A DNA stretch of 64,000 bases from Candidatus Omnitrophota bacterium (GTDB lineage Bacteria > Omnitrophota > Gorgyraeia > B26-G9). Shown here piece after piece: positions 1 to 64,000 of the stretch (positions are counted from its first letter, which is position 1; each line of letters starts with the position of its first letter). The stretch lies in contig JAHIOQ010000073.1 of the NCBI GenBank assembly GCA_018895275.1, forward strand, positions 11,472 to 75,471, written 5' to 3'. The notes beneath the pieces were generated by a model that worked only from the letters and a program-made list of their open reading frames with translations, had not been told where the DNA came from and did no database searches. A program made the position numbers and the translations under genes.

Positions 1-879
1 GGATACCTTTATTTACGCGCGGAATATAAATCTTTTCTTGCCGAACTGGAAAACGAGTTAGCGCAAATGAGAAAAGATAACCTCTTGGGCAATAATATAT
101 TAGGGAAAGAAGGTTTTAATTTTGACATAGAGATTTTACTGGGAGCCGGCGCTTATATCTGCGGAGAGGAAACCGCGCTTATTGAATCTATGGAAGGTAA
201 TAGAGGCGAGCCGCGTAACCGGCCGCCATTTCCCGTCAATACGGGATTTAATGGGCATCCTACCATAGTTAATAATGTCGAAACCTTTGCCGCGGCCGTT
301 CATATTATTTCAAAAGGAGCGGAATGGTTTAAATCAATAGGCACAAAAGACTCCACCGGATCAAAACTTTTGAGTATATCCGGTGACTGCTTAAAACCCG
401 GGGTATACGAGGTTCCATTTGGCACTTCAATAAAAGAAATTCTCAAAATGGTTGAGGCCAAAGACACAAAGGCGGTACAGGTAGGAGGGGCTTCGGGGAC
501 TTGTGTTCCCAAAAAGCAATTTAACCGTTTAATCGCGTACGAAGATCTTTCTACCGGCGGATCGGTTATCATTTTTTCTAATAAAAGGAATATGCTGGAA
601 GTGGCGAAAAATTTTCTGGAATTTTTTGAAGAAGAGTCATGCGGCCAGTGTACTCCCTGCCGCGAAGGCCTTCCTGTTTTGCTTGAAGCAGTGGATGCGT
701 TAGAGCGCGGACAATGCTCAAAAGAGTATTTAAAAGATGTGGTAAATTTAACAGAAACAATGCAGATTGCGGCAAAATGCGGGTTAGGGCAGTCTTGTCC
801 CAACGCGTTTGTGTCAATAATAAATAATTTTAAAGAGGAGTACAGTTTAGCTAAAATTAATAAAAAGGAGAAAAGGTAA
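1..879 (+). CDS. NuoF/HydB-like NADH-FMN flavoprotein subunit of a multimeric [FeFe]-hydrogenase (5' end cut by window edge)
   Basis: Frame 1 is open from base 1 (GYLYLRAEYKSF...) into tracked ORF 67..879. It carries the GAGAYICGEETALIESMEG FMN/NADH motif and the ESCGQCTPCREG 4Fe-4S motif of the NuoF family. The stop lies 1 nt before the hydA start. Confidence 0.85.
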   Translation, partial: GYLYLRAEYKSFLAELENELAQMRKDNLLGNNILGKEGFNFDIEILLGAGAYICGEETALIESMEGNRGEPRNRPPFPVNTGFNGHPTIVNNVETFAAAVHIISKGAEWFKSIGTKDSTGSKLLSISGDCLKPGVYEVPFGTSIKEILKMVEAKDTKAVQVGGASGTCVPKKQFNRLIAYEDLSTGGSVIIFSNKRNMLEVAKNFLEFFEEESCGQCTPCREGLPVLLEAVDALERGQCSKEYLKDVVNLTETMQIAAKCGLGQSCPNAFVSIINNFKEEYSLAKINKKEKR

Positions 880-880
880 A

Positions 881-2788
881 ATGGATAAAAATAAACCTTT
901 CGCACAAGATACTTCCCGTGCTCCTGTAAGTCAAAGAATAAATGAGAGTGACGCAGCAGCCGGCGGAGTTAAGAAGAAAAAAGTTAAAATAACAATTAAT
1001 GATCTAGAGTTGGAAGTGCCGGCCGGAACAACGATTCTTGAGGCGGCAAAATCAGTTAACATTAAAATACCTACATTATGCCAGCATGATGATCTATGTT
1101 TGGCAGGTGTTTGCCGGGTTTGTGTTGTTGAAGTAGAAGGACAAAAGACACTTCAGGCATCCTGCTCATATCCGGTATTCAGCTCAATAAAAGTGAATAC
1201 TTATTCACCCAGCGTGCGAAGGGCAAGACAGAATATAATCCAGCTGCTTTTAAAAAATCATTATGGAGAATGTTATGCCTGCTCAAGAAACAATAACTGT
1301 CAGCTTCAGGCATTAGCTAAAGATTATAAAATTGATGAGTATAAGTTTGGCCATATAGATAGCCCTAAATATGAAAAGGATATTTCAAGCTACTCGGTTG
1401 AACGGGATATGAACAAATGTGTTTTATGTCTTAGGTGTGTGCGTACATGTATCGACCTGCAGGAGGTCGGAGTTCTTGAAGCCGTCAATAGAGGTAAAAA
1501 CACAAAGATTGCTACGTATCAGGATAAGCCGCTTAACGATGTTGTTTGCATTAACTGCGGGCAGTGTATAAACCGATGCCCAACCGGCGCTTTAAAATCA
1601 AAAGACCCCGCGCAGGCAATATGGGAAGCTATTGATGATCCGCAAAAACATGTTATCATTCAAACCGCTCCCAGTCCCCGCGCGGCAATAGGTGAGGAGT
1701 TCGGCCTGCCGGCGGGAACCAGTGTAACTAAAAAAATGAATACTGCTCTTAAAAGAATAGGCTTTGATAAAGTTTTTGACACTAATTTTACCGCGGATTT
1801 AACGATAATGGAGGAAGGCACAGAGCTTCTTTTAAGGCTGAAGAAAGCGCTTGTTGATAAAGATAAAGATGTCGCTTTGCCTCAACTTACTTCATGCTCA
1901 CCGGGTTGGATAAAATATATTGAACATTTTTATCCTGATAAGCTTGATTATCTTTCAACCGCAAAGAGCCCCCAACAGATGTTTGGGGCAATAGCGAAAA
2001 CATGGTACGCCCAAAAGTATAATATCGACCCCAAAGATATAGTCAGTGTTTCTTTGATGCCCTGTTCCGCTAAGAAATTTGAATGTGAACGCGCGGAGAT
2101 GAATGATTCCGGATTTCAAGATGTTGATTATGCCTTAACTACCAGAGAGATGGCTGGCATGATAAAGGAATGCGGCATTGATCTGCCCAATCTTCCTGAA
2201 TCGGACTTTGATGATCCGCTTGGGGTAGGTACAGGAGCGGCATTGATTTTTGGCGCTACCGGAGGTGTTATGGAGGCAGCAATCAGAACTGTTTATGAGA
2301 TCGTTACCGGAGAAGAAGTGCCTTTTGAAAAGTTGAGAATTGCTCCTGTTAGAGGGATGGAAGGGATTAGAACTGCTGAGCTTCCGATAACAAAAGCAGT
2401 TAAGGCCTGGAAGTTTTTAGAAGGCGCGGTGCTTAAAGTAATGATCGGGCATGGAACCGCGAATGCCAAAAAGATTATGGATATGCTTTGCCGGGGAGAA
2501 TTAGACGGTTACCACTTCATTGAGGTTATGGCTTGTCCCGGCGGATGTATTGGCGGCGGAGGACAGCCGATACCAACCAACGCCAAAATCAGAGAAGCAA
2601 GAGCAAAAGCGATATACGCTGAAGATGAAGGCCTACCGCTTAGAAAATCACATGAGAATCCGGTAGTAAAACAGATTTATGCGGAATTCCTTAAAAATGG
2701 GCCTTGCGGCCATTTAAGCCATAAGCTTTTGCATACATCATATACACCGCGAGGCAAATGGATTGGAAAAAAGAAAAAGAGCAGTTAG
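881..2788 (+). CDS. hydA: [FeFe]-hydrogenase catalytic subunit (2Fe-2S + ferredoxin-type clusters + H-cluster domain)
   Basis: 635 aa. N-terminal 2Fe-2S-like CQHDDLCLAGVCRVC. 4Fe-4S motifs CVLCLRCVRTC and CINCGQCINRCP. H-cluster motifs TSCSPGW (variant of TSCCPxW), MPCSAKKFE and EVMACPGGCIGGGGQP. Flanked by a NuoF-like gene and hydEFG. Confidence 0.9.
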   Translation: MDKNKPFAQDTSRAPVSQRINESDAAAGGVKKKKVKITINDLELEVPAGTTILEAAKSVNIKIPTLCQHDDLCLAGVCRVCVVEVEGQKTLQASCSYPVFSSIKVNTYSPSVRRARQNIIQLLLKNHYGECYACSRNNNCQLQALAKDYKIDEYKFGHIDSPKYEKDISSYSVERDMNKCVLCLRCVRTCIDLQEVGVLEAVNRGKNTKIATYQDKPLNDVVCINCGQCINRCPTGALKSKDPAQAIWEAIDDPQKHVIIQTAPSPRAAIGEEFGLPAGTSVTKKMNTALKRIGFDKVFDTNFTADLTIMEEGTELLLRLKKALVDKDKDVALPQLTSCSPGWIKYIEHFYPDKLDYLSTAKSPQQMFGAIAKTWYAQKYNIDPKDIVSVSLMPCSAKKFECERAEMNDSGFQDVDYALTTREMAGMIKECGIDLPNLPESDFDDPLGVGTGAALIFGATGGVMEAAIRTVYEIVTGEEVPFEKLRIAPVRGMEGIRTAELPITKAVKAWKFLEGAVLKVMIGHGTANAKKIMDMLCRGELDGYHFIEVMACPGGCIGGGGQPIPTNAKIREARAKAIYAEDEGLPLRKSHENPVVKQIYAEFLKNGPCGHLSHKLLHTSYTPRGKWIGKKKKSS

Positions 2789-2926
2789 ATAGGAACTGTT
2801 TGCGACATAGCTCTTGATTTTTTTTAGAAATTATGATAAATATGAAATAGGTAGGTGTTTCCTGCGGGCAAGGGTATTATCCTGAGGCTAAGGGTAAATG
2901 GGTTACTTAAGAAAGTTAAAAGATAT

Positions 2927-2975
2927 CCCAGTTACTCTTACAGGATAAAAGAGTGACTGGGATGTTTATTTTTAA
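2927..2975 (+). terminator. Rho-independent terminator-like hairpin between hydA and the maturation genes
   Basis: CCCAGTTACTCTT (2927-2939) pairs with AAGAGTGACTGGG (2949-2961), 13 bp with one G:U. It is followed by ATGTTTATTTTT, then the AAGGAGG RBS of the next ORF. Confidence 0.55.
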
Positions 2976-2986
2976 GGAGGTATTTT

Positions 2987-3238
2987 ATGATTTCCAAACG
3001 GATTGGTTTTGTAGGGATAATAGTAGAAGAAAGAAAAAGAGTAGCGCAGGAAATTAACAAGTTACTTTCCGATCACGGAGATATTATTGTCGGACGCATG
3101 GGTATACCCTATGAAGTTAGAGGATGCAGTGTCATAACTTTAGTGGTGGATGCCACCACCGATGAGCTTGGCTGCTTAACCGGTAAGCTGGGCCAGCTAA
3201 ACGGGGTTTTGGTAAAATCGGCTTTGGCTAAAAAATAA
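2987..3238 (+). CDS. Small ACT/NikR-C-like protein, putative iron-only hydrogenase system regulator (TM1266-type)
   Basis: 83 aa, strong RBS AAGGAGG. Its size and its position directly upstream of hydF-hydG-hydE match the TM1266 family as I recall it. The family assignment comes from memory of that family, not from a search. Confidence 0.6.
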   Translation: MISKRIGFVGIIVEERKRVAQEINKLLSDHGDIIVGRMGIPYEVRGCSVITLVVDATTDELGCLTGKLGQLNGVLVKSALAKK

Positions 3239-3264
3239 CCTTATTTCTTTAGGACGTAAAGATT

Positions 3265-4527
3265 ATGAAGAAAACACCTAAATCATTAAGATTGCAGATA
3301 GGGATATTCGGCCGTACCAATGTGGGAAAGTCAAGTTTTCTTAATCTTGTTACGGCGCAAGATGTTTCAATTACCTCACCGATTCCGGGAACAACGACTG
3401 ATGTTGTGGAAAAAACCATGGAGCTTTTACCGCTGGGTCCGGTTGTTTTTTTAGATACCGGCGGGATAGATGATATTTCTACCTTAGCGCAGTTAAGAAT
3501 AAAAAAAACAAAAAAGATTTTTGACCGGGCGGATTTTATTCTATTGATTGTTGAGCCTGAGATTTGGACTGAATCCGAAGAGAATATTTATCGCGAGGCC
3601 CAAGAAAGGAATACCCCTTTTATTATTATCGTTAATAAGACAGATATAAGAGAGCCTTCGACGGATTTTATTAAAAAAGTTAACGCGATAACCAATAAGG
3701 TTGTTTTCGGTAGCAGTATTGATAAAGAAGAAAGAGATGTTTTTGTGAACGCGGTTAAAAAATGCCTTATTGAACTGGTTCCTCCGGGCTTTTTAAATCC
3801 TCCGGCGTTAATCGGAGACCTTATGCCTTCAGGAGGGTTGGCCGCGCTGATTATCCCTATTGATTTGGAAGCGCCCAAGGGAAGGCTTATCCTGCCCCAG
3901 GTGCAGACGATAAGAGACGCTCTGGATAATGACAGCGCGGTCCTGGTGGTCAAAGAAAGAGAATATAAGCATTTACTTGATCGATTTAAAATTAAACCCG
4001 ATATCGTTGTCTGTGATTCACAGGTAGTTTTGAAAATGACCGCTGACACACCCAAAGATATAAACTGCACGACGTTCTCGATACTTTTTGCCCGCTATAA
4101 AGGAGATTTAATTGAAATGGCCAAAGGAGCCGCCGTTATAGATAAGCTCAAACCCGGCGATAAAGTGCTTATTGCCGAAACATGTTCTCATCACGCCATC
4201 GAAGATGATATCGGCCGCGTAAAGATACCGCGCTGGATCAGGCAATATACCGGAGCCGATATAAAAATAGATATAACCTCAGGGCGTGATTATCCGGACA
4301 ATTTAAAAGAATATAAGTTAGTTGTCCACTGCGGATCATGTATGATAACCAGAAAAGAAATGCTTCTTAGGCTGCAATACGCCAAAGACGCCGGTGTTAG
4401 TATTACAAATTATGGTATTTGCATTTCCTTTTTACAGGGAGTATTGGAGAGAGTGCTTTCTCCTTTTCCCGCAGCGCTGGAAGCTTACAATAAAGAAAAT
4501 AAAAAATACACAAGGAGTAAAACATGA
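3265..4527 (+). CDS. hydF: [FeFe]-hydrogenase maturation GTPase
   Basis: GRTNVGKSS (G1), DTGG (G3), NKTD (G4). C-terminal cluster motif CSHH...HCGSC. Overlaps the hydG start by 4 nt. Confidence 0.85.
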   Translation: MKKTPKSLRLQIGIFGRTNVGKSSFLNLVTAQDVSITSPIPGTTTDVVEKTMELLPLGPVVFLDTGGIDDISTLAQLRIKKTKKIFDRADFILLIVEPEIWTESEENIYREAQERNTPFIIIVNKTDIREPSTDFIKKVNAITNKVVFGSSIDKEERDVFVNAVKKCLIELVPPGFLNPPALIGDLMPSGGLAALIIPIDLEAPKGRLILPQVQTIRDALDNDSAVLVVKEREYKHLLDRFKIKPDIVVCDSQVVLKMTADTPKDINCTTFSILFARYKGDLIEMAKGAAVIDKLKPGDKVLIAETCSHHAIEDDIGRVKIPRWIRQYTGADIKIDITSGRDYPDNLKEYKLVVHCGSCMITRKEMLLRLQYAKDAGVSITNYGICISFLQGVLERVLSPFPAALEAYNKENKKYTRSKT

Positions 4528-6020
4528 GTAATAAACCGGAAAAAAACGATTGCTGGCAGGACAACAGGATCAAAAAAGCGGAAGTAGAAAAATATATGGC
4601 CCAAGGCCATGATTTTGTTCACGATGAAGATATTCTGCAAAAACTAAGCGCTTGTAAAAAACCTGATTCTCACCGTATAAAAGATATTCTCGCAAAATCA
4701 TTAGCAATACAAAGCTTGAGTTTAGATGAAACCGCGGCTTTACTCAATGTAACTGATCATAGATTGTTAGAAGACATGAAAGAGGCGGCATTAAAGATTA
4801 AGAAAAAAGTCTACGATAATAGAATTGTCACATTTGCCCCGCTTTATATGGGCAACTACTGCGTCAATAACTGTTTATATTGCGGATTTAAAACGGACAA
4901 TAAACAGGCCAAAAGAAAAGTTCTTTTCCAGGAAGAAATTATAAAAGAAGTAGAGGTGCTTGCCGGAGAGATTGGGCATAAGCGCCTGATTGTCGTTTAC
5001 GGAGAGCATCCCCAAAATGATGTGGACTATATCCTCTCAAGCATAAAGACAATTTATGGAGTAAAGGTTAAAGTTAAAAATGCCATCGGAAATATCCGCA
5101 GAATAAATGTTAACGCTCCTGCTTTAAGCATTAAAGATCTAAAGTGGCTTCATGAGGCCGGTATCGGAACCTACCAGGTTTTTCAGGAAACATACCATCA
5201 TCAGACTTATGCCGCGATGCATCCTAAAGAAACAATAAAAAATAATTATCAATGGAGGCTGTACTGCATGCATCGGGCTTTTGAGGCCGGGATTGATGAT
5301 GTTGGCATAGGCGCTCTCTTTGGCTTATATGACTGGAAATTTGAGGTCATGGGGCTTGTAGCTCACGCCCTTGAATTGGAAAAGACATTTGGCATAGGCC
5401 CGCACACAGTATCTTTTCCGCGTCTTGAATCGGCGTTGAATATACCCAAGGAATTGCTTAGCCGCTATAAAGTTTCAGATGATGATTTCATGAAAGTCAT
5501 TTTAGCGGTTCGGTTATCTATACCTTATACCGGCATGATAATCACAGCTCGGGAAACTGCTTCTATCCGGAGAGCGGCAATTTCATTAGGTATTACCCAA
5601 ACCGACGCTTCAACTAAAATCGGTATTGGCGGCTATAGTCGCGGAAAGGAAGCCCAGGATGAACAAAGTCAGCAGTTTATACTGGGTGACATGCGCAGCC
5701 TTGATGAAATAGTTTGTGAGTTCGCGCAAATGGGATATATTACTTCTTTTTGCACTGCCGGCTACCGGTGCGGAAGAACGGGGAAATGCATTATGGATCT
5801 TTTAAGAAGCGGTGCCGAAGGTAAATTTTGCAAACTAAACGCTATTCTTACCTTTAAAGAATGGCTGGATGATTTCGCCAGTGAAAATACAAAAAAACAG
5901 TCTAAAGCGCTGCTGGAAAGAGAAATTATTGAAGTTAGAAAAAAAGCTCCGGATATTTTTCCTAAATTTCAGGAATACTATAAGCGCATTAAAGCCGGGG
6001 AAAGAGATCTTTATATCTAG
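4524..6020 (+). CDS. hydG: [FeFe]-hydrogenase maturase, radical SAM tyrosine lyase
   Basis: 498 aa. CVNNCLYCGF radical-SAM CX3CX2C motif. C-terminal Cys cluster FCTAGYRCGRTGKC. Sits in the hydF-hydG-hydE context. Confidence 0.85.
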   Translation: MSNKPEKNDCWQDNRIKKAEVEKYMAQGHDFVHDEDILQKLSACKKPDSHRIKDILAKSLAIQSLSLDETAALLNVTDHRLLEDMKEAALKIKKKVYDNRIVTFAPLYMGNYCVNNCLYCGFKTDNKQAKRKVLFQEEIIKEVEVLAGEIGHKRLIVVYGEHPQNDVDYILSSIKTIYGVKVKVKNAIGNIRRINVNAPALSIKDLKWLHEAGIGTYQVFQETYHHQTYAAMHPKETIKNNYQWRLYCMHRAFEAGIDDVGIGALFGLYDWKFEVMGLVAHALELEKTFGIGPHTVSFPRLESALNIPKELLSRYKVSDDDFMKVILAVRLSIPYTGMIITARETASIRRAAISLGITQTDASTKIGIGGYSRGKEAQDEQSQQFILGDMRSLDEIVCEFAQMGYITSFCTAGYRCGRTGKCIMDLLRSGAEGKFCKLNAILTFKEWLDDFASENTKKQSKALLEREIIEVRKKAPDIFPKFQEYYKRIKAGERDLYI

Positions 6021-6038
6021 AATTAATCTAATTAATTC

Positions 6039-7025
6039 ATGAATAAAAAGCAGATAATTGATTTTTTAAAATCAAAAGATGACCGGGAGTTATTTTCTTG
6101 CGCAAAGAAAGTACGGAAAAGTTGCTTTGGCGTTAACGTCTACATCAGAGGATTAATTGAGTTCTCAAACAACTGCGCGCGAAACTGTATGTACTGCGGG
6201 TTAAGACGGGATAATAAAAAAATAAAGCGCTACAGAATACCCTGCAATACGATTGTTGATTTAAGCTGCCGCATCGCGGCAAAAGGCATAAAAACTGTTC
6301 TTCTGCAGTCCGGAGACGATTTTTATTATACACAAAAGATGCTTTGCGGTATTGTTAAGAAGGTTAAAGCTAAATTTCCTGATGTTGTCATTGCTTTATC
6401 GGTGGGGGAGCGGATTCTTGATGACTATAAAGCTTTTTATGATGCCGGAGTCGACAGGTATTTATTAAAGCATGAAACTATAAATAGCAAACTCTATCAT
6501 AAAATGCATCCGGGACAATCCCTGAAGAAGAGGCTGAAAATTTTAGAACATTTAAGAAAAACAGGATTTCAGATAGCTACCGGACATTTAATAGGCCTGC
6601 CCGGACAAACAACAGAGGATATCGCCAATGAGATATTATTCTATCAGGACTTTCTCCCGGGCATGATCGGCATGGGCCCTTTTATTCCTCAGCACAATAC
6701 ACCCTTGGCAAAGTATCAATCACCGGAATTAAAGCTAATATTAAAAAATTTAGCGCTAACCAGGATTGTTAATAGAATCGCCAATATGCCGGTTACAACC
6801 GCTCTGGCAACTCTTGGCGGATACAAAGCGCAGGTAAAGGCGTTATCGCAGGCCGGCTGCAATGTTATTATGGTTAATTTTACTCCGCTTGTTTTCCGGC
6901 AAAAATATGAAATTTATGATAAAAAGGTAAAAGTGGGATTAAAAATGGCAAGCCGCGTAATAAATCTTGCCGGAAGAAAAATGTCTTTCGACAAAGGCGA
7001 ACCTTTAGATATCTCAAATCTTTAA
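6039..7025 (+). CDS. hydE: [FeFe]-hydrogenase maturase, radical SAM (BioB-like)
   Basis: 328 aa. CARNCMYCGLRRDN radical-SAM motif with a BioB-like fold pattern. Adjacent to hydG. Confidence 0.8.
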   Translation: MNKKQIIDFLKSKDDRELFSCAKKVRKSCFGVNVYIRGLIEFSNNCARNCMYCGLRRDNKKIKRYRIPCNTIVDLSCRIAAKGIKTVLLQSGDDFYYTQKMLCGIVKKVKAKFPDVVIALSVGERILDDYKAFYDAGVDRYLLKHETINSKLYHKMHPGQSLKKRLKILEHLRKTGFQIATGHLIGLPGQTTEDIANEILFYQDFLPGMIGMGPFIPQHNTPLAKYQSPELKLILKNLALTRIVNRIANMPVTTALATLGGYKAQVKALSQAGCNVIMVNFTPLVFRQKYEIYDKKVKVGLKMASRVINLAGRKMSFDKGEPLDISNL

Positions 7026-7329
7026 GCAAAGAATATAGCAGCTTAAAAAGAAATATTACCCGCTGCGTTACAGTGGTTTTTATGTCAGCGCCGATGGCCT
7101 CATAGGCGCGTTCATTGTCCTGCCGCAGCCTCCGCAGTAATCTTTCCTCTTGGATAGTGGGAATCCCAGCTTTGTACTCACCCATATTCTCAGGCGCTGC
7201 CACCGTGACAATTTAAGGGAAGTCAATTTATTAGAGATTATTAGTTCAGGAGTTTCCTGGTTAGAAAGAGGTATGTATAGTTCCATTTCCAAATTATTTT
7301 GCAAATAAGATTGCATATTTTAAAAATCA

Positions 7330-7818
7330 GTGTTAATATATTGGGTAATTATGGCGGAAACATTAGGAAGTCTCATGGATAAATTAACAATAAAGTCAAT
7401 CCGGGAATTTTATCTCAATAAGCTGATTAAATCCCGGAAGTCGGATTTTCCATTGCCGCAGTTAAAAGAAAAAATGGGAGTCCTTAAAAGGCAGAAAAAA
7501 CTGCTGACAAAAGAAATCGACGAGTTTATAATTTCGGCGGCGGAAAATAAATTCCCTCTGCGCGAGGAGAAGTTAAAGCTCTATAATAAACCCAGCTCCA
7601 TAGGAAAGATCGGAAAAGCTCAGGGGATTTCTCAAACTGTTGATAAACTAGCGCAAAAAAACCTGGAATTATGGCAGTTAGAGGACCAGTCCCGCAGAAC
7701 CGATGTGCCGCTCGAATATATAGGAAAGGTTAAAAGAAAAATAGACCTGGCAAACCAGCAGCGCAATGATTTGATTGATAGGATCGATGAACTGTTCGAA
7801 AAAGAAGTAAGAAAGTAA
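7330..7818 (+). CDS. Hypothetical coiled-coil protein (start more likely at MAETLGS, 7351)
   Basis: 162-aa ORF with no competing ORF. Charged, helical composition. Motifs LELWQLEDQSR and NQQRNDLIDRIDE. Possibly DUF4254-like, which I cannot verify. Confidence 0.5.
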   Translation: MLIYWVIMAETLGSLMDKLTIKSIREFYLNKLIKSRKSDFPLPQLKEKMGVLKRQKKLLTKEIDEFIISAAENKFPLREEKLKLYNKPSSIGKIGKAQGISQTVDKLAQKNLELWQLEDQSRRTDVPLEYIGKVKRKIDLANQQRNDLIDRIDELFEKEVRK

Positions 7819-7831
7819 ACGGAGTTTGCTC

Positions 7832-8941
7832 CTATTTCGCTATGTTGTTTTCTTCCAAATATTGACTAACCTTTAAAAACACCTCTTCCGGAGTGATCGC
7901 GCTAAGGCATTCGCGGTTAATTGTCCGGCTGCATTGAAACCGGCATGGGGAACAAGGCAGGTTTTTATAAAAAATTATACTCCTGGGGCCGATGGGGGAA
8001 AATTTACGCGGCGTGGTCGGCCCGAAAATAGCCGCGCTTAAAATTCCCAGGCAGCTGGCTAAATGTAGGCTGCCGCTATCATTGCCGATAACCGCTTTGC
8101 AGTACTCCAGAATAGCCGCTTCGTCCAGAATTTCTGTCGTCAGATTTTTATTTATTTCCAAAGGAAGAATGGATGGGTATCGCATTTTTTGGGAAACCGC
8201 CCTCAATAATTCAATATTCTTCGGGCTTCCCAGAAGCAATACGTTATATCCTTTTTCGGCAAATAAATCACCTAATTTCGCGAAATATTCCGGCAGCCAG
8301 TTTTTGAAATCCATCCCGCAGCCGGGAAACATGGCGATAAATTTACTTTGCGAGAAACCGGACAAAAATTTTTCCGCCTTGCACTGAGATTCCTGAGGCA
8401 ATGAGAGCTTCGTGCCGGTTAAATCAAAATCCTGAATTCCCAGGCGTGCCGGCAGGGAGATCAATTGTTCCAGAATATGCATTTTTTTATAGTGCAGCCC
8501 CGGCATCGGCCAGTCGGAAAGAAAGGCGCTCGCGCTCAACATATATTTCGGATTCAGGCAGCGTAACCAGAAGCTTGTTTCCCAGCGGCGCTGCGTATCG
8601 ATTAAAAGATCGATTTTCCCCTTCCATTCTTTACGGAAACGCAGAAATTTTCGTATCCCTTTGCCTTTATCCGGCCTTTCAAAGTGAATATATCCGTCAA
8701 AATAGGGAATGGCTTTAAAGATCTTTTCAAAGCGCGGATAGATTATTCCCATATAATATATTTTTGAATCCGGAAAAGCCTCGCGGATCATTTTAAAAAA
8801 AGGCACACCAACGGCTAAATCACCTAATCCGCCGCCGCCTTTATAGATAGCTATCTCCTTAACCTTATCCTTGAGCTCAAGATAAGGCTTTTGTGATTTG
8901 AATTTTTTAAACGGTTTTGTGTGTAAAAACGCGAAATCCAT
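7832..8941 (-). CDS. Glycosyltransferase family 9 (LPS heptosyltransferase-like)
   Basis: 369 aa. GGGGLGD near the N-terminus and a GNDSGSLHLA motif typical of GT9. The only convincing minus-strand gene. Confidence 0.8.
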   Translation of the reverse strand: MDFAFLHTKPFKKFKSQKPYLELKDKVKEIAIYKGGGGLGDLAVGVPFFKMIREAFPDSKIYYMGIIYPRFEKIFKAIPYFDGYIHFERPDKGKGIRKFLRFRKEWKGKIDLLIDTQRRWETSFWLRCLNPKYMLSASAFLSDWPMPGLHYKKMHILEQLISLPARLGIQDFDLTGTKLSLPQESQCKAEKFLSGFSQSKFIAMFPGCGMDFKNWLPEYFAKLGDLFAEKGYNVLLLGSPKNIELLRAVSQKMRYPSILPLEINKNLTTEILDEAAILEYCKAVIGNDSGSLHLASCLGILSAAIFGPTTPRKFSPIGPRSIIFYKNLPCSPCRFQCSRTINRECLSAITPEEVFLKVSQYLEENNIAK

Positions 8942-9186
8942 GGTTGTTTTTTAGTATTATTTTTCTCCGTAAAAGGTACCCTATGTTCGCAAGCGCGTTC
9001 TCGGAATCTATTTTATCATCAAGTGAGCAAAAATTGAATTTAATTTTTCCATTTTCGCCCATTTTTTCCATTTTGTCAAGCCTGACCCCGTATTTCAAAC
9101 GGTGTGTTATCCTGAAATAGATTGAAGGAAATGAGATAGTGCTTAAAATCCAAACCCTAATTTCTAAACTCTAAATAAACTCAAAT

Positions 9187-9246
9187 GAAACTTCGTAAGG
9201 AAGAGTTCTGAGTGCGCTAACTTTGTTGGTGCGCGAAGTTTCTTGT
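9187..9246 (+). repeat. 60-nt structured repeat, copy 1
   Basis: 58/60 identical to 10751..10810. Outer stem GAAACTTCG/CGAAGTTTC and inner stem GTGCGCTAAC/GTTGGTGCGC. Confidence 0.8.
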
Positions 9247-9643
9247 AATCTTAGCGTCTTTGTGTCTTGGTGGCTAAAGAGTTAGCAGACCAAGGAGGGG
9301 GAGGGTGAAATAAACCATATAATTACTGTGCTAACAACTAATTATGATTTATTTAATTAAATATTTTTGACAATACCGGTGAACTTTATGAGAGGAATAA
9401 ATGGTTTTTTAACAAAAATCTGCGAAAAATACTTACAGCGGAAATAGCTCATCCGGAATTTACCTTGACGGCTAATAATGCGCACGTTAGAATAATAACT
9501 TACGCTTTATGATTTGAAAGGGAAGTAGAAAAAAGTCGGTAAAAAGTAGAAACAAGCTATTGTCTTTTTCTGCATTTGTATTATTATAATATTTAATAAA
9601 GGTTAAGGAACTACTCCGACTCGTAAGAAGCGGTAAAATTCTC

Positions 9644-9731
9644 TAATTTAGTTTATTGGCGCCTGGGCGCAAGCTTACGGGGTAAATCTCTTCGATATTT
9701 ACCCCGCAGCACCTCAGGCATTAATTCGCAC
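9644..9731 (+). repeat. Long-hairpin repeat family, copy 1 (in the leader of the flavoprotein gene)
   Basis: Near-identical to 17122..17209. Inner stem CGGGGTAAAT/ATTTACCCCG, outer stem GCCTGGG/CTCAGGC, tail CATTAATTCGC. Confidence 0.8.
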
Positions 9732-9790
9732 AGATAATTTATGTCGGCAGGAGCCTTCATTAAATTATGTGCTCATTAAGGAGGATATAT

Positions 9791-10363
9791 ATGCGATATC
9801 TTATAATCTATGCTCATCCTAACCCAAAAAGTTATAACCACGCGATATTAAACATAATCGAAGATAAATTAAAAAAGAATGGATGCGATTTTGAGGTGCG
9901 TGACTTGTATAAGTTGAAATTTAACCCTGTGTTGAGCGGAGAGGACCTACCCTCTATTCAGCAAAGACAGGTGCCGTCCGATATCCGGATTGAACAGGAA
10001 CACATAAAAAAGGCGGATGTGCTTATTTTTATTCATCCGATATGGTGGTTCGGCATGCCGGCAGTGATTAAAGGTTATATCGACCGGGTTTTTTCCTACG
10101 GTTTTGCCTATGCGGTTGATAAAAACAGTGTTAAAGGACTCCTTAACGGAAAGAAAGTGATGATATTTAATACGACCGGAGGCCCGGAGGAAAATTACAA
10201 GGATATGGGCTACGGTGCGGCATTGAAGGCAACAATAGAAAAAGGAATCTTTGAGTTTTGCGGTATGCAGGTTATACGGCATAAATATTTCTACGCGGTG
10301 CCCTATATCAGCGATGAGCAGCGCAAGGCTATGCTCGAAGACTTGCGTGCTATGGCGCTTTAA
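9791..10363 (+). CDS. Flavodoxin-fold NAD(P)H dehydrogenase (quinone)/FMN reductase family protein
   Basis: MRYLIIYAHPNPKSYN N-terminus and IHPIWWFGMPAVIKGYIDRV motif typical of the NQO/Flavodoxin_2 family. ATG at 9791 follows AAGGAGG; the tracked start 9767 is less likely. Confidence 0.75.
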   Translation: MRYLIIYAHPNPKSYNHAILNIIEDKLKKNGCDFEVRDLYKLKFNPVLSGEDLPSIQQRQVPSDIRIEQEHIKKADVLIFIHPIWWFGMPAVIKGYIDRVFSYGFAYAVDKNSVKGLLNGKKVMIFNTTGGPEENYKDMGYGAALKATIEKGIFEFCGMQVIRHKYFYAVPYISDEQRKAMLEDLRAMAL

Positions 10364-10750
10364 TGTTGAAAGAAAGTTTAGCCGGCTGAAAAGGTTGTTT
10401 TTGGTATTGGCATCCCGTGCTTTATGCGCGGGATGCGTGGATCGCTGACTTTGCGGTTCCCCGGAGGGTGGATATCGGTCATTTCCCACCCCATGAGAAT
10501 CCGATGTTCACACACGGGCTGCTTATCGGCAGACACCGGGACGGTTTTTTTAGCCGGGAAAATTCGAGAAACACACTTCATTTTAGTCTGCTGCGGTTAC
10601 GGCAGGCGCGTCTAATTTAGAATCCGGCTTAAATATAACATTCAGATATAATTATTTTTGCACATTCCTTATTGGCGAAGAAAAATAAGATATGGTATAC
10701 TTTTATCACTTTTTTATGGTATAGGAAAGTATAAAACTTTCCTAACCACT

Positions 10751-10810
10751 GAAACTTCGTAAGGAAGAGTTCTGAGTGCACCAACTTTGTTGGTGCGCGA
10801 AGTTTCTTGT
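10751..10810 (+). repeat. 60-nt structured repeat, copy 2 (ends 8 nt before ATG 10819)
   Basis: See 9187..9246. The two substitutions between copies keep inner-stem pairing (A-U/C-G versus G-U/U-G). Confidence 0.8.
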
Positions 10811-10818
10811 GAAATAAG

Positions 10819-13800
10819 ATGATAAAAATAAATTCAGGAGCAGATGTGAAACCGGTTTTAAAATTAAGCGAAAGAATAAAAAAAGCCTGTTGTTATTTGT
10901 TACTGCCGGCAATTGTTTGCGGGTGCCTGCCGGATTTAACTCTTGCCGGCAGCGAAGATTTACTTTCACCGATGTTACGCGTAGATTCTTCCGTAAAAGA
11001 GGCTTTTTTATCTTTTTTTGAATTGGGAGAAAAATTAAAAGAGGTGCGTAAGCTTCAGGGGCTTAGCCCTGAATATGACAGGCAAATGCTTACGGCAATA
11101 GCGAGTAAAGGAAGAGAGAGAATATCCGGATCACATAAAGTCGATATTTTTCTAGTGGGGGACGAAAATACGCAAGTAATTTCAAGGGATTATCCGACTT
11201 ACGTGGATTTTAGAGGCGGAGCGGTTTATGCTGCCCGCGGCGCTTATTTAAACAATCCGCGTATCCTGCAAAAAGAATATAATCTGCTGAAAATATTCCG
11301 GCGAAATCTAAGAGAAAAAGGTTATAAGAACGGTAAGAGTGTTCTGCGTTGGATGAATAATCATCCGGAACATGCTGTTGATTTGTTGAATAGCTGCGAA
11401 TCGTTGGCTTCAGAGCAAAGGGAAGAACCTTTGCAGGAAGAAGTTCTGAAAGTCAATTTTTCTAAGGATAATAAGAAAAGGTGCCGTTTCAAATTCATGA
11501 ATAGGAAATTCGATTTTTATGCCGGAGAGGATGGTTTTTATTATAAGGAATTAAAGGCGGGAAAAATTTCCGTGCGCGGTTATATCGACCGGCTGGAGGT
11601 TTGGCTGATAACCGGAACGGAAAAGCAGTTTCTGGGGCAGGTTGATTTCCCTGAGGGGGAAATACTCAATAAAGAAGGAAATGAGTATGAGCAAGAGGAA
11701 TATTATGTAAAAATAAAAGATTTTATCCCGCGTTTTTCTTTTATTGCCAATACCTTTGAAGAAATAAAAGTAAAAAAAATACCCCGAAAGAACAATTTTT
11801 CCGCTAAGGCTGAAACCGGGAAAATTATTTGGTGCTTCAGTGTCCGAAAAGAAGGATATTTTTATAATTACCTGCGCAAAGGTAATTTGTTTATGCACCG
11901 GCCGGAAAAATCCGATGATATCGAAATATTTGAAAAAACTGCGGATAAAATAAACCTGCTGGGAAAAATAAAAATCGACGCAGAAGGGTTTATTCTTAGT
12001 TCTGATGGAAGGCATTATGAAAAGCAGGGAAAAAAGATTTGTCTGTTTGAGCGCAGGGAAAAGGCGGTTAAAATCAATGTGGATGAGATTTTTGTCCCCG
12101 GGTTTTTGACCGAGCAGGAGAGTAAAATTTTGTATCTGCGCAAACAAGGGCTAAAGAACGAGGAAAATTTAAAATCGACGCAGCCGCCGTTGCCGTTTAC
12201 AAAACTAGAGAAAAAGACGACCAAACAAGAAAAAAGAAAAAATAATCCTTTAACAGACCGGCAGATAAAAATCGCCCGGTTGCTGGCTAATGGACGGGAA
12301 TATTCGGAAATTGCCAAACTATTAAAGATTTCTGTCTCTAGAGTCACTAAAGAAGTTTCGGATATGTTTCGCAAGGCGGGAGATAATTCAAACAGCAGCC
12401 GGGCACATCGCAGCCGGGAAAAAAGAATCGATTTAGTGCAAACCCTGGCTAAGCGAGGATGGATACGGAAACCGGATTTATCCGCGGCGAGGGTGACGAA
12501 AAAACAAAGAGATATGATGAAACTTCTTTTTGCGGGATTATCGTATGAAGAAGCGGCAGGCATTAGTATGCCGAAAGTCAGCGCCGGCTACGTTAGAACG
12601 ATGGTTAGTAATTTTTATAAGGCAATTCAATACGCGCCCGACCGTTTGAAAGGAACTTATTCGGAAAACTTGCTGCGAGCTGCGGAAAAAGCCGTACGAA
12701 TGGGAATTTTTAAGGAAGAAGAAATCGCGGGAATAAAAAGAGAGGTTAAATTGAAAAAATTCTGGAAACGAAAAATTTTAGCGCTTACTCTCTTGCGCTC
12801 CGGAAAGTCGCTTAAGGATACTGCCGATTTAATGAAGTTAAAGGTGCAAAGTCTGAAACGGCTTATTCGCAAGGCTTCCCGCGACCTGAATGTGAAAAAT
12901 GATATAGCGGAGGTTACCGCTGCCGCGCTAACAAAGGGATACGTTTTTACCCCCGAAGAAATGGCAAAAATGGAACGGAAAATAGTTGAAACCAGTAATG
13001 CGCGGACGATTTTAGAAGCGGTTGCCCGGCAGGCAGGAATTAACAGTATCGTGGATTTGGCTAAGCTGAAAAACAAGCGGGTGTTTGAGATGCTGGGATT
13101 TGGGTCGGTTGACGAGGAAAAATTGCTGGAAATTCTGGCGGAAAAAAACAGGTGGGACTTCGATCTTCTTTTAAAAGAACTGGTGGACAAATACCTATCC
13201 CGCCGCAAGGATAAATTGGAGCTGCTTATGGAATTCGTTTATTTCCGCGATGAGTTACGGCAGAATGTTTCGGCAATGTTGAAAAAACTTTTTCAGGAGC
13301 ACGAGATTTTAAATGAGGATTTCATCCGTTATAATTGTCCGCCGCTTAATAACTACAGGCCGGAGGATTTACTGGAAGAGTCGGATTTGGCCAAATTAAG
13401 ACAGGATATCCCCGAGGATAAAAGATTGATTTTCGATCTCATTATGGGTAAACATGTTAGCGGCGACAATAAGAATAAGGTTATTTCCCATCCGCAGGTA
13501 AAAACACCGAAAACGATTTTATCCGAGGAGTTGCCGAAAGAACAAGAACAAACAGAACCCAAACCCACAAATCCCTTGCCCAAGCCTAAAATTCCTAAAA
13601 ATAGGCTGGAGGACGGCGCGGGCAGGGAAGTTCGGGATTCTCCGCGCAAAATACTCAATAAGAACCACTTATTTATGGACTTATACACCAACATCGCTGC
13701 CATCAGCAAATACCATGAAGGGAGTTTGGAGAAGGGGAAAGAAAAGTTTACGGAGTTTCTCGATTCATTGAAGAAAAAATATTTTTTAAATGAATTGGAA

Positions 13801-14397
13801 CTGGATGAACAGTTATTTTTGAAGAAAGCGGCGGCAAGGCTGGGGGAGCTGTTTTTCCCGGTAAAGAGAGCGTCGCTGGAGGAAGCGCTTACGGTTTTAA
13901 AGGCTCATGATATTACTTTATCCAACTTAGGCAGCAATCTTTTTTTGCGGGATAGGGATAAGGATAATTTTTTAAAAGTGATCGAGGCGGATAAGGCTTT
14001 GGAAAAAGTGGGATGGAAAATAACGGTAATTGCCAAAGATCTCATGCAAGATCCGGTTTGCGAGGTGGTGCCGGTTAGAGAGATGAATTCCGACGCAAAA
14101 CGGTTCAAAGATAAGCCTAGTTGGATTATTAGCGGTGCATTATCCGTGCTCAAAGATCCGTTAAACGCTTCCTGGATCGTGAATGAAGTTTTGGGCAAAG
14201 TTAAATTTCCCGAACAAATCTTAAAGGCGCATAATATAGATGAACGCACGATAATGCTGGATTTGACAGGAAAAGAACAGGACAAGCTTATAACGGATAT
14301 ACTTCGCCAGTATCAGGGAAACGAGCAGGATAAATCAACAAAAGCGGTGTTTGCCGAGAACGCGACTGGTGTGATGCTCATCGAGCGGGCAATATGA
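10819..14397 (+). CDS. Large (1192 aa) protein with hydrophobic/lipoprotein-like N-terminus and three tandem LuxR/GerE-type HTH units
   Basis: HTH units at about nt 12247-12381 (LTDRQIKIARLLANGREYSEIAKLLKISVSRVTKEV), 12493-12627 (VTKKQRDMMKLLFAGLSYEEAAGISMPKVSAGYVRTMV) and 12763-12894 (KRKILALTLLRSGKSLKDTADLMKLKVQSLKRLI). N-terminus has KKACCYLLLPAIVCGC. Alternative start GTG 10846 lies after AGGAG. Confidence 0.7.
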   Translation: MIKINSGADVKPVLKLSERIKKACCYLLLPAIVCGCLPDLTLAGSEDLLSPMLRVDSSVKEAFLSFFELGEKLKEVRKLQGLSPEYDRQMLTAIASKGRERISGSHKVDIFLVGDENTQVISRDYPTYVDFRGGAVYAARGAYLNNPRILQKEYNLLKIFRRNLREKGYKNGKSVLRWMNNHPEHAVDLLNSCESLASEQREEPLQEEVLKVNFSKDNKKRCRFKFMNRKFDFYAGEDGFYYKELKAGKISVRGYIDRLEVWLITGTEKQFLGQVDFPEGEILNKEGNEYEQEEYYVKIKDFIPRFSFIANTFEEIKVKKIPRKNNFSAKAETGKIIWCFSVRKEGYFYNYLRKGNLFMHRPEKSDDIEIFEKTADKINLLGKIKIDAEGFILSSDGRHYEKQGKKICLFERREKAVKINVDEIFVPGFLTEQESKILYLRKQGLKNEENLKSTQPPLPFTKLEKKTTKQEKRKNNPLTDRQIKIARLLANGREYSEIAKLLKISVSRVTKEVSDMFRKAGDNSNSSRAHRSREKRIDLVQTLAKRGWIRKPDLSAARVTKKQRDMMKLLFAGLSYEEAAGISMPKVSAGYVRTMVSNFYKAIQYAPDRLKGTYSENLLRAAEKAVRMGIFKEEEIAGIKREVKLKKFWKRKILALTLLRSGKSLKDTADLMKLKVQSLKRLIRKASRDLNVKNDIAEVTAAALTKGYVFTPEEMAKMERKIVETSNARTILEAVARQAGINSIVDLAKLKNKRVFEMLGFGSVDEEKLLEILAEKNRWDFDLLLKELVDKYLSRRKDKLELLMEFVYFRDELRQNVSAMLKKLFQEHEILNEDFIRYNCPPLNNYRPEDLLEESDLAKLRQDIPEDKRLIFDLIMGKHVSGDNKNKVISHPQVKTPKTILSEELPKEQEQTEPKPTNPLPKPKIPKNRLEDGAGREVRDSPRKILNKNHLFMDLYTNIAAISKYHEGSLEKGKEKFTEFLDSLKKKYFLNELELDEQLFLKKAAARLGELFFPVKRASLEEALTVLKAHDITLSNLGSNLFLRDRDKDNFLKVIEADKALEKVGWKITVIAKDLMQDPVCEVVPVREMNSDAKRFKDKPSWIISGALSVLKDPLNASWIVNEVLGKVKFPEQILKAHNIDERTIMLDLTGKEQDKLITDILRQYQGNEQDKSTKAVFAENATGVMLIERAI

Positions 14398-14435
14398 AGT
14401 TCTGCGCCTTATCCCGGCATAAAATAGGAGAAAAG

Positions 14436-15128
14436 ATGAAGGAAAAAATTTTGGTCGTTGAAGACGAAAAAGACATCGCCAAAATGCTCGAGTACAATCT
14501 CGCCAAAGAAGGGTTCAGAATTGTTATCGTTAATAACGGAGAAAACGCTTTGGCAGCGGTAAAGAAAGAACGGCCGGACATGATTATTCTGGATTTAATG
14601 CTGCCGGGCATGGACGGCCTGGAGGTATGCAAGGCGCTGAGAAAACAAAAAGAAACCGGATCTATCCCGGTGATTATGCTTACGGCGAAAAGCCAGGAAT
14701 CGGATAAAATCATCGGACTGGAATTAGGCGCGGACGATTATATGACGAAACCGTTCAGTATCCGGGAGCTTACCTCGCGGATAAAGGCAGTGTTAAGGCG
14801 TGCCGGCGGTAAAGCGAAACTTCCGGATGAGTTTAGCATCGGGCCGCTAACGATTGATTTTTCCGCTATCAGAGTGAGCGTCCGGAATAAACCGGTGAAT
14901 TTGACGGCAAAGGAATTCGCTTTGCTGAAAACCCTGGTAGAGGCAAAAGGCCGCGTGCTTTCCCGCGGCTATCTCTTAGATGCGGTCTGGGGGCTTGACG
15001 ACGCGCTTAATGTCCAGACGCGGACCGTGGATGTGCATGTGCGTACCCTGCGCAGTAAGTTGAAGAGCGCGGCAAAATATATAACTACGGTTAAAGGATT
15101 CGGGTACCGGTTTGAAACGGATGAATAA
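14436..15128 (+). CDS. phoB: OmpR-family response regulator, PhoB/PhoP-like
   Basis: MKEKILVVEDE...DLMLPGMDG receiver and winged-helix C-terminus (TVKGFGYRF). Followed by a PhoR-like kinase and the pst operon. ATG 14436 lies after an AGGAG-like RBS; tracked start is 14394. Confidence 0.85.
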   Translation: MKEKILVVEDEKDIAKMLEYNLAKEGFRIVIVNNGENALAAVKKERPDMIILDLMLPGMDGLEVCKALRKQKETGSIPVIMLTAKSQESDKIIGLELGADDYMTKPFSIRELTSRIKAVLRRAGGKAKLPDEFSIGPLTIDFSAIRVSVRNKPVNLTAKEFALLKTLVEAKGRVLSRGYLLDAVWGLDDALNVQTRTVDVHVRTLRSKLKSAAKYITTVKGFGYRFETDE

Positions 15129-15142
15129 TAAAGGGAGTTAAC

Positions 15143-16918
15143 GTGCCTGCCGGAAGCGGTTTTAAACGAAAACTTATTTTTTCCTTTGTGCTGGTAATCA
15201 GCCTTTCCTTTGGATTTATCGCTTTTTTTCTGGATAAAACTCTCGAAGAAAATTCCCTGCAGGATATGCGGTCTTCTCTTCTAAACCAGGCTGTACTCAT
15301 CGAACATCAGATAATTCCGGAAAAGTTAAATAAAGCGGATATGGATTATTTTGCTTCGCTGGTACATACGTTGAGCAATAAGATAAAGTGTCGGATTACG
15401 GTTATCGGCCCTTCCGGGGTGGTGCTCAGCGATTCGGAAGAGACCAGTGAAGGGGGTTCGGCCATGGAAAATCACGCGAAACGGCCGGAGGTGCAGGCGG
15501 CCTTACGCGGAGAGCCGGGACAGGAGATCCGCTATTCTTCCACTTTAAGAACCGATATGCTCTATGTTGCCGTGCCGGTAAAGGATAACGGTAATATCGT
15601 TGGGGTACTGCGTTTAGCCGTGCCCTTGACCAATGTTCAGAGGACGTTATCAGCGTTTAAGAAAACGGTTTTCGCGGGATTGCTGTTTGCGCTGGGGATG
15701 GCGCTTATTTTAAGCTCTCTAATAACGGCGCAAACGGTTAAGCCGGTTCAGCGCGTTTTACAGGCGTCCCGCCGCTTTTCCGCCGGAGATTTCAGCCGCA
15801 GAATTATCTATACGGCAGGTGATGAAATCGGGGAGCTCGGCGCGACCTTAAATAAGATGGCGCAGGAAATAGAAGACCGCATGAAAGAGACCGCGCAGCA
15901 GCGCCAGCAATTGACGGCGATGTTTGAAAGTATGGTGGAGGGAATAATCGTTGTCGATAAACAGAGCAATATCGTTTCCGCTAACCCCGCTGTGGAAAAG
16001 ATATTCGGCTTCAGGAGAGAAAACGTGCAGGGCAGGTTTTTTCTGGAGGCAATACGCAATAATGATATCGCCGGGATTATTATGGAAGTCTTGGAACAGG
16101 GAGTATCACTTTCCCGGGAGATAGCTATTCTTTTGCTGCAGCGCAAGATTTTTCAGGTGAATGCCGCGCCGATTTCGGAAAACAACGCTGTCTGCGGCTG
16201 CGTGGTCGTAGTGCATGATATCAGTGAAATGCGCCGCCTGGAAACGATGCGCCGCGATTTTATCGCCAATGCTTCGCATGAATTAAAGACGCCGCTGACC
16301 TCGATAACGGGGTTTGTGGAAACGCTTCTTAACGGAGCGCTTGAAGATAAAAAGCATAACCGTGATTTTCTCTTGATCATCCAAAAACACGCGCAACGGC
16401 TGAATAATCTGGTTAATGACCTGCTTTCCTTATCGCACCTTGAATCCAAATCAATCGTATTGGAAAAAGGGAATTATAACCTGCATCGGCAGATGGAAGA
16501 AATTCTTAGCGGTTTTAAGGTGCAGATAGATAAGAAGGCTCTGGATGTGAAAAATGAACTGCCGCAATCACTGATGGCAACGGTCGATAGGGAACAGATC
16601 GGTCATGTGTTTACCAATCTCATCGATAATGCCGTAAAATTCAATAAAGATAACGGGTTTTTGAAAATTTACGCTGAAGAAGAACCGGATAAGATAAGAA
16701 TCACCGTGGAGAATTCAGGGGAAGGAATTCCAGCGAAGGATATACCCCGCATTTTTGAGCGTTTTTACCGCGTGGATAAGGCGCGCTCACATAAGCTCGG
16801 AGGAACCGGGCTCGGCCTTTCCATCGTTAAGCATATCGTCGAACTTCATGCCGGTACCGTTGGTGTGGAAAGCACGGAAGGTTTCGGCGCGAAATTCTGG
16901 TTTACCCTGCCGAGATAA
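15143..16918 (+). CDS. phoR: Sensor histidine kinase, PhoR-like (TM-HAMP-PAS-HisKA-HATPase)
   Basis: 591 aa. H-box ASHELKTPLTS and ATPase boxes DNAVKF / GGTGLGLSIVK. GTG start. Context is phoB and pstSCAB-phoU. Confidence 0.85.
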   Translation: MPAGSGFKRKLIFSFVLVISLSFGFIAFFLDKTLEENSLQDMRSSLLNQAVLIEHQIIPEKLNKADMDYFASLVHTLSNKIKCRITVIGPSGVVLSDSEETSEGGSAMENHAKRPEVQAALRGEPGQEIRYSSTLRTDMLYVAVPVKDNGNIVGVLRLAVPLTNVQRTLSAFKKTVFAGLLFALGMALILSSLITAQTVKPVQRVLQASRRFSAGDFSRRIIYTAGDEIGELGATLNKMAQEIEDRMKETAQQRQQLTAMFESMVEGIIVVDKQSNIVSANPAVEKIFGFRRENVQGRFFLEAIRNNDIAGIIMEVLEQGVSLSREIAILLLQRKIFQVNAAPISENNAVCGCVVVVHDISEMRRLETMRRDFIANASHELKTPLTSITGFVETLLNGALEDKKHNRDFLLIIQKHAQRLNNLVNDLLSLSHLESKSIVLEKGNYNLHRQMEEILSGFKVQIDKKALDVKNELPQSLMATVDREQIGHVFTNLIDNAVKFNKDNGFLKIYAEEEPDKIRITVENSGEGIPAKDIPRIFERFYRVDKARSHKLGGTGLGLSIVKHIVELHAGTVGVESTEGFGAKFWFTLPR

Positions 16919-16946
16919 TCCGTCGGTCTATCCAAATCATTTTATT

Positions 16947-16972
16947 TTACACAGATTTTACATGGATTACAC
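16947..16972 (+). promoter_or_regulatory. Pho-box-like direct repeats (TTACAC-N5-TTACAT-N3-TTACAC)
   Basis: TTACAC 16947-52, TTACAT 16958-63 and TTACAC 16967-72, spaced 11 and 9 nt. Located between phoR and pstS. Confidence 0.35.
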
Positions 16973-17121
16973 ATAAAACTAACTTAGATGTAATATTATT
17001 AATTATATAGTGCTTGGCGGGTCCGCCAACTACGTAGTGGCGGAAATTCGCAGAAAGAAGGTTTTTGGGGTTAAATAAAAGAGGTGTGTCATCCCTTGCT
17101 TAAACGCCGAGGGAAATATTT

Positions 17122-17209
17122 TAATTTAGTTTATTGAGGCCTGGGCGCAAGCTTGCGGGGTAAATCTCTTCGATATTTACCCCGCAGCGCCTCGGGCATT
17201 AATTTCCGC
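17122..17209 (+). repeat. Long-hairpin repeat family, copy 2 (pstS leader)
   Basis: Near-identical to 9644..9731. Inner stem GCGGGGTAAAT/ATTTACCCCGC. Confidence 0.8.
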
Positions 17210-17284
17210 CGCTGGAAAACAGCGGCGAGACCTCGCCACATGAAATGTGGCGGGCGCAGACGGCCTGTAAGTCTGCTCATTACG

Positions 17285-17352
17285 TCCGGCTGCAGGATGT
17301 CGGGAAAATATCGGGTGATATTTTCCCTCTGCAGCTCGGACATTAATTCGCC
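17285..17352 (+). repeat. Long-hairpin repeat family, divergent copy with covarying stem
   Basis: TCCGGCTGCAG...GGGAAAATATC/GATATTTTCCC...CTGCAGCTCGGA followed by the same CATTAATTCGC tail. Same architecture with a different inner-stem sequence. Confidence 0.65.
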
Positions 17353-17406
17353 CAAATCACTTAGTTCGCTTCGCTCTCTAAGTGAGGGGCTCATTAAGGA
17401 GAGATT

Positions 17407-18258
17407 ATGTTAAAGAAAATAGTGTTGTTGGCGGCAGTATTTTTTATCGCGGTTCCGGTGTTCGCGGCCGGGAAAAATTCCATACAGATCAAAGGCTCGG
17501 ATACTATGGTTAATCTTGGGCAGGCTTGGGCAGAGCAGTACATGGAAAACAATCCGGCTGATTTTATCGCGGTTACCGGAGGCGGTTCCGGTACCGGACT
17601 GTCCAGCCTTATCAGCGCTACCTGTGATATTGCCATGAGTTCCCGGAACATAAAAGAGAAGGAAATCAGCTTAGCGAAGAATAGAGGCATAGAGCCTTAT
17701 GAAACAAAGGTTGCGCTGGATGGATTGGCAGTAGTCGTTAATCCGGCAAACCCCGTGGATAAGCTTACTGTCGCACAGCTGGCGGATATATTTACCGCAA
17801 GGATTTCCAACTGGAAGGAGCTTGGCGGCAAGGACCGGAAGATTGTCATTCTTTCGCGTGAAGTAAACTCTGGGACGCATGTCTATTTTAAGGAACACGT
17901 ATTGCGCGGCAACGATTCGAAAAGCGCCGCGGAATTCGCGCCGGGAGCTCTGATGCTTTCATCTTCACAGGCAATTGCCGATGAAGTAGCGGGAAATCCG
18001 GCAGGTATCGGGTATTACGGCATGGGATATGTATCATCCAAGCAAAAGCCGGTTGCGGTGGCCAAAGATACGGCTTCGGAATATATCGCGCCGACAATCG
18101 ATAATGTGGTTAACAATACCTATCCGATATCGCGGCCCTTATTCATTTATACCAACGGAGCGCCGTGCGGACTGGTGAAGAAGTTTGTTGATTTCATGCT
18201 TTCTATAGAAGGCCAGAAGATAGTTTTGGATACGGATTTCGTTCCGGTAGGTAAATAG
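17407..18258 (+). CDS. pstS: Phosphate ABC transporter substrate-binding protein
   Basis: 283 aa with a signal peptide. Carries GSDTM...GGGSGTG and SREVNSGT motifs of the PstS family. Followed by pstC, pstA and pstB. Confidence 0.9.
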   Translation: MLKKIVLLAAVFFIAVPVFAAGKNSIQIKGSDTMVNLGQAWAEQYMENNPADFIAVTGGGSGTGLSSLISATCDIAMSSRNIKEKEISLAKNRGIEPYETKVALDGLAVVVNPANPVDKLTVAQLADIFTARISNWKELGGKDRKIVILSREVNSGTHVYFKEHVLRGNDSKSAAEFAPGALMLSSSQAIADEVAGNPAGIGYYGMGYVSSKQKPVAVAKDTASEYIAPTIDNVVNNTYPISRPLFIYTNGAPCGLVKKFVDFMLSIEGQKIVLDTDFVPVGK

Positions 18259-18264
18259 GCGGTT

Positions 18265-19128
18265 ATGCGTAAGATTAAAGAATTCCTTATTGAAAAACTG
18301 ATACTGATTTGCGGGCTGGCGTCGATTTTCTTCGTCGGCCTGATTTTTATCTTTTTGCTTAAGGAAGGGCTTGCCGTGTTTAAGAGCGTCTCAGCGTTTG
18401 CCTTTCTCGGTGGCAGTAAATGGTACCCGATATCCGAGCCGCCGCAGCTGGGCATTCTGCCTTTAATCCTGGGGTCGCTGGTTGTGACCGTCGGCGCGGC
18501 GATTATTTCCATACCCATCGGCGTGGGCTGCGCGGTGTATATCGCGGAGATAGCGCCGTTAAAAATCAAAGAGGTTCTTAAGGCCGGGATAGAATTGCTG
18601 GCAGCTATTCCCAGTGTTGTGCTTGGGTTTATCGGCATGATTACGCTTGTGCCCTTGGTGAAAAAGGTATTCCACCTGCCGACCGGGCTCACGGCATTAT
18701 CCGGCTCGATTATGCTCGCGTTTATGGCCATGCCCACAATCGTTTCTATTGCCGAAGACGCCTTGTATTCCGTGCCGAAGAACTATAAAGAAGGCGCGTT
18801 TGCTCTCGGCGCTACGCATTGGCAGACAATTTACCGCGTGATATTGCCGGCGGCGTCGCGCGGGATTCTCGCGGCAATAATGCTGGGTATCGGCAGGGTC
18901 ATCGGCGAGACAATGGCGGTGATGATGATTACCGGAAACGCCGCGGTTATCCCCAAAAGTATTCTGGTTCCGGTGCGCACCCTGACGGCAACGATTGCCG
19001 CGGAGATGGGCGAGGCGGTTGTTGGCAGTGAACACTACTTTGCCTTGTTTGCCATCGGGATTGTTTTGTTTGTGATCAGTTTCGCGATTAACGTGACCGC
19101 GGATTTGTGTTTGCATGAGAGGATCTAA
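18265..19128 (+). CDS. pstC: Phosphate ABC transporter permease
   Basis: 287 aa, polytopic. EAA-loop-like EGAFALGATHWQT motif. Confidence 0.85.
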   Translation: MRKIKEFLIEKLILICGLASIFFVGLIFIFLLKEGLAVFKSVSAFAFLGGSKWYPISEPPQLGILPLILGSLVVTVGAAIISIPIGVGCAVYIAEIAPLKIKEVLKAGIELLAAIPSVVLGFIGMITLVPLVKKVFHLPTGLTALSGSIMLAFMAMPTIVSIAEDALYSVPKNYKEGAFALGATHWQTIYRVILPAASRGILAAIMLGIGRVIGETMAVMMITGNAAVIPKSILVPVRTLTATIAAEMGEAVVGSEHYFALFAIGIVLFVISFAINVTADLCLHERI

Positions 19129-19979
19129 TGGCACGTAACCCTTACCGTTCGCAAAAGATTGCTTTTTTTTGTTTACTGCTGGCAACGCTGTTTATTGTTG
19201 TGCCGGTGGGGATGATTGTTGTCGTAATTATTAAAAAGGGGATAGCTGGAATAACCTGGCAGTTTCTCACGGATGTCCCGCGCAAAGGCATGCGCGCCGG
19301 AGGTATCTTTCCGGCGATTGTGGGAACGGTATATCTCGTAACCGGGGCGATAAGCTTTGCATTGCCTATCGGACTGTTCGCGGCAATATATCTTAGCGAA
19401 TATGCCAAGGGCAATTTTCTCACGCGGATGATTAAGCTGGCGATTGTCAATCTTGCCGGCGTGCCGTCGGTAGTCTACGGCCTTTTCGGCCTCTCCCTGT
19501 TTGTCGTATTTTTTAAATTCGGCGCGTCGATTCTTTCCGGGGCGCTGACCTTGGGGATAATGATTCTACCCTTGATAATTACCGCTTCGCGCGAAGCCCT
19601 GGAGAGCGTGCCGGCCTCGTTCCGCGAGGCAAGCCTATCTCTGGGAGCGAGCAAGTGGCAGACCATCCGCCATATTGTATTGCCCAATGCCGTTCCGGGC
19701 ATATTGACGGGCACGATTTTAGGACTGGGCAGGGCCGCGGGCGAGACCGCGCCGATTTTATTTACCGCCGCGGCGTTCTATCTGCCGCGACTGCCGCATT
19801 CCATATTCGACCAGGTGATGGCCTTGCCTTATCATCTTTATGTTATATCCACCCAGGTGCCTAATGTCGATGAAAAGATTCGTTACGGTACGGCCCTGGT
19901 GCTTGTATTTTTGGTTCTGGTGATGAATCTGATCGCCGTTGTGATACGTTACCAATTCAGGAAGAAGAAGAAATGGTGA
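19128..19979 (+). CDS. pstA: Phosphate ABC transporter permease
   Basis: 283 aa, polytopic. REASLSLGASKWQTIRHIVLP motif. ATG overlaps the pstC stop. Confidence 0.85.
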   Translation: MARNPYRSQKIAFFCLLLATLFIVVPVGMIVVVIIKKGIAGITWQFLTDVPRKGMRAGGIFPAIVGTVYLVTGAISFALPIGLFAAIYLSEYAKGNFLTRMIKLAIVNLAGVPSVVYGLFGLSLFVVFFKFGASILSGALTLGIMILPLIITASREALESVPASFREASLSLGASKWQTIRHIVLPNAVPGILTGTILGLGRAAGETAPILFTAAAFYLPRLPHSIFDQVMALPYHLYVISTQVPNVDEKIRYGTALVLVFLVLVMNLIAVVIRYQFRKKKKW

Positions 19980-20719
19980 AAATCTCCGCAACTAAATTGA
20001 ATATCTGGTTCGGCGAAACATCCGTGTTAAGAAATATTAATATTGAGATTTACGCCAATGAAATCCTGAGTATCATCGGGCCTTCAAACAGCGGAAAGAC
20101 GACGTTTCTGCGCATGCTTAACCGGCTTAATGACCTTACTCCTTCTTTTAAAATGCAAGGAGAAGTGATGTTCGAAGATACGGACATCAGAAAGATAAAC
20201 GTGGAATTGCTGCGCAAAAAGATAGGCATGGTGTTTGCCCTGCCGCTGCCTTTGCCGCTGTCTATATTTGACAACGTTGCCTACGGGCTGAGGATGCACG
20301 GTGAACGTAACAGGAAAAGGATTCGGGAAAAGGTAAAGCAGGCCTTAACGCAGGGGTATCTCTGGGATGAGGTAAAGGACCGTTTGCCGGAATCAGCGTT
20401 TAAATTATCCGGCGGGCAGCAGCAGCGCCTGTGCATCGCGCGCACGCTTGCCGTGGAGCCGGATGTCATTCTATTCGATGAGCCGTGTTCCGGCTTGGAC
20501 CCGATTTCCACGGCAAAGGTGGAAGAGGCGATGCTTAAACTTAAAAAAGAATACACGATTGTGCTGGTAACCAATAACGTTAAACAGGCGGCGCGCGTGG
20601 GAGACAGGACGGCGTTTTTTCTTTCCGGAGAATTAGTGGAACTGGACAAGACGGAAAAAATATTTACGGCGCCCTCGGATCGGCGCACGGATGATTATAT
20701 TCGGGGTAAATTCGGCTGA
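19973..20719 (+). CDS. pstB: Phosphate ABC transporter ATP-binding protein, divergent paralog (Q-loop and H-loop substituted)
   Basis: Walker A GPSNSGKTT, signature LSGGQQQRL, Walker B ILFDEP. The Q-loop reads VFALP (no Gln) and the H-loop reads VTNN (no His). Confidence 0.85.
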   Translation: MVKISATKLNIWFGETSVLRNINIEIYANEILSIIGPSNSGKTTFLRMLNRLNDLTPSFKMQGEVMFEDTDIRKINVELLRKKIGMVFALPLPLPLSIFDNVAYGLRMHGERNRKRIREKVKQALTQGYLWDEVKDRLPESAFKLSGGQQQRLCIARTLAVEPDVILFDEPCSGLDPISTAKVEEAMLKLKKEYTIVLVTNNVKQAARVGDRTAFFLSGELVELDKTEKIFTAPSDRRTDDYIRGKFG

Positions 20720-21474
20720 TGGCAAATATTAGGGTTGATAATTTAGATCTGTGGTATGGCAGTTTTCAGGCGCTTAAAAGGGTAAATGCCGTTTTCGGGG
20801 AGAAGAGGATAACCGCGGTAATCGGGCCTTCCGGATGCGGAAAGTCAACCCTGCTGCGCGTGTTTAACCGCATGAATGACCTGGTTGAGGGAGTGCGTAC
20901 TACCGGCAGCGTATTTGTTGACGCTGAGGATATCCTTGTGCCGCATACCAACCTTGTAAGACTGCGTAAAAAAATAGGTATGGTATTTCAGCGGCCGAAT
21001 CCGTTTCCGCTGTCTATATACGAAAATATCGTATTCGGCGAGCGCATACACAGCCGGCGTATAAGCCGCGATACTCTCGATGATATCGTGGAAGCAAGTT
21101 TGAAAAGCGTACTGCTTTGGGAAGAGTTGAAAGATAAACGGCATATGCCGGCATTACGTTTGTCTTTGGAGCAGAAACAGCGCCTTTGTATCGCGCGGCT
21201 GCTTGCGGTTAAGCCGGATATTTTATTGATGGACGAGCCATGCTCGGCTCTGGACCCGCAGGCAACGGCAAAGATAGAAGAATTGATGCGTGAATTAAAA
21301 AATAATTATACTATAATAATAGTAACGCATAGTATGCAGCAGGCAGCGCGTATTTCCGATGAAACGGGATTCATGCTCCTGGGCGAGCTGATCGAGTTTG
21401 ATAAAACGGAAAATATTTTTACCAGGCCGAAGGACAGGCGTACGGAAGATTATATTACCGGAAGGTACGGATAA
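20719..21474 (+). CDS. pstB: Phosphate ABC transporter ATP-binding protein, second paralog (degenerate signature motif)
   Basis: Walker A GPSGCGKST, Q-loop VFQRP, Walker B LLMDEP, H-loop VTHS. The signature motif reads LSLEQKQRL instead of LSGGQ. Confidence 0.85.
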   Translation: MANIRVDNLDLWYGSFQALKRVNAVFGEKRITAVIGPSGCGKSTLLRVFNRMNDLVEGVRTTGSVFVDAEDILVPHTNLVRLRKKIGMVFQRPNPFPLSIYENIVFGERIHSRRISRDTLDDIVEASLKSVLLWEELKDKRHMPALRLSLEQKQRLCIARLLAVKPDILLMDEPCSALDPQATAKIEELMRELKNNYTIIIVTHSMQQAARISDETGFMLLGELIEFDKTENIFTRPKDRRTEDYITGRYG

Positions 21475-21495
21475 CGAGTGAAACGAGGAGGTATA

Positions 21496-22167
21496 ATGGA
21501 ACGCTATTTTGATGAAGAACTGAAGGGGTTACACAAGGATATCCTGGCTATGGCGATTATGGCTCAGGAAGCGATATTCAAGTCAATAGAGGCCCTGAAG
21601 AACCGCGACGCGCAGCAGGCCAAAGAAATTCTTGATTATGACGATAAAATCGACCAGCTGGAGCTGGATATTGACGAGAAATGCATAGATCTTATTGCCC
21701 GGCACCAGCCGATGGCCGGAGACCTGAGATTTATAACCACGGGCATGAAGATTAATGCCGAACTGGAACGTATTGCCGATTTGGCCGTGGATATTGCGGA
21801 GCGCGTCCTGGAGCTGGCCGATAAGCCGATTCTTAAACCGCTGATTGATATCCCAAAACTTTCTACCGTGGCCCAGAACATGATCCATGAGGCCATTGAC
21901 GCCTTTGTTAAAAAAGACGTGGAGTTGGCGAAAAAGGTCGTGCTTTCCGACCGGGAAGCGGATAACCTGCGGAACCTTGTGCAGGACGAGCTGATCAATG
22001 ATTATATGAGTAAAGACCCTTCTACGGCTTCGCGCGCCGTGCCGTTATTGCTTATTGCCCGGCACCTTGAACGCATTTGTGATCATACCACAAATATCGC
22101 CGAAGATGTTATCTATATGGTCGAAGGCAAGGTGGTACGGCATCATCCGGAAGAGCTGGAATCGTAA
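21496..22167 (+). CDS. phoU: Phosphate signalling complex protein PhoU
   Basis: Two PhoU repeats (ERIADLAVDIAE and ERICDHTTNIAED). ATG 21496 follows GGAGG. Last gene of the pst operon. Confidence 0.85.
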   Translation: MERYFDEELKGLHKDILAMAIMAQEAIFKSIEALKNRDAQQAKEILDYDDKIDQLELDIDEKCIDLIARHQPMAGDLRFITTGMKINAELERIADLAVDIAERVLELADKPILKPLIDIPKLSTVAQNMIHEAIDAFVKKDVELAKKVVLSDREADNLRNLVQDELINDYMSKDPSTASRAVPLLLIARHLERICDHTTNIAEDVIYMVEGKVVRHHPEELES

Positions 22168-22332
22168 ACAAAGTTTCACAGGATTTAAAAATAAGAAAAT
22201 TTTTCGATCTGCGAGTATCAGCGTAGATCTGCGTCCGCATTTCCGGCTTGCCTCAAAATATTATCATACCTTTGCTATTCGGTGTCTCTGTGTGTTAGAA
22301 TAACGCTATATACTTATGATAAAGGAGAAATA

Positions 22333-22965
22333 ATGGGATTAATATCGCTTTTTTTTCAAAATCCGGTTGGATTTTTTATCCTGGCAGGATTGCTGCTTTA
22401 TTCGATTATTGCACATGAGGTAGCGCATGGCTGGGTAGCCTCTCTTTTTGGTGACGACACGGCTAAACGCTATGGCCGTCTGACGCTTAATCCCGCGCCG
22501 CATATTGACCCCATGGGGCTGTTAATGCTGTTTTTTGTCGGTTTCGGCTGGGCGCGGCCCGTGCCGGTGAATTATTCCGTGCTGCAGCGGTCGAGGTTCG
22601 GGGTAATCGCGGTTTCTTTCGCCGGTTGTCTGACAAACATCCTTATCGCGATAGTCGCCGTATTTCTGCTGCAAATTCCGGCCATAGACGCGAACCCGCT
22701 TTTTTCCGGCGTGCTTTATATCCTCGTAAGAATAAACATAATTCTCGGTGCCTTTAATCTTATACCGATTCCGCCGCTGGACGGATCGCGCATTCTTATG
22801 GTACTTCTGCCGGAAAGGGCAAAACTGCGCTTTGCCAGGCTGGAGCCATATGGTTTGCTCATAATCGCCTTTCTGCTCTTCAGCGGGCTTTTGAATCCAA
22901 TAATCAGTTTTATGCAGAGCCTGGTCTATGCCTTTATTTCCGTGCTGCAGGGGATGGGCAGATAA
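22333..22965 (+). CDS. Peptidase M50 / site-2 protease family membrane metalloprotease
   Basis: HEVAHGW (HExxH) in TM1, a later NLIPIPPLDGS motif, and a polytopic profile. ATG 22333 follows AAAGGAG. Confidence 0.75.
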   Translation: MGLISLFFQNPVGFFILAGLLLYSIIAHEVAHGWVASLFGDDTAKRYGRLTLNPAPHIDPMGLLMLFFVGFGWARPVPVNYSVLQRSRFGVIAVSFAGCLTNILIAIVAVFLLQIPAIDANPLFSGVLYILVRINIILGAFNLIPIPPLDGSRILMVLLPERAKLRFARLEPYGLLIIAFLLFSGLLNPIISFMQSLVYAFISVLQGMGR

Positions 22966-22966
22966 T

Positions 22967-23130
22967 GGTTCATAGCTGATGGCTCATAGCTGATTAGCTC
23001 ATAAGCTCATGGTTGATAGCTGATAGCTCGTAAGTACATAAGTAAAGTAGCAAGCAACGAGTAGCAAGTAGCCTCCTTCGCTAAAGCTTCCTCCTTCGCT
23101 GAAGCTTCTGAGGACAGGTCGGAGGACAGG
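22967..23130. repeat. Chain of consecutive short tandem duplications (stuttered intergenic DNA)
   Basis: GGTTCATAGCTGAT/GGCTCATAGCTGAT (22967-22994). TAGCAAG twice. CCTCCTTCGCT[A/G]AAGCTT twice (23072-23107). GAGGACAGG twice (23110-23130). Confidence 0.8.
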
Positions 23131-23158
23131 CGGGCATTTTTAGGAGAAGCATCTTGTT

Positions 23159-23809
23159 ATGAGAAGAAAACAAATAATAAAAAGAAACCTGCCGTTAGCC
23201 GGGCTTGTTTTGGTGATTGCTGCCGCTTTTTTGATTACGGGAAAAGGACGATTGATTATTCCTCCGGCATCAGATTTATCTTCTGAGGAACATAAGGCCG
23301 ATTATAGAAATATAGTTGTTGTGAGAGTGATAGACGGCGATACGGTAGAGCTTGAGAACGGGGAACGCGTAAGGCTGATCGGCATCGATACGCCGGAAAG
23401 CCGCATGAATGAAAAATTAAAAAGGGACAGCCTGTACAGCGCAGAGAGTTATGATGTGATAATTGCCATGGGAAAAAAGTCCGCGCGGTTTACAAAACAA
23501 CTTCTTGCTAAACAACGGGTAAGGCTTGAGTTCGATGCGCAAAAACGCGATAAATACGGCAGGCTATTGGCCTATGTTTATGTAAAGAGATTGTGTGCGC
23601 AAAAAGGCGCGTTTATCCGCAATATTGTCCATGGAGATGTACTGCCGCAGGAGCACAGAGACCATGAGGTTGAGTTGTTCGTCAATGCCGAGATCGTAAA
23701 GCAGGGATACGCGGACCTTATGACTATCCCGCCGAATGTGAAATACGCTGAATTGTTTCAAAAGCTGTACCAACAGGCAAGGCAGGAGAATCGAGGATTA
23801 TGGAAATAG
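23159..23809 (+). CDS. Thermonuclease (staphylococcal nuclease, SNase) family protein with N-terminal membrane anchor
   Basis: VIDGDTVELENGERVRLIGIDTPE and GRLLAYVY motifs of the SNase fold. N-terminal hydrophobic segment. Confidence 0.8.
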   Translation: MRRKQIIKRNLPLAGLVLVIAAAFLITGKGRLIIPPASDLSSEEHKADYRNIVVVRVIDGDTVELENGERVRLIGIDTPESRMNEKLKRDSLYSAESYDVIIAMGKKSARFTKQLLAKQRVRLEFDAQKRDKYGRLLAYVYVKRLCAQKGAFIRNIVHGDVLPQEHRDHEVELFVNAEIVKQGYADLMTIPPNVKYAELFQKLYQQARQENRGLWK

Positions 23810-23817
23810 GGGGCGGC

Positions 23818-24507
23818 ATGGCGCAGATTCAGATTAAAGTTGATCGAATCGTTCGTTCCCGCAGGCGCACGCTTGCGTTAGAGATAACGCCGGATGCGCG
23901 GCTAATCGTGCGTGCGCCGTTGTCCATGACCGACGCGGCGATTAAACATTTTGTCACGCGGAAAAAGGTCTGGATACGAAAACATCAGACAAAGGCCAGG
24001 ATAAAACATGAAAAGATTTCTCCGAAACAGTTTGTCGACGGAGAAGAATTTTTATATCTCGGCAGGCCTTTCCGGTTTTGTATTAGCGAGAGAAAAAGCA
24101 TTGCTTTGACGGATGTCCTGGAGTTTCCGAAGGATTTTATGCCGCAGGCAAGGTTCCATCTGGTTAATTGGTATCGTAAGAAGGCGTTGGAAATATTTTC
24201 GCAGCGGGTGCGTTTGTGTGCGCAATGGAACAAACTTGAATATGCTTCAGTCCGGATTTCCAACGCGAAAAAAAGACTTGGCTCCTGTGCGTCGGACGGC
24301 CGGCTTAGTTTCAGCTGGCGATTGGTTATGTCGCCTTTACATGTGATTGACTATGTTGTCGCGCATGAACTGGCGCATCTTTTGGTGATGAATCACTCCG
24401 TCCGGTTTTGGCTAAAGGTAAACAATATGTTTCCAGGTTACCGGGAAAGCCGCCGTTGGCTTAAAGGCAACGCGCATTTACTGAATATTGCCCCAAAAAT
24501 ATATTGA
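23818..24507 (+). CDS. YgjP-like (DUF45/M48-type) zinc metallopeptidase
   Basis: VVAHELAHL HExxH motif preceded by RLGSC...LSFSWRL, typical of the YgjP family. The start is ambiguous (23800 or 23818). Confidence 0.7.
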   Translation: MAQIQIKVDRIVRSRRRTLALEITPDARLIVRAPLSMTDAAIKHFVTRKKVWIRKHQTKARIKHEKISPKQFVDGEEFLYLGRPFRFCISERKSIALTDVLEFPKDFMPQARFHLVNWYRKKALEIFSQRVRLCAQWNKLEYASVRISNAKKRLGSCASDGRLSFSWRLVMSPLHVIDYVVAHELAHLLVMNHSVRFWLKVNNMFPGYRESRRWLKGNAHLLNIAPKIY

Positions 24508-27500
24508 AAGGCGCGGTTATGGGTATTATAATAAAGTCTAAAGGGTATAATAAGATGTTTGATGAAAGTAAAAATATAATTCCTAATTATGAAATTACCC
24601 GGAAATTAGGGGAAAGTTCCCAAGCGATTGTTTATAAGGCTTTCCACAAAAAATATCCTGATAAACCGTTAGTTTTGAAAATGTTAAAAGCGGGAGGTTT
24701 TACAGAGCGTCAGGAATTGCACTTCCGGCAAAAAATTGAGCAGCTTAAAGTTTTAGATGATCCCCTCTTCATAAAACCCTTTGCTTTCGTCGCAAAGGAT
24801 GATTTTCCTTTTATTATCAAAGATTATTATGATGGAATCCCGCTTGATAGCTGGGCCGAAGCTAAAGCTAATATTACTTTGGATGATTTTTTTTGCATAA
24901 GCTGTTTTTTAGCGCAGGCGCTGCAAAAAGTTCATGAGGCGGGAATTATTCACGGCGGTGTAAAACCGCATAATATTTTGGTCAATCCGGAAACTCTGGA
25001 GGTTCGTTTAATTGATTTCATATCATTTCTTGATGTTAAACAGGTGAGCCATTTTATTTATGAGCGCTCTTTTGTTGAAGCTACGCTGGCCTATACTTCT
25101 CCGGAACAAACCGGACGCATAAATCATCGAGTCGATTTTTCTTCTGATCTATATTCTTTAGGTATTGTTTTTTATGAACTTTTGACGCGAAAGCTTCCTT
25201 TCTTTTCGCGGGATCCTTTGGAACTGATTCATTTACATCTGGCGGAGGAAGCCGCGGAGGTCGGCAAGATTAACCCCGCTGTTCCAAATATAATCGGCAA
25301 AATAGTCGCCAAACTAATTTGTAAACAACCGGAAAAACGCTATCAGAGCGGCGCTGGTTTGTTTGTGGATCTTGAGCAATGCCGCAACGAATATTCAGCC
25401 AAAAAAACCGTTTCTGATTTCCTCTTAGGCAGATATGATTTTACGCATATCGTTATCTTTATTTCAAAAATGGTCGGCCGGGATAGTGAGGCAAGGTTGA
25501 TTTTAGAAGAATATAATCAGGCAGCCGGCGGTAACTTTCGTTCCTTGTTTATTTCCGGGCTTCCCGGTATCGGAAAAACCCGTTTAATTCAGGAACTTCA
25601 GAAGCCGATTATCGAGCATAGAGGCTATTTTACTTCCGGAAAATTTAACCTCTATCAAAAGAATATCCCGTATAGCGCGTTGATTCATAGCCTTAGAAAT
25701 TTAATAAGAACTTTTTTAACGGAAAGCAATGAAAGAGTTGAAGCCTGGAAAAAGACGATTCTGGAAGCTTTGGATAATAAGGGAAAGGTTATTACGGAGG
25801 TTATTCCTGAGCTTGAGATATTGGTTGGTTCGCAGCCGGAAGTTATGCCGCTGCCTCCCGTGGAATCAAAAAATCGTTTCAACGATCTGTTCGGCAGGTT
25901 TTTAACTTGTTTAGCAAGCGAAGAAAATCCTTTGACGATTTTTATCGATGACCTTCAATGGTGCGATACGGCGACTTTTGATTTTTTGGGGAACATATTC
26001 GCTAATTATAAGGAACATAAGTATCTTTTTTTCATCGGAGCTTATCGTCATAACGAAGTAAATTCAACCCATCCTTTAACAAAATTGATTCGTGATATTA
26101 AAAAGGATAAATGGCCTCTCAAAGAAATTGCGTTGGGACCTTTGGATTCTAAACATTGTTATGAGATGGTTTCTTATATTCTAGATTCAACTCTTTCCCA
26201 AACTGAAGAACTCTCCGCGTTCATTGCCGGGCTTTCCGAGGGAAATCCATTGTTTGTGAGCGAGATATTATCGTATCTTCATAATGAAAATTTGCTTTTC
26301 TGGGATGAAAAACGGCATTGGAAGTGGGACTTTAACAGGATAAGAACATCGGATATGCCTTCTACCGTCGTGGCGCTTTTTAGTTCGAAGGTTCAGAAAT
26401 TACCTCCGCAAACAATAGAATTGCTTGAATATTGCGCTTGTATGGGTAATTGTTTTTCTCCCACTGAGATCGCGTTAATCAAGGAAATAACTTTATTTAA
26501 TACCTTTGAGGCTTTGAAACCCGCTTTAGCCCAGGGGTTATTGATGGAGAGTAAAGATGACCTGCAGTTTGTGCATGACCGTGTCCAGGAGGCGGTATTA
26601 AGCGCCATCCCCGAAGATAAAAGACGCCGTATACACTGGAATATAGGAAATCATTTATCTTCTATTATTCCCCAAGGGGCGGATTTAGAGAAGTTGGATA
26701 ATCTCTTCGCGATTGCCGCGCATCTAAATCTGGGCAGGCCAGAAGCCTTGGACGCGGAAACCTTATACCGATTATCGGATATAAACTATCATGCCGGAAA
26801 TAAGGCCCTGGAGGCATTAGCCATGGAATCGGCTAACAACTATTTCCAATTGGCCAGAGAATTACTGCCGCAGGGCTGCTGGCAAAAGCAGTATGAGATG
26901 ACGTTTAAAATTTACCGGAAAGCGGCAAAGGCAGAATTGATATGCGGTAACTATGCGAATTCCGAGAAACTGCTTAATAAACTTCTTGAGAACGCGAAAA
27001 CCGATCTTGATAAAGCTGAAGCGCTTGCGGAGCAGACAAGTTCGCTTTCTTCCATAGGTAATTTTATCAGCGCTGTCGAAACTGCTAATCAAGGACTGGC
27101 CTGTTTTAATAAATCGATTCCTTGCGACTCTGTGGAAGCGGAGCAAAAAAGAGAAAGCCTGATGAATAAGATTGAGTCGATGGATATTGACATCTGGAAA
27201 ACAATTATGGATATGCCGTTTACCCATGAAAGAAAGAGCAAAATCGAATCGGCATTCTACAGCGAGCTTATCCCGGATTTATACATGTCCGGTTTGGTGC
27301 CGCAGCTTTATCTTTCAGCCGTGCAATCCACGCAGCACTGTTTAGCCGGCGGTATGGATGAATCGGTAATCTATTCCTTTGCGATTATGGCCCTTTATTT
27401 AGGGGAAACAGGAGAATTTGAAAAAGCCTTCCGGTATGAAGACCTTGCCTGTAATCTGTCGGCAAAATATCCCAATACATTCGGGGCAACGCGGGGTATG

Positions 27501-29804
27501 AATGGGATTGTGTGGTGTAATATGCATTCCCGGAGCCATCCTCAAGATATCGTGGCGTATTGTTTGAAATCCATACAATGCGGGAAGAACTCAGGAGACC
27601 TGTATAATGCCGGACTTTCTTACGGGCCGCTGATGTGGAACCTTCAGGTTCAGGGGGCTGATTTTTTAAAAATAGAAGAATATGCGGAGGAATGTTTTGA
27701 GTTTTCCAAAAAGTATCATTTGAACTTTTCCGTGCGCTTGGCGGAGGCGATGCAAGCCGGCTGGATAGAGCCGATGAAGAAAGATTATACGCTAATTCCT
27801 ATGGATGAGAAAATCAAACTTTGGGAAAAGGATAATCACATTGCCTCGGCAGGCAGTTATTATGCGCATACGGGGCTGGTTCATTATTATTTAGGAGACT
27901 ATGAAAAGGCTGAATCTTACCTGCAGGGGGTCAAAAAATATTTGACCGGCTTGACGGATAATGTGTTGAAGCGGCAATGGCATGTCTTTTTAGTGCTGAA
28001 TGCCTTACGTTTGCATGAGAGGGGCCTTAAGTATCAAGATAAGGCGGAATTATTAGCATACATTAATCCATTAATAAAGAAATTTGAAACGTGGGCTGAA
28101 TTAGGGCCTTTATTGAAACCGTATCTCTTTCTTGTTTACGCGGAAATGGAAAGGGTTACCGGAGATATGAGGGAGGCAAGAAACCTGTATTTTGACGCGA
28201 TAAGTCTTGCGCATCAATATCAATATGTTTTCATGGAAGGTTATCTTAATGAATGTCTGGGAGAGTTTATTAAAAATCCCACCAAAGATGTTGAGCTTTG
28301 TGCGCACTCCGATAAGTGTGATAAGAAGAAGCCGCACTGTGATAAATGGTGGATTTGTGTTAAGACCGGAGTGGCCAGAGTTTTTTTCAGGGAAGCCGCC
28401 CGCTTGTACAAAAATTGCCGTGCGCAGCGCAAAGAAATGATACTGCAGGAAAAGTATCCTGAATACTTTGAAGAGGAATCGCCTGTTTTTTCGCCGGCGG
28501 AGAAAGAAGCTACCTCTGCGTTTTCAAATATCGATATTGATTATCTGATGAAATCATCCTTAATTATTCCGGCGGAAATAGAAGAAGACGCGCTTTTGCA
28601 CAAGATTATGAATGTGGTTCTGGAAAGTTCCGGCGCGCAGCATGGATATATGATTATAGCCGATAATGGCAACTTAATTATCCGTGCCGAAAGCCATATA
28701 ATGGAAAAAAATACGGTTCACACGACAAATAAAGATCTTGTCGGTTCAAAAGATATCTGCCATGCGATTGTTCGTTACGTATATCGGACCAAAGAGAGGG
28801 TGATTATTGAAAATGCTTCGGAAAGAGGAGAGTTTAAGGATAATTCTGAAGTTCAGGCATTAAAACTCCGTTCAATCTTGTGTCTTCCGGTCATTAAACA
28901 AAATAAATTAATCGGTATTTTATATCTGGAGAACAGTTTGGCGGAGGGGGTTTTTACTGCGGAGCGGACAGCCTTGACCGAATTATTTACGTTTCAGGCG
29001 GCGATCTCTTTGGAAAATGCCCGATTGGTGGAAAAGATGAAACAAACGGAAGCCGCGCTCGAGCGCCATCGCGAACATCTCGAAGAAATGGTTGAGGAAC
29101 GCAGCCGCCAATTGCGCAAGACGCAGGAGAATTTACTTATTGCCGAACGTTTAGCTGTGCTTGGACAATTGGCAGGAAGCATATCCCATGAAATTCGTAA
29201 TCCGCTTAACGTTATCAGCAGTTCGGCGTATTATCTTAAATTGAAACTTGGGGACACGGACAAAAAACAAAGGGAACATATTGAGCGTATCGAAAGCGAA
29301 GTCAAGAATTCAACAATAATCATCGATAGCCTTTTAAGCCTCTCCGGCATGAAAGAGCCTCACAAGAAACGGTTAAATCTTGTCAATATTCTTAATGACG
29401 CGATCGCTGTTTCCGCGATCCCGGAAACGGTAAAGGTAGTTAAGAATATAAAGATTGACGAGATTTTTTTAAATGCGGATAAGGGGCAGCTTCATATTGT
29501 ATTCAATAACATCATCAAGAACGCGGTAGAAGCGATGGATAAAAAAGGAACACTTACTGTAGAGCTTGATAAGGAAGAAAACAAACAGGTTAAGATCACA
29601 TTTATAGATACAGGCATAGGTATCTGCCCGGAAAAAGTTGACAGCTTGTTCAAACCATTCTTTACCACAAAGCCGCAGGGCATTGGTTTTGGACTTTCGA
29701 TCTGCAAGATGATTATTGAAAAGCATAAAGGAACCATCACGCTTAAACCTAATTTGGATAAAGGGACAGTTGTTGTGATATTACTTCCGCTGGGTAATGC
29801 TTAA
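24504..29804 (+). CDS. Giant multidomain sensor: Ser/Thr-kinase-like (degenerate) - AAA/STAND ATPase - TPR-like helical - GAF - histidine kinase
   Basis: 1766 aa. Kinase-like fold with LVLKMLK, IIHGGVKPHNILV, DFI and YTSPEQ. Walker A GLPGIGKTRL. GAF-like region around LGILYLENS. H-box SHEIRNPLN and HATPase motifs DTGIGI / GIGFGLSI. Start is ambiguous (TTG 24504, ATG 24519 or 24555). Confidence 0.85.
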   Translation: MKGAVMGIIIKSKGYNKMFDESKNIIPNYEITRKLGESSQAIVYKAFHKKYPDKPLVLKMLKAGGFTERQELHFRQKIEQLKVLDDPLFIKPFAFVAKDDFPFIIKDYYDGIPLDSWAEAKANITLDDFFCISCFLAQALQKVHEAGIIHGGVKPHNILVNPETLEVRLIDFISFLDVKQVSHFIYERSFVEATLAYTSPEQTGRINHRVDFSSDLYSLGIVFYELLTRKLPFFSRDPLELIHLHLAEEAAEVGKINPAVPNIIGKIVAKLICKQPEKRYQSGAGLFVDLEQCRNEYSAKKTVSDFLLGRYDFTHIVIFISKMVGRDSEARLILEEYNQAAGGNFRSLFISGLPGIGKTRLIQELQKPIIEHRGYFTSGKFNLYQKNIPYSALIHSLRNLIRTFLTESNERVEAWKKTILEALDNKGKVITEVIPELEILVGSQPEVMPLPPVESKNRFNDLFGRFLTCLASEENPLTIFIDDLQWCDTATFDFLGNIFANYKEHKYLFFIGAYRHNEVNSTHPLTKLIRDIKKDKWPLKEIALGPLDSKHCYEMVSYILDSTLSQTEELSAFIAGLSEGNPLFVSEILSYLHNENLLFWDEKRHWKWDFNRIRTSDMPSTVVALFSSKVQKLPPQTIELLEYCACMGNCFSPTEIALIKEITLFNTFEALKPALAQGLLMESKDDLQFVHDRVQEAVLSAIPEDKRRRIHWNIGNHLSSIIPQGADLEKLDNLFAIAAHLNLGRPEALDAETLYRLSDINYHAGNKALEALAMESANNYFQLARELLPQGCWQKQYEMTFKIYRKAAKAELICGNYANSEKLLNKLLENAKTDLDKAEALAEQTSSLSSIGNFISAVETANQGLACFNKSIPCDSVEAEQKRESLMNKIESMDIDIWKTIMDMPFTHERKSKIESAFYSELIPDLYMSGLVPQLYLSAVQSTQHCLAGGMDESVIYSFAIMALYLGETGEFEKAFRYEDLACNLSAKYPNTFGATRGMNGIVWCNMHSRSHPQDIVAYCLKSIQCGKNSGDLYNAGLSYGPLMWNLQVQGADFLKIEEYAEECFEFSKKYHLNFSVRLAEAMQAGWIEPMKKDYTLIPMDEKIKLWEKDNHIASAGSYYAHTGLVHYYLGDYEKAESYLQGVKKYLTGLTDNVLKRQWHVFLVLNALRLHERGLKYQDKAELLAYINPLIKKFETWAELGPLLKPYLFLVYAEMERVTGDMREARNLYFDAISLAHQYQYVFMEGYLNECLGEFIKNPTKDVELCAHSDKCDKKKPHCDKWWICVKTGVARVFFREAARLYKNCRAQRKEMILQEKYPEYFEEESPVFSPAEKEATSAFSNIDIDYLMKSSLIIPAEIEEDALLHKIMNVVLESSGAQHGYMIIADNGNLIIRAESHIMEKNTVHTTNKDLVGSKDICHAIVRYVYRTKERVIIENASERGEFKDNSEVQALKLRSILCLPVIKQNKLIGILYLENSLAEGVFTAERTALTELFTFQAAISLENARLVEKMKQTEAALERHREHLEEMVEERSRQLRKTQENLLIAERLAVLGQLAGSISHEIRNPLNVISSSAYYLKLKLGDTDKKQREHIERIESEVKNSTIIIDSLLSLSGMKEPHKKRLNLVNILNDAIAVSAIPETVKVVKNIKIDEIFLNADKGQLHIVFNNIIKNAVEAMDKKGTLTVELDKEENKQVKITFIDTGIGICPEKVDSLFKPFFTTKPQGIGFGLSICKMIIEKHKGTITLKPNLDKGTVVVILLPLGNA

Positions 29805-29818
29805 AATGGGGTGCGCCT

Positions 29819-30184
29819 TTGGTTTTAAAGCATAAGATACTTATTGTCGATGATAATGAGAGATTATCTAAAAACATGGCGGATATTTTAGAATGGAAAG
29901 GTTATGAGGTATGCGTAGCTAATGATGGATTCCAGGCAATTAAAGCTGTTAAAGACGGAAAGTTTAGAGTTGTCCTTGTGGATTTTAAGATGCCCGGGCT
30001 GAATGGGGTAGAGACATTAAGGATTTTAAAAAAGATTGCGCCGGATATGTCTGCCATTATGGTTACGGCTTTGGGCGAAGGTATTATTTATATGGAACAA
30101 ATTACCAACATTGATTTTCAAATTATCGAGAAGCCGATAGATATTGATAAGCTTTTTTCCATGATAGAGGGGATTTGCCGATAA
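29819..30184 (+). CDS. Single-domain response regulator (REC only)
   Basis: 121 aa. ILIVDDNE...VLVDFKMPGLNG receiver motifs. TTG start 15 nt after the kinase stop. Confidence 0.75.
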   Translation: MVLKHKILIVDDNERLSKNMADILEWKGYEVCVANDGFQAIKAVKDGKFRVVLVDFKMPGLNGVETLRILKKIAPDMSAIMVTALGEGIIYMEQITNIDFQIIEKPIDIDKLFSMIEGICR

Positions 30185-30396
30185 AGCGAAGGTTTTGGTT
30201 TGAGGCGGAATAAATCCTGCGCTTCCGGTGTAAATCGGTTAACCTTGCCAAAAATTCTCCCGCCATATACAATAAGAGCAAACAATGTTCAAGAAAAAGA
30301 AGATAGGTAAAAACATCTTTGCCCTGGGCTCTCGCTTCTTTTAAGCGTGTTTGTAAAAAAATAAAATTCATGTGTTTATAGGAGTTGTTAAAAACA

Positions 30397-30701
30397 ATGC
30401 GTGAGAGAATTCGTATGGCAAATAAGGTTACCTGGGTCGGGCTTTTAGTTAACAGCGTTTTGACGCTGTTTAAGCTGATGGCCGGGATATCCGGCAAAAG
30501 CGCGGCGATGGTCGCGGATGCTTTCCATATATGAGGACGCGCCGGATTGGAAATTATATTGCAATCGATGTGCATATTGAAGTAGACAAAGATTTGGATA
30601 TTACACAAGCGCACAATATTTCCAGTGAGGTTGAAGGTGTGGTAAAAAAAACATTCGGCGAGGATACTTTTATATCGGTGCACAGCGAGCCGGCGCCGTA
30701 A
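30397..30701 (+). pseudogene. Cation diffusion facilitator (CDF) transporter remnant with large internal deletion
   Basis: N-terminal fragment MRERIRMANKVTWVGLLVNSVLTLFKLMAGISGKSAAMVADAFHI stops at about 30532. A C-terminal fragment in another frame reads IAIDVHIEVDKDLDITQAHNISSEVEGVVKKTFGEDTFISVHSEPAP. All TM helices in between are missing. Confidence 0.7.
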
Positions 30702-30804
30702 CCCCGTGATTTTTTTTTTAGCTTGTTGCGGTCTTAGGTGCAGTATGTTATAATAGTTCATGTTGAAACTATCACGAACCAAAGAACCACTGAGGAGGTA
30801 GATA

Positions 30805-32211
30805 ATGAGCGGCATATTCGGAGTAGTGTCTAAAAATGATTGTACGAGAGATTTGTTTTACGGGATAGACTACCATACGCATTTAGGCACGGAATACGGC
30901 GGCATCGCGGTATTGGATAAAGAGTTCAAACGCTATATTCATAACATAAGCCAGAGCCAGTTTAAGTCAAAATTTTACGATGATTATAAGAATGTTAAAG
31001 GCGCAAAGGGCATTGCTGTTATTACTGATTCGGAGGAACAGCCGATATATCTTAATTCCCGCTTCGGCCCGTTTTGCATCGTAACTGCCGGGCTTGTAGA
31101 AAACAAGAAAGAATTGGTTGAATCTTTGCTGAAAAAAGGGGTATCCTTCAGCGAAATAAGCAAAGATTGCGTTAATACCTCGGAATTGATCGCCAAGCTT
31201 ATCAATCAGGGAGATAGCTTGATCGACGGCATAGAGAAGATGTTTGCGCTTATTGACGGCTCATGTTCGTTGCTTATTCTTAATAAAGAGGGAATCTATG
31301 CCGCCAGGGACAGGCTGGGATATACGCCGCTTGTTATCGGCAGGCGGGAGAATACCCTGGCGGTTACCGCGGAAACCTGCGCGTTTGCCAATCTTGATTT
31401 TGAAATTATAAAATATCTGCACCCGGGTGAGATTGTTTTGTTAAACGAAGAGGGCATGGTTGACAAAAGAGCCGGCAACGGCATAAATCAGATCTGTGCC
31501 TTTCTCTGGATATACACGGGATTTCCCGCTTCCAGCTATGAAGGAATTAACGCGGAAGTTGTGCGGGAACGCTGTGGAAGGTGCCTGGCGAAAAGGGACA
31601 AGGATATCGAAGCGGACCTTGTTTCCGGGGTGCCGGATTCCGGTATCGCGCATGCTATCGGCTATGCCATGGAATCAAAAAAACCATATAGAAGGCCGCT
31701 GGTAAAATATACGCCCGGCTACGGCCGCAGTTATACCCCGCCGACCCAGGAGATCCGGGACCGTATCGCCCGGATGAAATTAATAGCGATAAAAGAAATA
31801 ATTCACGGCAACCGGATTGTTGTCTGCGATGACTCCATTGTCAGAGGAACCCAGCTTAAAAACTTTACCGTGCAAAAATTCTGGGACTGCGGGGCAAAGG
31901 AGGTACACGTGCGGCCGGCCTGTCCGCCGTTGATGTTTTCCTGCCGGTTCTGTCTTTCCACGCGCAGCCTTGATGAGCTTGCTACCCGCAAGGCAATCCG
32001 TTCCATAGAGGGCAGGGATATCGATGACGTTAGTGAATACCTGGACCATAATTCCGCAAAATATAAACAAATGGTTTCCTGGATAGCGCGTGATTTGGAG
32101 GTTACCACGTTACGGTTTCAAACGATTGATGATATGGTCGAGGCAGTCGGTTTGCCGCGGGAAAAATTGTGTCTTTACTGCTGGACCGGTGAGTATCCGA
32201 AACAAAAATAA
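30805..32211 (+). CDS. Amidophosphoribosyltransferase (PurF)-like protein with a non-canonical N-terminal nucleophile position
   Basis: 468 aa. Strong RBS GGAGG then MSGIFGV (canonical PurF has MCGI). PRTase motif VVCDDSIVRGTQ. C-terminal Cys pairs CRFC and CLYC. Confidence 0.75.
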   Translation: MSGIFGVVSKNDCTRDLFYGIDYHTHLGTEYGGIAVLDKEFKRYIHNISQSQFKSKFYDDYKNVKGAKGIAVITDSEEQPIYLNSRFGPFCIVTAGLVENKKELVESLLKKGVSFSEISKDCVNTSELIAKLINQGDSLIDGIEKMFALIDGSCSLLILNKEGIYAARDRLGYTPLVIGRRENTLAVTAETCAFANLDFEIIKYLHPGEIVLLNEEGMVDKRAGNGINQICAFLWIYTGFPASSYEGINAEVVRERCGRCLAKRDKDIEADLVSGVPDSGIAHAIGYAMESKKPYRRPLVKYTPGYGRSYTPPTQEIRDRIARMKLIAIKEIIHGNRIVVCDDSIVRGTQLKNFTVQKFWDCGAKEVHVRPACPPLMFSCRFCLSTRSLDELATRKAIRSIEGRDIDDVSEYLDHNSAKYKQMVSWIARDLEVTTLRFQTIDDMVEAVGLPREKLCLYCWTGEYPKQK

Positions 32212-32221
32212 GGAAGAGATA

Positions 32222-33349
32222 ATGTCAAAGCAAAACAAGCCTAAAATTTTGGTCGTGGATGACGAGCCGATCAACGTTAAATTGCTGGAAGCCAATCTTT
32301 TGCCCGCAGGATATGAGGTTATAACCGCAAGTAACGGAGAAGAAGCGCTGTGCAAGGTTGCGGAGAATGAAATAGATTTGGTCGTGCTTGACGTTATGAT
32401 GCCGGGGGTCGACGGTTTTGAAGTTACGAGACGCTTGAGAGCAGATGAAACCACGCAATTTATTCCTATCGTACTGGTTACCGCCCTTAAGGAAACCGCA
32501 GAGCGCATACAAGGTATTGATGCCGGCTGTGATGACTTTATATCCAAACCTTTCGACAGGGGCGAATTGTTGTCGAGAGTGAAATCACTTCTGCGGATAA
32601 AGTATTTGCGCGATGAGCTGGATAGGAACTATCGGAAGCTGAAAGAACTCGAAGACCTGAAAGATAATCTCCTGCATATGGTTGTCCATGATATGAATAA
32701 TCTGGCTAATATCATATGTCTGGGGCTTGAATTTCTGAGGAAAAATAATAAAGGCAGCTTGACTCAGCAGCAGCTTACCGTGCTTGAAAAAATGACAATA
32801 TCTGCCGATGCCTTGAATATGATGATCGGCAACCTTTTGGATATTAATAAAATGGAGGAAGGGAAGTTAAAACTTAGTTATGAAAGTTTTAGCCTGTATG
32901 AGCTGGCAAAAGACGTGATTAGCCAGATGCAGATGATTGCCGTGGAACCGGGCACAGAACTGTTACTGGAAGCGGAAGAAAATATGCCTGAGATCAATGC
33001 AGATAAGGAATTGATTAGGAGAGTAATCGCTAATTTGATCGGTAACGCGGTTAAGTTTACGCCGGACAGAGAAAATATCCGTGTCGGGATTTTCCTAAAA
33101 GAAGAAAATGGCGGTTTTTTTTACGTTCAGGTAAAAGACAAGGGCAAAGGAATTCCCGCGGAATACGCAGAGAAGATTTTCGAAAAATTCGCTCAAGTCG
33201 GCGATAAAGCGAACAGGAGAGGCCGCGGATTAGGCCTTGCGTTTTGCAAAATGGCTGTGGAGGCTCACGGCGGCAGGATATGGGTGGAGAGTGGTCCGGG
33301 AATGGGAAGCCTGTTTACCTTTAGCCTGCCGCGTAATCCAAAAAATTGA
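32222..33349 (+). CDS. Hybrid response regulator-histidine kinase (REC-HisKA-HATPase)
   Basis: MSKQNKPKILVVDDE...VLDVMMPGVDG receiver, H-box VVHDMNN, ATPase boxes NAVKF / GRGLGLAFCK. ATG 32222 follows AAGGAAGAG; the tracked start 32090 overlaps the previous gene. Confidence 0.8.
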   Translation: MSKQNKPKILVVDDEPINVKLLEANLLPAGYEVITASNGEEALCKVAENEIDLVVLDVMMPGVDGFEVTRRLRADETTQFIPIVLVTALKETAERIQGIDAGCDDFISKPFDRGELLSRVKSLLRIKYLRDELDRNYRKLKELEDLKDNLLHMVVHDMNNLANIICLGLEFLRKNNKGSLTQQQLTVLEKMTISADALNMMIGNLLDINKMEEGKLKLSYESFSLYELAKDVISQMQMIAVEPGTELLLEAEENMPEINADKELIRRVIANLIGNAVKFTPDRENIRVGIFLKEENGGFFYVQVKDKGKGIPAEYAEKIFEKFAQVGDKANRRGRGLGLAFCKMAVEAHGGRIWVESGPGMGSLFTFSLPRNPKN

Positions 33350-33389
33350 ATAAGTAAGACAAAGCGGAAGAAATCCTTCCATCAAAGAG

Positions 33390-34682
33390 ATGCGAAAATT
33401 AAAAATTATCTTAGTGCTTTTATGCTTTGTGTGTTTATTTGCCCTTCCGGCAGAAGCAGAGGAAGAGCTTATCTGGGATAACTGCGTCGCGGAAGCGGCC
33501 AAAAATAATCCAGACCTGATCTTGGCCCAGGAAAACGTTGTTCAGCAAAAGGCGCTTAAGGCCATAACGGTGAGTCAATTTTATCCGCAGATAACGGCAG
33601 AAGCGGGCGCGGCCACGCAGAAAACGAGCACGACGAGTTCGGTTAGCGGAGATGTCTCCCAGGCGACAAAGGACAGCTATTCTTACGGCGTAACCGGTAC
33701 CTTGCTTTTGTTTGACGGTTTTAAGACAAACGCCGGCCGCAAAGCCGCTCTGGAAAATATTAAGGCCGCACAGCAGAATTACCGCTTTGCTTCTTCACAG
33801 GTAAGATTGAATTTGCGTACGGCATTCATTAATTTATTAAAGGCGCAGGAATTGATTCGCGTGGCGCAGGAAATCGTGAAAATCAGAAAAGATAACCTGG
33901 AATTGATAAGCTTGCGCTATGAGTCAGGCCTGGAACATAAAGGCGCGTTGTTGACGGCAAAGGCAAACTTCGCGCAGGCGGAGTTCGAACTTTCGCAGGC
34001 AAGGCGCGACGTTGCGTTAGCGCAGCGGCAGTTGACCAAGGAAATGGGACGCAAGGTGTTTGGGCCGTTATCCGTAAAGGGAAGCTTTGTTGTCCGCGAT
34101 ACTGCCGAGCTAAAACCGGATTTTGAAATGCTGGTAAAGGCCAATCCTTTCTTGGGGAAAATTACGGCAAAAAAAAACGCGGCCTTTTTTGACCTTAAAT
34201 CCGCGGATGCCGAATCTTTACCGAAGGTGTCCGCAACCTCAGGCGCGCACAGGAGCAGCAGTGACTGGCCGCCTGAAAACGATGAGTGGAATATCGGTGT
34301 AAACGTAAGCGTGCCTGTTTTTGAAGGCGGATTAAGACGCAGCCGGGTTCAAAGCGCTAAGGCCGCGTATAAACAGGCCCAGGCCGGGGAGCGAAGCACG
34401 AAAGACAGCGTTATCGTTGCGCTGGAACAAAAGTGGGTGTCCTTACAGGATGCCGTGGAATCGCTAAAAGCGCAGAAGGAAATGCTCGTTGCCGCGCAAG
34501 AGCGCGCGGATATTGCCGAAACACAATATTCAACCGGTTTTATCACTTTTGACAACTGGATTATTATTGAAAATGATCTGGTAAAGGCGAAAAAAACATA
34601 CCTGGAAGCGCAGGCAAATGCGTTGTATGCCGAAGCAGAATGGATCCAGGCTAAAGGGGAGACTCTGGAATATGCGCAATAA
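33390..34682 (+). CDS. TolC-family outer membrane efflux protein
   Basis: 430 aa with a signal peptide. Two OEP-type repeats. Followed by adaptor and MacB-like genes. Confidence 0.8.
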   Translation: MRKLKIILVLLCFVCLFALPAEAEEELIWDNCVAEAAKNNPDLILAQENVVQQKALKAITVSQFYPQITAEAGAATQKTSTTSSVSGDVSQATKDSYSYGVTGTLLLFDGFKTNAGRKAALENIKAAQQNYRFASSQVRLNLRTAFINLLKAQELIRVAQEIVKIRKDNLELISLRYESGLEHKGALLTAKANFAQAEFELSQARRDVALAQRQLTKEMGRKVFGPLSVKGSFVVRDTAELKPDFEMLVKANPFLGKITAKKNAAFFDLKSADAESLPKVSATSGAHRSSSDWPPENDEWNIGVNVSVPVFEGGLRRSRVQSAKAAYKQAQAGERSTKDSVIVALEQKWVSLQDAVESLKAQKEMLVAAQERADIAETQYSTGFITFDNWIIIENDLVKAKKTYLEAQANALYAEAEWIQAKGETLEYAQ

Positions 34683-35643
34683 AAAACTCAAGCTGATTAT
34701 AGGCATTTTAACCGTCGCTGCGGGTTTAGCCTTATTTAAAGGCTGTTTAAAACATAAGAGCCCTGACAATGAGATAATTAAAGAGATTCATCCGGTAATC
34801 GGCGCGATTCAAAACATTATTTCCACAACCGGGACGGTTCTGCCGAAAAACAGGCTGGAGGTAAAGCCGCCGGTAAACGGCCGGATTGAAAAAATATTGG
34901 TTCAGGAAGGCGACAAGGTTACTGCCGGGCAGGTGTTGGCATTGATGAGCTCCACGGAACGCGCGGCCCTGCTTGACGCGGCACGCGCAAAGGGCAGGGA
35001 CAGCGTGGAATATTGGCAGGATGTATATAAAGCGATATCGTTGATTTCGCCTATCGGCGCAGAGGTCATTGTGGCGACGACGCAGCCGGGACAGACCGTT
35101 ACCGCGAACGATGCCGTGGTTGTATTATCGGACCGCTTGATTATCCGCGCGCAGGTTGACGAAACCGATATCGGTAAGATCAGCCTGCGCCAGGACGCGG
35201 TGATTACTCTCGATGCCTATCCGGATGTAAAAAAACACGCAAAGGTTGATCATATATATTATGAATCGAAACTTATCAACAACGTGACCATTTATGAAGT
35301 GGATTTGTTCTGCGAGAATCTACCGGAATTTTTCCGCTCGGGCATGAACGCCTCCGTGGATTTTAAGGTCAACAGCAAAGAAAAGGCGCTTGTTATTCCG
35401 CTTGAGGCCGTGAGCAGGGAAAAAGACGGAACTTATGTCTGGGTAAAACCGGACAATAAACGGGAAGCGGTTAAGCGTGCGGTTGCCTTGGGTATCAGCG
35501 ATGATAAAAATATCGAGGTTATCTCCGGGCTCAGCGCCGGGGATACAGTGGTTATGAAAATAAAGAAATACATGCTTCCTAAAAATAATAATACAGGCAG
35601 CAACCCTTTTACTACTTTCGGCCGCAGAAGAGGAGGTCGTTAA
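34672..35643 (+). CDS. Efflux periplasmic adaptor (HlyD/MacA family)
   Basis: Membrane anchor, a biotinyl-lipoyl-like VQEGDKVTAGQVL motif and a beta-barrel region. ATG 34672 overlaps the tolC-like stop. Confidence 0.8.
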   Translation: MRNKKLKLIIGILTVAAGLALFKGCLKHKSPDNEIIKEIHPVIGAIQNIISTTGTVLPKNRLEVKPPVNGRIEKILVQEGDKVTAGQVLALMSSTERAALLDAARAKGRDSVEYWQDVYKAISLISPIGAEVIVATTQPGQTVTANDAVVVLSDRLIIRAQVDETDIGKISLRQDAVITLDAYPDVKKHAKVDHIYYESKLINNVTIYEVDLFCENLPEFFRSGMNASVDFKVNSKEKALVIPLEAVSREKDGTYVWVKPDNKREAVKRAVALGISDDKNIEVISGLSAGDTVVMKIKKYMLPKNNNTGSNPFTTFGRRRGGR

Positions 35644-35658
35644 CCCGGATATTTCATC

Positions 35659-37629
35659 ATGCTGGAATTAAAAAACATTCACAAAACATATCAGATGGGC
35701 AAGGTCGAAGTCAGGGCCTTGCGCGATATTTCCTTGACGATAACTCCGGGTGAGTTTGTGGCGATTATGGGGCCTTCGGGCTCGGGAAAATCCACGCTCA
35801 TGCATGTCCTGGGGCTTTTGGATAGAGCGGATGCGGGAGAATATCGTCTGGGAAAACATAAGATTAACGGGCTTGCTGATGATGAATTATCGGCAATACG
35901 GAACCGGCTCATCGGTTTTGTCTTTCAGCAATTTCATCTTCTGCCGAGGATGACGGCTCTCGACAATGTCGAACTGCCTTTGATTTACGCGGGGAAACAG
36001 GTCTTTGCCGGGAAGGCCAGGCGCGAAATAGAGGAGGTCGGCCTTGGCGACCGCATAAGCCACCGGCCGAATGAGCTTTCCGGGGGGCAGCAGCAGCGCG
36101 TAGCAATTGCGCGGGCACTGGTAAGCGCCCCTTTGATAATTCTCGCGGATGAGCCTACGGGAAATCTTGATTCAAAAAGCAAAGAAGAAATAATCGCGAT
36201 TCTTAAGGCGTTAAACCAAAAAGGCAAAACCCTGATTATTGTTACGCATGAAGCGGATATTGCCGCGCAGGCAAAACGTGTTATCAAAATGTTTGACGGC
36301 CGTATTGTCAGCGATAAGGCGCTAGCGCCTCTGCGTGAGCCTGCCAGCGAAGGCCGCGTTGATGAAATCATTGATGCGCTCCTGTCGAAATCCGGCACCA
36401 CATACCGCAAGACAAAGTTTTTTGAATACCTGCACCAGGCAGCCAGGGCCATGCTTTCGCATAAAATGCGTTCTTTTCTTTCCGTGCTCGGCATATTAAT
36501 CGGCGTGGCCGCCGTGATTGCCATGCTCGCGCTCGGCCAGGGCGCTAAGGAATCCATTAAGCAGCAGTTATTATCGCTCGGCTCTAATCTTCTCGTTGTG
36601 CGGCCCGGTTCCGCCAAGGTTCACGGCGTAGCTATGGAGCCGGGGGCGATGACGCGGTTTACCTTCCTGGATGTTTCGGCTATCGGGAGACTTTCTGAAT
36701 TGGTAGCCCGGGTAAGCCCCTCGGTTGAAGGCCGGGGGCAGATGGAATATGCAAGCAGGAACTGGAATACGCAGGTTAGCGGCGTGGGTGTGGACTATGC
36801 GCCGATGCGCGCCGTAGAGCCGGCATTGGGAAGGTTTTTCACGGAAGATGAGGTAAAGACGCGGGCGAAGGTTGCCCTGTTGGGGACTACAGTGGTTAAA
36901 GAGCTTTTCGGCGATAAAGACCCCATCGGCGAAGATGTAAAGTTAAACAAGATCTATTTTAAAATAATCGGCATATTACCTTCAAAAGGGGCGAGTACCT
37001 TTCACGACCAGGATGATACGGTGATTATTCCCGTGACCACGGCGATGTACCGGGTATTTGGAAAAGAATATATTGACACGATTTTTGTGGAAGCTAAGAA
37101 TACGGAATTGATCGAACCCGCGCAGCAGGCGATTAAGGAGCTGATGATTAAATTACACCGGTTGAACAAAAGCGAGGCAGAGGATTCTTTTCAGATCCGT
37201 AACATGTCGGATATCAAGAACACGCTTGAGACAACGACAAGGACCATGTCCGTACTGCTGGGGTCCATTGCCGCGATTTCCCTGTTTGTCGGCGGCATCG
37301 GGATAATGAATATTATGCTTGTTTCCGTTACCGAACGCACGCGTGAGATCGGCCTGCGCAAGGCGATCGGAGCAAATAATAAAGATATAATGATTCAGTT
37401 CCTTATCGAGGCGGTGTTAATGTCGTTTATCGGCGGCATAAGCGGCATAATCCTTGGCAGCGGCGTATCCGTATTAATAACCCTTTTTGCCGGGTGGTCG
37501 GTAAAGGTATCCCTGTCTTCCGTACTGCTGGCAACCGTGTTTTCGTTGATGGTTGGAGTAGGGTTCGGCCTCTGGCCGGCAAAGCAGGCCGCGGCACTCA
37601 ACCCGATTGACGCGCTTCGATACGAATAG
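35659..37629 (+). CDS. MacB-type ABC transporter (fused ATPase + FtsX-like permease)
   Basis: GPSGSGKST, LSGGQQQRVAIARAL, ILADEP and VTHE, then four TM helices with a large periplasmic loop and an RTREIGLRKAIGA motif. Confidence 0.85.
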   Translation: MLELKNIHKTYQMGKVEVRALRDISLTITPGEFVAIMGPSGSGKSTLMHVLGLLDRADAGEYRLGKHKINGLADDELSAIRNRLIGFVFQQFHLLPRMTALDNVELPLIYAGKQVFAGKARREIEEVGLGDRISHRPNELSGGQQQRVAIARALVSAPLIILADEPTGNLDSKSKEEIIAILKALNQKGKTLIIVTHEADIAAQAKRVIKMFDGRIVSDKALAPLREPASEGRVDEIIDALLSKSGTTYRKTKFFEYLHQAARAMLSHKMRSFLSVLGILIGVAAVIAMLALGQGAKESIKQQLLSLGSNLLVVRPGSAKVHGVAMEPGAMTRFTFLDVSAIGRLSELVARVSPSVEGRGQMEYASRNWNTQVSGVGVDYAPMRAVEPALGRFFTEDEVKTRAKVALLGTTVVKELFGDKDPIGEDVKLNKIYFKIIGILPSKGASTFHDQDDTVIIPVTTAMYRVFGKEYIDTIFVEAKNTELIEPAQQAIKELMIKLHRLNKSEAEDSFQIRNMSDIKNTLETTTRTMSVLLGSIAAISLFVGGIGIMNIMLVSVTERTREIGLRKAIGANNKDIMIQFLIEAVLMSFIGGISGIILGSGVSVLITLFAGWSVKVSLSSVLLATVFSLMVGVGFGLWPAKQAAALNPIDALRYE

Positions 37630-37697
37630 TAAGTATAAGCAGGTAAGCAGACGCTTTATTGAACATAATTAAAACAAAGAGATTACGATTAAACTAT

Positions 37698-37726
37698 TTG
37701 ACACTCATAACGTGATTTGTTATCAT
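37698..37726 (+). promoter_or_regulatory. Sigma70-type promoter (TTGACA-17-TATCAT) of the Y1 transposase gene
   Basis: TTGACA 37698-37703, 17-nt spacer, TATCAT 37721-37726. ATG 37733 lies 7 nt downstream of the -10. Confidence 0.55.
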
Positions 37727-37732
37727 GTAAGT

Positions 37733-38416
37733 ATGCCGTATCTTGCGAGAAAATATCAAATAAAAGAATCCCTTATGTATCATGTTTTTAACCGAGGGAA
37801 TGGGAAGCGCGATATTTTTCATGATGAAGAAGATTCTAACCGATTTATTAAAATTATAAGTAAATACAGAAAAATAAAGAAGTTTAAGATATATCATTGG
37901 ATAATTATGCCGAATCATTATCATATATTGATGCATTTAGAAGAACCGAGGGCAATATCGAGCATAATGGCCGGAATAGGAAGGTCATATGTGCACTACT
38001 ATCATCCTAAATACGATTCTGCCGGACATTTGTTTCAAGGGAGATTTAAGTGCCAGCCGGTTGAGGCGGAAGAATATCTAATAGCTTGCGGACGATATAT
38101 AGAAAGAAATCCTGTAGCAGCAGGCATAGAAAAAAAAGCGGAAAAATATGTGTTTAGTAGCGCAGGATATTATTGTTATGGTCTAGAAGATGATTTGACG
38201 CAAAGAGATCCTTCTTACGATGGATTTGGGAAAGAGGAGATAGAAAGACAGCATAAATACCGTCAATTTCTAAGAGAATTTGATAGGGATGAAGATCGGG
38301 TGTTTAATAATTTGGAAGAACCGGCAGGATCTGAAGAATTTTTGCGAAGGCTGCAAAGGGAAAAGGGGATATTTGTTCCTAAAAATGGTCGACCTTCACG
38401 TAAACAAGTGAAATAG
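37733..38416 (+). CDS. IS200/IS605-like Y1 (HUH) transposase, REP-associated tyrosine transposase (RAYT)-like
   Basis: YHVFNRGN, HUH motif MPNHYHILM, GHLFQGRFK and YIERNPVAAG (catalytic Tyr region). A single gene with no tnpB. Tracked start is 37712. Confidence 0.8.
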   Translation: MPYLARKYQIKESLMYHVFNRGNGKRDIFHDEEDSNRFIKIISKYRKIKKFKIYHWIIMPNHYHILMHLEEPRAISSIMAGIGRSYVHYYHPKYDSAGHLFQGRFKCQPVEAEEYLIACGRYIERNPVAAGIEKKAEKYVFSSAGYYCYGLEDDLTQRDPSYDGFGKEEIERQHKYRQFLREFDRDEDRVFNNLEEPAGSEEFLRRLQREKGIFVPKNGRPSRKQVK

Positions 38417-38430
38417 TTTAATTGTAACCT

Positions 38431-38510
38431 TAAATTTATCAAAGTGTTTTGTAAAGCGTCTTCTATTTCTATTAAATTTATCAAAGTGTTTTGTAAAGCG
38501 TCTTCTATTT
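38431..38510 (+). repeat. Two tandem 38-nt units (42-nt period) followed by TCTATT stutter
   Basis: TAAATTTATCAAAGTGTTTTGTAAAGCGTCTTCTATTT at 38431-38468 and 38473-38510, then tctattttctattctattcgtctatt. Confidence 0.85.
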
Positions 38511-38539
38511 TCTATTTTCTATTCTATTCGTCTATTATT

Positions 38540-39331
38540 ATGAATAAATTATTTGAACGGCTTAAGCCGGCATTTGGGCCGATACTCGGCGGCTTAATCA
38601 TTGATTTTACCGACCTGGCGACATTTGGGCCTATTGGTATCTACATGGGCGCGGTTATCGGCGGTGCGGTCGGGTACTGGATATGTTCTCTGTATCAATT
38701 GCCGATAAAGCAGAAGATGATCGGAGCAATGTTGGCGGCGATTTACTGCAGCATCCCTTCTACGGAATTTATTCCCGCGGCAACCTTGCTCGGCGCATTT
38801 ATCCGTTTTTCCAGCCCGCGTTTTGACGCGGGGCTAAAAGAGGCCGGAAGAGGAAAAGAGAGAAGGAATGTGATTGATGTGAAGGCGGTTGTGGGGGAAG
38901 AGTTTTCTGCCGGGGGCATAGTTTTCCGAACGGAAGGAGAGGAGATATGTTATCTTCTGGTTTACAGCGGCCGTAACAAGAGATGGGGGTTTCCCAAAGG
39001 CCATATCAAGCGGGATGAAGATGAGAATATAACGGCATTAAGGGAGATAGAGGAAGAGGCGGGATTGCGGGATTTAAGATTGGTTAAGGGGTTCAGATCG
39101 GAAGATGTATATGAGGCCATAAGCAGGCGTGGCCAAACCAAAGGGAAAATCATAAAAAAACATTCGATTTATTTTTTGTTTGAAACGAGTGAGAAAGAGA
39201 TCAAGGTTGACGGCCGGGAGATAACTGATTATAGATGGCTGCGGCTGAAAGAGGCGCTTAAGCTAATAAGTTTTGACAGCGCGAAGGAAATTTTAAGGCA
39301 GGCAGACCGTTTTCCGGCTAAGGCTGCGTAA
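38540..39331 (+). CDS. Membrane-anchored Nudix hydrolase
   Basis: Gly-rich TM segments at the N-terminus, then Nudix box GFPKGHIKRDEDENITALREIEEEAGL. ATG 38540; the tracked start 38444 runs through the tandem repeat. Confidence 0.75.
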   Translation: MNKLFERLKPAFGPILGGLIIDFTDLATFGPIGIYMGAVIGGAVGYWICSLYQLPIKQKMIGAMLAAIYCSIPSTEFIPAATLLGAFIRFSSPRFDAGLKEAGRGKERRNVIDVKAVVGEEFSAGGIVFRTEGEEICYLLVYSGRNKRWGFPKGHIKRDEDENITALREIEEEAGLRDLRLVKGFRSEDVYEAISRRGQTKGKIIKKHSIYFLFETSEKEIKVDGREITDYRWLRLKEALKLISFDSAKEILRQADRFPAKAA

Positions 39332-39346
39332 AAACAGGAGAAGATT

Positions 39347-40438
39347 GTGGCGGAAAGATTTTGTTTTGAGGAGCGGATACTGCGTTTTCCCGATTCTTTG
39401 CGGGTCGGATATCCTTACGTAATAATGGTAGTTATGGCACTTTTATTTTGCGGGGAGCTGCTTTTTCTTCCGATGCTCGCGGTCTCTTTGTTTTTGCTGG
39501 TGTTTTTTAATTTTATTATCGCGAAAATTTTTCTGTTTTTGCCTAAAAGAAGATTTTGTATCGACGCGGAAAATCAGGTCATTATTGTCAATGATAAACA
39601 AAGTATTCCCTTTAACGCCATCAAATCAGTTACCTTGCTGCGCATGGGCAGGGATATCCTGACGAAAATATCCCTGGGTAGGTTTCGCCGTATATATTTG
39701 CCGAAGGTGCATGTAAATCAGGAAGCGGAATTATTGCGTGTGTTGCGGAACAATATAGCTGTGGTAAAGCAAAAATCAACGGCATTAGCTATGGCAATAT
39801 TTATCGTTTTATTAGCCGGAGTTTTCTTGTGGCAGGTTGGCCTGATATATAAAAAAGCATTGCATGTTTTTCCGCGGCAATATGCGCAAAAGAAGATTGA
39901 TAATAGCTTGTGTCCGGATGTCCGGCGGCATTACGTGCTTAACGGTTTTTCCTTTTCTCTTCCGGAAAGTCTCTCGCCGAAAAAAGACACGGATGACGCG
40001 CCTTTCGGCCGGCAATTGACTTTTTCCTCGGAAAATGAGGATATTATCTTAATCGCGGGAACCCCGCGGGAAGAGATGCTCTGGCAGCAGATAAACAAGA
40101 TAAAAGGATGCGCGTTGTTCTTGCGTATAGGGGGTATAAAAAACAGTTATGGCCTAAGCCGGGTTATTTATTATAACCGCATCGGTATCCTGCCGCTGCT
40201 GTTTAAGATGTGCCTGCTGGCGGGAAACGGAAGCGAAGAACTGTACGCGATTGATGGTGTGCAGGCCAAGGGATTCCTGCGTAAAGGCCGGCTGCGGTGG
40301 TCTGATAACACGGAGTGGCAGACCGCGGAGTTGTTTCTCTTTGAACCACAAAAGCAAAGTCAGATGGGATTCAATCTTGTCGGTAAAGACTCCCGCGTGT
40401 TGGAGGCCGTGCTGGCGATGCTGATTCTTCCGGAGTAA
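39347..40438 (+). CDS. Hypothetical membrane protein
   Basis: 363-aa ORF with a GTG start and at least three hydrophobic helices. No motif recognised. Confidence 0.5.
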   Translation: MAERFCFEERILRFPDSLRVGYPYVIMVVMALLFCGELLFLPMLAVSLFLLVFFNFIIAKIFLFLPKRRFCIDAENQVIIVNDKQSIPFNAIKSVTLLRMGRDILTKISLGRFRRIYLPKVHVNQEAELLRVLRNNIAVVKQKSTALAMAIFIVLLAGVFLWQVGLIYKKALHVFPRQYAQKKIDNSLCPDVRRHYVLNGFSFSLPESLSPKKDTDDAPFGRQLTFSSENEDIILIAGTPREEMLWQQINKIKGCALFLRIGGIKNSYGLSRVIYYNRIGILPLLFKMCLLAGNGSEELYAIDGVQAKGFLRKGRLRWSDNTEWQTAELFLFEPQKQSQMGFNLVGKDSRVLEAVLAMLILPE

Positions 40439-40505
40439 AGATAAAAACGATCCTTTGTGGCAAACAATTTTTATTTCATTCTGATTTTTATGTTTGCTTT
40501 TTCGA

Positions 40506-40530
40506 CCGATTATCACCTTAATTGCGAAAG
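40506..40530 (+). repeat. 25-nt direct repeat, copy 1 (CCGATTATCACCTTAATTGCGAAAG)
   Basis: 24/25 identical to 45139..45163. Each copy lies shortly after a gene stop and flanks the 1488-aa gene. Confidence 0.8.
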
Positions 40531-40598
40531 CATCATTATTTAATTTAACATCAATCGCTGAAGCTAGTTATGTAAATGCTGAAATGCGCGATTAACCA

Positions 40599-40627
40599 TT
40601 GCAAAACTGTTAAAAATAGGGTATACT
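40599..40627 (+). promoter_or_regulatory. Promoter TTGCAA-17-TATACT
   Basis: TTGCAA 40599-40604, TATACT 40622-40627. Identical hexamers and spacing recur at 45880..45908. Confidence 0.55.
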
Positions 40628-40684
40628 TTACCACCTGTGTTTGAATCGGCAAAGCCTTACATAAAGAAAAAGAGGCGGATTATA

Positions 40685-43600
40685 ATGAAAAGAAACGGGA
40701 TTAAAATTATCGCCGGACTGCTGATCAGCGCGTTACTGCCTTTCGAGGCGGGTTTCGCGGCCGGCGGGCGCACCAACCTTTCTCCTGCGCTTGAAATCCA
40801 CACAAGGGAAATGATGCATGCCTTTTGGCAGCATAACTCGCCTCGCATTATAAGTGCGCGGCATATCGGCCAATTTAATCCGGCGGCGGATAAGCCCGAC
40901 GATCATTTCTGGGGTATGCTTGGACAGCCATTTTACGTGTATGGAACCGTAACGCTGGAGTTGAAGATGAGCAAGGATAAGGTGGAAGATTTGTTTGATG
41001 AGCAAGGGGGCCTGCGGATGGGGGTATGGACATCCTCTTCCGCCAAAAAGGGAGCTAAGGTAAAAGTGGTACAGGTGCTGGAAGACGGCAAAACCCTGTG
41101 GGAACGCCCCTGGATAGAAGTGAAGAAAAAGGAAGTAATTATTAATATTGCCGAAGGGATAAAAAAGATAGCACAGGAATTGATTGATGAGAATAAGACA
41201 ATTGATGATGTGGAGTGGGACAGTTTGATTGCGCAATTTATTGTTGACACAAAACTGACGATGTTGACGAAGGAAGAACTCTGCGAATTGCTTCGAAAAG
41301 TGATGGTGACAATAAAATTAGACGATCTAAAAGAGATAACGGCGGATAAGATAATCCTGATAATGCAGGAAGCCGGAGCTTATCGCGGGCAGATAGGCAA
41401 TGAATTCCGGCTTGAGCGCGAAGTTTTTCCATTGGAGATACCGGCCTATGCGGATGTTCCGGAAAAAAACGGTTTTATGGAGTTTTCCGTTTATTTTTAT
41501 CCCCGGGATCCGCAATCAGGCGATGCTTTCCGTCATACGACGGGTTGGCAAACTAACGGCGTGATGAAGATTGTTCCCTGCGGCGAGGTTGGCCTCAGCC
41601 CGGAGCAAAGGCTTGCTTTCTATAATGACCTTTGGCTAAAATATGAAAAGAGCAAAGAAGAGACGGAAAGAATCAAAATACTGGGGATTTTGTTGTTTTA
41701 TGCCATAGAGCAAAAAGATGCCCCAAAAGAATTGAACGACAAGATAAAGGGGGCTAAGCCGGATGAAAAAAAACAGATTATCGCGGATTTAGAAAAATTC
41801 AGTTTAAGCGGTATTTTACCATTTTTGGTGCCGCTGCTTAAGACTACAGACAAAGGCGTTAGTGAGCAGGCAAAGAAGGTGATGGTGGATCTTGCCTCAA
41901 AAGAACAGCTTTCTGGGCAAGCGCAGGAGAAGGACAATGAGCACTCAGTCTCCGGGTTGCAAATGCTCTTTGATTTTTGCCGGGAGAGATACATAGACAT
42001 GTCGGGAGGGGAAGAGAGAATTACGTATTTGGTGGTCTTAATTGATGATGCGTTTGTTAAAAATAATGAATACGCCGGAAAGATTCTGGAAGCCTTTTGT
42101 CTTGCTACTACTCCTGCGGAAATTCGCCGGCGTTTTGCCGAAGACCTGAGTAATTTCGAAGCACAGAAAGTCTCCGGATTATTATATCGGCTTTTGCATG
42201 ATAACGATGAAGGTGTCCGTGCGGCGGCGTGGCATACCTATAGAGAGCTGGAAAAAAAAATGTTTTTGTATGCAGTTGTCCACCATATCCGCAATAGATT
42301 GTTTTCAATCGGAGGGAATGTCAGGCTCATCAAAAGGAGACTGCAGGAAAAAAACGAAGCGGGGCTTAATAAGGCTCTGGAAGATGCAGATGCAGACATA
42401 ATTATCAAGAAAGCTACCGAGATGGAACGAATAATAACGGAGGCACCTTCGTACATCTCGTTACCTACGATTAATATGGCAGTGGATTCCTTGGTAACGC
42501 AACTAGACGATCCTATGAGTAAAACAGGAGAGTCGATACGGGGGTTGAATGGTTGCGCGGGGATAGAAGGAATAAAAAACGGGAGAGAGTTAATGAGTGC
42601 AGTGAACACTGAGTTTACTGTTGTTTCCGGGATGTTCGCTAATCTTAAGGGAACTATAGGAATAAACCAAGCAAAGCCGGGATTGCAAAAGATGGCATTA
42701 AACGAAGTTCTGGGTAAATGCTGCAAAGATTTTAAAGCAGGATTAAATATTGAAGAGTTGATAAAAAAAGGAATGAACGGCCTGGCCATTGATTCGGAAA
42801 AGAGGCAAGGTTTTCTGAAAATAGTTGAAGAAGAACTGGAAAAAACTGGAGATTTAACGCAAATAGATGCGGCTGTCCAAGCAATAATGTTAAGAGTCGA
42901 GAAGGAGTTAGGATTAAGAGAGAAAGAAGAAAAATATTTAAAATCAAAAAAAGAGGATTTAAGCGCAAGGCTGTCGCGGATTATGAAGGCAAGGGATATA
43001 AAGGTTGAATTATCCATACCGGCTGGTTCTCCCGTGGAAGCGCTTGCCAGTGAGGAATTGGGAGAGATTATCAAAGCGATGCTCGACAACTCGCTTAAGG
43101 CTCACGCACAAAAGATAACGGTTAGCGTCAAGCGCAGAAGCCTGGGTAAGGTGGAAATATCAATCAAAGATGACGGGCACGGCATGGGCCCGTATGAAAA
43201 ACTCTTCGCGTTTTCGCCTTTTTTCACTACACAGACTTATAAAACGTCGTTCACGCTGCGGCGAGTCAAGCAGATATTGGAGTCTTACGGCGGAAAGATT
43301 TCATTGTTCGCCAGGGAAAATGGCAAAAATGGCGAGAGGGGAGGCGCCGAGTTTGTTATTGAACTGCCGGCCATGGAAGGGAATGAGATCACGGTCGCGG
43401 AAATTATTCGCCTGCAGCAGAAGCTTAAGAACATTTTAGAACGGACGGATAGTTTGCTGAAAATACAGGGCTCTCAACAATCCGATTCGGAGGCTGCTAA
43501 AGAAGATGCGGAGAAAACCCTCATTCGTGATTATCAGGAAAGCGCGAAGAATCTTTTAGAAAAGATAGAGCGATATCAAATTGGTGATTTTTCATTTAAA

Positions 43601-45103
43601 GAAATAATGGATATTTTTAAGCGTTTACGGCTGGAATTTATCGCTAAATACAGCGCGCTGGAAGAAATCTCCGAGACGGAGGATAATTTTGATTTAAAAA
43701 ACAGCGCGGCAGAGGCTATGAACATATTTTTAGGCATTTTAGTTTCCGCGTTCCGTACTACGGAAGATTGTTCTATTATGGAAGTGATTAATGAAGTCGC
43801 AAACTTTTACCGTTCGCAGTTTAAAGATATAAAGCTGAATTTTTCCGGCATCATTGAGAGGGGTTTAGAAAATACGAATGTGTTTATCCCTAAGACGGCC
43901 TTGCGGAAGATATTGAGTGATTTTTTCGTTGCCGCTCGCGAAAACGGGGCAGATGATGCGGGCATAGGTGTTTCATTGGAGGGCCGGGAATTGAAGGTAC
44001 AAGCGAAGATAAATGGAAATACCGGATTTAACGGAGATAATTTTTTATTCAGGGAAAAGGAAGTTATAAACGTTGCCAATGGGCGGACAGAAATTGATGT
44101 TTCGACTGATGAGAAGGTGACCTTTAGCCTGTGGTTGCCGATTAAAACAGATTTAAAAACTCTTCCTTGCCGGCAGTTTAGATTTAGCAAAAAGAAGCGT
44201 CAGGTTATTGTTCTTTTCGGGGATGCCGGTACCAACAGGACTCCGGCGCTTGACTATCTGGCGGCGGTGTTGGGCGGCAAAGCGGAAAATGTCGGATTTT
44301 TGATGCGCGTATTGGCATATTATCTTATCGAAGAACATCCGGGATGGGTAAAGGAGATTGGTAAATTAGCAGCCCCAAAGGATATAAAGGATATAGAGGG
44401 TAAAGAAAAACTTGATGCATTATTGGTTGAGAAGGTTGTTCCGTATGTCAATACGTTTTTGAAGGAAGAAGCGAGGGTAAACATGGATAAAGACCCTTGG
44501 CTGATCAAGAATCTATTCGGGGAATGGATTGATTCTGCTGTAGGCAGTGAGGGGCGGCCTTCTCTGCGAAACCAGATCAAAGAAAAAACCAACCGGGATG
44601 ATTATATGCGGTTTTTTTATTCGTTCAGTAATCATCCGGAAATAAAAAAGATAGTCGAAGGGTTTGCTTTGGATGACGGGATAAAGGCGATGGAAACGGG
44701 AATGGCTAACTGTGTGGTCATTAAATCTACGGATGCATGGAAAATAGAACCATTACGGCAGGATAGACTTGGCATTAACGTCACAAATGTTTTCCTGCAT
44801 GCGCCGCTGGAGGTTAGGGCAGCAAATGCTATTTATTGGGGGTTGGAGGATATTTTAGGTAGAGACGCATTAAAAGACGGCACGAATGGATCTTTAGAGG
44901 AAAAACAAGAAAAAGCGGATTTGTCTTTATTGGTTACAGGCCTAACCGGCCGTCTAATAGGCGATGAGGTTATTAACTTTTTGATAGGGCACAATATTCT
45001 CAAGCGTATTACGGAGTCAAATTCTCCTTCGATAGTTGATGCGGATACGGGCACGCCGGATTATGATAAATCCGTAGTTTTCTTACCTGAACTTGCCATT
45101 TGA
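40685..45103 (+). CDS. Giant (about 1470 aa) histidine-kinase-like protein with N-terminal signal/anchor, helical repeats and two GHKL-ATPase-like modules
   Basis: N-terminus MKRNGIKIIAGLLISALLPFEAGFA. Degenerate H-box-like VVHHIRNRL. HATPase-like IIKAMLDNSLKAH...ISIKDDGHGMGP...GGAEFVIELP. A second, weaker module reads LRKILSDFFVAARENG. C-terminal P-loop-like VLFGDAGTNRT. ATG 40685 follows AGAGG; tracked start is GTG 40637. Confidence 0.7.
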   Translation: MKRNGIKIIAGLLISALLPFEAGFAAGGRTNLSPALEIHTREMMHAFWQHNSPRIISARHIGQFNPAADKPDDHFWGMLGQPFYVYGTVTLELKMSKDKVEDLFDEQGGLRMGVWTSSSAKKGAKVKVVQVLEDGKTLWERPWIEVKKKEVIINIAEGIKKIAQELIDENKTIDDVEWDSLIAQFIVDTKLTMLTKEELCELLRKVMVTIKLDDLKEITADKIILIMQEAGAYRGQIGNEFRLEREVFPLEIPAYADVPEKNGFMEFSVYFYPRDPQSGDAFRHTTGWQTNGVMKIVPCGEVGLSPEQRLAFYNDLWLKYEKSKEETERIKILGILLFYAIEQKDAPKELNDKIKGAKPDEKKQIIADLEKFSLSGILPFLVPLLKTTDKGVSEQAKKVMVDLASKEQLSGQAQEKDNEHSVSGLQMLFDFCRERYIDMSGGEERITYLVVLIDDAFVKNNEYAGKILEAFCLATTPAEIRRRFAEDLSNFEAQKVSGLLYRLLHDNDEGVRAAAWHTYRELEKKMFLYAVVHHIRNRLFSIGGNVRLIKRRLQEKNEAGLNKALEDADADIIIKKATEMERIITEAPSYISLPTINMAVDSLVTQLDDPMSKTGESIRGLNGCAGIEGIKNGRELMSAVNTEFTVVSGMFANLKGTIGINQAKPGLQKMALNEVLGKCCKDFKAGLNIEELIKKGMNGLAIDSEKRQGFLKIVEEELEKTGDLTQIDAAVQAIMLRVEKELGLREKEEKYLKSKKEDLSARLSRIMKARDIKVELSIPAGSPVEALASEELGEIIKAMLDNSLKAHAQKITVSVKRRSLGKVEISIKDDGHGMGPYEKLFAFSPFFTTQTYKTSFTLRRVKQILESYGGKISLFARENGKNGERGGAEFVIELPAMEGNEITVAEIIRLQQKLKNILERTDSLLKIQGSQQSDSEAAKEDAEKTLIRDYQESAKNLLEKIERYQIGDFSFKEIMDIFKRLRLEFIAKYSALEEISETEDNFDLKNSAAEAMNIFLGILVSAFRTTEDCSIMEVINEVANFYRSQFKDIKLNFSGIIERGLENTNVFIPKTALRKILSDFFVAARENGADDAGIGVSLEGRELKVQAKINGNTGFNGDNFLFREKEVINVANGRTEIDVSTDEKVTFSLWLPIKTDLKTLPCRQFRFSKKKRQVIVLFGDAGTNRTPALDYLAAVLGGKAENVGFLMRVLAYYLIEEHPGWVKEIGKLAAPKDIKDIEGKEKLDALLVEKVVPYVNTFLKEEARVNMDKDPWLIKNLFGEWIDSAVGSEGRPSLRNQIKEKTNRDDYMRFFYSFSNHPEIKKIVEGFALDDGIKAMETGMANCVVIKSTDAWKIEPLRQDRLGINVTNVFLHAPLEVRAANAIYWGLEDILGRDALKDGTNGSLEEKQEKADLSLLVTGLTGRLIGDEVINFLIGHNILKRITESNSPSIVDADTGTPDYDKSVVFLPELAI

Positions 45104-45138
45104 GCTTCCTGTAAACTAAATATGATTTTTAGTTCTTG

Positions 45139-45163
45139 CCGATTATCACCTTAATTACGAAAG
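45139..45163 (+). repeat. 25-nt direct repeat, copy 2 (CCGATTATCACCTTAATTACGAAAG)
   Basis: See 40506..40530. Confidence 0.8.
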
Positions 45164-45347
45164 AACCAAAATGCATGTCATTTTTTCGTGTATGGGGGCC
45201 TCCATTAGTGGAAAAAAGTCAAAAAAAAGCAGAATCATGCCATATACAAATCGTTTGATTTAATCCATACTTATTATATAAAGGAGTATTGTATCTATTT
45301 ATTTGTAAAAAGCGCGTATTTTTTTAATATGCGCGTAAAGGTGCGTT

Positions 45348-45716
45348 ATGGCAAACAAGACGGTGATGATAGTTGATGACAACCTTGAGTTACTGGAAGA
45401 ACTCCAAACGACATTGACCTTAAGCGGTTATGACATGGTCGCGGTTAATGATCCGGTTTCGTCCTTGTCGTTAGCGAAAAAGACAAAACCCGATGTGGTG
45501 GTTATAGACCTTAAAATGCCGGGGATGAGCGGTTTTGAGCTTGCCAAGGAAATGCGGCGTTATCTCAAGTTACAACGCATCCCGGTTATCGCGATGTCCG
45601 GATTTTTTGAGGATGAATGCGCGTTGCTTATGCACCTATGCGGTATAAAAAGATATCTGAGAAAACCATTTCAGCCCTTAAATCTTATTTCGGCAATAGA
45701 AGAAAGCCTTAAATAA
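45348..45716 (+). CDS. Single-domain response regulator (REC only)
   Basis: 122 aa. VMIVDDN...VVIDLKMPGMSG...RKPF receiver motifs. Confidence 0.8.
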   Translation: MANKTVMIVDDNLELLEELQTTLTLSGYDMVAVNDPVSSLSLAKKTKPDVVVIDLKMPGMSGFELAKEMRRYLKLQRIPVIAMSGFFEDECALLMHLCGIKRYLRKPFQPLNLISAIEESLK

Positions 45717-45879
45717 AGAGCAATTAGGGCTCTGTGGATCGTTTTAGATGAGATGCATTTGATGAGGGTAAAGTTTGTTTAAGAAATACCTACGAGAAAA
45801 ACAGTTCTGCCTGAATAGTCGAGATCTTTTCCATATCATTTTCTTATCTCTTTTTTTAAAGTTTTAGTGATTGTTTTTC

Positions 45880-45908
45880 TTGCAAAACAATCACATTTCA
45901 GGTATACT
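45880..45908 (+). promoter_or_regulatory. Promoter TTGCAA-17-TATACT overlapping a hairpin
   Basis: TTGCAA 45880-85, TATACT 45903-08. The hairpin GTGATTGTTTT/AAAACAATCAC spans the -35. Confidence 0.5.
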
Positions 45909-45993
45909 TTTTTACCTTTTCACAGTGTTATTAATCGTATATAACTTTTTAGGATACAGGGAGTTAACATGGTTTTAGGAGGTATGCGTTAGG

Positions 45994-46236
45994 ATGCGGC
46001 AAAAACTGCAAAAGATATTTTCCTGCATATTAATTCAGGTGTTTCTGTTGCTGCCCGCACATTGTTTTGCTGCGGATAAGCGTGATATGCTTGCTCCATA
46101 CTTAAACATTACCCGTACTAGCCTAAAAGCGGCATTTACCGACCAGGAGATGGATATCGTCGTATTATTAAAGAATCCATTCTGCTGGGCCGGCTTCTCA
46201 GATATTAAAATATCTCTCATTGCCTGCGGATGTTAG
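45994..46236 (+). CDS. Small hypothetical secreted protein (possibly a gene fragment)
   Basis: 80-aa ORF with a signal-like FSCILIQVFLLLPAHCFA. The downstream out-of-frame text LSLPADVSGQVIREGRPVVVND looks GAF-like, so this may be a decayed gene. Confidence 0.3.
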   Translation: MRQKLQKIFSCILIQVFLLLPAHCFAADKRDMLAPYLNITRTSLKAAFTDQEMDIVVLLKNPFCWAGFSDIKISLIACGC

Positions 46237-46409
46237 CGGACAGGTTATCCGGGAAGGCCGTCCGGTGGTTGTAAATGATTAAGATGATGAAACATGGAAG
46301 CTTCCTTTGCCGCAATTTATTGAAGAATGTTATGAAGACAGAATAAAGGAAGTTCGCAGGAAAAAAGAAGAAAAGAAAGCTTTGCAACCTCCAAAATTAT
46401 TCTAGAAAA

Positions 46410-47300
46410 GTGAAAGATAAGTATAGTTTACTAAAGAGTATAATAAAAATAATAAACGATTTTTCCCTTTGCATTTGTCAAAAAGCAGATTCCATAAAAA
46501 CGGGACAAACAATAATGACCAAAGAAGACTTGGCAAAAATTTGCTTTAATTGTAACTATTTTCATCCAGCAGATAATAAGGACTTTGATTATGGTATATG
46601 TCTGAATGATGTCGAATTTGAACCATATTTAGACGAGTTGATTGAGCGGCAAAATTATGATTGCTGCAAGGAGCTTATAGCCCGAAAAAGATTTCAGGGG
46701 GATACAGAGGCATGTGAGCATATTGAGTATTGTGAAGTCATTGAAATTGATGATACCAGTTCAGTTGGGAAATTGCTGAAGGAAAAGGTGTCAGGTACAG
46801 ATATCAGCAGGGAAAGATTTCAGGATGCCGTTTTATTAGATTATATTGAAAATATTGATTGGAAAACAATGCCTGTTGAAGCATATGTCACGGGTTTATA
46901 CGGAAGCAGCGAGAAAGAACGGAAGAGCGCCATAAATACTTTATCTATGATGATGTATCAAGGGAATAAGAATGCTCAAACACTTCTTCTTGATTATGCC
47001 AACAATCTACCATTATGTAAAACTATAAACGATGTTCATGTTCGACTTGAATTCTTGAGGCTTATTGATAATAGTGAATGTAGAGTACAGTTCATCCCTT
47101 TTATTGAAAAAGAGTTGAATGCCACTCAGATTAACGGAACGACTACACAATGGATTACGGCGTTATTAAAGTATATGAGCAAAGGCCCTTTTGAATTAAT
47201 AAGAGAACCATTGGTTAAAATGCTTAAAGATAAGAGGTTCTCTTATAAAAGAAAAAACCAAATTAAAAATATTTTAAGCAAAGAGGAGCGTATTTACTAA
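46410..47300 (+). CDS. Hypothetical Cys-rich protein with helical-repeat C-terminus
   Basis: 296-aa ORF; a start at ATG 46515 (MTKEDLAKICFNCNYF) is plausible. Cys motifs CFNC...C...CC...C..C. No family recognised. Confidence 0.5.
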   Translation: MKDKYSLLKSIIKIINDFSLCICQKADSIKTGQTIMTKEDLAKICFNCNYFHPADNKDFDYGICLNDVEFEPYLDELIERQNYDCCKELIARKRFQGDTEACEHIEYCEVIEIDDTSSVGKLLKEKVSGTDISRERFQDAVLLDYIENIDWKTMPVEAYVTGLYGSSEKERKSAINTLSMMMYQGNKNAQTLLLDYANNLPLCKTINDVHVRLEFLRLIDNSECRVQFIPFIEKELNATQINGTTTQWITALLKYMSKGPFELIREPLVKMLKDKRFSYKRKNQIKNILSKEERIY

Positions 47301-47322
47301 AAATAAATATCGTATTAAGTCA

Positions 47323-47475
47323 GTGAGATTGAAGGGAGGGGATTATACATCGACAGGATATTATTATGTCACCATTTGCACACAAAATCGCGTCAATTAT
47401 TTTGGAAATATTATCCATAATGAAAAATCATTACATCGGATACGAAAATATGTTCATGACAATCTGTTGCTATGA
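47323..47475 (+). pseudogene. Remnant of a RAYT/IS200-like Y1 transposase (N- and C-terminal pieces fused, catalytic core deleted)
   Basis: VRLKGGDYTSTGYYYVTICTQNRVNYFGNII joined to HNEKSLHRIRKYVHDNLLL*. These match the usual N-terminal (YFVTxCTxxR) and C-terminal (IxxYIxxNPxxW) regions. The HUH core is absent. Confidence 0.6.
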
Positions 47476-47525
47476 AAAAATGATGCCGAAAATGCCCATG
47501 ACATTATAAATATTGTTCGGGATAA

Positions 47526-47549
47526 AGAGGCGCGATAAAGCGCGTCTCT
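47526..47549. repeat. REP-like GC hairpin next to the RAYT remnant
   Basis: AGAGGCGCG (47526-34), loop ATAAAG, CGCGTCTCT (47541-49). Confidence 0.6.
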
Positions 47550-47590
47550 ACAGGAATTATTATGATCAAAAAGGATAATAATAAGGAAAC

Positions 47591-47660
47591 GTCCGGGCGC
47601 AAAGCTTACAGAGTAAATCTTGCGTTGGAACATTTACCCCGCAGCGCCTCGGACATGACA
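47591..47660 (+). repeat. Long-hairpin repeat family, copy 3 (divergent)
   Basis: TCCGGGCGC...AGTAAAT...ATTTACCCCGCAGCGCCTCGGACAT. Aligns to 9644..9731 and 17122..17209. Confidence 0.7.
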
Positions 47661-47690
47661 ACCAAAAGTTTTTTTATAAAAACTTTTGGT
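47661..47690. repeat. Perfect 13-bp palindromic hairpin (ACCAAAAGTTTTT-TTAT-AAAAACTTTTGGT)
   Basis: Exact inverted repeat read directly from the sequence. Could act as a bidirectional terminator. Confidence 0.7.
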
Positions 47691-47920
47691 TGACTGATGG
47701 TGTAAGTACCGCGGGATGATTTTAGAGATTATAAAGAGGGGAACTGATTGCGAATGATATATTTGTGTAAAATGCGTTATAATTCAAAAATTAAAATTAT
47801 AGTTGACATCTACTTGACAGATGCCAACTTTTGTTAAGGAAATATGATAACTTTGGCAAGATAGGGAATGCCGAAATTACCCAACAAGCAATCTGATAAT
47901 GATGTTTGTTAGGTAAATAT

Positions 47921-47962
47921 TTTACACTACATTGTTAATTTTATGCTATAATGTAGTGTAAA
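47921..47962 (+). promoter_or_regulatory. 13-bp perfect inverted repeat spanning a TATAAT -10 (putative operator/promoter)
   Basis: TTTACACTACATT (47921-33) and AATGTAGTGTAAA (47950-62). TATAAT at 47947-52. RBS AAGGAG follows. Confidence 0.55.
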
Positions 47963-47975
47963 AGGAGATTGAGCG

Positions 47976-48281
47976 ATGAATGTATTAAAGGGAATATTAT
48001 CGGAGAGTAAAGAGTATTACCTTGACGCAAAGCAGAAGATTGAGAAGAAGCTATCAAGTCTCCCCCAAGGTAGTGTTAAGGAGCGGCAGATAGCAGGTAA
48101 AAAATATTATTATCTCCAATCAAGAGCAGGCAAGAAAATAGTGCATAAATATTTGGGTAAGGATAAGCCGGAACGTCTTATAAAGCAACTTGGTGTGCGA
48201 AAAGCTTTAAAAGCCGAACTTAAGAAAGTCAATGAAGCTTTACGAATGCTGAATAGAACCGAAGGTAGAAAACGTGGTTAA
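47976..48281 (+). CDS. Small basic protein, putative partner (antitoxin-like) of the downstream nucleotidyltransferase-fold gene
   Basis: 101 aa. Its stop overlaps the GTG 48274 of the next reading frame by 8 nt. Lys/Arg-rich and helical. Confidence 0.5.
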   Translation: MNVLKGILSESKEYYLDAKQKIEKKLSSLPQGSVKERQIAGKKYYYLQSRAGKKIVHKYLGKDKPERLIKQLGVRKALKAELKKVNEALRMLNRTEGRKRG

Positions 48282-48779
48282 GCTTATTGAGAGTATTTTG
48301 AAGGTTTTTGCTGATAATCACCTTTTTGATGAAGGTGTTGAGCTTATAGGCAGTTGGTGTTTTCAGCTTTACCAAAAACATTTGGACGCCAAGAATTTTC
48401 CTTTGAGGACGCTAGATATTGATTTTTTAGTTCCAAATCCATTCCATTAAGATTTGTAGCTTTTTTGTTGGATGATTCGATTACGATTACTGACAATGGA
48501 GTTAAAGTCCGAGTCCCGAATCCTGCCAATTTTTGCCTTCATAAACTTATCATAGCTTCCCGAAGACGAAAGACAGACAAAAGTTTAAAAGATTTGCAAC
48601 AGGCAATTTCTACTTCAACGATCGTAAATCGACAAGACATGAAAAAGCTATTTCATCCATTGCCAAAAGGCTGGAAACAGGCGATTTTAAAAACATTAGC
48701 AAAAGCAAAGCAGGAGTTGCCTTTATTAAGCGAAGAAGTGGACAATCTAAGTCTTACACTACAAGAAGTACAAAAATAA
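48274..48779 (+). pseudogene. Nucleotidyltransferase-fold protein (GSU2403/NTP_transf_8-like), frameshifted with internal deletion
   Basis: N-terminal fragment 48274..48450 (ELIGSWCFQLYQKHL...RTLDIDFLVP) ends in TAA. The C-terminal fragment 48465..48779 is in another frame (VRVPNPANFCLHKLIIASRRRKTDKSLKDLQQA). The family call is from memory. Confidence 0.5.
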
Positions 48780-48793
48780 ACAATGTAGTGTAA
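48754..48793. repeat. Second inverted repeat with the same half-site (TTACACTACA / TGTAGTGTAA)
   Basis: 48754-63 and 48784-93. Same word as the operator-like repeat at 47921..47962. Confidence 0.6.
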
Positions 48794-49248
48794 ACTGGCC
48801 GTTGGTGTAGCCTGCTCGCCGACGCTGTGTGGCGGCGGGTACCGTCTGATGATTTTGCCTGCCCGCCGGTTCTTATGGCGGGGGGATTTTAAGAAGGTTA
48901 AGTGATTTTCTTTAGAACATCTTTTTAAATTATTAACAGTACTTCAGTGGGATGTGGAAATTATCATAAAGCCAAAATCAAGAACTGAAACAAGAGCAAC
49001 AACAAGTCTTTTGGTAACTGTTTAGCTTTCACATAGAAAATAAACTTAAGAAACTCTACCCCCTTTTTAGGAAGACTCCTTTATCAAGTATTCATCAAAC
49101 ACTTCTGTCTTTTTTGCAAAAAGCCAGAACAGTTCGCAATAGTTTACCCTGTACCGAGCTACGCTCTGGTACGGGGCCAAAAGACATTCCGCCTTGCGGC
49201 GAAAAGACTTTTGCCCTTCGGGTTCGCGTTGCTTGATGAATATTTGTA

Positions 49249-49277
49249 TTGTCATTAAAAAGCAAATGTTGTATAAT
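49249..49277 (+). promoter_or_regulatory. Promoter TTGTCA-17-TATAAT
   Basis: TTGTCA 49249-54, TATAAT 49272-77. Lies 49 nt upstream of ATG 49326. Confidence 0.55.
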
Positions 49278-49325
49278 GTGGGAAAATGTTGGCTATCATA
49301 ATACATCAAAAACAAAGGCAATATT

Positions 49326-49499
49326 ATGTTACTTAAAGGGTATTTAACTGTAGCCCAGGTTGCGAAACAACTTGGATTATCTGAATATAGAATCCGCGAA
49401 CTTATTCGTGATAAACAAATTCGTGCTACAAAAATTGGTCAATGGCGAGTTAAGTTGAAAGACCTAGAAGAATTTATTAAGTCTCGCAGGAATTTTTAA
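49326..49499 (+). CDS. Excisionase/MerR-type HTH DNA-binding protein (57 aa; below the ORF-track cutoff)
   Basis: MLLKGYLTVAQVAKQLGLSEYRIRELIRDKQIRATKIGQWRVKLKDLEEFIKSRRNF. This matches the HTH_17 / excisionase-family pattern (T..E.A..LG.S...I..L...G.I.a.kiG..wri...dl..f). Confidence 0.65.
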   Translation: MLLKGYLTVAQVAKQLGLSEYRIRELIRDKQIRATKIGQWRVKLKDLEEFIKSRRNF

Positions 49500-49511
49500 G
49501 GACATTTTAGG

Positions 49512-50306
49512 TTGCCGGAAGAGAGGTGTGATTTGAATAAACGAGAATTAGTCAAGGAATTCATACTTAAACATCGGTATTTTACTCTTGAAGAAGTGGT
49601 GAAGGCATCTGGAGCCAGCACTCAGGTTGCTAAGAATTATCTTCAAGGACTAAAACAGAAAAAGATAATTTTTTCCGCAGGCAGAGGGGTTTATAGTTCT
49701 GTTGCAAAAGAATTTAGACCTACGGAGAAAAGCCGTGTGATTGAGATCAGGCAACTCCTGAAAAAGCAATTTCCTTATCTCGATTTTTTGGTTTGGAATA
49801 CTTTGTGTTTTCAACCCTATTATCATCATCAGCAAACGCACAATATTACTTTTGTTGAAGTGGAGTCAGATGCGATTCGCTCTGTTGTTGACATGATTTC
49901 CCGTGAATACCGGTTTGTGGTAATTGAGAAGGCCAGCCGGGTGGCACCCAAGAATTTTGACATTACACGTGACCCGATTGTTGTCAGGCGATTGATTAAA
50001 GGATCGCCTTACAAGGGACATATGCCTACTCTTGAAAAGATGCTTGTTGATCTTTTTGTAATCAAAAATAAGTATGTAACCATGCAGGACAGCGATTACT
50101 GGGATCTATGGCGAAATATTGATAAGCTCTTCCGTGTTAATATAGGGAGACTAATATCCTATGCTCGAGTTCGAAGGTACTTCCGAGACATGTTTTCGCA
50201 ACTAACTTATAATGTTGAACTTAGTAACATTACCTTTGGCGCATATGTAAAATATGCGGCGAAAGTAACATCAAAAAAGGACGCTCATGATAAAGCAAAT
50301 TCCTGA
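49512..50306 (+). CDS. AbiEi-like (type IV TA antitoxin-like) wHTH protein
   Basis: 264 aa. N-terminal wHTH with the GRGVYSS motif and C-terminal PTLEKMLVDLF, resembling SLERTLVDLVYF of the intact AbiEi at 50636. TTG start; 49533 is also possible. Confidence 0.55.
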   Translation: MPEERCDLNKRELVKEFILKHRYFTLEEVVKASGASTQVAKNYLQGLKQKKIIFSAGRGVYSSVAKEFRPTEKSRVIEIRQLLKKQFPYLDFLVWNTLCFQPYYHHQQTHNITFVEVESDAIRSVVDMISREYRFVVIEKASRVAPKNFDITRDPIVVRRLIKGSPYKGHMPTLEKMLVDLFVIKNKYVTMQDSDYWDLWRNIDKLFRVNIGRLISYARVRRYFRDMFSQLTYNVELSNITFGAYVKYAAKVTSKKDAHDKANS

Positions 50307-50394
50307 TCGCAACAAAATGGAGGCCTTGCGAAAAGAATTAGGATTTAATGATCGCGGAATTTTTGAAAAGACAATTTATGCTTGGATGGAATGA
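50287..50394 (+). pseudogene. Truncated AbiEii-like toxin N-terminus (36 codons)
   Basis: MIKQIPDRNKMEALRKELGFNDRGIFEKTIYAWME* overlaps the AbiEi-like stop by 20 nt, as coupled TA genes do. FEKTIY resembles IEKDYY of AbiEii. The remainder is missing. Confidence 0.4.
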
Positions 50395-50565
50395 GCGTTC
50401 CTAGACGGGAAACAGGCGGTTTTAGGGGCGTTCAGCGTGCGTCCGGGATGGTCAAAAAGGCCGTTATTGAGTGACATGGATTGACATAAATCTGTCACAA
50501 AAAGTATATAGTTTTTCTGACAGCAGAAATGAGTCTTGTAATCGAGCCGTAGGCGTAGAATTTTG

Positions 50566-50593
50566 TTGACATGACAAAATAGTGTGATATTCT
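50566..50593 (+). promoter_or_regulatory. Putative abiE promoter with TGACA/TGTCA operator-like words upstream
   Basis: TTGACA 50566-71, 16-nt spacer, TGaTATTCT extended -10 ending at 50593. Upstream lies GTGACAtggatTGACAtaaatcTGTCAC (50471-50498). Confidence 0.45.
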
Positions 50594-50635
50594 ATACCTA
50601 TAAAAAAATGAACGATAATCCTTTGTGAGGGTATT

Positions 50636-51436
50636 ATGGATACTAAAAAGAGAACGCGATTAGGAGAGAAAGAAATCGAGGTTATTTCTCGTCTTTCTTA
50701 TGAAAAGAAACGCATTGTTACAAAAGAAGACTTGGATGTGTTTTTCAAGTTTGATGATATCGAACGCAATAAAATTGTTTATCAGTTGAAAAAGAAAGGC
50801 ATCTTTTCTACTATTAAGAGAGGCGTGTATGTTTTTTCGCCACTCGAATATGGTGAAGCGGGTGCCGGTATAAATGAAATGCTGATCCCGCCGCAATTCT
50901 TTCCGCAGAGGAATTATTACATCGGATATTCAACGATGTATAACTACTACAATTTGACTGATCAGCTATTCCAAGTGATGTATATTCTCAACACTTCCCT
51001 ACAGCGCAGGCAAAAGAAAATTTGCGGTGTTATATTTAATTTTTTACGAATCAAAGAAGACAGGATGTATGGCCTTGAAAAAATAGATGTGAGCGGGCAA
51101 GAAGTTATGATTAGCTCCTTAGAGCGCACGCTGGTGGATCTGGTCTATTTTAATAAGCCGGTTGGAGGCATTAAAAGCGCTCTTGAAATTCTTAAGCGAG
51201 AACTTAAAAAAGACCGGTGCGATATAAAGAAATTTATTCGCTTCGCGTCGCAATTCCCAAACATTAAAACTCGCAAGCGAATCGGGGTGTTATTAGAGGA
51301 AATGGGCTATCCTGATAGAGATCTGGCTCCGCTTATAAAAAGCATAGAGGATACAGCGATCAGCTCGTTCACAGGTTCGTTTAAAGGCAAATTCAATAAG
51401 AAATGGAGAGTCATCATTAATGATTCACGAGGATAA
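50636..51436 (+). CDS. abiEi: Type IV toxin-antitoxin system antitoxin AbiEi
   Basis: 266 aa. N-terminal wHTH, RGVYVF motif, LERTLVDL motif. Overlaps the downstream AbiEii gene by 17 nt. Confidence 0.75.
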   Translation: MDTKKRTRLGEKEIEVISRLSYEKKRIVTKEDLDVFFKFDDIERNKIVYQLKKKGIFSTIKRGVYVFSPLEYGEAGAGINEMLIPPQFFPQRNYYIGYSTMYNYYNLTDQLFQVMYILNTSLQRRQKKICGVIFNFLRIKEDRMYGLEKIDVSGQEVMISSLERTLVDLVYFNKPVGGIKSALEILKRELKKDRCDIKKFIRFASQFPNIKTRKRIGVLLEEMGYPDRDLAPLIKSIEDTAISSFTGSFKGKFNKKWRVIINDSRG

Positions 51437-52298
51437 AGCCCAATTTACCGATATTATCAATATGACCGCCAACCGGGCTGGTTTTCGTGCATCTCTCATT
51501 GAGAAGGATTACTATTTAACATTCATTTTGTCGAAGCTCAATGAGCTTTCGGATGATCTTATATTTAAAGGCGGGACATGCCTTAATAAAATCTACTATT
51601 CGTATTATCGTCTAAGCGAAGATTTAGATTTCAGTATGCGCCTTCCGGAATATACGACAACTCGAGGGAACCGGCGCAAATCAATACGGCCGGTAAAGGA
51701 TAGAATAGAGGAATTTGCCAAGGGGCTCGGTTTTCGTGTTGAAGACGTAGAAAAAGCAGGGCGAAATGAGTCTAAACAATATGTCTATTACTTTGTGTAT
51801 AAATCTGTCCTTCAGCCTTCCGATCAATTAATTAAGTTTGAAATTGGACTTAGGTTTAATCCGATTTGCGCGGTGGAGAAGAAGACAGTACAACACAAGT
51901 TTCTGCACCCTTTTACTAAAGAACCTTTGTTCGATGGAGGCAAGGTAAACTGTTTGTCGTTAAAAGAGATTGTTAGTGAAAAGCTTCGGGCGGCGGCTTT
52001 GAGGAAAGTTATTGCGCCGCGTGATTTTTACGATCTTGATTTTATTCTCCGGCACGATTTCAATTTAGCGGATAAGGAAGTCGTGGTACTTTTTAAAAAA
52101 AAGATTGAAGAAGACGGTGGGGATTTAGATTTAAAGAAATATCACGTTAACCTTGGTCGCTCAAACACCGAGATTAGTGACATGCGTTCTCGTATAGAAA
52201 AGGAATTATTTGACGTTTTAACGGCTGATGAGAGGGAGAATTTCAATCTTGATAAGGCACTTGAACGGATCAACAAGGCGATGGAAGGTGTTAAGTAG
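51420..52298 (+). CDS. abiEii: Nucleotidyltransferase AbiEii/AbiGii family toxin
   Basis: 292 aa. IEKDYYLTFIL, FKGGTCLNKIY and RLSEDLDF motifs of the AbiEii NTase family. Confidence 0.8.
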   Translation: MIHEDKAQFTDIINMTANRAGFRASLIEKDYYLTFILSKLNELSDDLIFKGGTCLNKIYYSYYRLSEDLDFSMRLPEYTTTRGNRRKSIRPVKDRIEEFAKGLGFRVEDVEKAGRNESKQYVYYFVYKSVLQPSDQLIKFEIGLRFNPICAVEKKTVQHKFLHPFTKEPLFDGGKVNCLSLKEIVSEKLRAAALRKVIAPRDFYDLDFILRHDFNLADKEVVVLFKKKIEEDGGDLDLKKYHVNLGRSNTEISDMRSRIEKELFDVLTADERENFNLDKALERINKAMEGVK

Positions 52299-52387
52299 TA
52301 TCCGAGATCAAGGGCTTGTAATGGGCTCAAAAAGGCGATAGCGGCCGGTACGTGAAGTTGGCGATTGTGGCGATTAGTTGGGGATTT

Positions 52388-52498
52388 GGGACATTTATGG
52401 GACAATTGCGCGATTACTGCGTGATTAGCGAAACGGGACATAAAGGGGACAAACGGGACATGGTTGCGCCAAAGGGGCGCTAATGGGGCGAAAGGGGC
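52388..52498. repeat. Helically phased short-word arrays (GGGACA x5, GGGGC x3)
   Basis: GGGACA at 52388, 52399, 52435, 52446 and 52455. GGGGC at 52474, 52485 and 52494. Spacings within each run are 9-11 nt. Confidence 0.75.
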
Positions 52499-52509
52499 AC
52501 TGATTAACG

Positions 52510-52644
52510 ATGAGTAAAAAATGCAAAAAGTGTAAGGTGCCGCTGGAAGGATTCTTGTACCGGCTGATCGCGAAGACGCTGTTCGGTGTGCGGCCGTCGG
52601 CCAAGGATCCTGAGCTGTGCAATAAGTGCGAAGATAAGAAGTAA
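52510..52644 (+). CDS. 44-aa zinc-ribbon miniprotein (CxxC...CxxC), not in the ORF track
   Basis: MSKKCKKCKVPLEGFLYRLIAKTLFGVRPSAKDPELCNKCEDKK. Weak RBS. Flanked on both sides by phased word arrays. Confidence 0.4.
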   Translation: MSKKCKKCKVPLEGFLYRLIAKTLFGVRPSAKDPELCNKCEDKK

Positions 52645-52646
52645 TT

Positions 52647-52683
52647 GGCTCAAATGGCTCATATATGGCTCACAATGGGCTCA
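52647..52683. repeat. Phased GGCTCA array (x4)
   Basis: GGCTCA at 52647, 52656, 52667 and 52678 (9/11/11-nt spacing). An extra copy sits at 52324. Confidence 0.75.
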
Positions 52684-52714
52684 GTATTTTTAGAGAAGAA
52701 CAGAGAAGAGAAGA

Positions 52715-53425
52715 ATGACGACAGAAAGAAAAGCAACAGGTATTAAGACATGGCCGGAAGATGATAGGCCGAGAGAGAAACTCCTCAAGAAGGGCGCGGG
52801 GGCTTTGAGTAATTCAGAGCTTCTGGCTATTCTTCTTCGCACCGGAACTACCGGTACCAGTGCCATTGACCTTGCCCGCAAGGTTCTCAAGAAATTCGGC
52901 ACATTCCGGAACATGGCGCATACCGATTCGCGCGATTGGAAGGATCTCAAGGGTTTGGGCGGGGCCAAGATCGCCCACATTCAGGCCGCGCTTGAAATCG
53001 GGCGGCGCTATCGCGAGGACGATGTGTCCACCGGGAAGCAGAAGATTGCCTCTGCCAAGGATGTTGTGGATATCGTTATGCCTCAGCTTCGTGATCTTAA
53101 GACAGAGGTTTTTAAGGTTGTCTACCTTGATTCAAATAATCGGATTATAGATATATTAGATGCGGCTTGCGGCACAGTCAACCGTGCCATGCCAATAGTA
53201 AGAGAAATTATTCATTCTGCTTTACAGAAATTCGCGGTTTCAATAATCTGCGCGCATAATCATCCCTCCGGAGATCCTAAGCCAAGCAAAGAGGATAGGG
53301 ACTTCACCAGAGAGTTATACCAAGCAGGGAATGTTATGCAGGTCAAAATCTTGGATCATCTTATTATCGGAGACAATCAGTATCACAGCTTCGCTGATAG
53401 TGGCGAACTTGTAACGTACAAATAA
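52715..53425 (+). CDS. radC: RadC-family JAB/MPN domain protein
   Basis: 236 aa. N-terminal RPREKLLKKGAGALSNSELLAILLRTG and the JAMM-like motif HNHPSGDPKPSKED. Confidence 0.85.
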   Translation: MTTERKATGIKTWPEDDRPREKLLKKGAGALSNSELLAILLRTGTTGTSAIDLARKVLKKFGTFRNMAHTDSRDWKDLKGLGGAKIAHIQAALEIGRRYREDDVSTGKQKIASAKDVVDIVMPQLRDLKTEVFKVVYLDSNNRIIDILDAACGTVNRAMPIVREIIHSALQKFAVSIICAHNHPSGDPKPSKEDRDFTRELYQAGNVMQVKILDHLIIGDNQYHSFADSGELVTYK

Positions 53426-53433
53426 GGGTAAGT

Positions 53434-56124
53434 ATGCCTGAACAAAATTGGAACGAACATCGGACACGAAAACAGTATATCGATAAGCTCCTCATTAATT
53501 CAAAATGGGGGCCTATAGTCCCTTTTGAAGAGGGCAAGACTTACGACCATGCTTCTGTAGAGGAGTATCCTACGCAGACAGGGCCTTGCGACTACGCGCT
53601 TTTTCATGCAAAGCGTCCTCTGATCGCTGTTGAGGGAAAGAAGGTTTCTGTTGGGCCTCAAAATGTGCTTCAACAGGCACAGCGTTACGCCCGGGGATTT
53701 CAGAAGAGTCCGTTTACTTTTGGCGAATATCATCTCCCGTTTATTTACTCAACCAATGGCAAGATTATTTGGTTTCAGGATTTACGCCATCCCTTGAACC
53801 GTTCAAGAGAAATAACCGCAATCCACACACCCAATGCTTTAGAGGAATTGCTATCAAGGGACGAAGACACTGCAAAAGCGTGGTTGAGAAACAATACAAT
53901 CGACAATCCGGTTTTACGTCCTTATCAAAAAGAGGCTATTGCGGCTATCGAGCAGGCCATCGCTGACAGAAAGCGCAATATGCTCGTTGCTATGGCAACC
54001 GGAACGGGAAAAACATTCACGATCATCAATTTGATATACCGGCTTATGAAGTCCGGCCTTGCCAAACGTATTTTATTCCTTGTCGACAGGCGCGCGCTTG
54101 CGGCACAGGCGGTTACCGCGCTTGCCAGTTTTGAGGCGGAGCCAAATCTCAAATTTGATAAATGCTATGAGGTATACAGCCAGCGTTTCAGACGTGAGGA
54201 TTTGGATGAAGATATAAAGTATGATTCGAAAGTCTTGCCTACGGATTATCTTACGAATCCGAAAAGTCGGGACAGCTTCGTTTATGTTTGCACCATTCAA
54301 AGGATGGGCATTAATCTTTTTGGTCAAGACGGTATGTTTGGGCAATCGACTGGCGATTTGGACGATGAGTCGGATGCCGACGCAAAACTCGATATTCCTA
54401 TTCATGCTTTTGATGTGGTTATAGCGGACGAATGCCATCGTGGATATACCGCACAGGAAGAGAGCAAGTGGCGTGAGACCTTAAAGCACTTCGACGGTAT
54501 ACGTATTGGCCTTACCGCAACGCCAGCGGCACATACAACCGCATTTTTTAAGGATGTAGTCTTCCGTTACGAATATGAGCGTGCCGTAAAAGAAGGGTTT
54601 CTGGTTGATTATGACGCAGTATCGATTAAGTCAGACATAACGTTTAATGGAGCGTTTCTAAAGGAAGGCGAAGAGGTCGGGCTCAAAGATACCAAAACCG
54701 GCCAGTTGGTTTTTGATATATTAGAGGATGAACGAGTTCTTGCACCGGAGAGCAATGAAGCGGAATGGACAGCACCCGACAGGAATAGAAAGATTGTTAA
54801 AGAGCTGAAAAAATATCTTTTATCCCAAGAGGAAACGTTGGGACACTTTCCTAAGACTTTAATCTTTGCTGAGAACGATCTGGCTCATACATCGCATTGC
54901 GATCAATTGATTGATATGCTTCGGGGTGAATTTAATCGAGGCGATGCTTTTGTACAAAAGATAACTGGAAGCCCTACTGTTGACAGGCCGCTTCAACGTA
55001 TTAGGGAATTTAGGAATAGGCAGAATCCGGGCATTGTTGTGACGGTTGATATGCTCTCTACAGGTGTGGACGTTCCGAAGATTGAGAATATTGTTTTTTT
55101 GCGGCCGGTAAGATCAAGAATTCTTTTTGAGCAGATGATGGGGCGAGGGACGCGGCTTTGTCCGGAGATTAATAAAACGCACTTCACAGTTTTTGACTGC
55201 TTTGGTGGCACTCTGCTTGAATATTTTAAGCAGACAACCAGTATTACCGCAGAAGCTCCTATAAAGCCCACAAAAACTATCCGTGAAATAGTTCAGGCGA
55301 TTGCGGATAACCAAAGCAGGGCATACAACATTAAAGTTTTATCGAAAAGGCTTCAGCGTATTTCAAAGAACATCACACAGGAGAGTAGAAACGAATTTAA
55401 TTATATTCTCGGGGAAGATATCGCTGATTTCGCAATGACCCTTGAGGACAAACTTTCCAAGAATTGGGCCGGAACTATAAAGACTCTCCAAGGCGAAGCT
55501 TTCCTTCATATTTGTGAAAACTATCAGCGGCCTAAACGTGAGTTTATCATTGCAGAGTCCGCAGAAGACCTTGTGACATCCGAGGTTATTTTTAGAGCGG
55601 CCGATGGCAAAGAGCTTAAGCCGGGAGATTATTTAAAGCTATTCGAGGGATTTGTCAGAGATAATCCGGAGCATATTGACGCAATAGATATTCTTCTTAA
55701 TAAGCCAAAGGATTTTCACACTGATGAGCTAAAAGCATTGCGTGAAAAACTTGCAACCAACCCAGACGCTTTGCTTGATAAGTTTAACGAGCGCAATCTC
55801 CGCAGGGCCTACAACAAAGAGTTAGCAGACATTATTTCCATGATCAGGCATGCGGCTAAGAACGACGAGCTTTTAACTGTAGAAACCCGCGTTGATCGAG
55901 CTTTGTCTAAAGTAAAAGCAAAACATCATTTTACCGAGGCGCAGGAGAAATGGCTTGAGCATATTCGGCACCATTTGATCGCCAATTTGTTGATTGAAAA
56001 AGATGATATTGATACGTTGCCTATTTTTACAAGACAAGGGGTGAATTATACACAATTAAATCGGGTTTTTGACGGCAAGCTCGATGAACTCTTAAAAGAG
56101 ATAAATGAGGCGGTGCTAACATGA
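53434..56124 (+). CDS. hsdR: Type I restriction enzyme R subunit (EcoEI-like)
   Basis: 896 aa. N-terminal nuclease region (CDYALF...VEGKK). SF2 helicase motifs MATGTGKT and ADECHRG (DEAH). EcoEI-R-C-like tail. Overlaps the hsdM start by 4 nt. Confidence 0.85.
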   Translation: MPEQNWNEHRTRKQYIDKLLINSKWGPIVPFEEGKTYDHASVEEYPTQTGPCDYALFHAKRPLIAVEGKKVSVGPQNVLQQAQRYARGFQKSPFTFGEYHLPFIYSTNGKIIWFQDLRHPLNRSREITAIHTPNALEELLSRDEDTAKAWLRNNTIDNPVLRPYQKEAIAAIEQAIADRKRNMLVAMATGTGKTFTIINLIYRLMKSGLAKRILFLVDRRALAAQAVTALASFEAEPNLKFDKCYEVYSQRFRREDLDEDIKYDSKVLPTDYLTNPKSRDSFVYVCTIQRMGINLFGQDGMFGQSTGDLDDESDADAKLDIPIHAFDVVIADECHRGYTAQEESKWRETLKHFDGIRIGLTATPAAHTTAFFKDVVFRYEYERAVKEGFLVDYDAVSIKSDITFNGAFLKEGEEVGLKDTKTGQLVFDILEDERVLAPESNEAEWTAPDRNRKIVKELKKYLLSQEETLGHFPKTLIFAENDLAHTSHCDQLIDMLRGEFNRGDAFVQKITGSPTVDRPLQRIREFRNRQNPGIVVTVDMLSTGVDVPKIENIVFLRPVRSRILFEQMMGRGTRLCPEINKTHFTVFDCFGGTLLEYFKQTTSITAEAPIKPTKTIREIVQAIADNQSRAYNIKVLSKRLQRISKNITQESRNEFNYILGEDIADFAMTLEDKLSKNWAGTIKTLQGEAFLHICENYQRPKREFIIAESAEDLVTSEVIFRAADGKELKPGDYLKLFEGFVRDNPEHIDAIDILLNKPKDFHTDELKALREKLATNPDALLDKFNERNLRRAYNKELADIISMIRHAAKNDELLTVETRVDRALSKVKAKHHFTEAQEKWLEHIRHHLIANLLIEKDDIDTLPIFTRQGVNYTQLNRVFDGKLDELLKEINEAVLT

Positions 56125-57527
56125 GCGATGTAGTCGGTAAATTATGGGGCTTCTGCCATACGCTTCGTCATGACGGCGTTGATTATGGCGATTATATTGA
56201 ACAGCTTACTTATTTGCTGTTTTTAAAGATGGCAGAGGAGAAGGGCGCGGATATTCCCAAGGAATATTCTTGGCCGGTCCTGCGTGAGAAGTCCGGTACA
56301 GAATTAACCGATTTCTATGTGGATGCTTTAAGAGGCCTTGGCAAACAAAAAGGAACGCTTGGCGACATCTATGCTGGTGCCATATCTAAATTCGCAAATC
56401 CGGTTAATCTCAAGAAGCTTATCAATCTCATCGATGAGATTGAGTGGACGAGTCTTAATGTCGATGTTAAAGCGGCCGCTTACGAGGGCCTACTCGAAAA
56501 ATCTGCTTCTGAAGGGAAAAAGGGCGCGGGGCAATATTTCACACCACGCGTTCTTATCCAATCAATTGTTACGTGCATGAAACCGGATCCGCGTAAATCA
56601 AAAGACTTTATTATTCACGATCCTGCCGCTGGAACAGGCGGATTCTTAGTTTGCGCCTATGAATGGCTTATTGAGCAGACTAAGGGCAGTCTAGAACGTG
56701 ATGATGCCAAGCGAATCACAAATAAGGTTTACACCGGTACAGAGCTCGTTGCCCGGCCCCGGCGTCTTGCTTTAATGAATTTGTATCTACATGGCATTCA
56801 TGCTGATATCTATCTTGGTGACTCCATCTATGAGCCGACAAAAGGCACAAGATATGATTGTATTCTTACCAATCCACCATTCGGCACGAAAGGCGCAAAT
56901 CAGGCGCCGGAGAGAGATGATTTCACGATCTCAACAAGCAATAAACAGCTCAATTTTATTCAGCATGTTATGAATACCTTAAGGCCCGGTGGACGTGCGG
57001 CTATGGTTTTGCCGGATAACTGCTTATTTGAAGATAAGGCAGGAGAGGTTCTACAAATTCTTATGCAGGATTGCAATCTGCACACTATTTTACGTCTGCC
57101 GCGCGGGACATTTACGCCTTACAGCCAAGGGGTCAAAGCGAATGTGATTTTCTTCCAAAAAGGCGCTCCGACAGAAAACGTTTGGATTTTTGACGCTCGC
57201 TCTAATGTACCCGGTATTACGAAAAAAGATAGGCCGCTTTCGTCAGAGCATTTTAAGGAATTTGAGAAATGTTATGGCATGGATTCGAACGGTCAAAGCA
57301 AGCGGACAGATTTAGGTATTGAAGGTCGCTTCCGCAGGTTCAACATTCAAGAAGTTAAGGATCGTGGATATAAGCTTGATATGATGTGGCTCAAAGACGA
57401 TTCGCTTGAAGATAGTGATGAACTCCCAGAGCCTCAGGATTTGGCCAGCGAGGCAATTACTGAGCTCGAAGCAATTGTAGACAGCCTTAAAGAAATTGTA
57501 ACGGAGCTAGGGAATAATGGAGAATAA
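56121..57527 (+). CDS. hsdM: Type I restriction-modification N6-adenine DNA methyltransferase
   Basis: 468 aa. HsdM_N-like N-terminus, SAM motif DPAAGTGGFL, catalytic NPPFG. Confidence 0.9.
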   Translation: MSDVVGKLWGFCHTLRHDGVDYGDYIEQLTYLLFLKMAEEKGADIPKEYSWPVLREKSGTELTDFYVDALRGLGKQKGTLGDIYAGAISKFANPVNLKKLINLIDEIEWTSLNVDVKAAAYEGLLEKSASEGKKGAGQYFTPRVLIQSIVTCMKPDPRKSKDFIIHDPAAGTGGFLVCAYEWLIEQTKGSLERDDAKRITNKVYTGTELVARPRRLALMNLYLHGIHADIYLGDSIYEPTKGTRYDCILTNPPFGTKGANQAPERDDFTISTSNKQLNFIQHVMNTLRPGGRAAMVLPDNCLFEDKAGEVLQILMQDCNLHTILRLPRGTFTPYSQGVKANVIFFQKGAPTENVWIFDARSNVPGITKKDRPLSSEHFKEFEKCYGMDSNGQSKRTDLGIEGRFRRFNIQEVKDRGYKLDMMWLKDDSLEDSDELPEPQDLASEAITELEAIVDSLKEIVTELGNNGE

Positions 57528-58743
57528 AATACCAAATGGATGGACGGCTTGTCCTTTGAAAGACGTTGTTTCTTCTCGCAAAGGAAAAAAACCTAACGCC
57601 GTAATTGATCATGCGAAAAAAGGATATGACCCTTATATATTGATCGATGAATTGGAGGGCAACTCTCCGCGGACATATACGAATGATTCTAAAATACCCA
57701 GAGCAACAGAAAAGGATGTTTTACTGGTTTGGGATGGGAGTATAGGTAAATGTGCGAGTGGGTTATCCGGGGCAGTTGGCTCAACAATAGTAGTTTTGTC
57801 TCCTAAGAATGGACTAAATACCAAATATTTAGAATATTTTATCAAGCGAAGCAAGAATTATATTACAGAAACAAGCACTGGGTCAGGTCTTCAGCATGTA
57901 AATAAAAGCTTGCTTAAAACGCTGGAGATTCCTTGGCCTCCCGATGGCGGACAAAAACGTATTGTCGATAAACTGGACGTGTTGCTGACAAAAGTCAAAG
58001 ATGCTCAATCCCGCCTCGATAAAATTCCCACGATCTTAGGTCGTTTTCGTCAGTCTATTCTTGCCTCGGCCTTTTCCGGAAAGCTTACAAAAGAATGGCG
58101 CAAGAAAAATAAAATAGATACCGAATGGCAGGATAGCGAATTGGGCGGAGTTTTAGCCGACCTAAAATATGGGACAGCAAAAAAGTGCTTCAGAGAAAAG
58201 ATGAAACACACTGTTTTAAGAATCCCAAATGTTGTTCGAGGATATATTGATTCGAATGATCTGAAATACGCTGACCTAGATAAAAAGGAATACGAGAGTT
58301 TAAAGCTTGAGATAGAAGACATCTTATTGATTCGGTCAAATGGGAGCGTTTCGCTTGTTGGCCGGACGGCTTTAGTCACAGATAAAGAAAAAGGCATGGC
58401 GTATGCAGGTTATTTAATACGGCTTCGGGTAAATAAAGATTTGATTATTCCCGAATTCCTGCAATATCAGTTTCAATCATATGCTATGCGACTCCAGATT
58501 GAGCTACCAGCACGATCAACAAGTGGCGTCAATAATATCAATAGTGAAGAAGTCAGGAATTTGCAAATAGCCTTGCCATCGCTTGATGAGCAAAGAGAGG
58601 TTGTCAGAAGGTTAAAAGCGACCTTTGCGTTTCTCGAAAAAAACGAGCAAGAGTTCAATAAGGCTAAAAGCTATGCCGATAAGCTCGAGCAGTCTATTTT
58701 AGCCAAAGCCTTCCGCGGCGAGCTTGTTTCGCAGGATGGATAA
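57517..58743 (+). CDS. hsdS: Type I restriction-modification specificity subunit
   Basis: 408 aa. Two target-recognition halves separated by conserved helices (LPPLDEQKRIV-like: WPPDGGQKRIVDKLD and LPSLDEQREVVRRL). Confidence 0.85.
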   Translation: MENKIPNGWTACPLKDVVSSRKGKKPNAVIDHAKKGYDPYILIDELEGNSPRTYTNDSKIPRATEKDVLLVWDGSIGKCASGLSGAVGSTIVVLSPKNGLNTKYLEYFIKRSKNYITETSTGSGLQHVNKSLLKTLEIPWPPDGGQKRIVDKLDVLLTKVKDAQSRLDKIPTILGRFRQSILASAFSGKLTKEWRKKNKIDTEWQDSELGGVLADLKYGTAKKCFREKMKHTVLRIPNVVRGYIDSNDLKYADLDKKEYESLKLEIEDILLIRSNGSVSLVGRTALVTDKEKGMAYAGYLIRLRVNKDLIIPEFLQYQFQSYAMRLQIELPARSTSGVNNINSEEVRNLQIALPSLDEQREVVRRLKATFAFLEKNEQEFNKAKSYADKLEQSILAKAFRGELVSQDG

Positions 58744-58745
58744 TT

Positions 58746-59933
58746 ATGGATAGAAGTATAAGAAAATCGATTTACGTGAATGAGCTTAATTATGTTATGC
58801 AATTAAGCAAGATAACTGATGATAAGCGGTCTCGCATAATTCCAGAATTGTTCGAAAATCCACAGGCAGAGAAAATATATCTTTTAAAAGAAGAAATACG
58901 AACTCTTGCTGAGCTCGAGAATAGGATTAAAAAAATAATTGATCAACAGGATGGCGTTTCTGCCCTTCTGAATATTTTTTCCGTGACTGATGATTTAGTT
59001 ATTCCGTCAGAATTAAGGGAAGTTTTATTTAGCAATGTGAAACTCGTATTTTTTATAGGTGCTGGTATCTCAAAATTGCTCGAAGTTCCTTTGTGGGCTG
59101 ACTTAGCAAATAACGTAATTAATCATTTGAAAGAGAACAGTGACTTAAATCATACTGAAGCAATTAGGTTACAAGATGAAAGGTATACAAGTAGACAAAT
59201 TATTTCAATATTCCACCAAGTTATAAAAGATAGAAATAAAATTAAAAACTTTTATGAAAAATATCTGGTTGGACAGGGTAATAAGAATGGCAATCCTTAT
59301 GAGTTACTTTTTGAGCTTGAAGAAGCTCTCGCCAAACCGGTGCTTAAGATTTCTACTAACATTGATTTAGAGTGGGAAAAGATATTAAGGCGGAAGGCCG
59401 ATAAGCAAAAACAGGACCAAAGTAGAGAAGGTCAAACGTCTTCGGCACCTGTTTGTTACGATAAGTCACAATATGAGAATTTTCAGTTTGATCAAGAGAT
59501 TACAAGTAACATTTTATATCAGATTCATGGGAGCATGCACAATTTAGACACGGCTGTTATGACCACCTCGCAGTACGTGAACAATTATAGGGATGAAAAA
59601 GGGTTAAGGGGGTTTCTTGAAAAGATTTTTAAGGAAAATATTGTCCTGTTTATTGGTTCAGGTATGCAAGAGTTTGAAATTATCGAACATTGTCTAAGGC
59701 AATCTCCTTTTAAACATTTTGCATTAGTTGGGACTCGAGTAGGCGAAGAGAATCTTTTTAGAATAAAAAGAGCATATTTCTCAGAAATAAACATTAAGGC
59801 GCTCCCATATTATCTTGATTTCCAAGGCTATGACAGGCTTTTATTTGTATTGCGATCTTGGGCTGATGAAGTTAAATCGGCGAAGAAGAAGCAATTTTAC
59901 GAAGATATCAAGTTGATCGACGAGGTTTTATAA
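58746..59933 (+). CDS. SIR2-like (SIR2_2-type) NAD-binding domain protein with a ~95-aa N-terminal extension
   Basis: VFFIGAGISKLLEVPLWADLA, ISTNIDLEWE, QIHGSMHN and VLFIGSGMQEFEI motifs. ATG lies 2 nt after the hsdS stop. Confidence 0.75.
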   Translation: MDRSIRKSIYVNELNYVMQLSKITDDKRSRIIPELFENPQAEKIYLLKEEIRTLAELENRIKKIIDQQDGVSALLNIFSVTDDLVIPSELREVLFSNVKLVFFIGAGISKLLEVPLWADLANNVINHLKENSDLNHTEAIRLQDERYTSRQIISIFHQVIKDRNKIKNFYEKYLVGQGNKNGNPYELLFELEEALAKPVLKISTNIDLEWEKILRRKADKQKQDQSREGQTSSAPVCYDKSQYENFQFDQEITSNILYQIHGSMHNLDTAVMTTSQYVNNYRDEKGLRGFLEKIFKENIVLFIGSGMQEFEIIEHCLRQSPFKHFALVGTRVGEENLFRIKRAYFSEINIKALPYYLDFQGYDRLLFVLRSWADEVKSAKKKQFYEDIKLIDEVL

Positions 59934-59934
59934 C

Positions 59935-62900
59935 ATGCTTAGCGATAAAGAAAAAAAAGTAATTGCGCTTATTGAACAAAATCCATCGCATGGCAATTAC
60001 TATTTTAATAAAGTTAAAGATTTGAAATGGTTTTATCCTTTGAAAGAAAGAGGATTTTTCCTTCCAGCAAAGATTCCCCGATCAAGCAGTGGCGATTTTT
60101 TGTTCTGGAACGTCCTTGACTATCTCGAACGTGTTTCAGAACAGGTTGCTCAAAATACCCAATATGGGAATGAGCTAATTGAAATTATTGAAAGTCTTGC
60201 GCAGTTTTCTCTAACTAAGGGAAGGATCAATAATTACCATATCTGGTGGTATTGCGTAAAAATCTTAAATAATCTGCCATCCGCAGTCATTAAAGAGAGT
60301 CTCGCCGTAGATAAATTGAAGACATGGCTTTCTGTATGGACTGATCATTCGCTGGGGAGTGACCTGACTATCAGCGATATCGGGGAAAAGCTTTTGCCTA
60401 AATTTCTGAACGATGATTTTGCTCCAGATTATGTATATGCCGAGAACATCGTTTTCGCAATTACTACGATTCGAGCGGGTGGCAAAGCAAATGCTTTTAC
60501 GAAACGCGATGACGCCTTTATGGTGTGGCAAGTCTATTGGATTTTGGACGCGTTTAAGAAGTATAGCCAACTGATCGGAAAAAAATGCTCTATTCGTATC
60601 GTTTACGAATTAGCGGATAGGTTGAGCAGGGCGTTGGAGTACAAGCAAAAGGATCATTACACTGACTTAGAGATCAGGGGTGCGGTTTATCGTCTTAAGG
60701 TCGCTAGAGTCTTTGAGGATAGCTTAAAACCCGGGGAAATCAGGTTCCAAGATGATAAATATGACGGTATGGTAAATCAATTTTCAGGAGATCAGCTTAA
60801 GAGTGTAGATCGTGAGAATGATTTCTGGGCGCTTCATAATCTTGAACCGCAGATTGAGTTAAAGCGTTTCGCATTTACTGCGTTAACAAAAGATTCGTTT
60901 ATTGCCGAAATAAAAAGAAATCTGCCCGAAGGCATTAAATGGGATACGGCAGATAAATACGAACAAAAACTTTTGAGTGTTCATGAGGGCCTATTTTCAG
61001 ATTATTCGCACGTGTGGTGCCGGACGTTGAAAAGTGGTCCTGAACATGGGGATGGGGCAGAAGATGTCTTAACCGCAATTTTACGAGATGTGTTACTTGC
61101 TAAGTGCGAAGCGAATCGAGAAGAGGGAAAGCAGGTATTAGATGCCTTTTTAAAGGATAACAAATATCAGTTTCCTATCTTTCGACGCTTTGTTCTTTTA
61201 TGCGTTGATAAGTTCTGGGCAGATTATTGTGATTATTTAGACAGATTACTTGAAGTTGTTCCGACCGTTCTTGCAGAATCTGATCTTGAAATAGAAATGT
61301 ACGATGTTCTTCAAAGTCATAATGCTGATTTCAGCTCTAGTTTAATAGAAAAGTTGAAAGTACTTATCGATAATGTTCCGCAGTATTACATTAATAAAGG
61401 GGACGAGAAGTTCGTAGCTTATTGGAAGTATAAATGGTTATCGCCGTTGCGCGAAAATTCGAAGTTTGCTTCCTTATATGAAGAGGCAAAACAAAAGGCT
61501 GAACCTAAAGACGGCAAACCGTATGACGTGGAACGTTCTGCATTTAAAGGAGGATTTGTAAGCCATAAATCCCCGGTTACAAAAGAAAAAATTTTACAGA
61601 TGCCGATTGCCGAGATAGTGAAATATTTGTCCGATTTTGAGGGTGCGGATTTCTGGCAGGGTACTTTTGAAGGTGAGCCGGATAAAGAAGGGCTAGCTGA
61701 TGTCTTGCAGGCCGCTGTAAAAGATGAGCCGAAGAAATTTACCGATAATCTGGAAGCATTTATTAGAACAGATTATTCTTATCTTCACAGAATACTGCGC
61801 GGGTTAAAGGATACCTGGAATGCGGGCATGGAAATTGATTGGCAAAGTATTTTTGATTTTTGTTTTAAATATTTTAGTAGAGGCAAAGACGTTATAGTCA
61901 AAGAAGCATTTGAAGCCCAAGAAGATGATAGGGGCAGTCATCTATGGATTGTTGAAGCTATTGTTGAATTGATTGGCGATGGCTCAAGGGATGACGCCAG
62001 AGCTTTTGCTCCACAGTATTTTGATAAGGCAGAAAAGATATTTGATTTGATTCTGCCGTTAGTTGAAGGCGGGAAGAGGATGGATCCCCAAAAGGATTCG
62101 TTGACCTATGCATTGAATACCACGCTTGGCCGGATGATTATGGCATACATGTCTTTTTCGTTAAGGGTTGCACGGATAACACAGAAGAGAAAAGGAAACT
62201 GGGGACAAAATAAATACGAAAGATTTTTTCCTCTTGGGGATGAAGTGTATATTTTATTTGGATGCTATTTGCCACAGATGAAGTACTTGGACAACGATTA
62301 CACGGCAGAGAAAATTAGATTATTTGATCAAAAAAATTCCGATAATTTTGAATGGCAGATGTTTATGGAGGGATATTTATTAAGAGCGCGAATTTATCAA
62401 GATTTATATGGCCTGATGCGTCAGAATTATCAGAAGGCTTTGGAAAGTACAGTGTTTATGGGGCGTGCTGATGAAAGGCTTGTTGAACACATTTGTAGAG
62501 GGTATCTTCAGCTTGGTGAATTGTTGGCACAAAATAATGACAATGGCCAGCCTAGTTTATTCTGGAAAATGCTTAATGAGGCCAATACGGCCGATAAGCG
62601 GAGTCGCTGGGAAGAAGTTGCAGATTTCTTTTGGTCAATATCTGGCAAGAGACTGAAGAAAGAAGAAAAAGATGATGATGATCAAGAAGAGCCATCCGAA
62701 AATTTCAAGAAAAAAGTATTGGCTTTCTGGAAATGGACATTTAAAGAACAGGCGCTCGTTAAGGAAAAATTAGGGGATGCATATGGTTCATTTTTAGGCC
62801 GCATGTCGGATTTAACGATTTGTCTTGATAAGATAGATGAAATCACAGAAAAGTGGCTTATGCTTTCAGCTCCTTTTATCGAGATGGATCATCGTTCAGC

Positions 62901-63153
62901 TTTCTTCATTGAGTATTTAACTAAATTTGATGACGAAGAGAGTGTTAAACGTATTGGCAAGATATTTTTGAAAGTCTTAGAGACTGCCACACCTACTTAC
63001 AAAAAAGAAGACATTCAACTAATTGTTGAAAGGTTATACAAGGTTGGGGAAAAAGACCCTGCTATCAAAGCGGACGCGGATAATATCTGTAACACTTATG
63101 GCAGGCGCGGGATTCATTTTCTGAAGGATTTGTTTTATAAGAATCAGAAATAA
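59935..63153 (+). CDS. 1072-aa protein of unknown function, predicted all-helical repeat; putative partner of the SIR2 protein
   Basis: Uninterrupted ORF starting 1 nt after the SIR2 stop, with GAGG at about -12. No signal peptide or TM. No P-loop, nuclease or protease motif found by eye. Trp/Tyr-rich, with an acidic patch KKEEKDDDDQEEPSE. Confidence 0.7.
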   Translation: MLSDKEKKVIALIEQNPSHGNYYFNKVKDLKWFYPLKERGFFLPAKIPRSSSGDFLFWNVLDYLERVSEQVAQNTQYGNELIEIIESLAQFSLTKGRINNYHIWWYCVKILNNLPSAVIKESLAVDKLKTWLSVWTDHSLGSDLTISDIGEKLLPKFLNDDFAPDYVYAENIVFAITTIRAGGKANAFTKRDDAFMVWQVYWILDAFKKYSQLIGKKCSIRIVYELADRLSRALEYKQKDHYTDLEIRGAVYRLKVARVFEDSLKPGEIRFQDDKYDGMVNQFSGDQLKSVDRENDFWALHNLEPQIELKRFAFTALTKDSFIAEIKRNLPEGIKWDTADKYEQKLLSVHEGLFSDYSHVWCRTLKSGPEHGDGAEDVLTAILRDVLLAKCEANREEGKQVLDAFLKDNKYQFPIFRRFVLLCVDKFWADYCDYLDRLLEVVPTVLAESDLEIEMYDVLQSHNADFSSSLIEKLKVLIDNVPQYYINKGDEKFVAYWKYKWLSPLRENSKFASLYEEAKQKAEPKDGKPYDVERSAFKGGFVSHKSPVTKEKILQMPIAEIVKYLSDFEGADFWQGTFEGEPDKEGLADVLQAAVKDEPKKFTDNLEAFIRTDYSYLHRILRGLKDTWNAGMEIDWQSIFDFCFKYFSRGKDVIVKEAFEAQEDDRGSHLWIVEAIVELIGDGSRDDARAFAPQYFDKAEKIFDLILPLVEGGKRMDPQKDSLTYALNTTLGRMIMAYMSFSLRVARITQKRKGNWGQNKYERFFPLGDEVYILFGCYLPQMKYLDNDYTAEKIRLFDQKNSDNFEWQMFMEGYLLRARIYQDLYGLMRQNYQKALESTVFMGRADERLVEHICRGYLQLGELLAQNNDNGQPSLFWKMLNEANTADKRSRWEEVADFFWSISGKRLKKEEKDDDDQEEPSENFKKKVLAFWKWTFKEQALVKEKLGDAYGSFLGRMSDLTICLDKIDEITEKWLMLSAPFIEMDHRSAFFIEYLTKFDDEESVKRIGKIFLKVLETATPTYKKEDIQLIVERLYKVGEKDPAIKADADNICNTYGRRGIHFLKDLFYKNQK

Positions 63154-63204
63154 GACATTATTGCTTTTGACAAGAATTTAATCTTTGTTAACAAGGGAGT
63201 ATAA

Positions 63205-63879
63205 ATGAGGTGGTTTAATGTCGTGAAAAAACATATTTTTATTGCTTTGATTTTTTTCTTCCCGCTATCGGCGCATGCTGTCACCTATGATGATATTCTG
63301 GCGCACAAAGCAAACTCGTCAAAGCCGTATTGGGGTGATTATTACCAATACAAGAATATTAAATGGATTTCTCATCAGCCATATTTTGAGGGTGCCACCG
63401 ATGAGCAGATGAAGGAGTTGGAGAAGGCGGCCCTTGAAGAGGTTGATGACAGAGGACAGATAGATATCGGTAGTGTGGATTTTAATGGCGATGGTAAGGA
63501 ACAATATCTAAAGGTTATCTGGACTGCATACGGGGGCCCTGCCAAAGGATTGGTGATCGAAGCATATCAAGATAAGGCATTGAAAAATAAAATAGCGACC
63601 GTCAGCCCCCAAAGTGAAGGATACCATCCAAATTTTAAGGTTGAGGACCTAGATTCTGATGGCAAGCTGGAGCTTATTACGTTCGCTGGGGTGCCAGACC
63701 CTAATATGTCAGGCATGGTTGATGACAAGAAGCCTTTTGAACCGCGCTTCGCAGATCGTTTCTTAAGAGTTGGCATTTATAAATACAAAGACGGCACTCT
63801 GAAATTAAGTCGGCAGTATCTTACAAAAGGCAAATTCGAGCCGCATTATATGCCGCCTGATACAAAGTTGCCTAAATAG
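63205..63879 (+). CDS. Secreted hypothetical protein with FG-GAP/VCBS-like Ca-binding loops
   Basis: Signal peptide IALIFFFPLSAHA. Motifs DFNGDGKEQ and DLDSDGKLE. Confidence 0.55.
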   Translation: MRWFNVVKKHIFIALIFFFPLSAHAVTYDDILAHKANSSKPYWGDYYQYKNIKWISHQPYFEGATDEQMKELEKAALEEVDDRGQIDIGSVDFNGDGKEQYLKVIWTAYGGPAKGLVIEAYQDKALKNKIATVSPQSEGYHPNFKVEDLDSDGKLELITFAGVPDPNMSGMVDDKKPFEPRFADRFLRVGIYKYKDGTLKLSRQYLTKGKFEPHYMPPDTKLPK

Positions 63880-64000
63880 AAATGACCGAATGACGGTTAG
63901 ATACGCGTATAAATAATTTCCAGAAGGGTTGAATTGTGAAAACCGAGTGTACCGATCGAAAACAGGGACTAGAGTTGCTTCGGAAAGCGATTGGGCAACC

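Follow-up and report, generated by a model that had tools for sequence, protein, structure and literature searches.

A two-hairpin structure at the miaB start codon of Omnitrophota, and displaced copies of its upstream hairpin in the leaders of other genes

In a clade of Omnitrophota the start codon of miaB is enclosed by two hairpins, and the bulged hairpin described here, H1, is the upstream one. The 3′ end of H1 lies 0-1 nt from the ATG of the intact miaB genes at loci L088, L175 and L194, where the CATG tail of the hairpin holds the start codon itself, and a second hairpin, H2, follows. Four copies of H1, named A to D, occur in the window, i.e. the whole 64-kb stretch of DNA that was analysed, and all four are on the + strand. 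Neither a miaB nor a GIY-YIG gene was found by Pfam among the ORFs of these 64 kb. Since the window is without miaB, its four H1 copies are displaced paralogues that arose by DNA duplication or recombination. The reading that we prefer, held with a little less than even confidence, is that H1 is an mRNA start-region structure native to miaB which has been copied by DNA duplication into the leaders of other genes, the direction of copying, from miaB into those leaders, being presumed.

Copy A (9661-9719, +) lies in the 5′ leader of a flavodoxin-like gene and scores 70 bits (E=1e-15) with the covariance model described below. Copies B (17139-17197, +; 73 bits) and C (17284-17341, +; 55 bits, E=1e-11) both lie in the pstS leader, B being the first of the two, and copy D (47591-47654, +; 76.5 bits) is of the miaB type, with an identical copy in JGI contig L155. 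The model found these four in the window and no others. All four elements of the original prediction were recovered at their positions and on the + strand. The 3′ arm and tail that they have in common, CCCNCNGCRSCTCRGRCATKA, was matched 4 times in the window versus 0.11 expected, and the folds, all of them long bulged hairpins, have z-scores from -3.3 to -5.9. The fold is 58-65 nt long, about 60 nt, and starts with a 5-bp foot, one bulged T and 5-6 GC pairs; above these, the 5′ side alone has a loop of 6-7 nt, followed by an AT-rich stem of 9-11 bp and a small stem at the apex. The features that had been predicted, namely the bulged T, the AT-richness of the inner stem and the tail CAT(T/G)A, are all present. 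The near-identity claimed for 9644..9731 and 17122..17209 amounts to 91% over 91 nt, including 25 nt of 5′ flank, or to 94% over 83 nt; the AT-rich flank common to A and B (AAATTCTCTAATTTAGTTTATTGGC), which belongs to this direct repeat (D2), occupies 9636..9660 (+) before A and 17114..17138 (+) before B. The stem of A has two A.C mismatches, that of B has one U.G pair and is otherwise Watson-Crick, and the T:G pair that was said to be T:A in another copy is indeed found. In the alignment of the copies B is more similar to D than C is. Copy C is distant in sequence from all other H1 copies, and B and C are still almost perfectly paired; the inner stem of C is GGGAAAATATC/GATATTTTCCC and its fold has -33 to -35 kcal/mol. 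On the + strand the pairing of D is poor, its stem containing three A.C mismatches and also A.A and G.G. AAGGA stands 3 nt 5′ of the hairpin of D.

The covariance model was built from 12 H1 copies of the window genome and other Omnitrophota and comprises 26 pairs. Changes on both sides were seen at 11 of the 26, a number that 0 of 500 shuffles reached, while slid controls gave 0-6. H1 is a structure conserved via compensatory changes beyond these controls, and the predicted covariation of the stems becomes significant once the copies from other genomes are added. Over about 200 kb of related genomes the model detected no H1, bar weak matches to divergent miaB leaders. Scanning of a genome collection with a degenerate first pattern returned 116 loci, almost all of them GC-rich chance matches, and L088 was the only genuine H1 locus among them; a two-arm pattern applied to metagenomes, which is blind to A/B-type variants, returned 54 loci, 7 of them genuine (L127, L148, L155, L157, L162, L173 and L175). 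A pattern scan of viral contigs and plasmids gave nothing genuine. Further hairpin variants in the family are ACCGAATTCA, CCCCCC and CCCTCGCAC. No Rfam family was matched at gathering or E-value thresholds by the window and 11 related loci, the best sub-threshold match being mir-636 (28.7 bits versus a gathering score of 99), and a full-text literature search retrieved no relevant paper on such a hairpin at miaB in Omnitrophica. Between positions 14468 and 28258 the window has 100% identity with a contig of the MAG GCA_018897065.1 (Candidatus Omnitrophica). Contig JAHILK010000077.1 (32,177 nt) begins at window 14468, inside phoB, and would end near 46.6 kb; this would be just short of the D region, so that this assembly breaks near repeat-rich stretches.

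At the native locus the order is a small GIY-YIG gene, 15-35 nt, H1, ATG and H2, with the small GIY-YIG gene directly upstream in 7 loci. The 5′ arm of H2 always begins at +5 from the A of the ATG, and codons 2-5 are paired with those that encode the conserved KTFGC motif. At the Gly codon the third base is paired in 12/12 loci, with T:A, G:C, A:T and C:G all used, and at the Thr codon in 10/12. The pairs of H2 therefore swap at third codon bases, which is covariation at synonymous sites. Whole H1-ATG-H2 modules fold with z-scores of -6.2 and -6.6, and since H1 and H2 flank the ATG, the AUG is the joint between two stackable helices. Other hairpin sequences with the same architecture, i.e. a hairpin ending at the ATG and then H2, are present at L184, L186, L195 and the first L162 copy, which are miaB loci found via the protein, independently of the pattern; at L184 the ATG abutted by the hairpin differs from the annotated start. 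The exact abutment of unrelated hairpins on the ATG, together with the formation of H2 from coding sequence, argues for an mRNA-level role at miaB. The AUG between two long helices, with pairing kept via synonymous changes, would make this a candidate new cis-acting element at the miaB start in Omnitrophota.

The MiaB homologues of Omnitrophota (protein set P0121-P0240) are 366-430 aa long and consist of UPF0004 and Radical_SAM domains without TRAM. The idea that the miaB of L162 is cut by an insertion was rejected, as Omnitrophota MiaB proteins naturally end there, without TRAM. Many MiaB database entries have false N-terminal extensions translated from the leader hairpin; that is, gene callers reading through H1 extend MiaB N-termini falsely. 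A small GIY-YIG nuclease gene stands immediately 5′ of miaB at L088, L127, L157, L162, L173, L175, L186, L194 and L195, and it is frameshifted in L186/L187 and broken in L157.

Copy D represents an H1-ATG-H2 fragment that has become detached and now borders a defence island on its left side. Its CATGA tail contains the ATG that opens a 12-codon miaB-like stub ORF (MTTKSFFIKTFG*; 47655..47693, +), and this stub forms an H2 that is a perfect 15-bp inverted repeat (arms 47659-47673/47678-47692) in the register of intact miaB genes. Downstream of D follow an NTP_transf_8 fragment and DUF6577, AbiEi/AbiEii, RadC, type I restriction-modification (hsdR/M/S) and SIR2-like genes. H1-ATG-H2 stubs also occur in L173, L157, L127 and L162 (second copy), and all end about 10 nt past H2; downstream of the stubs of L157 come AbiEi_2 and NTP_transf_8 genes. 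An island common to the window and L157 was considered and rejected, the identity being only 30% over 50 aa. At L184 and L186, variable genes such as Fic/RhuM lie between a conserved methyltransferase and miaB. The variable genes 5′ of miaB, along with the stub and defence contexts, make the miaB start look like a hot spot for foreign DNA. The defence/accessory island of the window covers 47976-63153 and continues in L188; it also holds a gene for a 1072-aa protein without Pfam match, and a RecQ-like helicase and DprA are encoded just past the window end. The next 3.7 kb after the window were searched for an intact miaB at the far end of the island, and none was found.

Copies A, B and C are without H2 and lie 65-270 nt from any start codon. 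After A, the rest of the flavodoxin leader (9720..9783, +, from sequence and fold) consists of the tail ATTAATTCG with UUAAU at 9721-9725, a small hairpin at about 9729-9771 and an exact match to CTCATTAAGGAG (9772-9783, +; AUUAA at 9775-9779), with the ATG at 9791. The leader after C (17342..17406, +; fold z=-6.0) has the same tail ATTAATTCG (UUAAU at 17343-17347), a small hairpin at about 17350-17390 and again an exact match to CTCATTAAGGAG (17390-17401, +; AUUAA at 17393-17397), with the pstS ATG at 17407. In the minimum-free-energy fold of the C leader the small hairpin is closed by pairing of UUAAU with AUUAA. The window has exactly two occurrences of CTCATTAAGGAG, before these two genes, and the identical ribosome-binding context GCTCATTAAGGAG to which the original prediction had drawn attention likewise has exactly two window occurrences, at both genes that it named. 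The layout of A and C is thus H1, UUAAU, small hairpin, AUUAA, GGAG and ATG. It is also found before an HU gene in metagenome locus L148, with other H1 and small-hairpin sequences; there H1 stands between two copies of a 57-nt leader piece, and a compensatory C/G swap distinguishes one small hairpin from the other. Four instances of this second layout are known, and the UUAAU/AUUAA pairing is invariant in them, so that covariation cannot test that pairing. The notion of a reusable structured leader came closer to what was found, in that the A/C layout recurs before the HU gene. The presence of H1 in the leaders of unrelated, probably highly expressed genes (pstS, flavodoxin-like, HU) bears on the portability of structured leaders. 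The motif (G/T)CTCATTAA(AA)GGAGG was seen before genes in two genomes (window 9772-9783 and 17390-17401; L148 near 2607, 2734 and 7692, - strand); it could represent an extended SD that pairs with a longer 3′ tail of the 16S rRNA, and CUCAUUAAGGAGG may likewise be a candidate extended SD.

In the pstS leader, B is the upstream unit of the tandem; the distance from B to C is 87 nt, and this stretch contains no ORF. The intervening stretch (17198..17283, +; fold z=-4.6) holds the tail of B, ATTAATTT, then three small GC-rich hairpins on the + strand (about 17205-17230, 17232-17254 and 17256-17276) and then GCTCATTA-C, which abuts copy C. Pho-box-like repeats (TTTTACAC AGATTTTACAT) are located at 16944..16975 (+), and near-identical repeats stand 5′ of pstS in L121 and L124; these direct repeats, TTTTACAT, are spaced 11 nt and lie downstream of phoB (14394-15128) and phoR (15143-16918). 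The Pho boxes would mark the pstS promoter, which places B and C inside the presumed transcribed leader, with a presumed transcription start site. PstS orthologues in other Omnitrophota are 75-81% identical, and the pstS leaders of these relatives, which have the same Pho-box-like repeats, measure 112-210 nt, versus about 490 nt here, and are devoid of H1. The relatives' leaders being without H1, B and C were gained in the lineage of the window. Promoter-like sites upstream of A lie at 9465-9493 and 9560-9587. A 61-nt direct repeat, 97% identical between 9186-9246 and 10750-10810, brackets the flavodoxin segment 9247-10749, including A, and this segment looks like an insertion into the leader of a LuxR-type gene. 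The 61-nt repeat forms a nested hairpin, and its second copy is the leader of a 1192-aa LuxR-type gene at 10819.

One of the two readings offered with the original prediction linked the hairpins to a RAYT transposase as a REP-type mobile family, and this link did not survive comparison. An intact RAYT is encoded at 37733-38416, and its homologues in L189 and L190, with 59-60% identity, stand in unrelated neighbourhoods. In all three genomes the RAYT gene is bracketed by an inverted repeat, AGACGCTTTAC ... GTAAAGCGTCT, that is not H1 (window 37646-37665 and 38430-38510; L189 about 4890-4930 and 5709; L190 about 4927 and 5708). This repeat is doubled on one side in the window, where the 39-nt unit 38430-38468 is exactly that of 38472-38510, and also in L189. 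With the covariance model no H1 was detected within 5 kb of RAYT in L189 and L190, nor near the intact RAYT of the window. RAYT being flanked by its own repeat and H1 absent nearby, this RAYT does not have H1 as its REP. The 'RAYT remnant' 116 nt 5′ of D had neither a Pfam match nor a tblastn match to the intact RAYT and comes down to a motif reading; a related copy of the RAYT repeat motif follows this RAYT-like stub, at 47535. That H1 copies are nevertheless REP-type repeats mobilized by the RAYT (Y1 transposase) at 37733-38416 would be in keeping with an imperfect palindrome that has a bulge and a conserved flanking tetranucleotide, with the stub upstream of D, and with a RAYT homologue (47% identity) encoded in L127 two genes upstream of two H1 copies. 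Like REPs and REPINs, H1 is a short, imperfect and bulged palindrome with a conserved flank, dispersed between genes, with a RAYT gene in the same window. However, REPs are 20-40 nt long, with a 5′ tetranucleotide such as GTAG, and form inverted pairs, whereas H1 is 58-65 nt long with a 3′ CAT(G/T)A flank, its copies all have one, gene-sense orientation, B and C stand in tandem and never in inverted pairs, and it is tied to miaB in genomes that have no RAYT nearby. REPs and REPINs number tens to hundreds of copies per genome; the 64 kb of the window plus the 3.7 kb read beyond hold 4 H1 copies. With a different conserved inverted repeat at the RAYT homologues of three genomes, we rejected this explanation as scarcely tenable, and H1 hairpins should not be labelled RAYT REPs in annotation.

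At miaB, according to the preferred reading, H1 and H2 would form an mRNA device that sets the frequency at which ribosomes start. H2 would mask the AUG, and H1 could, in some loci, bring an upstream SD-like run beside it, as in T4 genes 25 and 38, whose translation start regions are split by a hairpin between SD and AUG that loops out 11-17 nt (PMC3014915). In start regions of this type the hairpin brings SD and AUG, too distant in the sequence, to 5-11 nt from each other. As in these genes, H1 is a stable hairpin directly 5′ of the AUG, and an SD-like run lies 3-7 nt 5′ of the hairpin foot in L088, L173, L186, L148 and window copy D, so that folding would bring SD and AUG to working distance. 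In contrast to the T4 genes, H1 is 60 nt long, a second hairpin masks the AUG, and strict SD 4-mers are present up to 14 nt upstream of the hairpin foot in only 5/18 loci, versus a background of 11.8% (p=0.05). This makes an SD-bridging role weak, and as a general role of H1 it was rejected on so borderline an enrichment. Two stable helices around the AUG would block initiation rather than help it. Start-region hairpins sequester the ribosome-binding site in the transposase leaders of IS200 and IS10. They also do so in T4 gene e and I-TevI, whose expression is low or conditional (PMC3014915). In miaB, as in all of these, the start codon is buried in a structure formed partly from coding sequence, with a second hairpin upstream; unlike there, no alternative promoter or other opener was identified at miaB, the gene encodes a housekeeping tRNA-modification enzyme, and the hairpin has spread to other leaders.

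In the pstS and flavodoxin leaders, the H1 copies would be stable 5′-UTR stem-loops of the presumed transcript, and any action that they have would concern the stability of the mRNA and the presentation of the ribosome-binding site; action at the RNA level, and with it any effect on pstS, is presumed. For A and C, closing of the small hairpin by UUAAU/AUUAA would let two helices end exactly at the strong SD. The 5′ stabilizer stem-loops of ompA, aprE and the cryIIIA STAB-SD lie next to a strong SD, and the helices of A, C and L148 similarly end right before a very strong one (UAAGGAGG); H1 differs in that it is not at a mapped 5′ end, promoter-like sites lying 70-200 nt upstream. Co-transcribed hairpin repeats in leaders and spacers that can alter mRNA processing or stability are known as Correia, ERIC, BOX and RUP elements. 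These elements number tens to hundreds of copies and are characterized by terminal inverted repeats and defined target-site duplications; H1 differs in its conserved ancestral locus and in the irregular repeats that flank it. Compared with a MITE, H1 as a whole is a palindrome, and the repeats that flank it (TAATT at A and B, ATTA or GCTCATTA at C, 57 nt at L148) are irregular and AT-rich. The tails of H1, AUGAC or AUUAAUUCG, lack the U tract at once after the stem that would characterize an intrinsic terminator, and a terminator scan made no call at H1 on either strand.

A challenge to the mRNA-level reading comes from the distribution of stem defects. Among the displaced and stub copies, non-Watson-Crick stem positions comprise about 11-13 A.C/C.A on the sense strand versus 1-2 G.U, and the antisense strand folds better in 9/12 copies; in L088 and L175, beside intact miaB, and in L173 all scored pairs are Watson-Crick. 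Such an excess of A.C on the sense strand is the opposite of what is expected under selection for a sense-RNA hairpin, and ordinary mutation bias, with a + strand GC skew of +0.12 to +0.21, should push against the observed asymmetry. Either bottom-strand pairing is selected (as ssDNA or antisense RNA), or selection favours a weaker sense RNA in the displaced copies. These one-sided defects pose the question of whether selection acts on the mRNA or on the DNA strand opposite to it. The antisense-favouring defects thus leave room for a role of DNA, in which H1 (with H2) would be folded, strand-marked ssDNA that a structure-specific nuclease or recombinase recognizes or uses for insertion; the obvious candidate is the small GIY-YIG protein encoded next to native copies. 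Such a site would receive genes and islands at its side, and would also give rise to copies of the hairpin elsewhere. We consider this rather unlikely, but the asymmetry, the shared end point of the stubs and the flanking repeats make it a serious rival. The bottom strand pairs better in spite of the skew, and the bulged base in every copy and the conserved one-sided loop mark one strand; bulges and one-sided features likewise mark one strand in attC sites and IS608 ends. Detached units (D, second L162, L173, L157 and L127) share their end point and are then followed by unrelated toxin-antitoxin or defence genes, the region 5′ of miaB is variable in L184 and L186, and direct repeats flank inserts, namely 57 nt at L148, GCTCATTA around the C unit, TAATT around A and B, and the 61-nt repeat around the flavodoxin segment; A and B also represent a recent duplication. 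On the other side, the exact abutment of the ATG across unrelated hairpin sequences would be needless for a DNA site, the window has no recombinase (among its ORFs by Pfam), integrase or GIY-YIG gene, and for genes that run in the direction of replication, the exposed lagging-strand template is the sense strand, not the antisense. Moreover, the flanking repeats are short, AT-rich and irregular, and there are only 4 copies in 64 kb and none in about 200 kb of related genomes. The integron attC sites would be a parallel to such a DNA site. They measure 57-141 nt and fold into imperfect hairpins in which some bases are extrahelical, a spacer is unpaired and the upper stem varies; selected as the bottom strand, they share the orientation of the flanking ORFs and lie between genes next to variable cargo. 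H1 resembles them as an imperfect hairpin with an extrahelical base, in the orientation of flanking ORFs and beside variable cargo. It lacks, however, the RYYYAAC and GTTRRRY boxes, its foot being GYCYGG/CTCRGRC in every copy with no AAC/GTT; the window has no integron integrase and no cassette array; and the order of bulge and spacer is another. The bolder proposal that H1 and H2 are bottom-strand DNA hairpins marking an integrase-independent insertion hot spot strikes us as distinctly improbable. A structure-specific nuclease, perhaps the small GIY-YIG protein that is always encoded next to them, would nick the folded strand, whereupon foreign genes, defence islands and hairpin copies would enter at its side. 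If true, it would mean that an uncultivated phylum has a cassette system of the attC kind that does without an integron integrase.

In a further reading the window copies would be functionless debris of island integration and local duplication, a decaying 5′ stub of miaB and copies of it, tolerated in long leaders. We think this unlikely, a little more so than a nuclease or recombinase site. The A.C, A.A and G.G mismatches of D and its dead 12-codon ORF, the two mismatches of A, the short pstS leaders that suffice in related genomes and the inserted look of the flavodoxin segment with A, bracketed by the 61-nt repeat, are what such debris would show. It would leave unexplained, though, that B and C are almost perfectly paired with C so distant in sequence, that the layout from H1 through UUAAU, hairpin and AUUAA to GGAG recurs in another genome with other stems, and that the defects are strongly one-sided and not random. 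An antisense sRNA running across H2 and H1 and complementary to the miaB start, of which the detached modules would be extra sRNA genes, would account for the better preserved antisense pairing, for the detached modules being discrete units of about 125 nt and for a U-rich stretch after the antisense hairpin in D, L175 and L148. Yet no antisense promoter-like site was found beside D, A or the second L162 copy, no terminator was called at H1, U-richness is expected from the A-rich sense composition, and H2 is missing in A, B and C. Given this lack of promoter or terminator calls, an antisense sRNA or terminator was rejected, and we rate the sRNA as very improbable.

Elsewhere in the window, three pairs of 30-38-nt repeats, 71-90% identical (40108-40142/45617-45651, 40506-40535/45139-45168 and 40599-40636/45880-45917), link the upstream region of a 1488-aa HATPase/HEAT gene (40637) with the region of a response-regulator gene (45348). 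Positions 67-7025 hold an [FeFe]-hydrogenase cluster, made up of genes for a NuoF-like protein, the hydrogenase large subunit, a TM1266-like regulator, HydF and two radical-SAM maturases.
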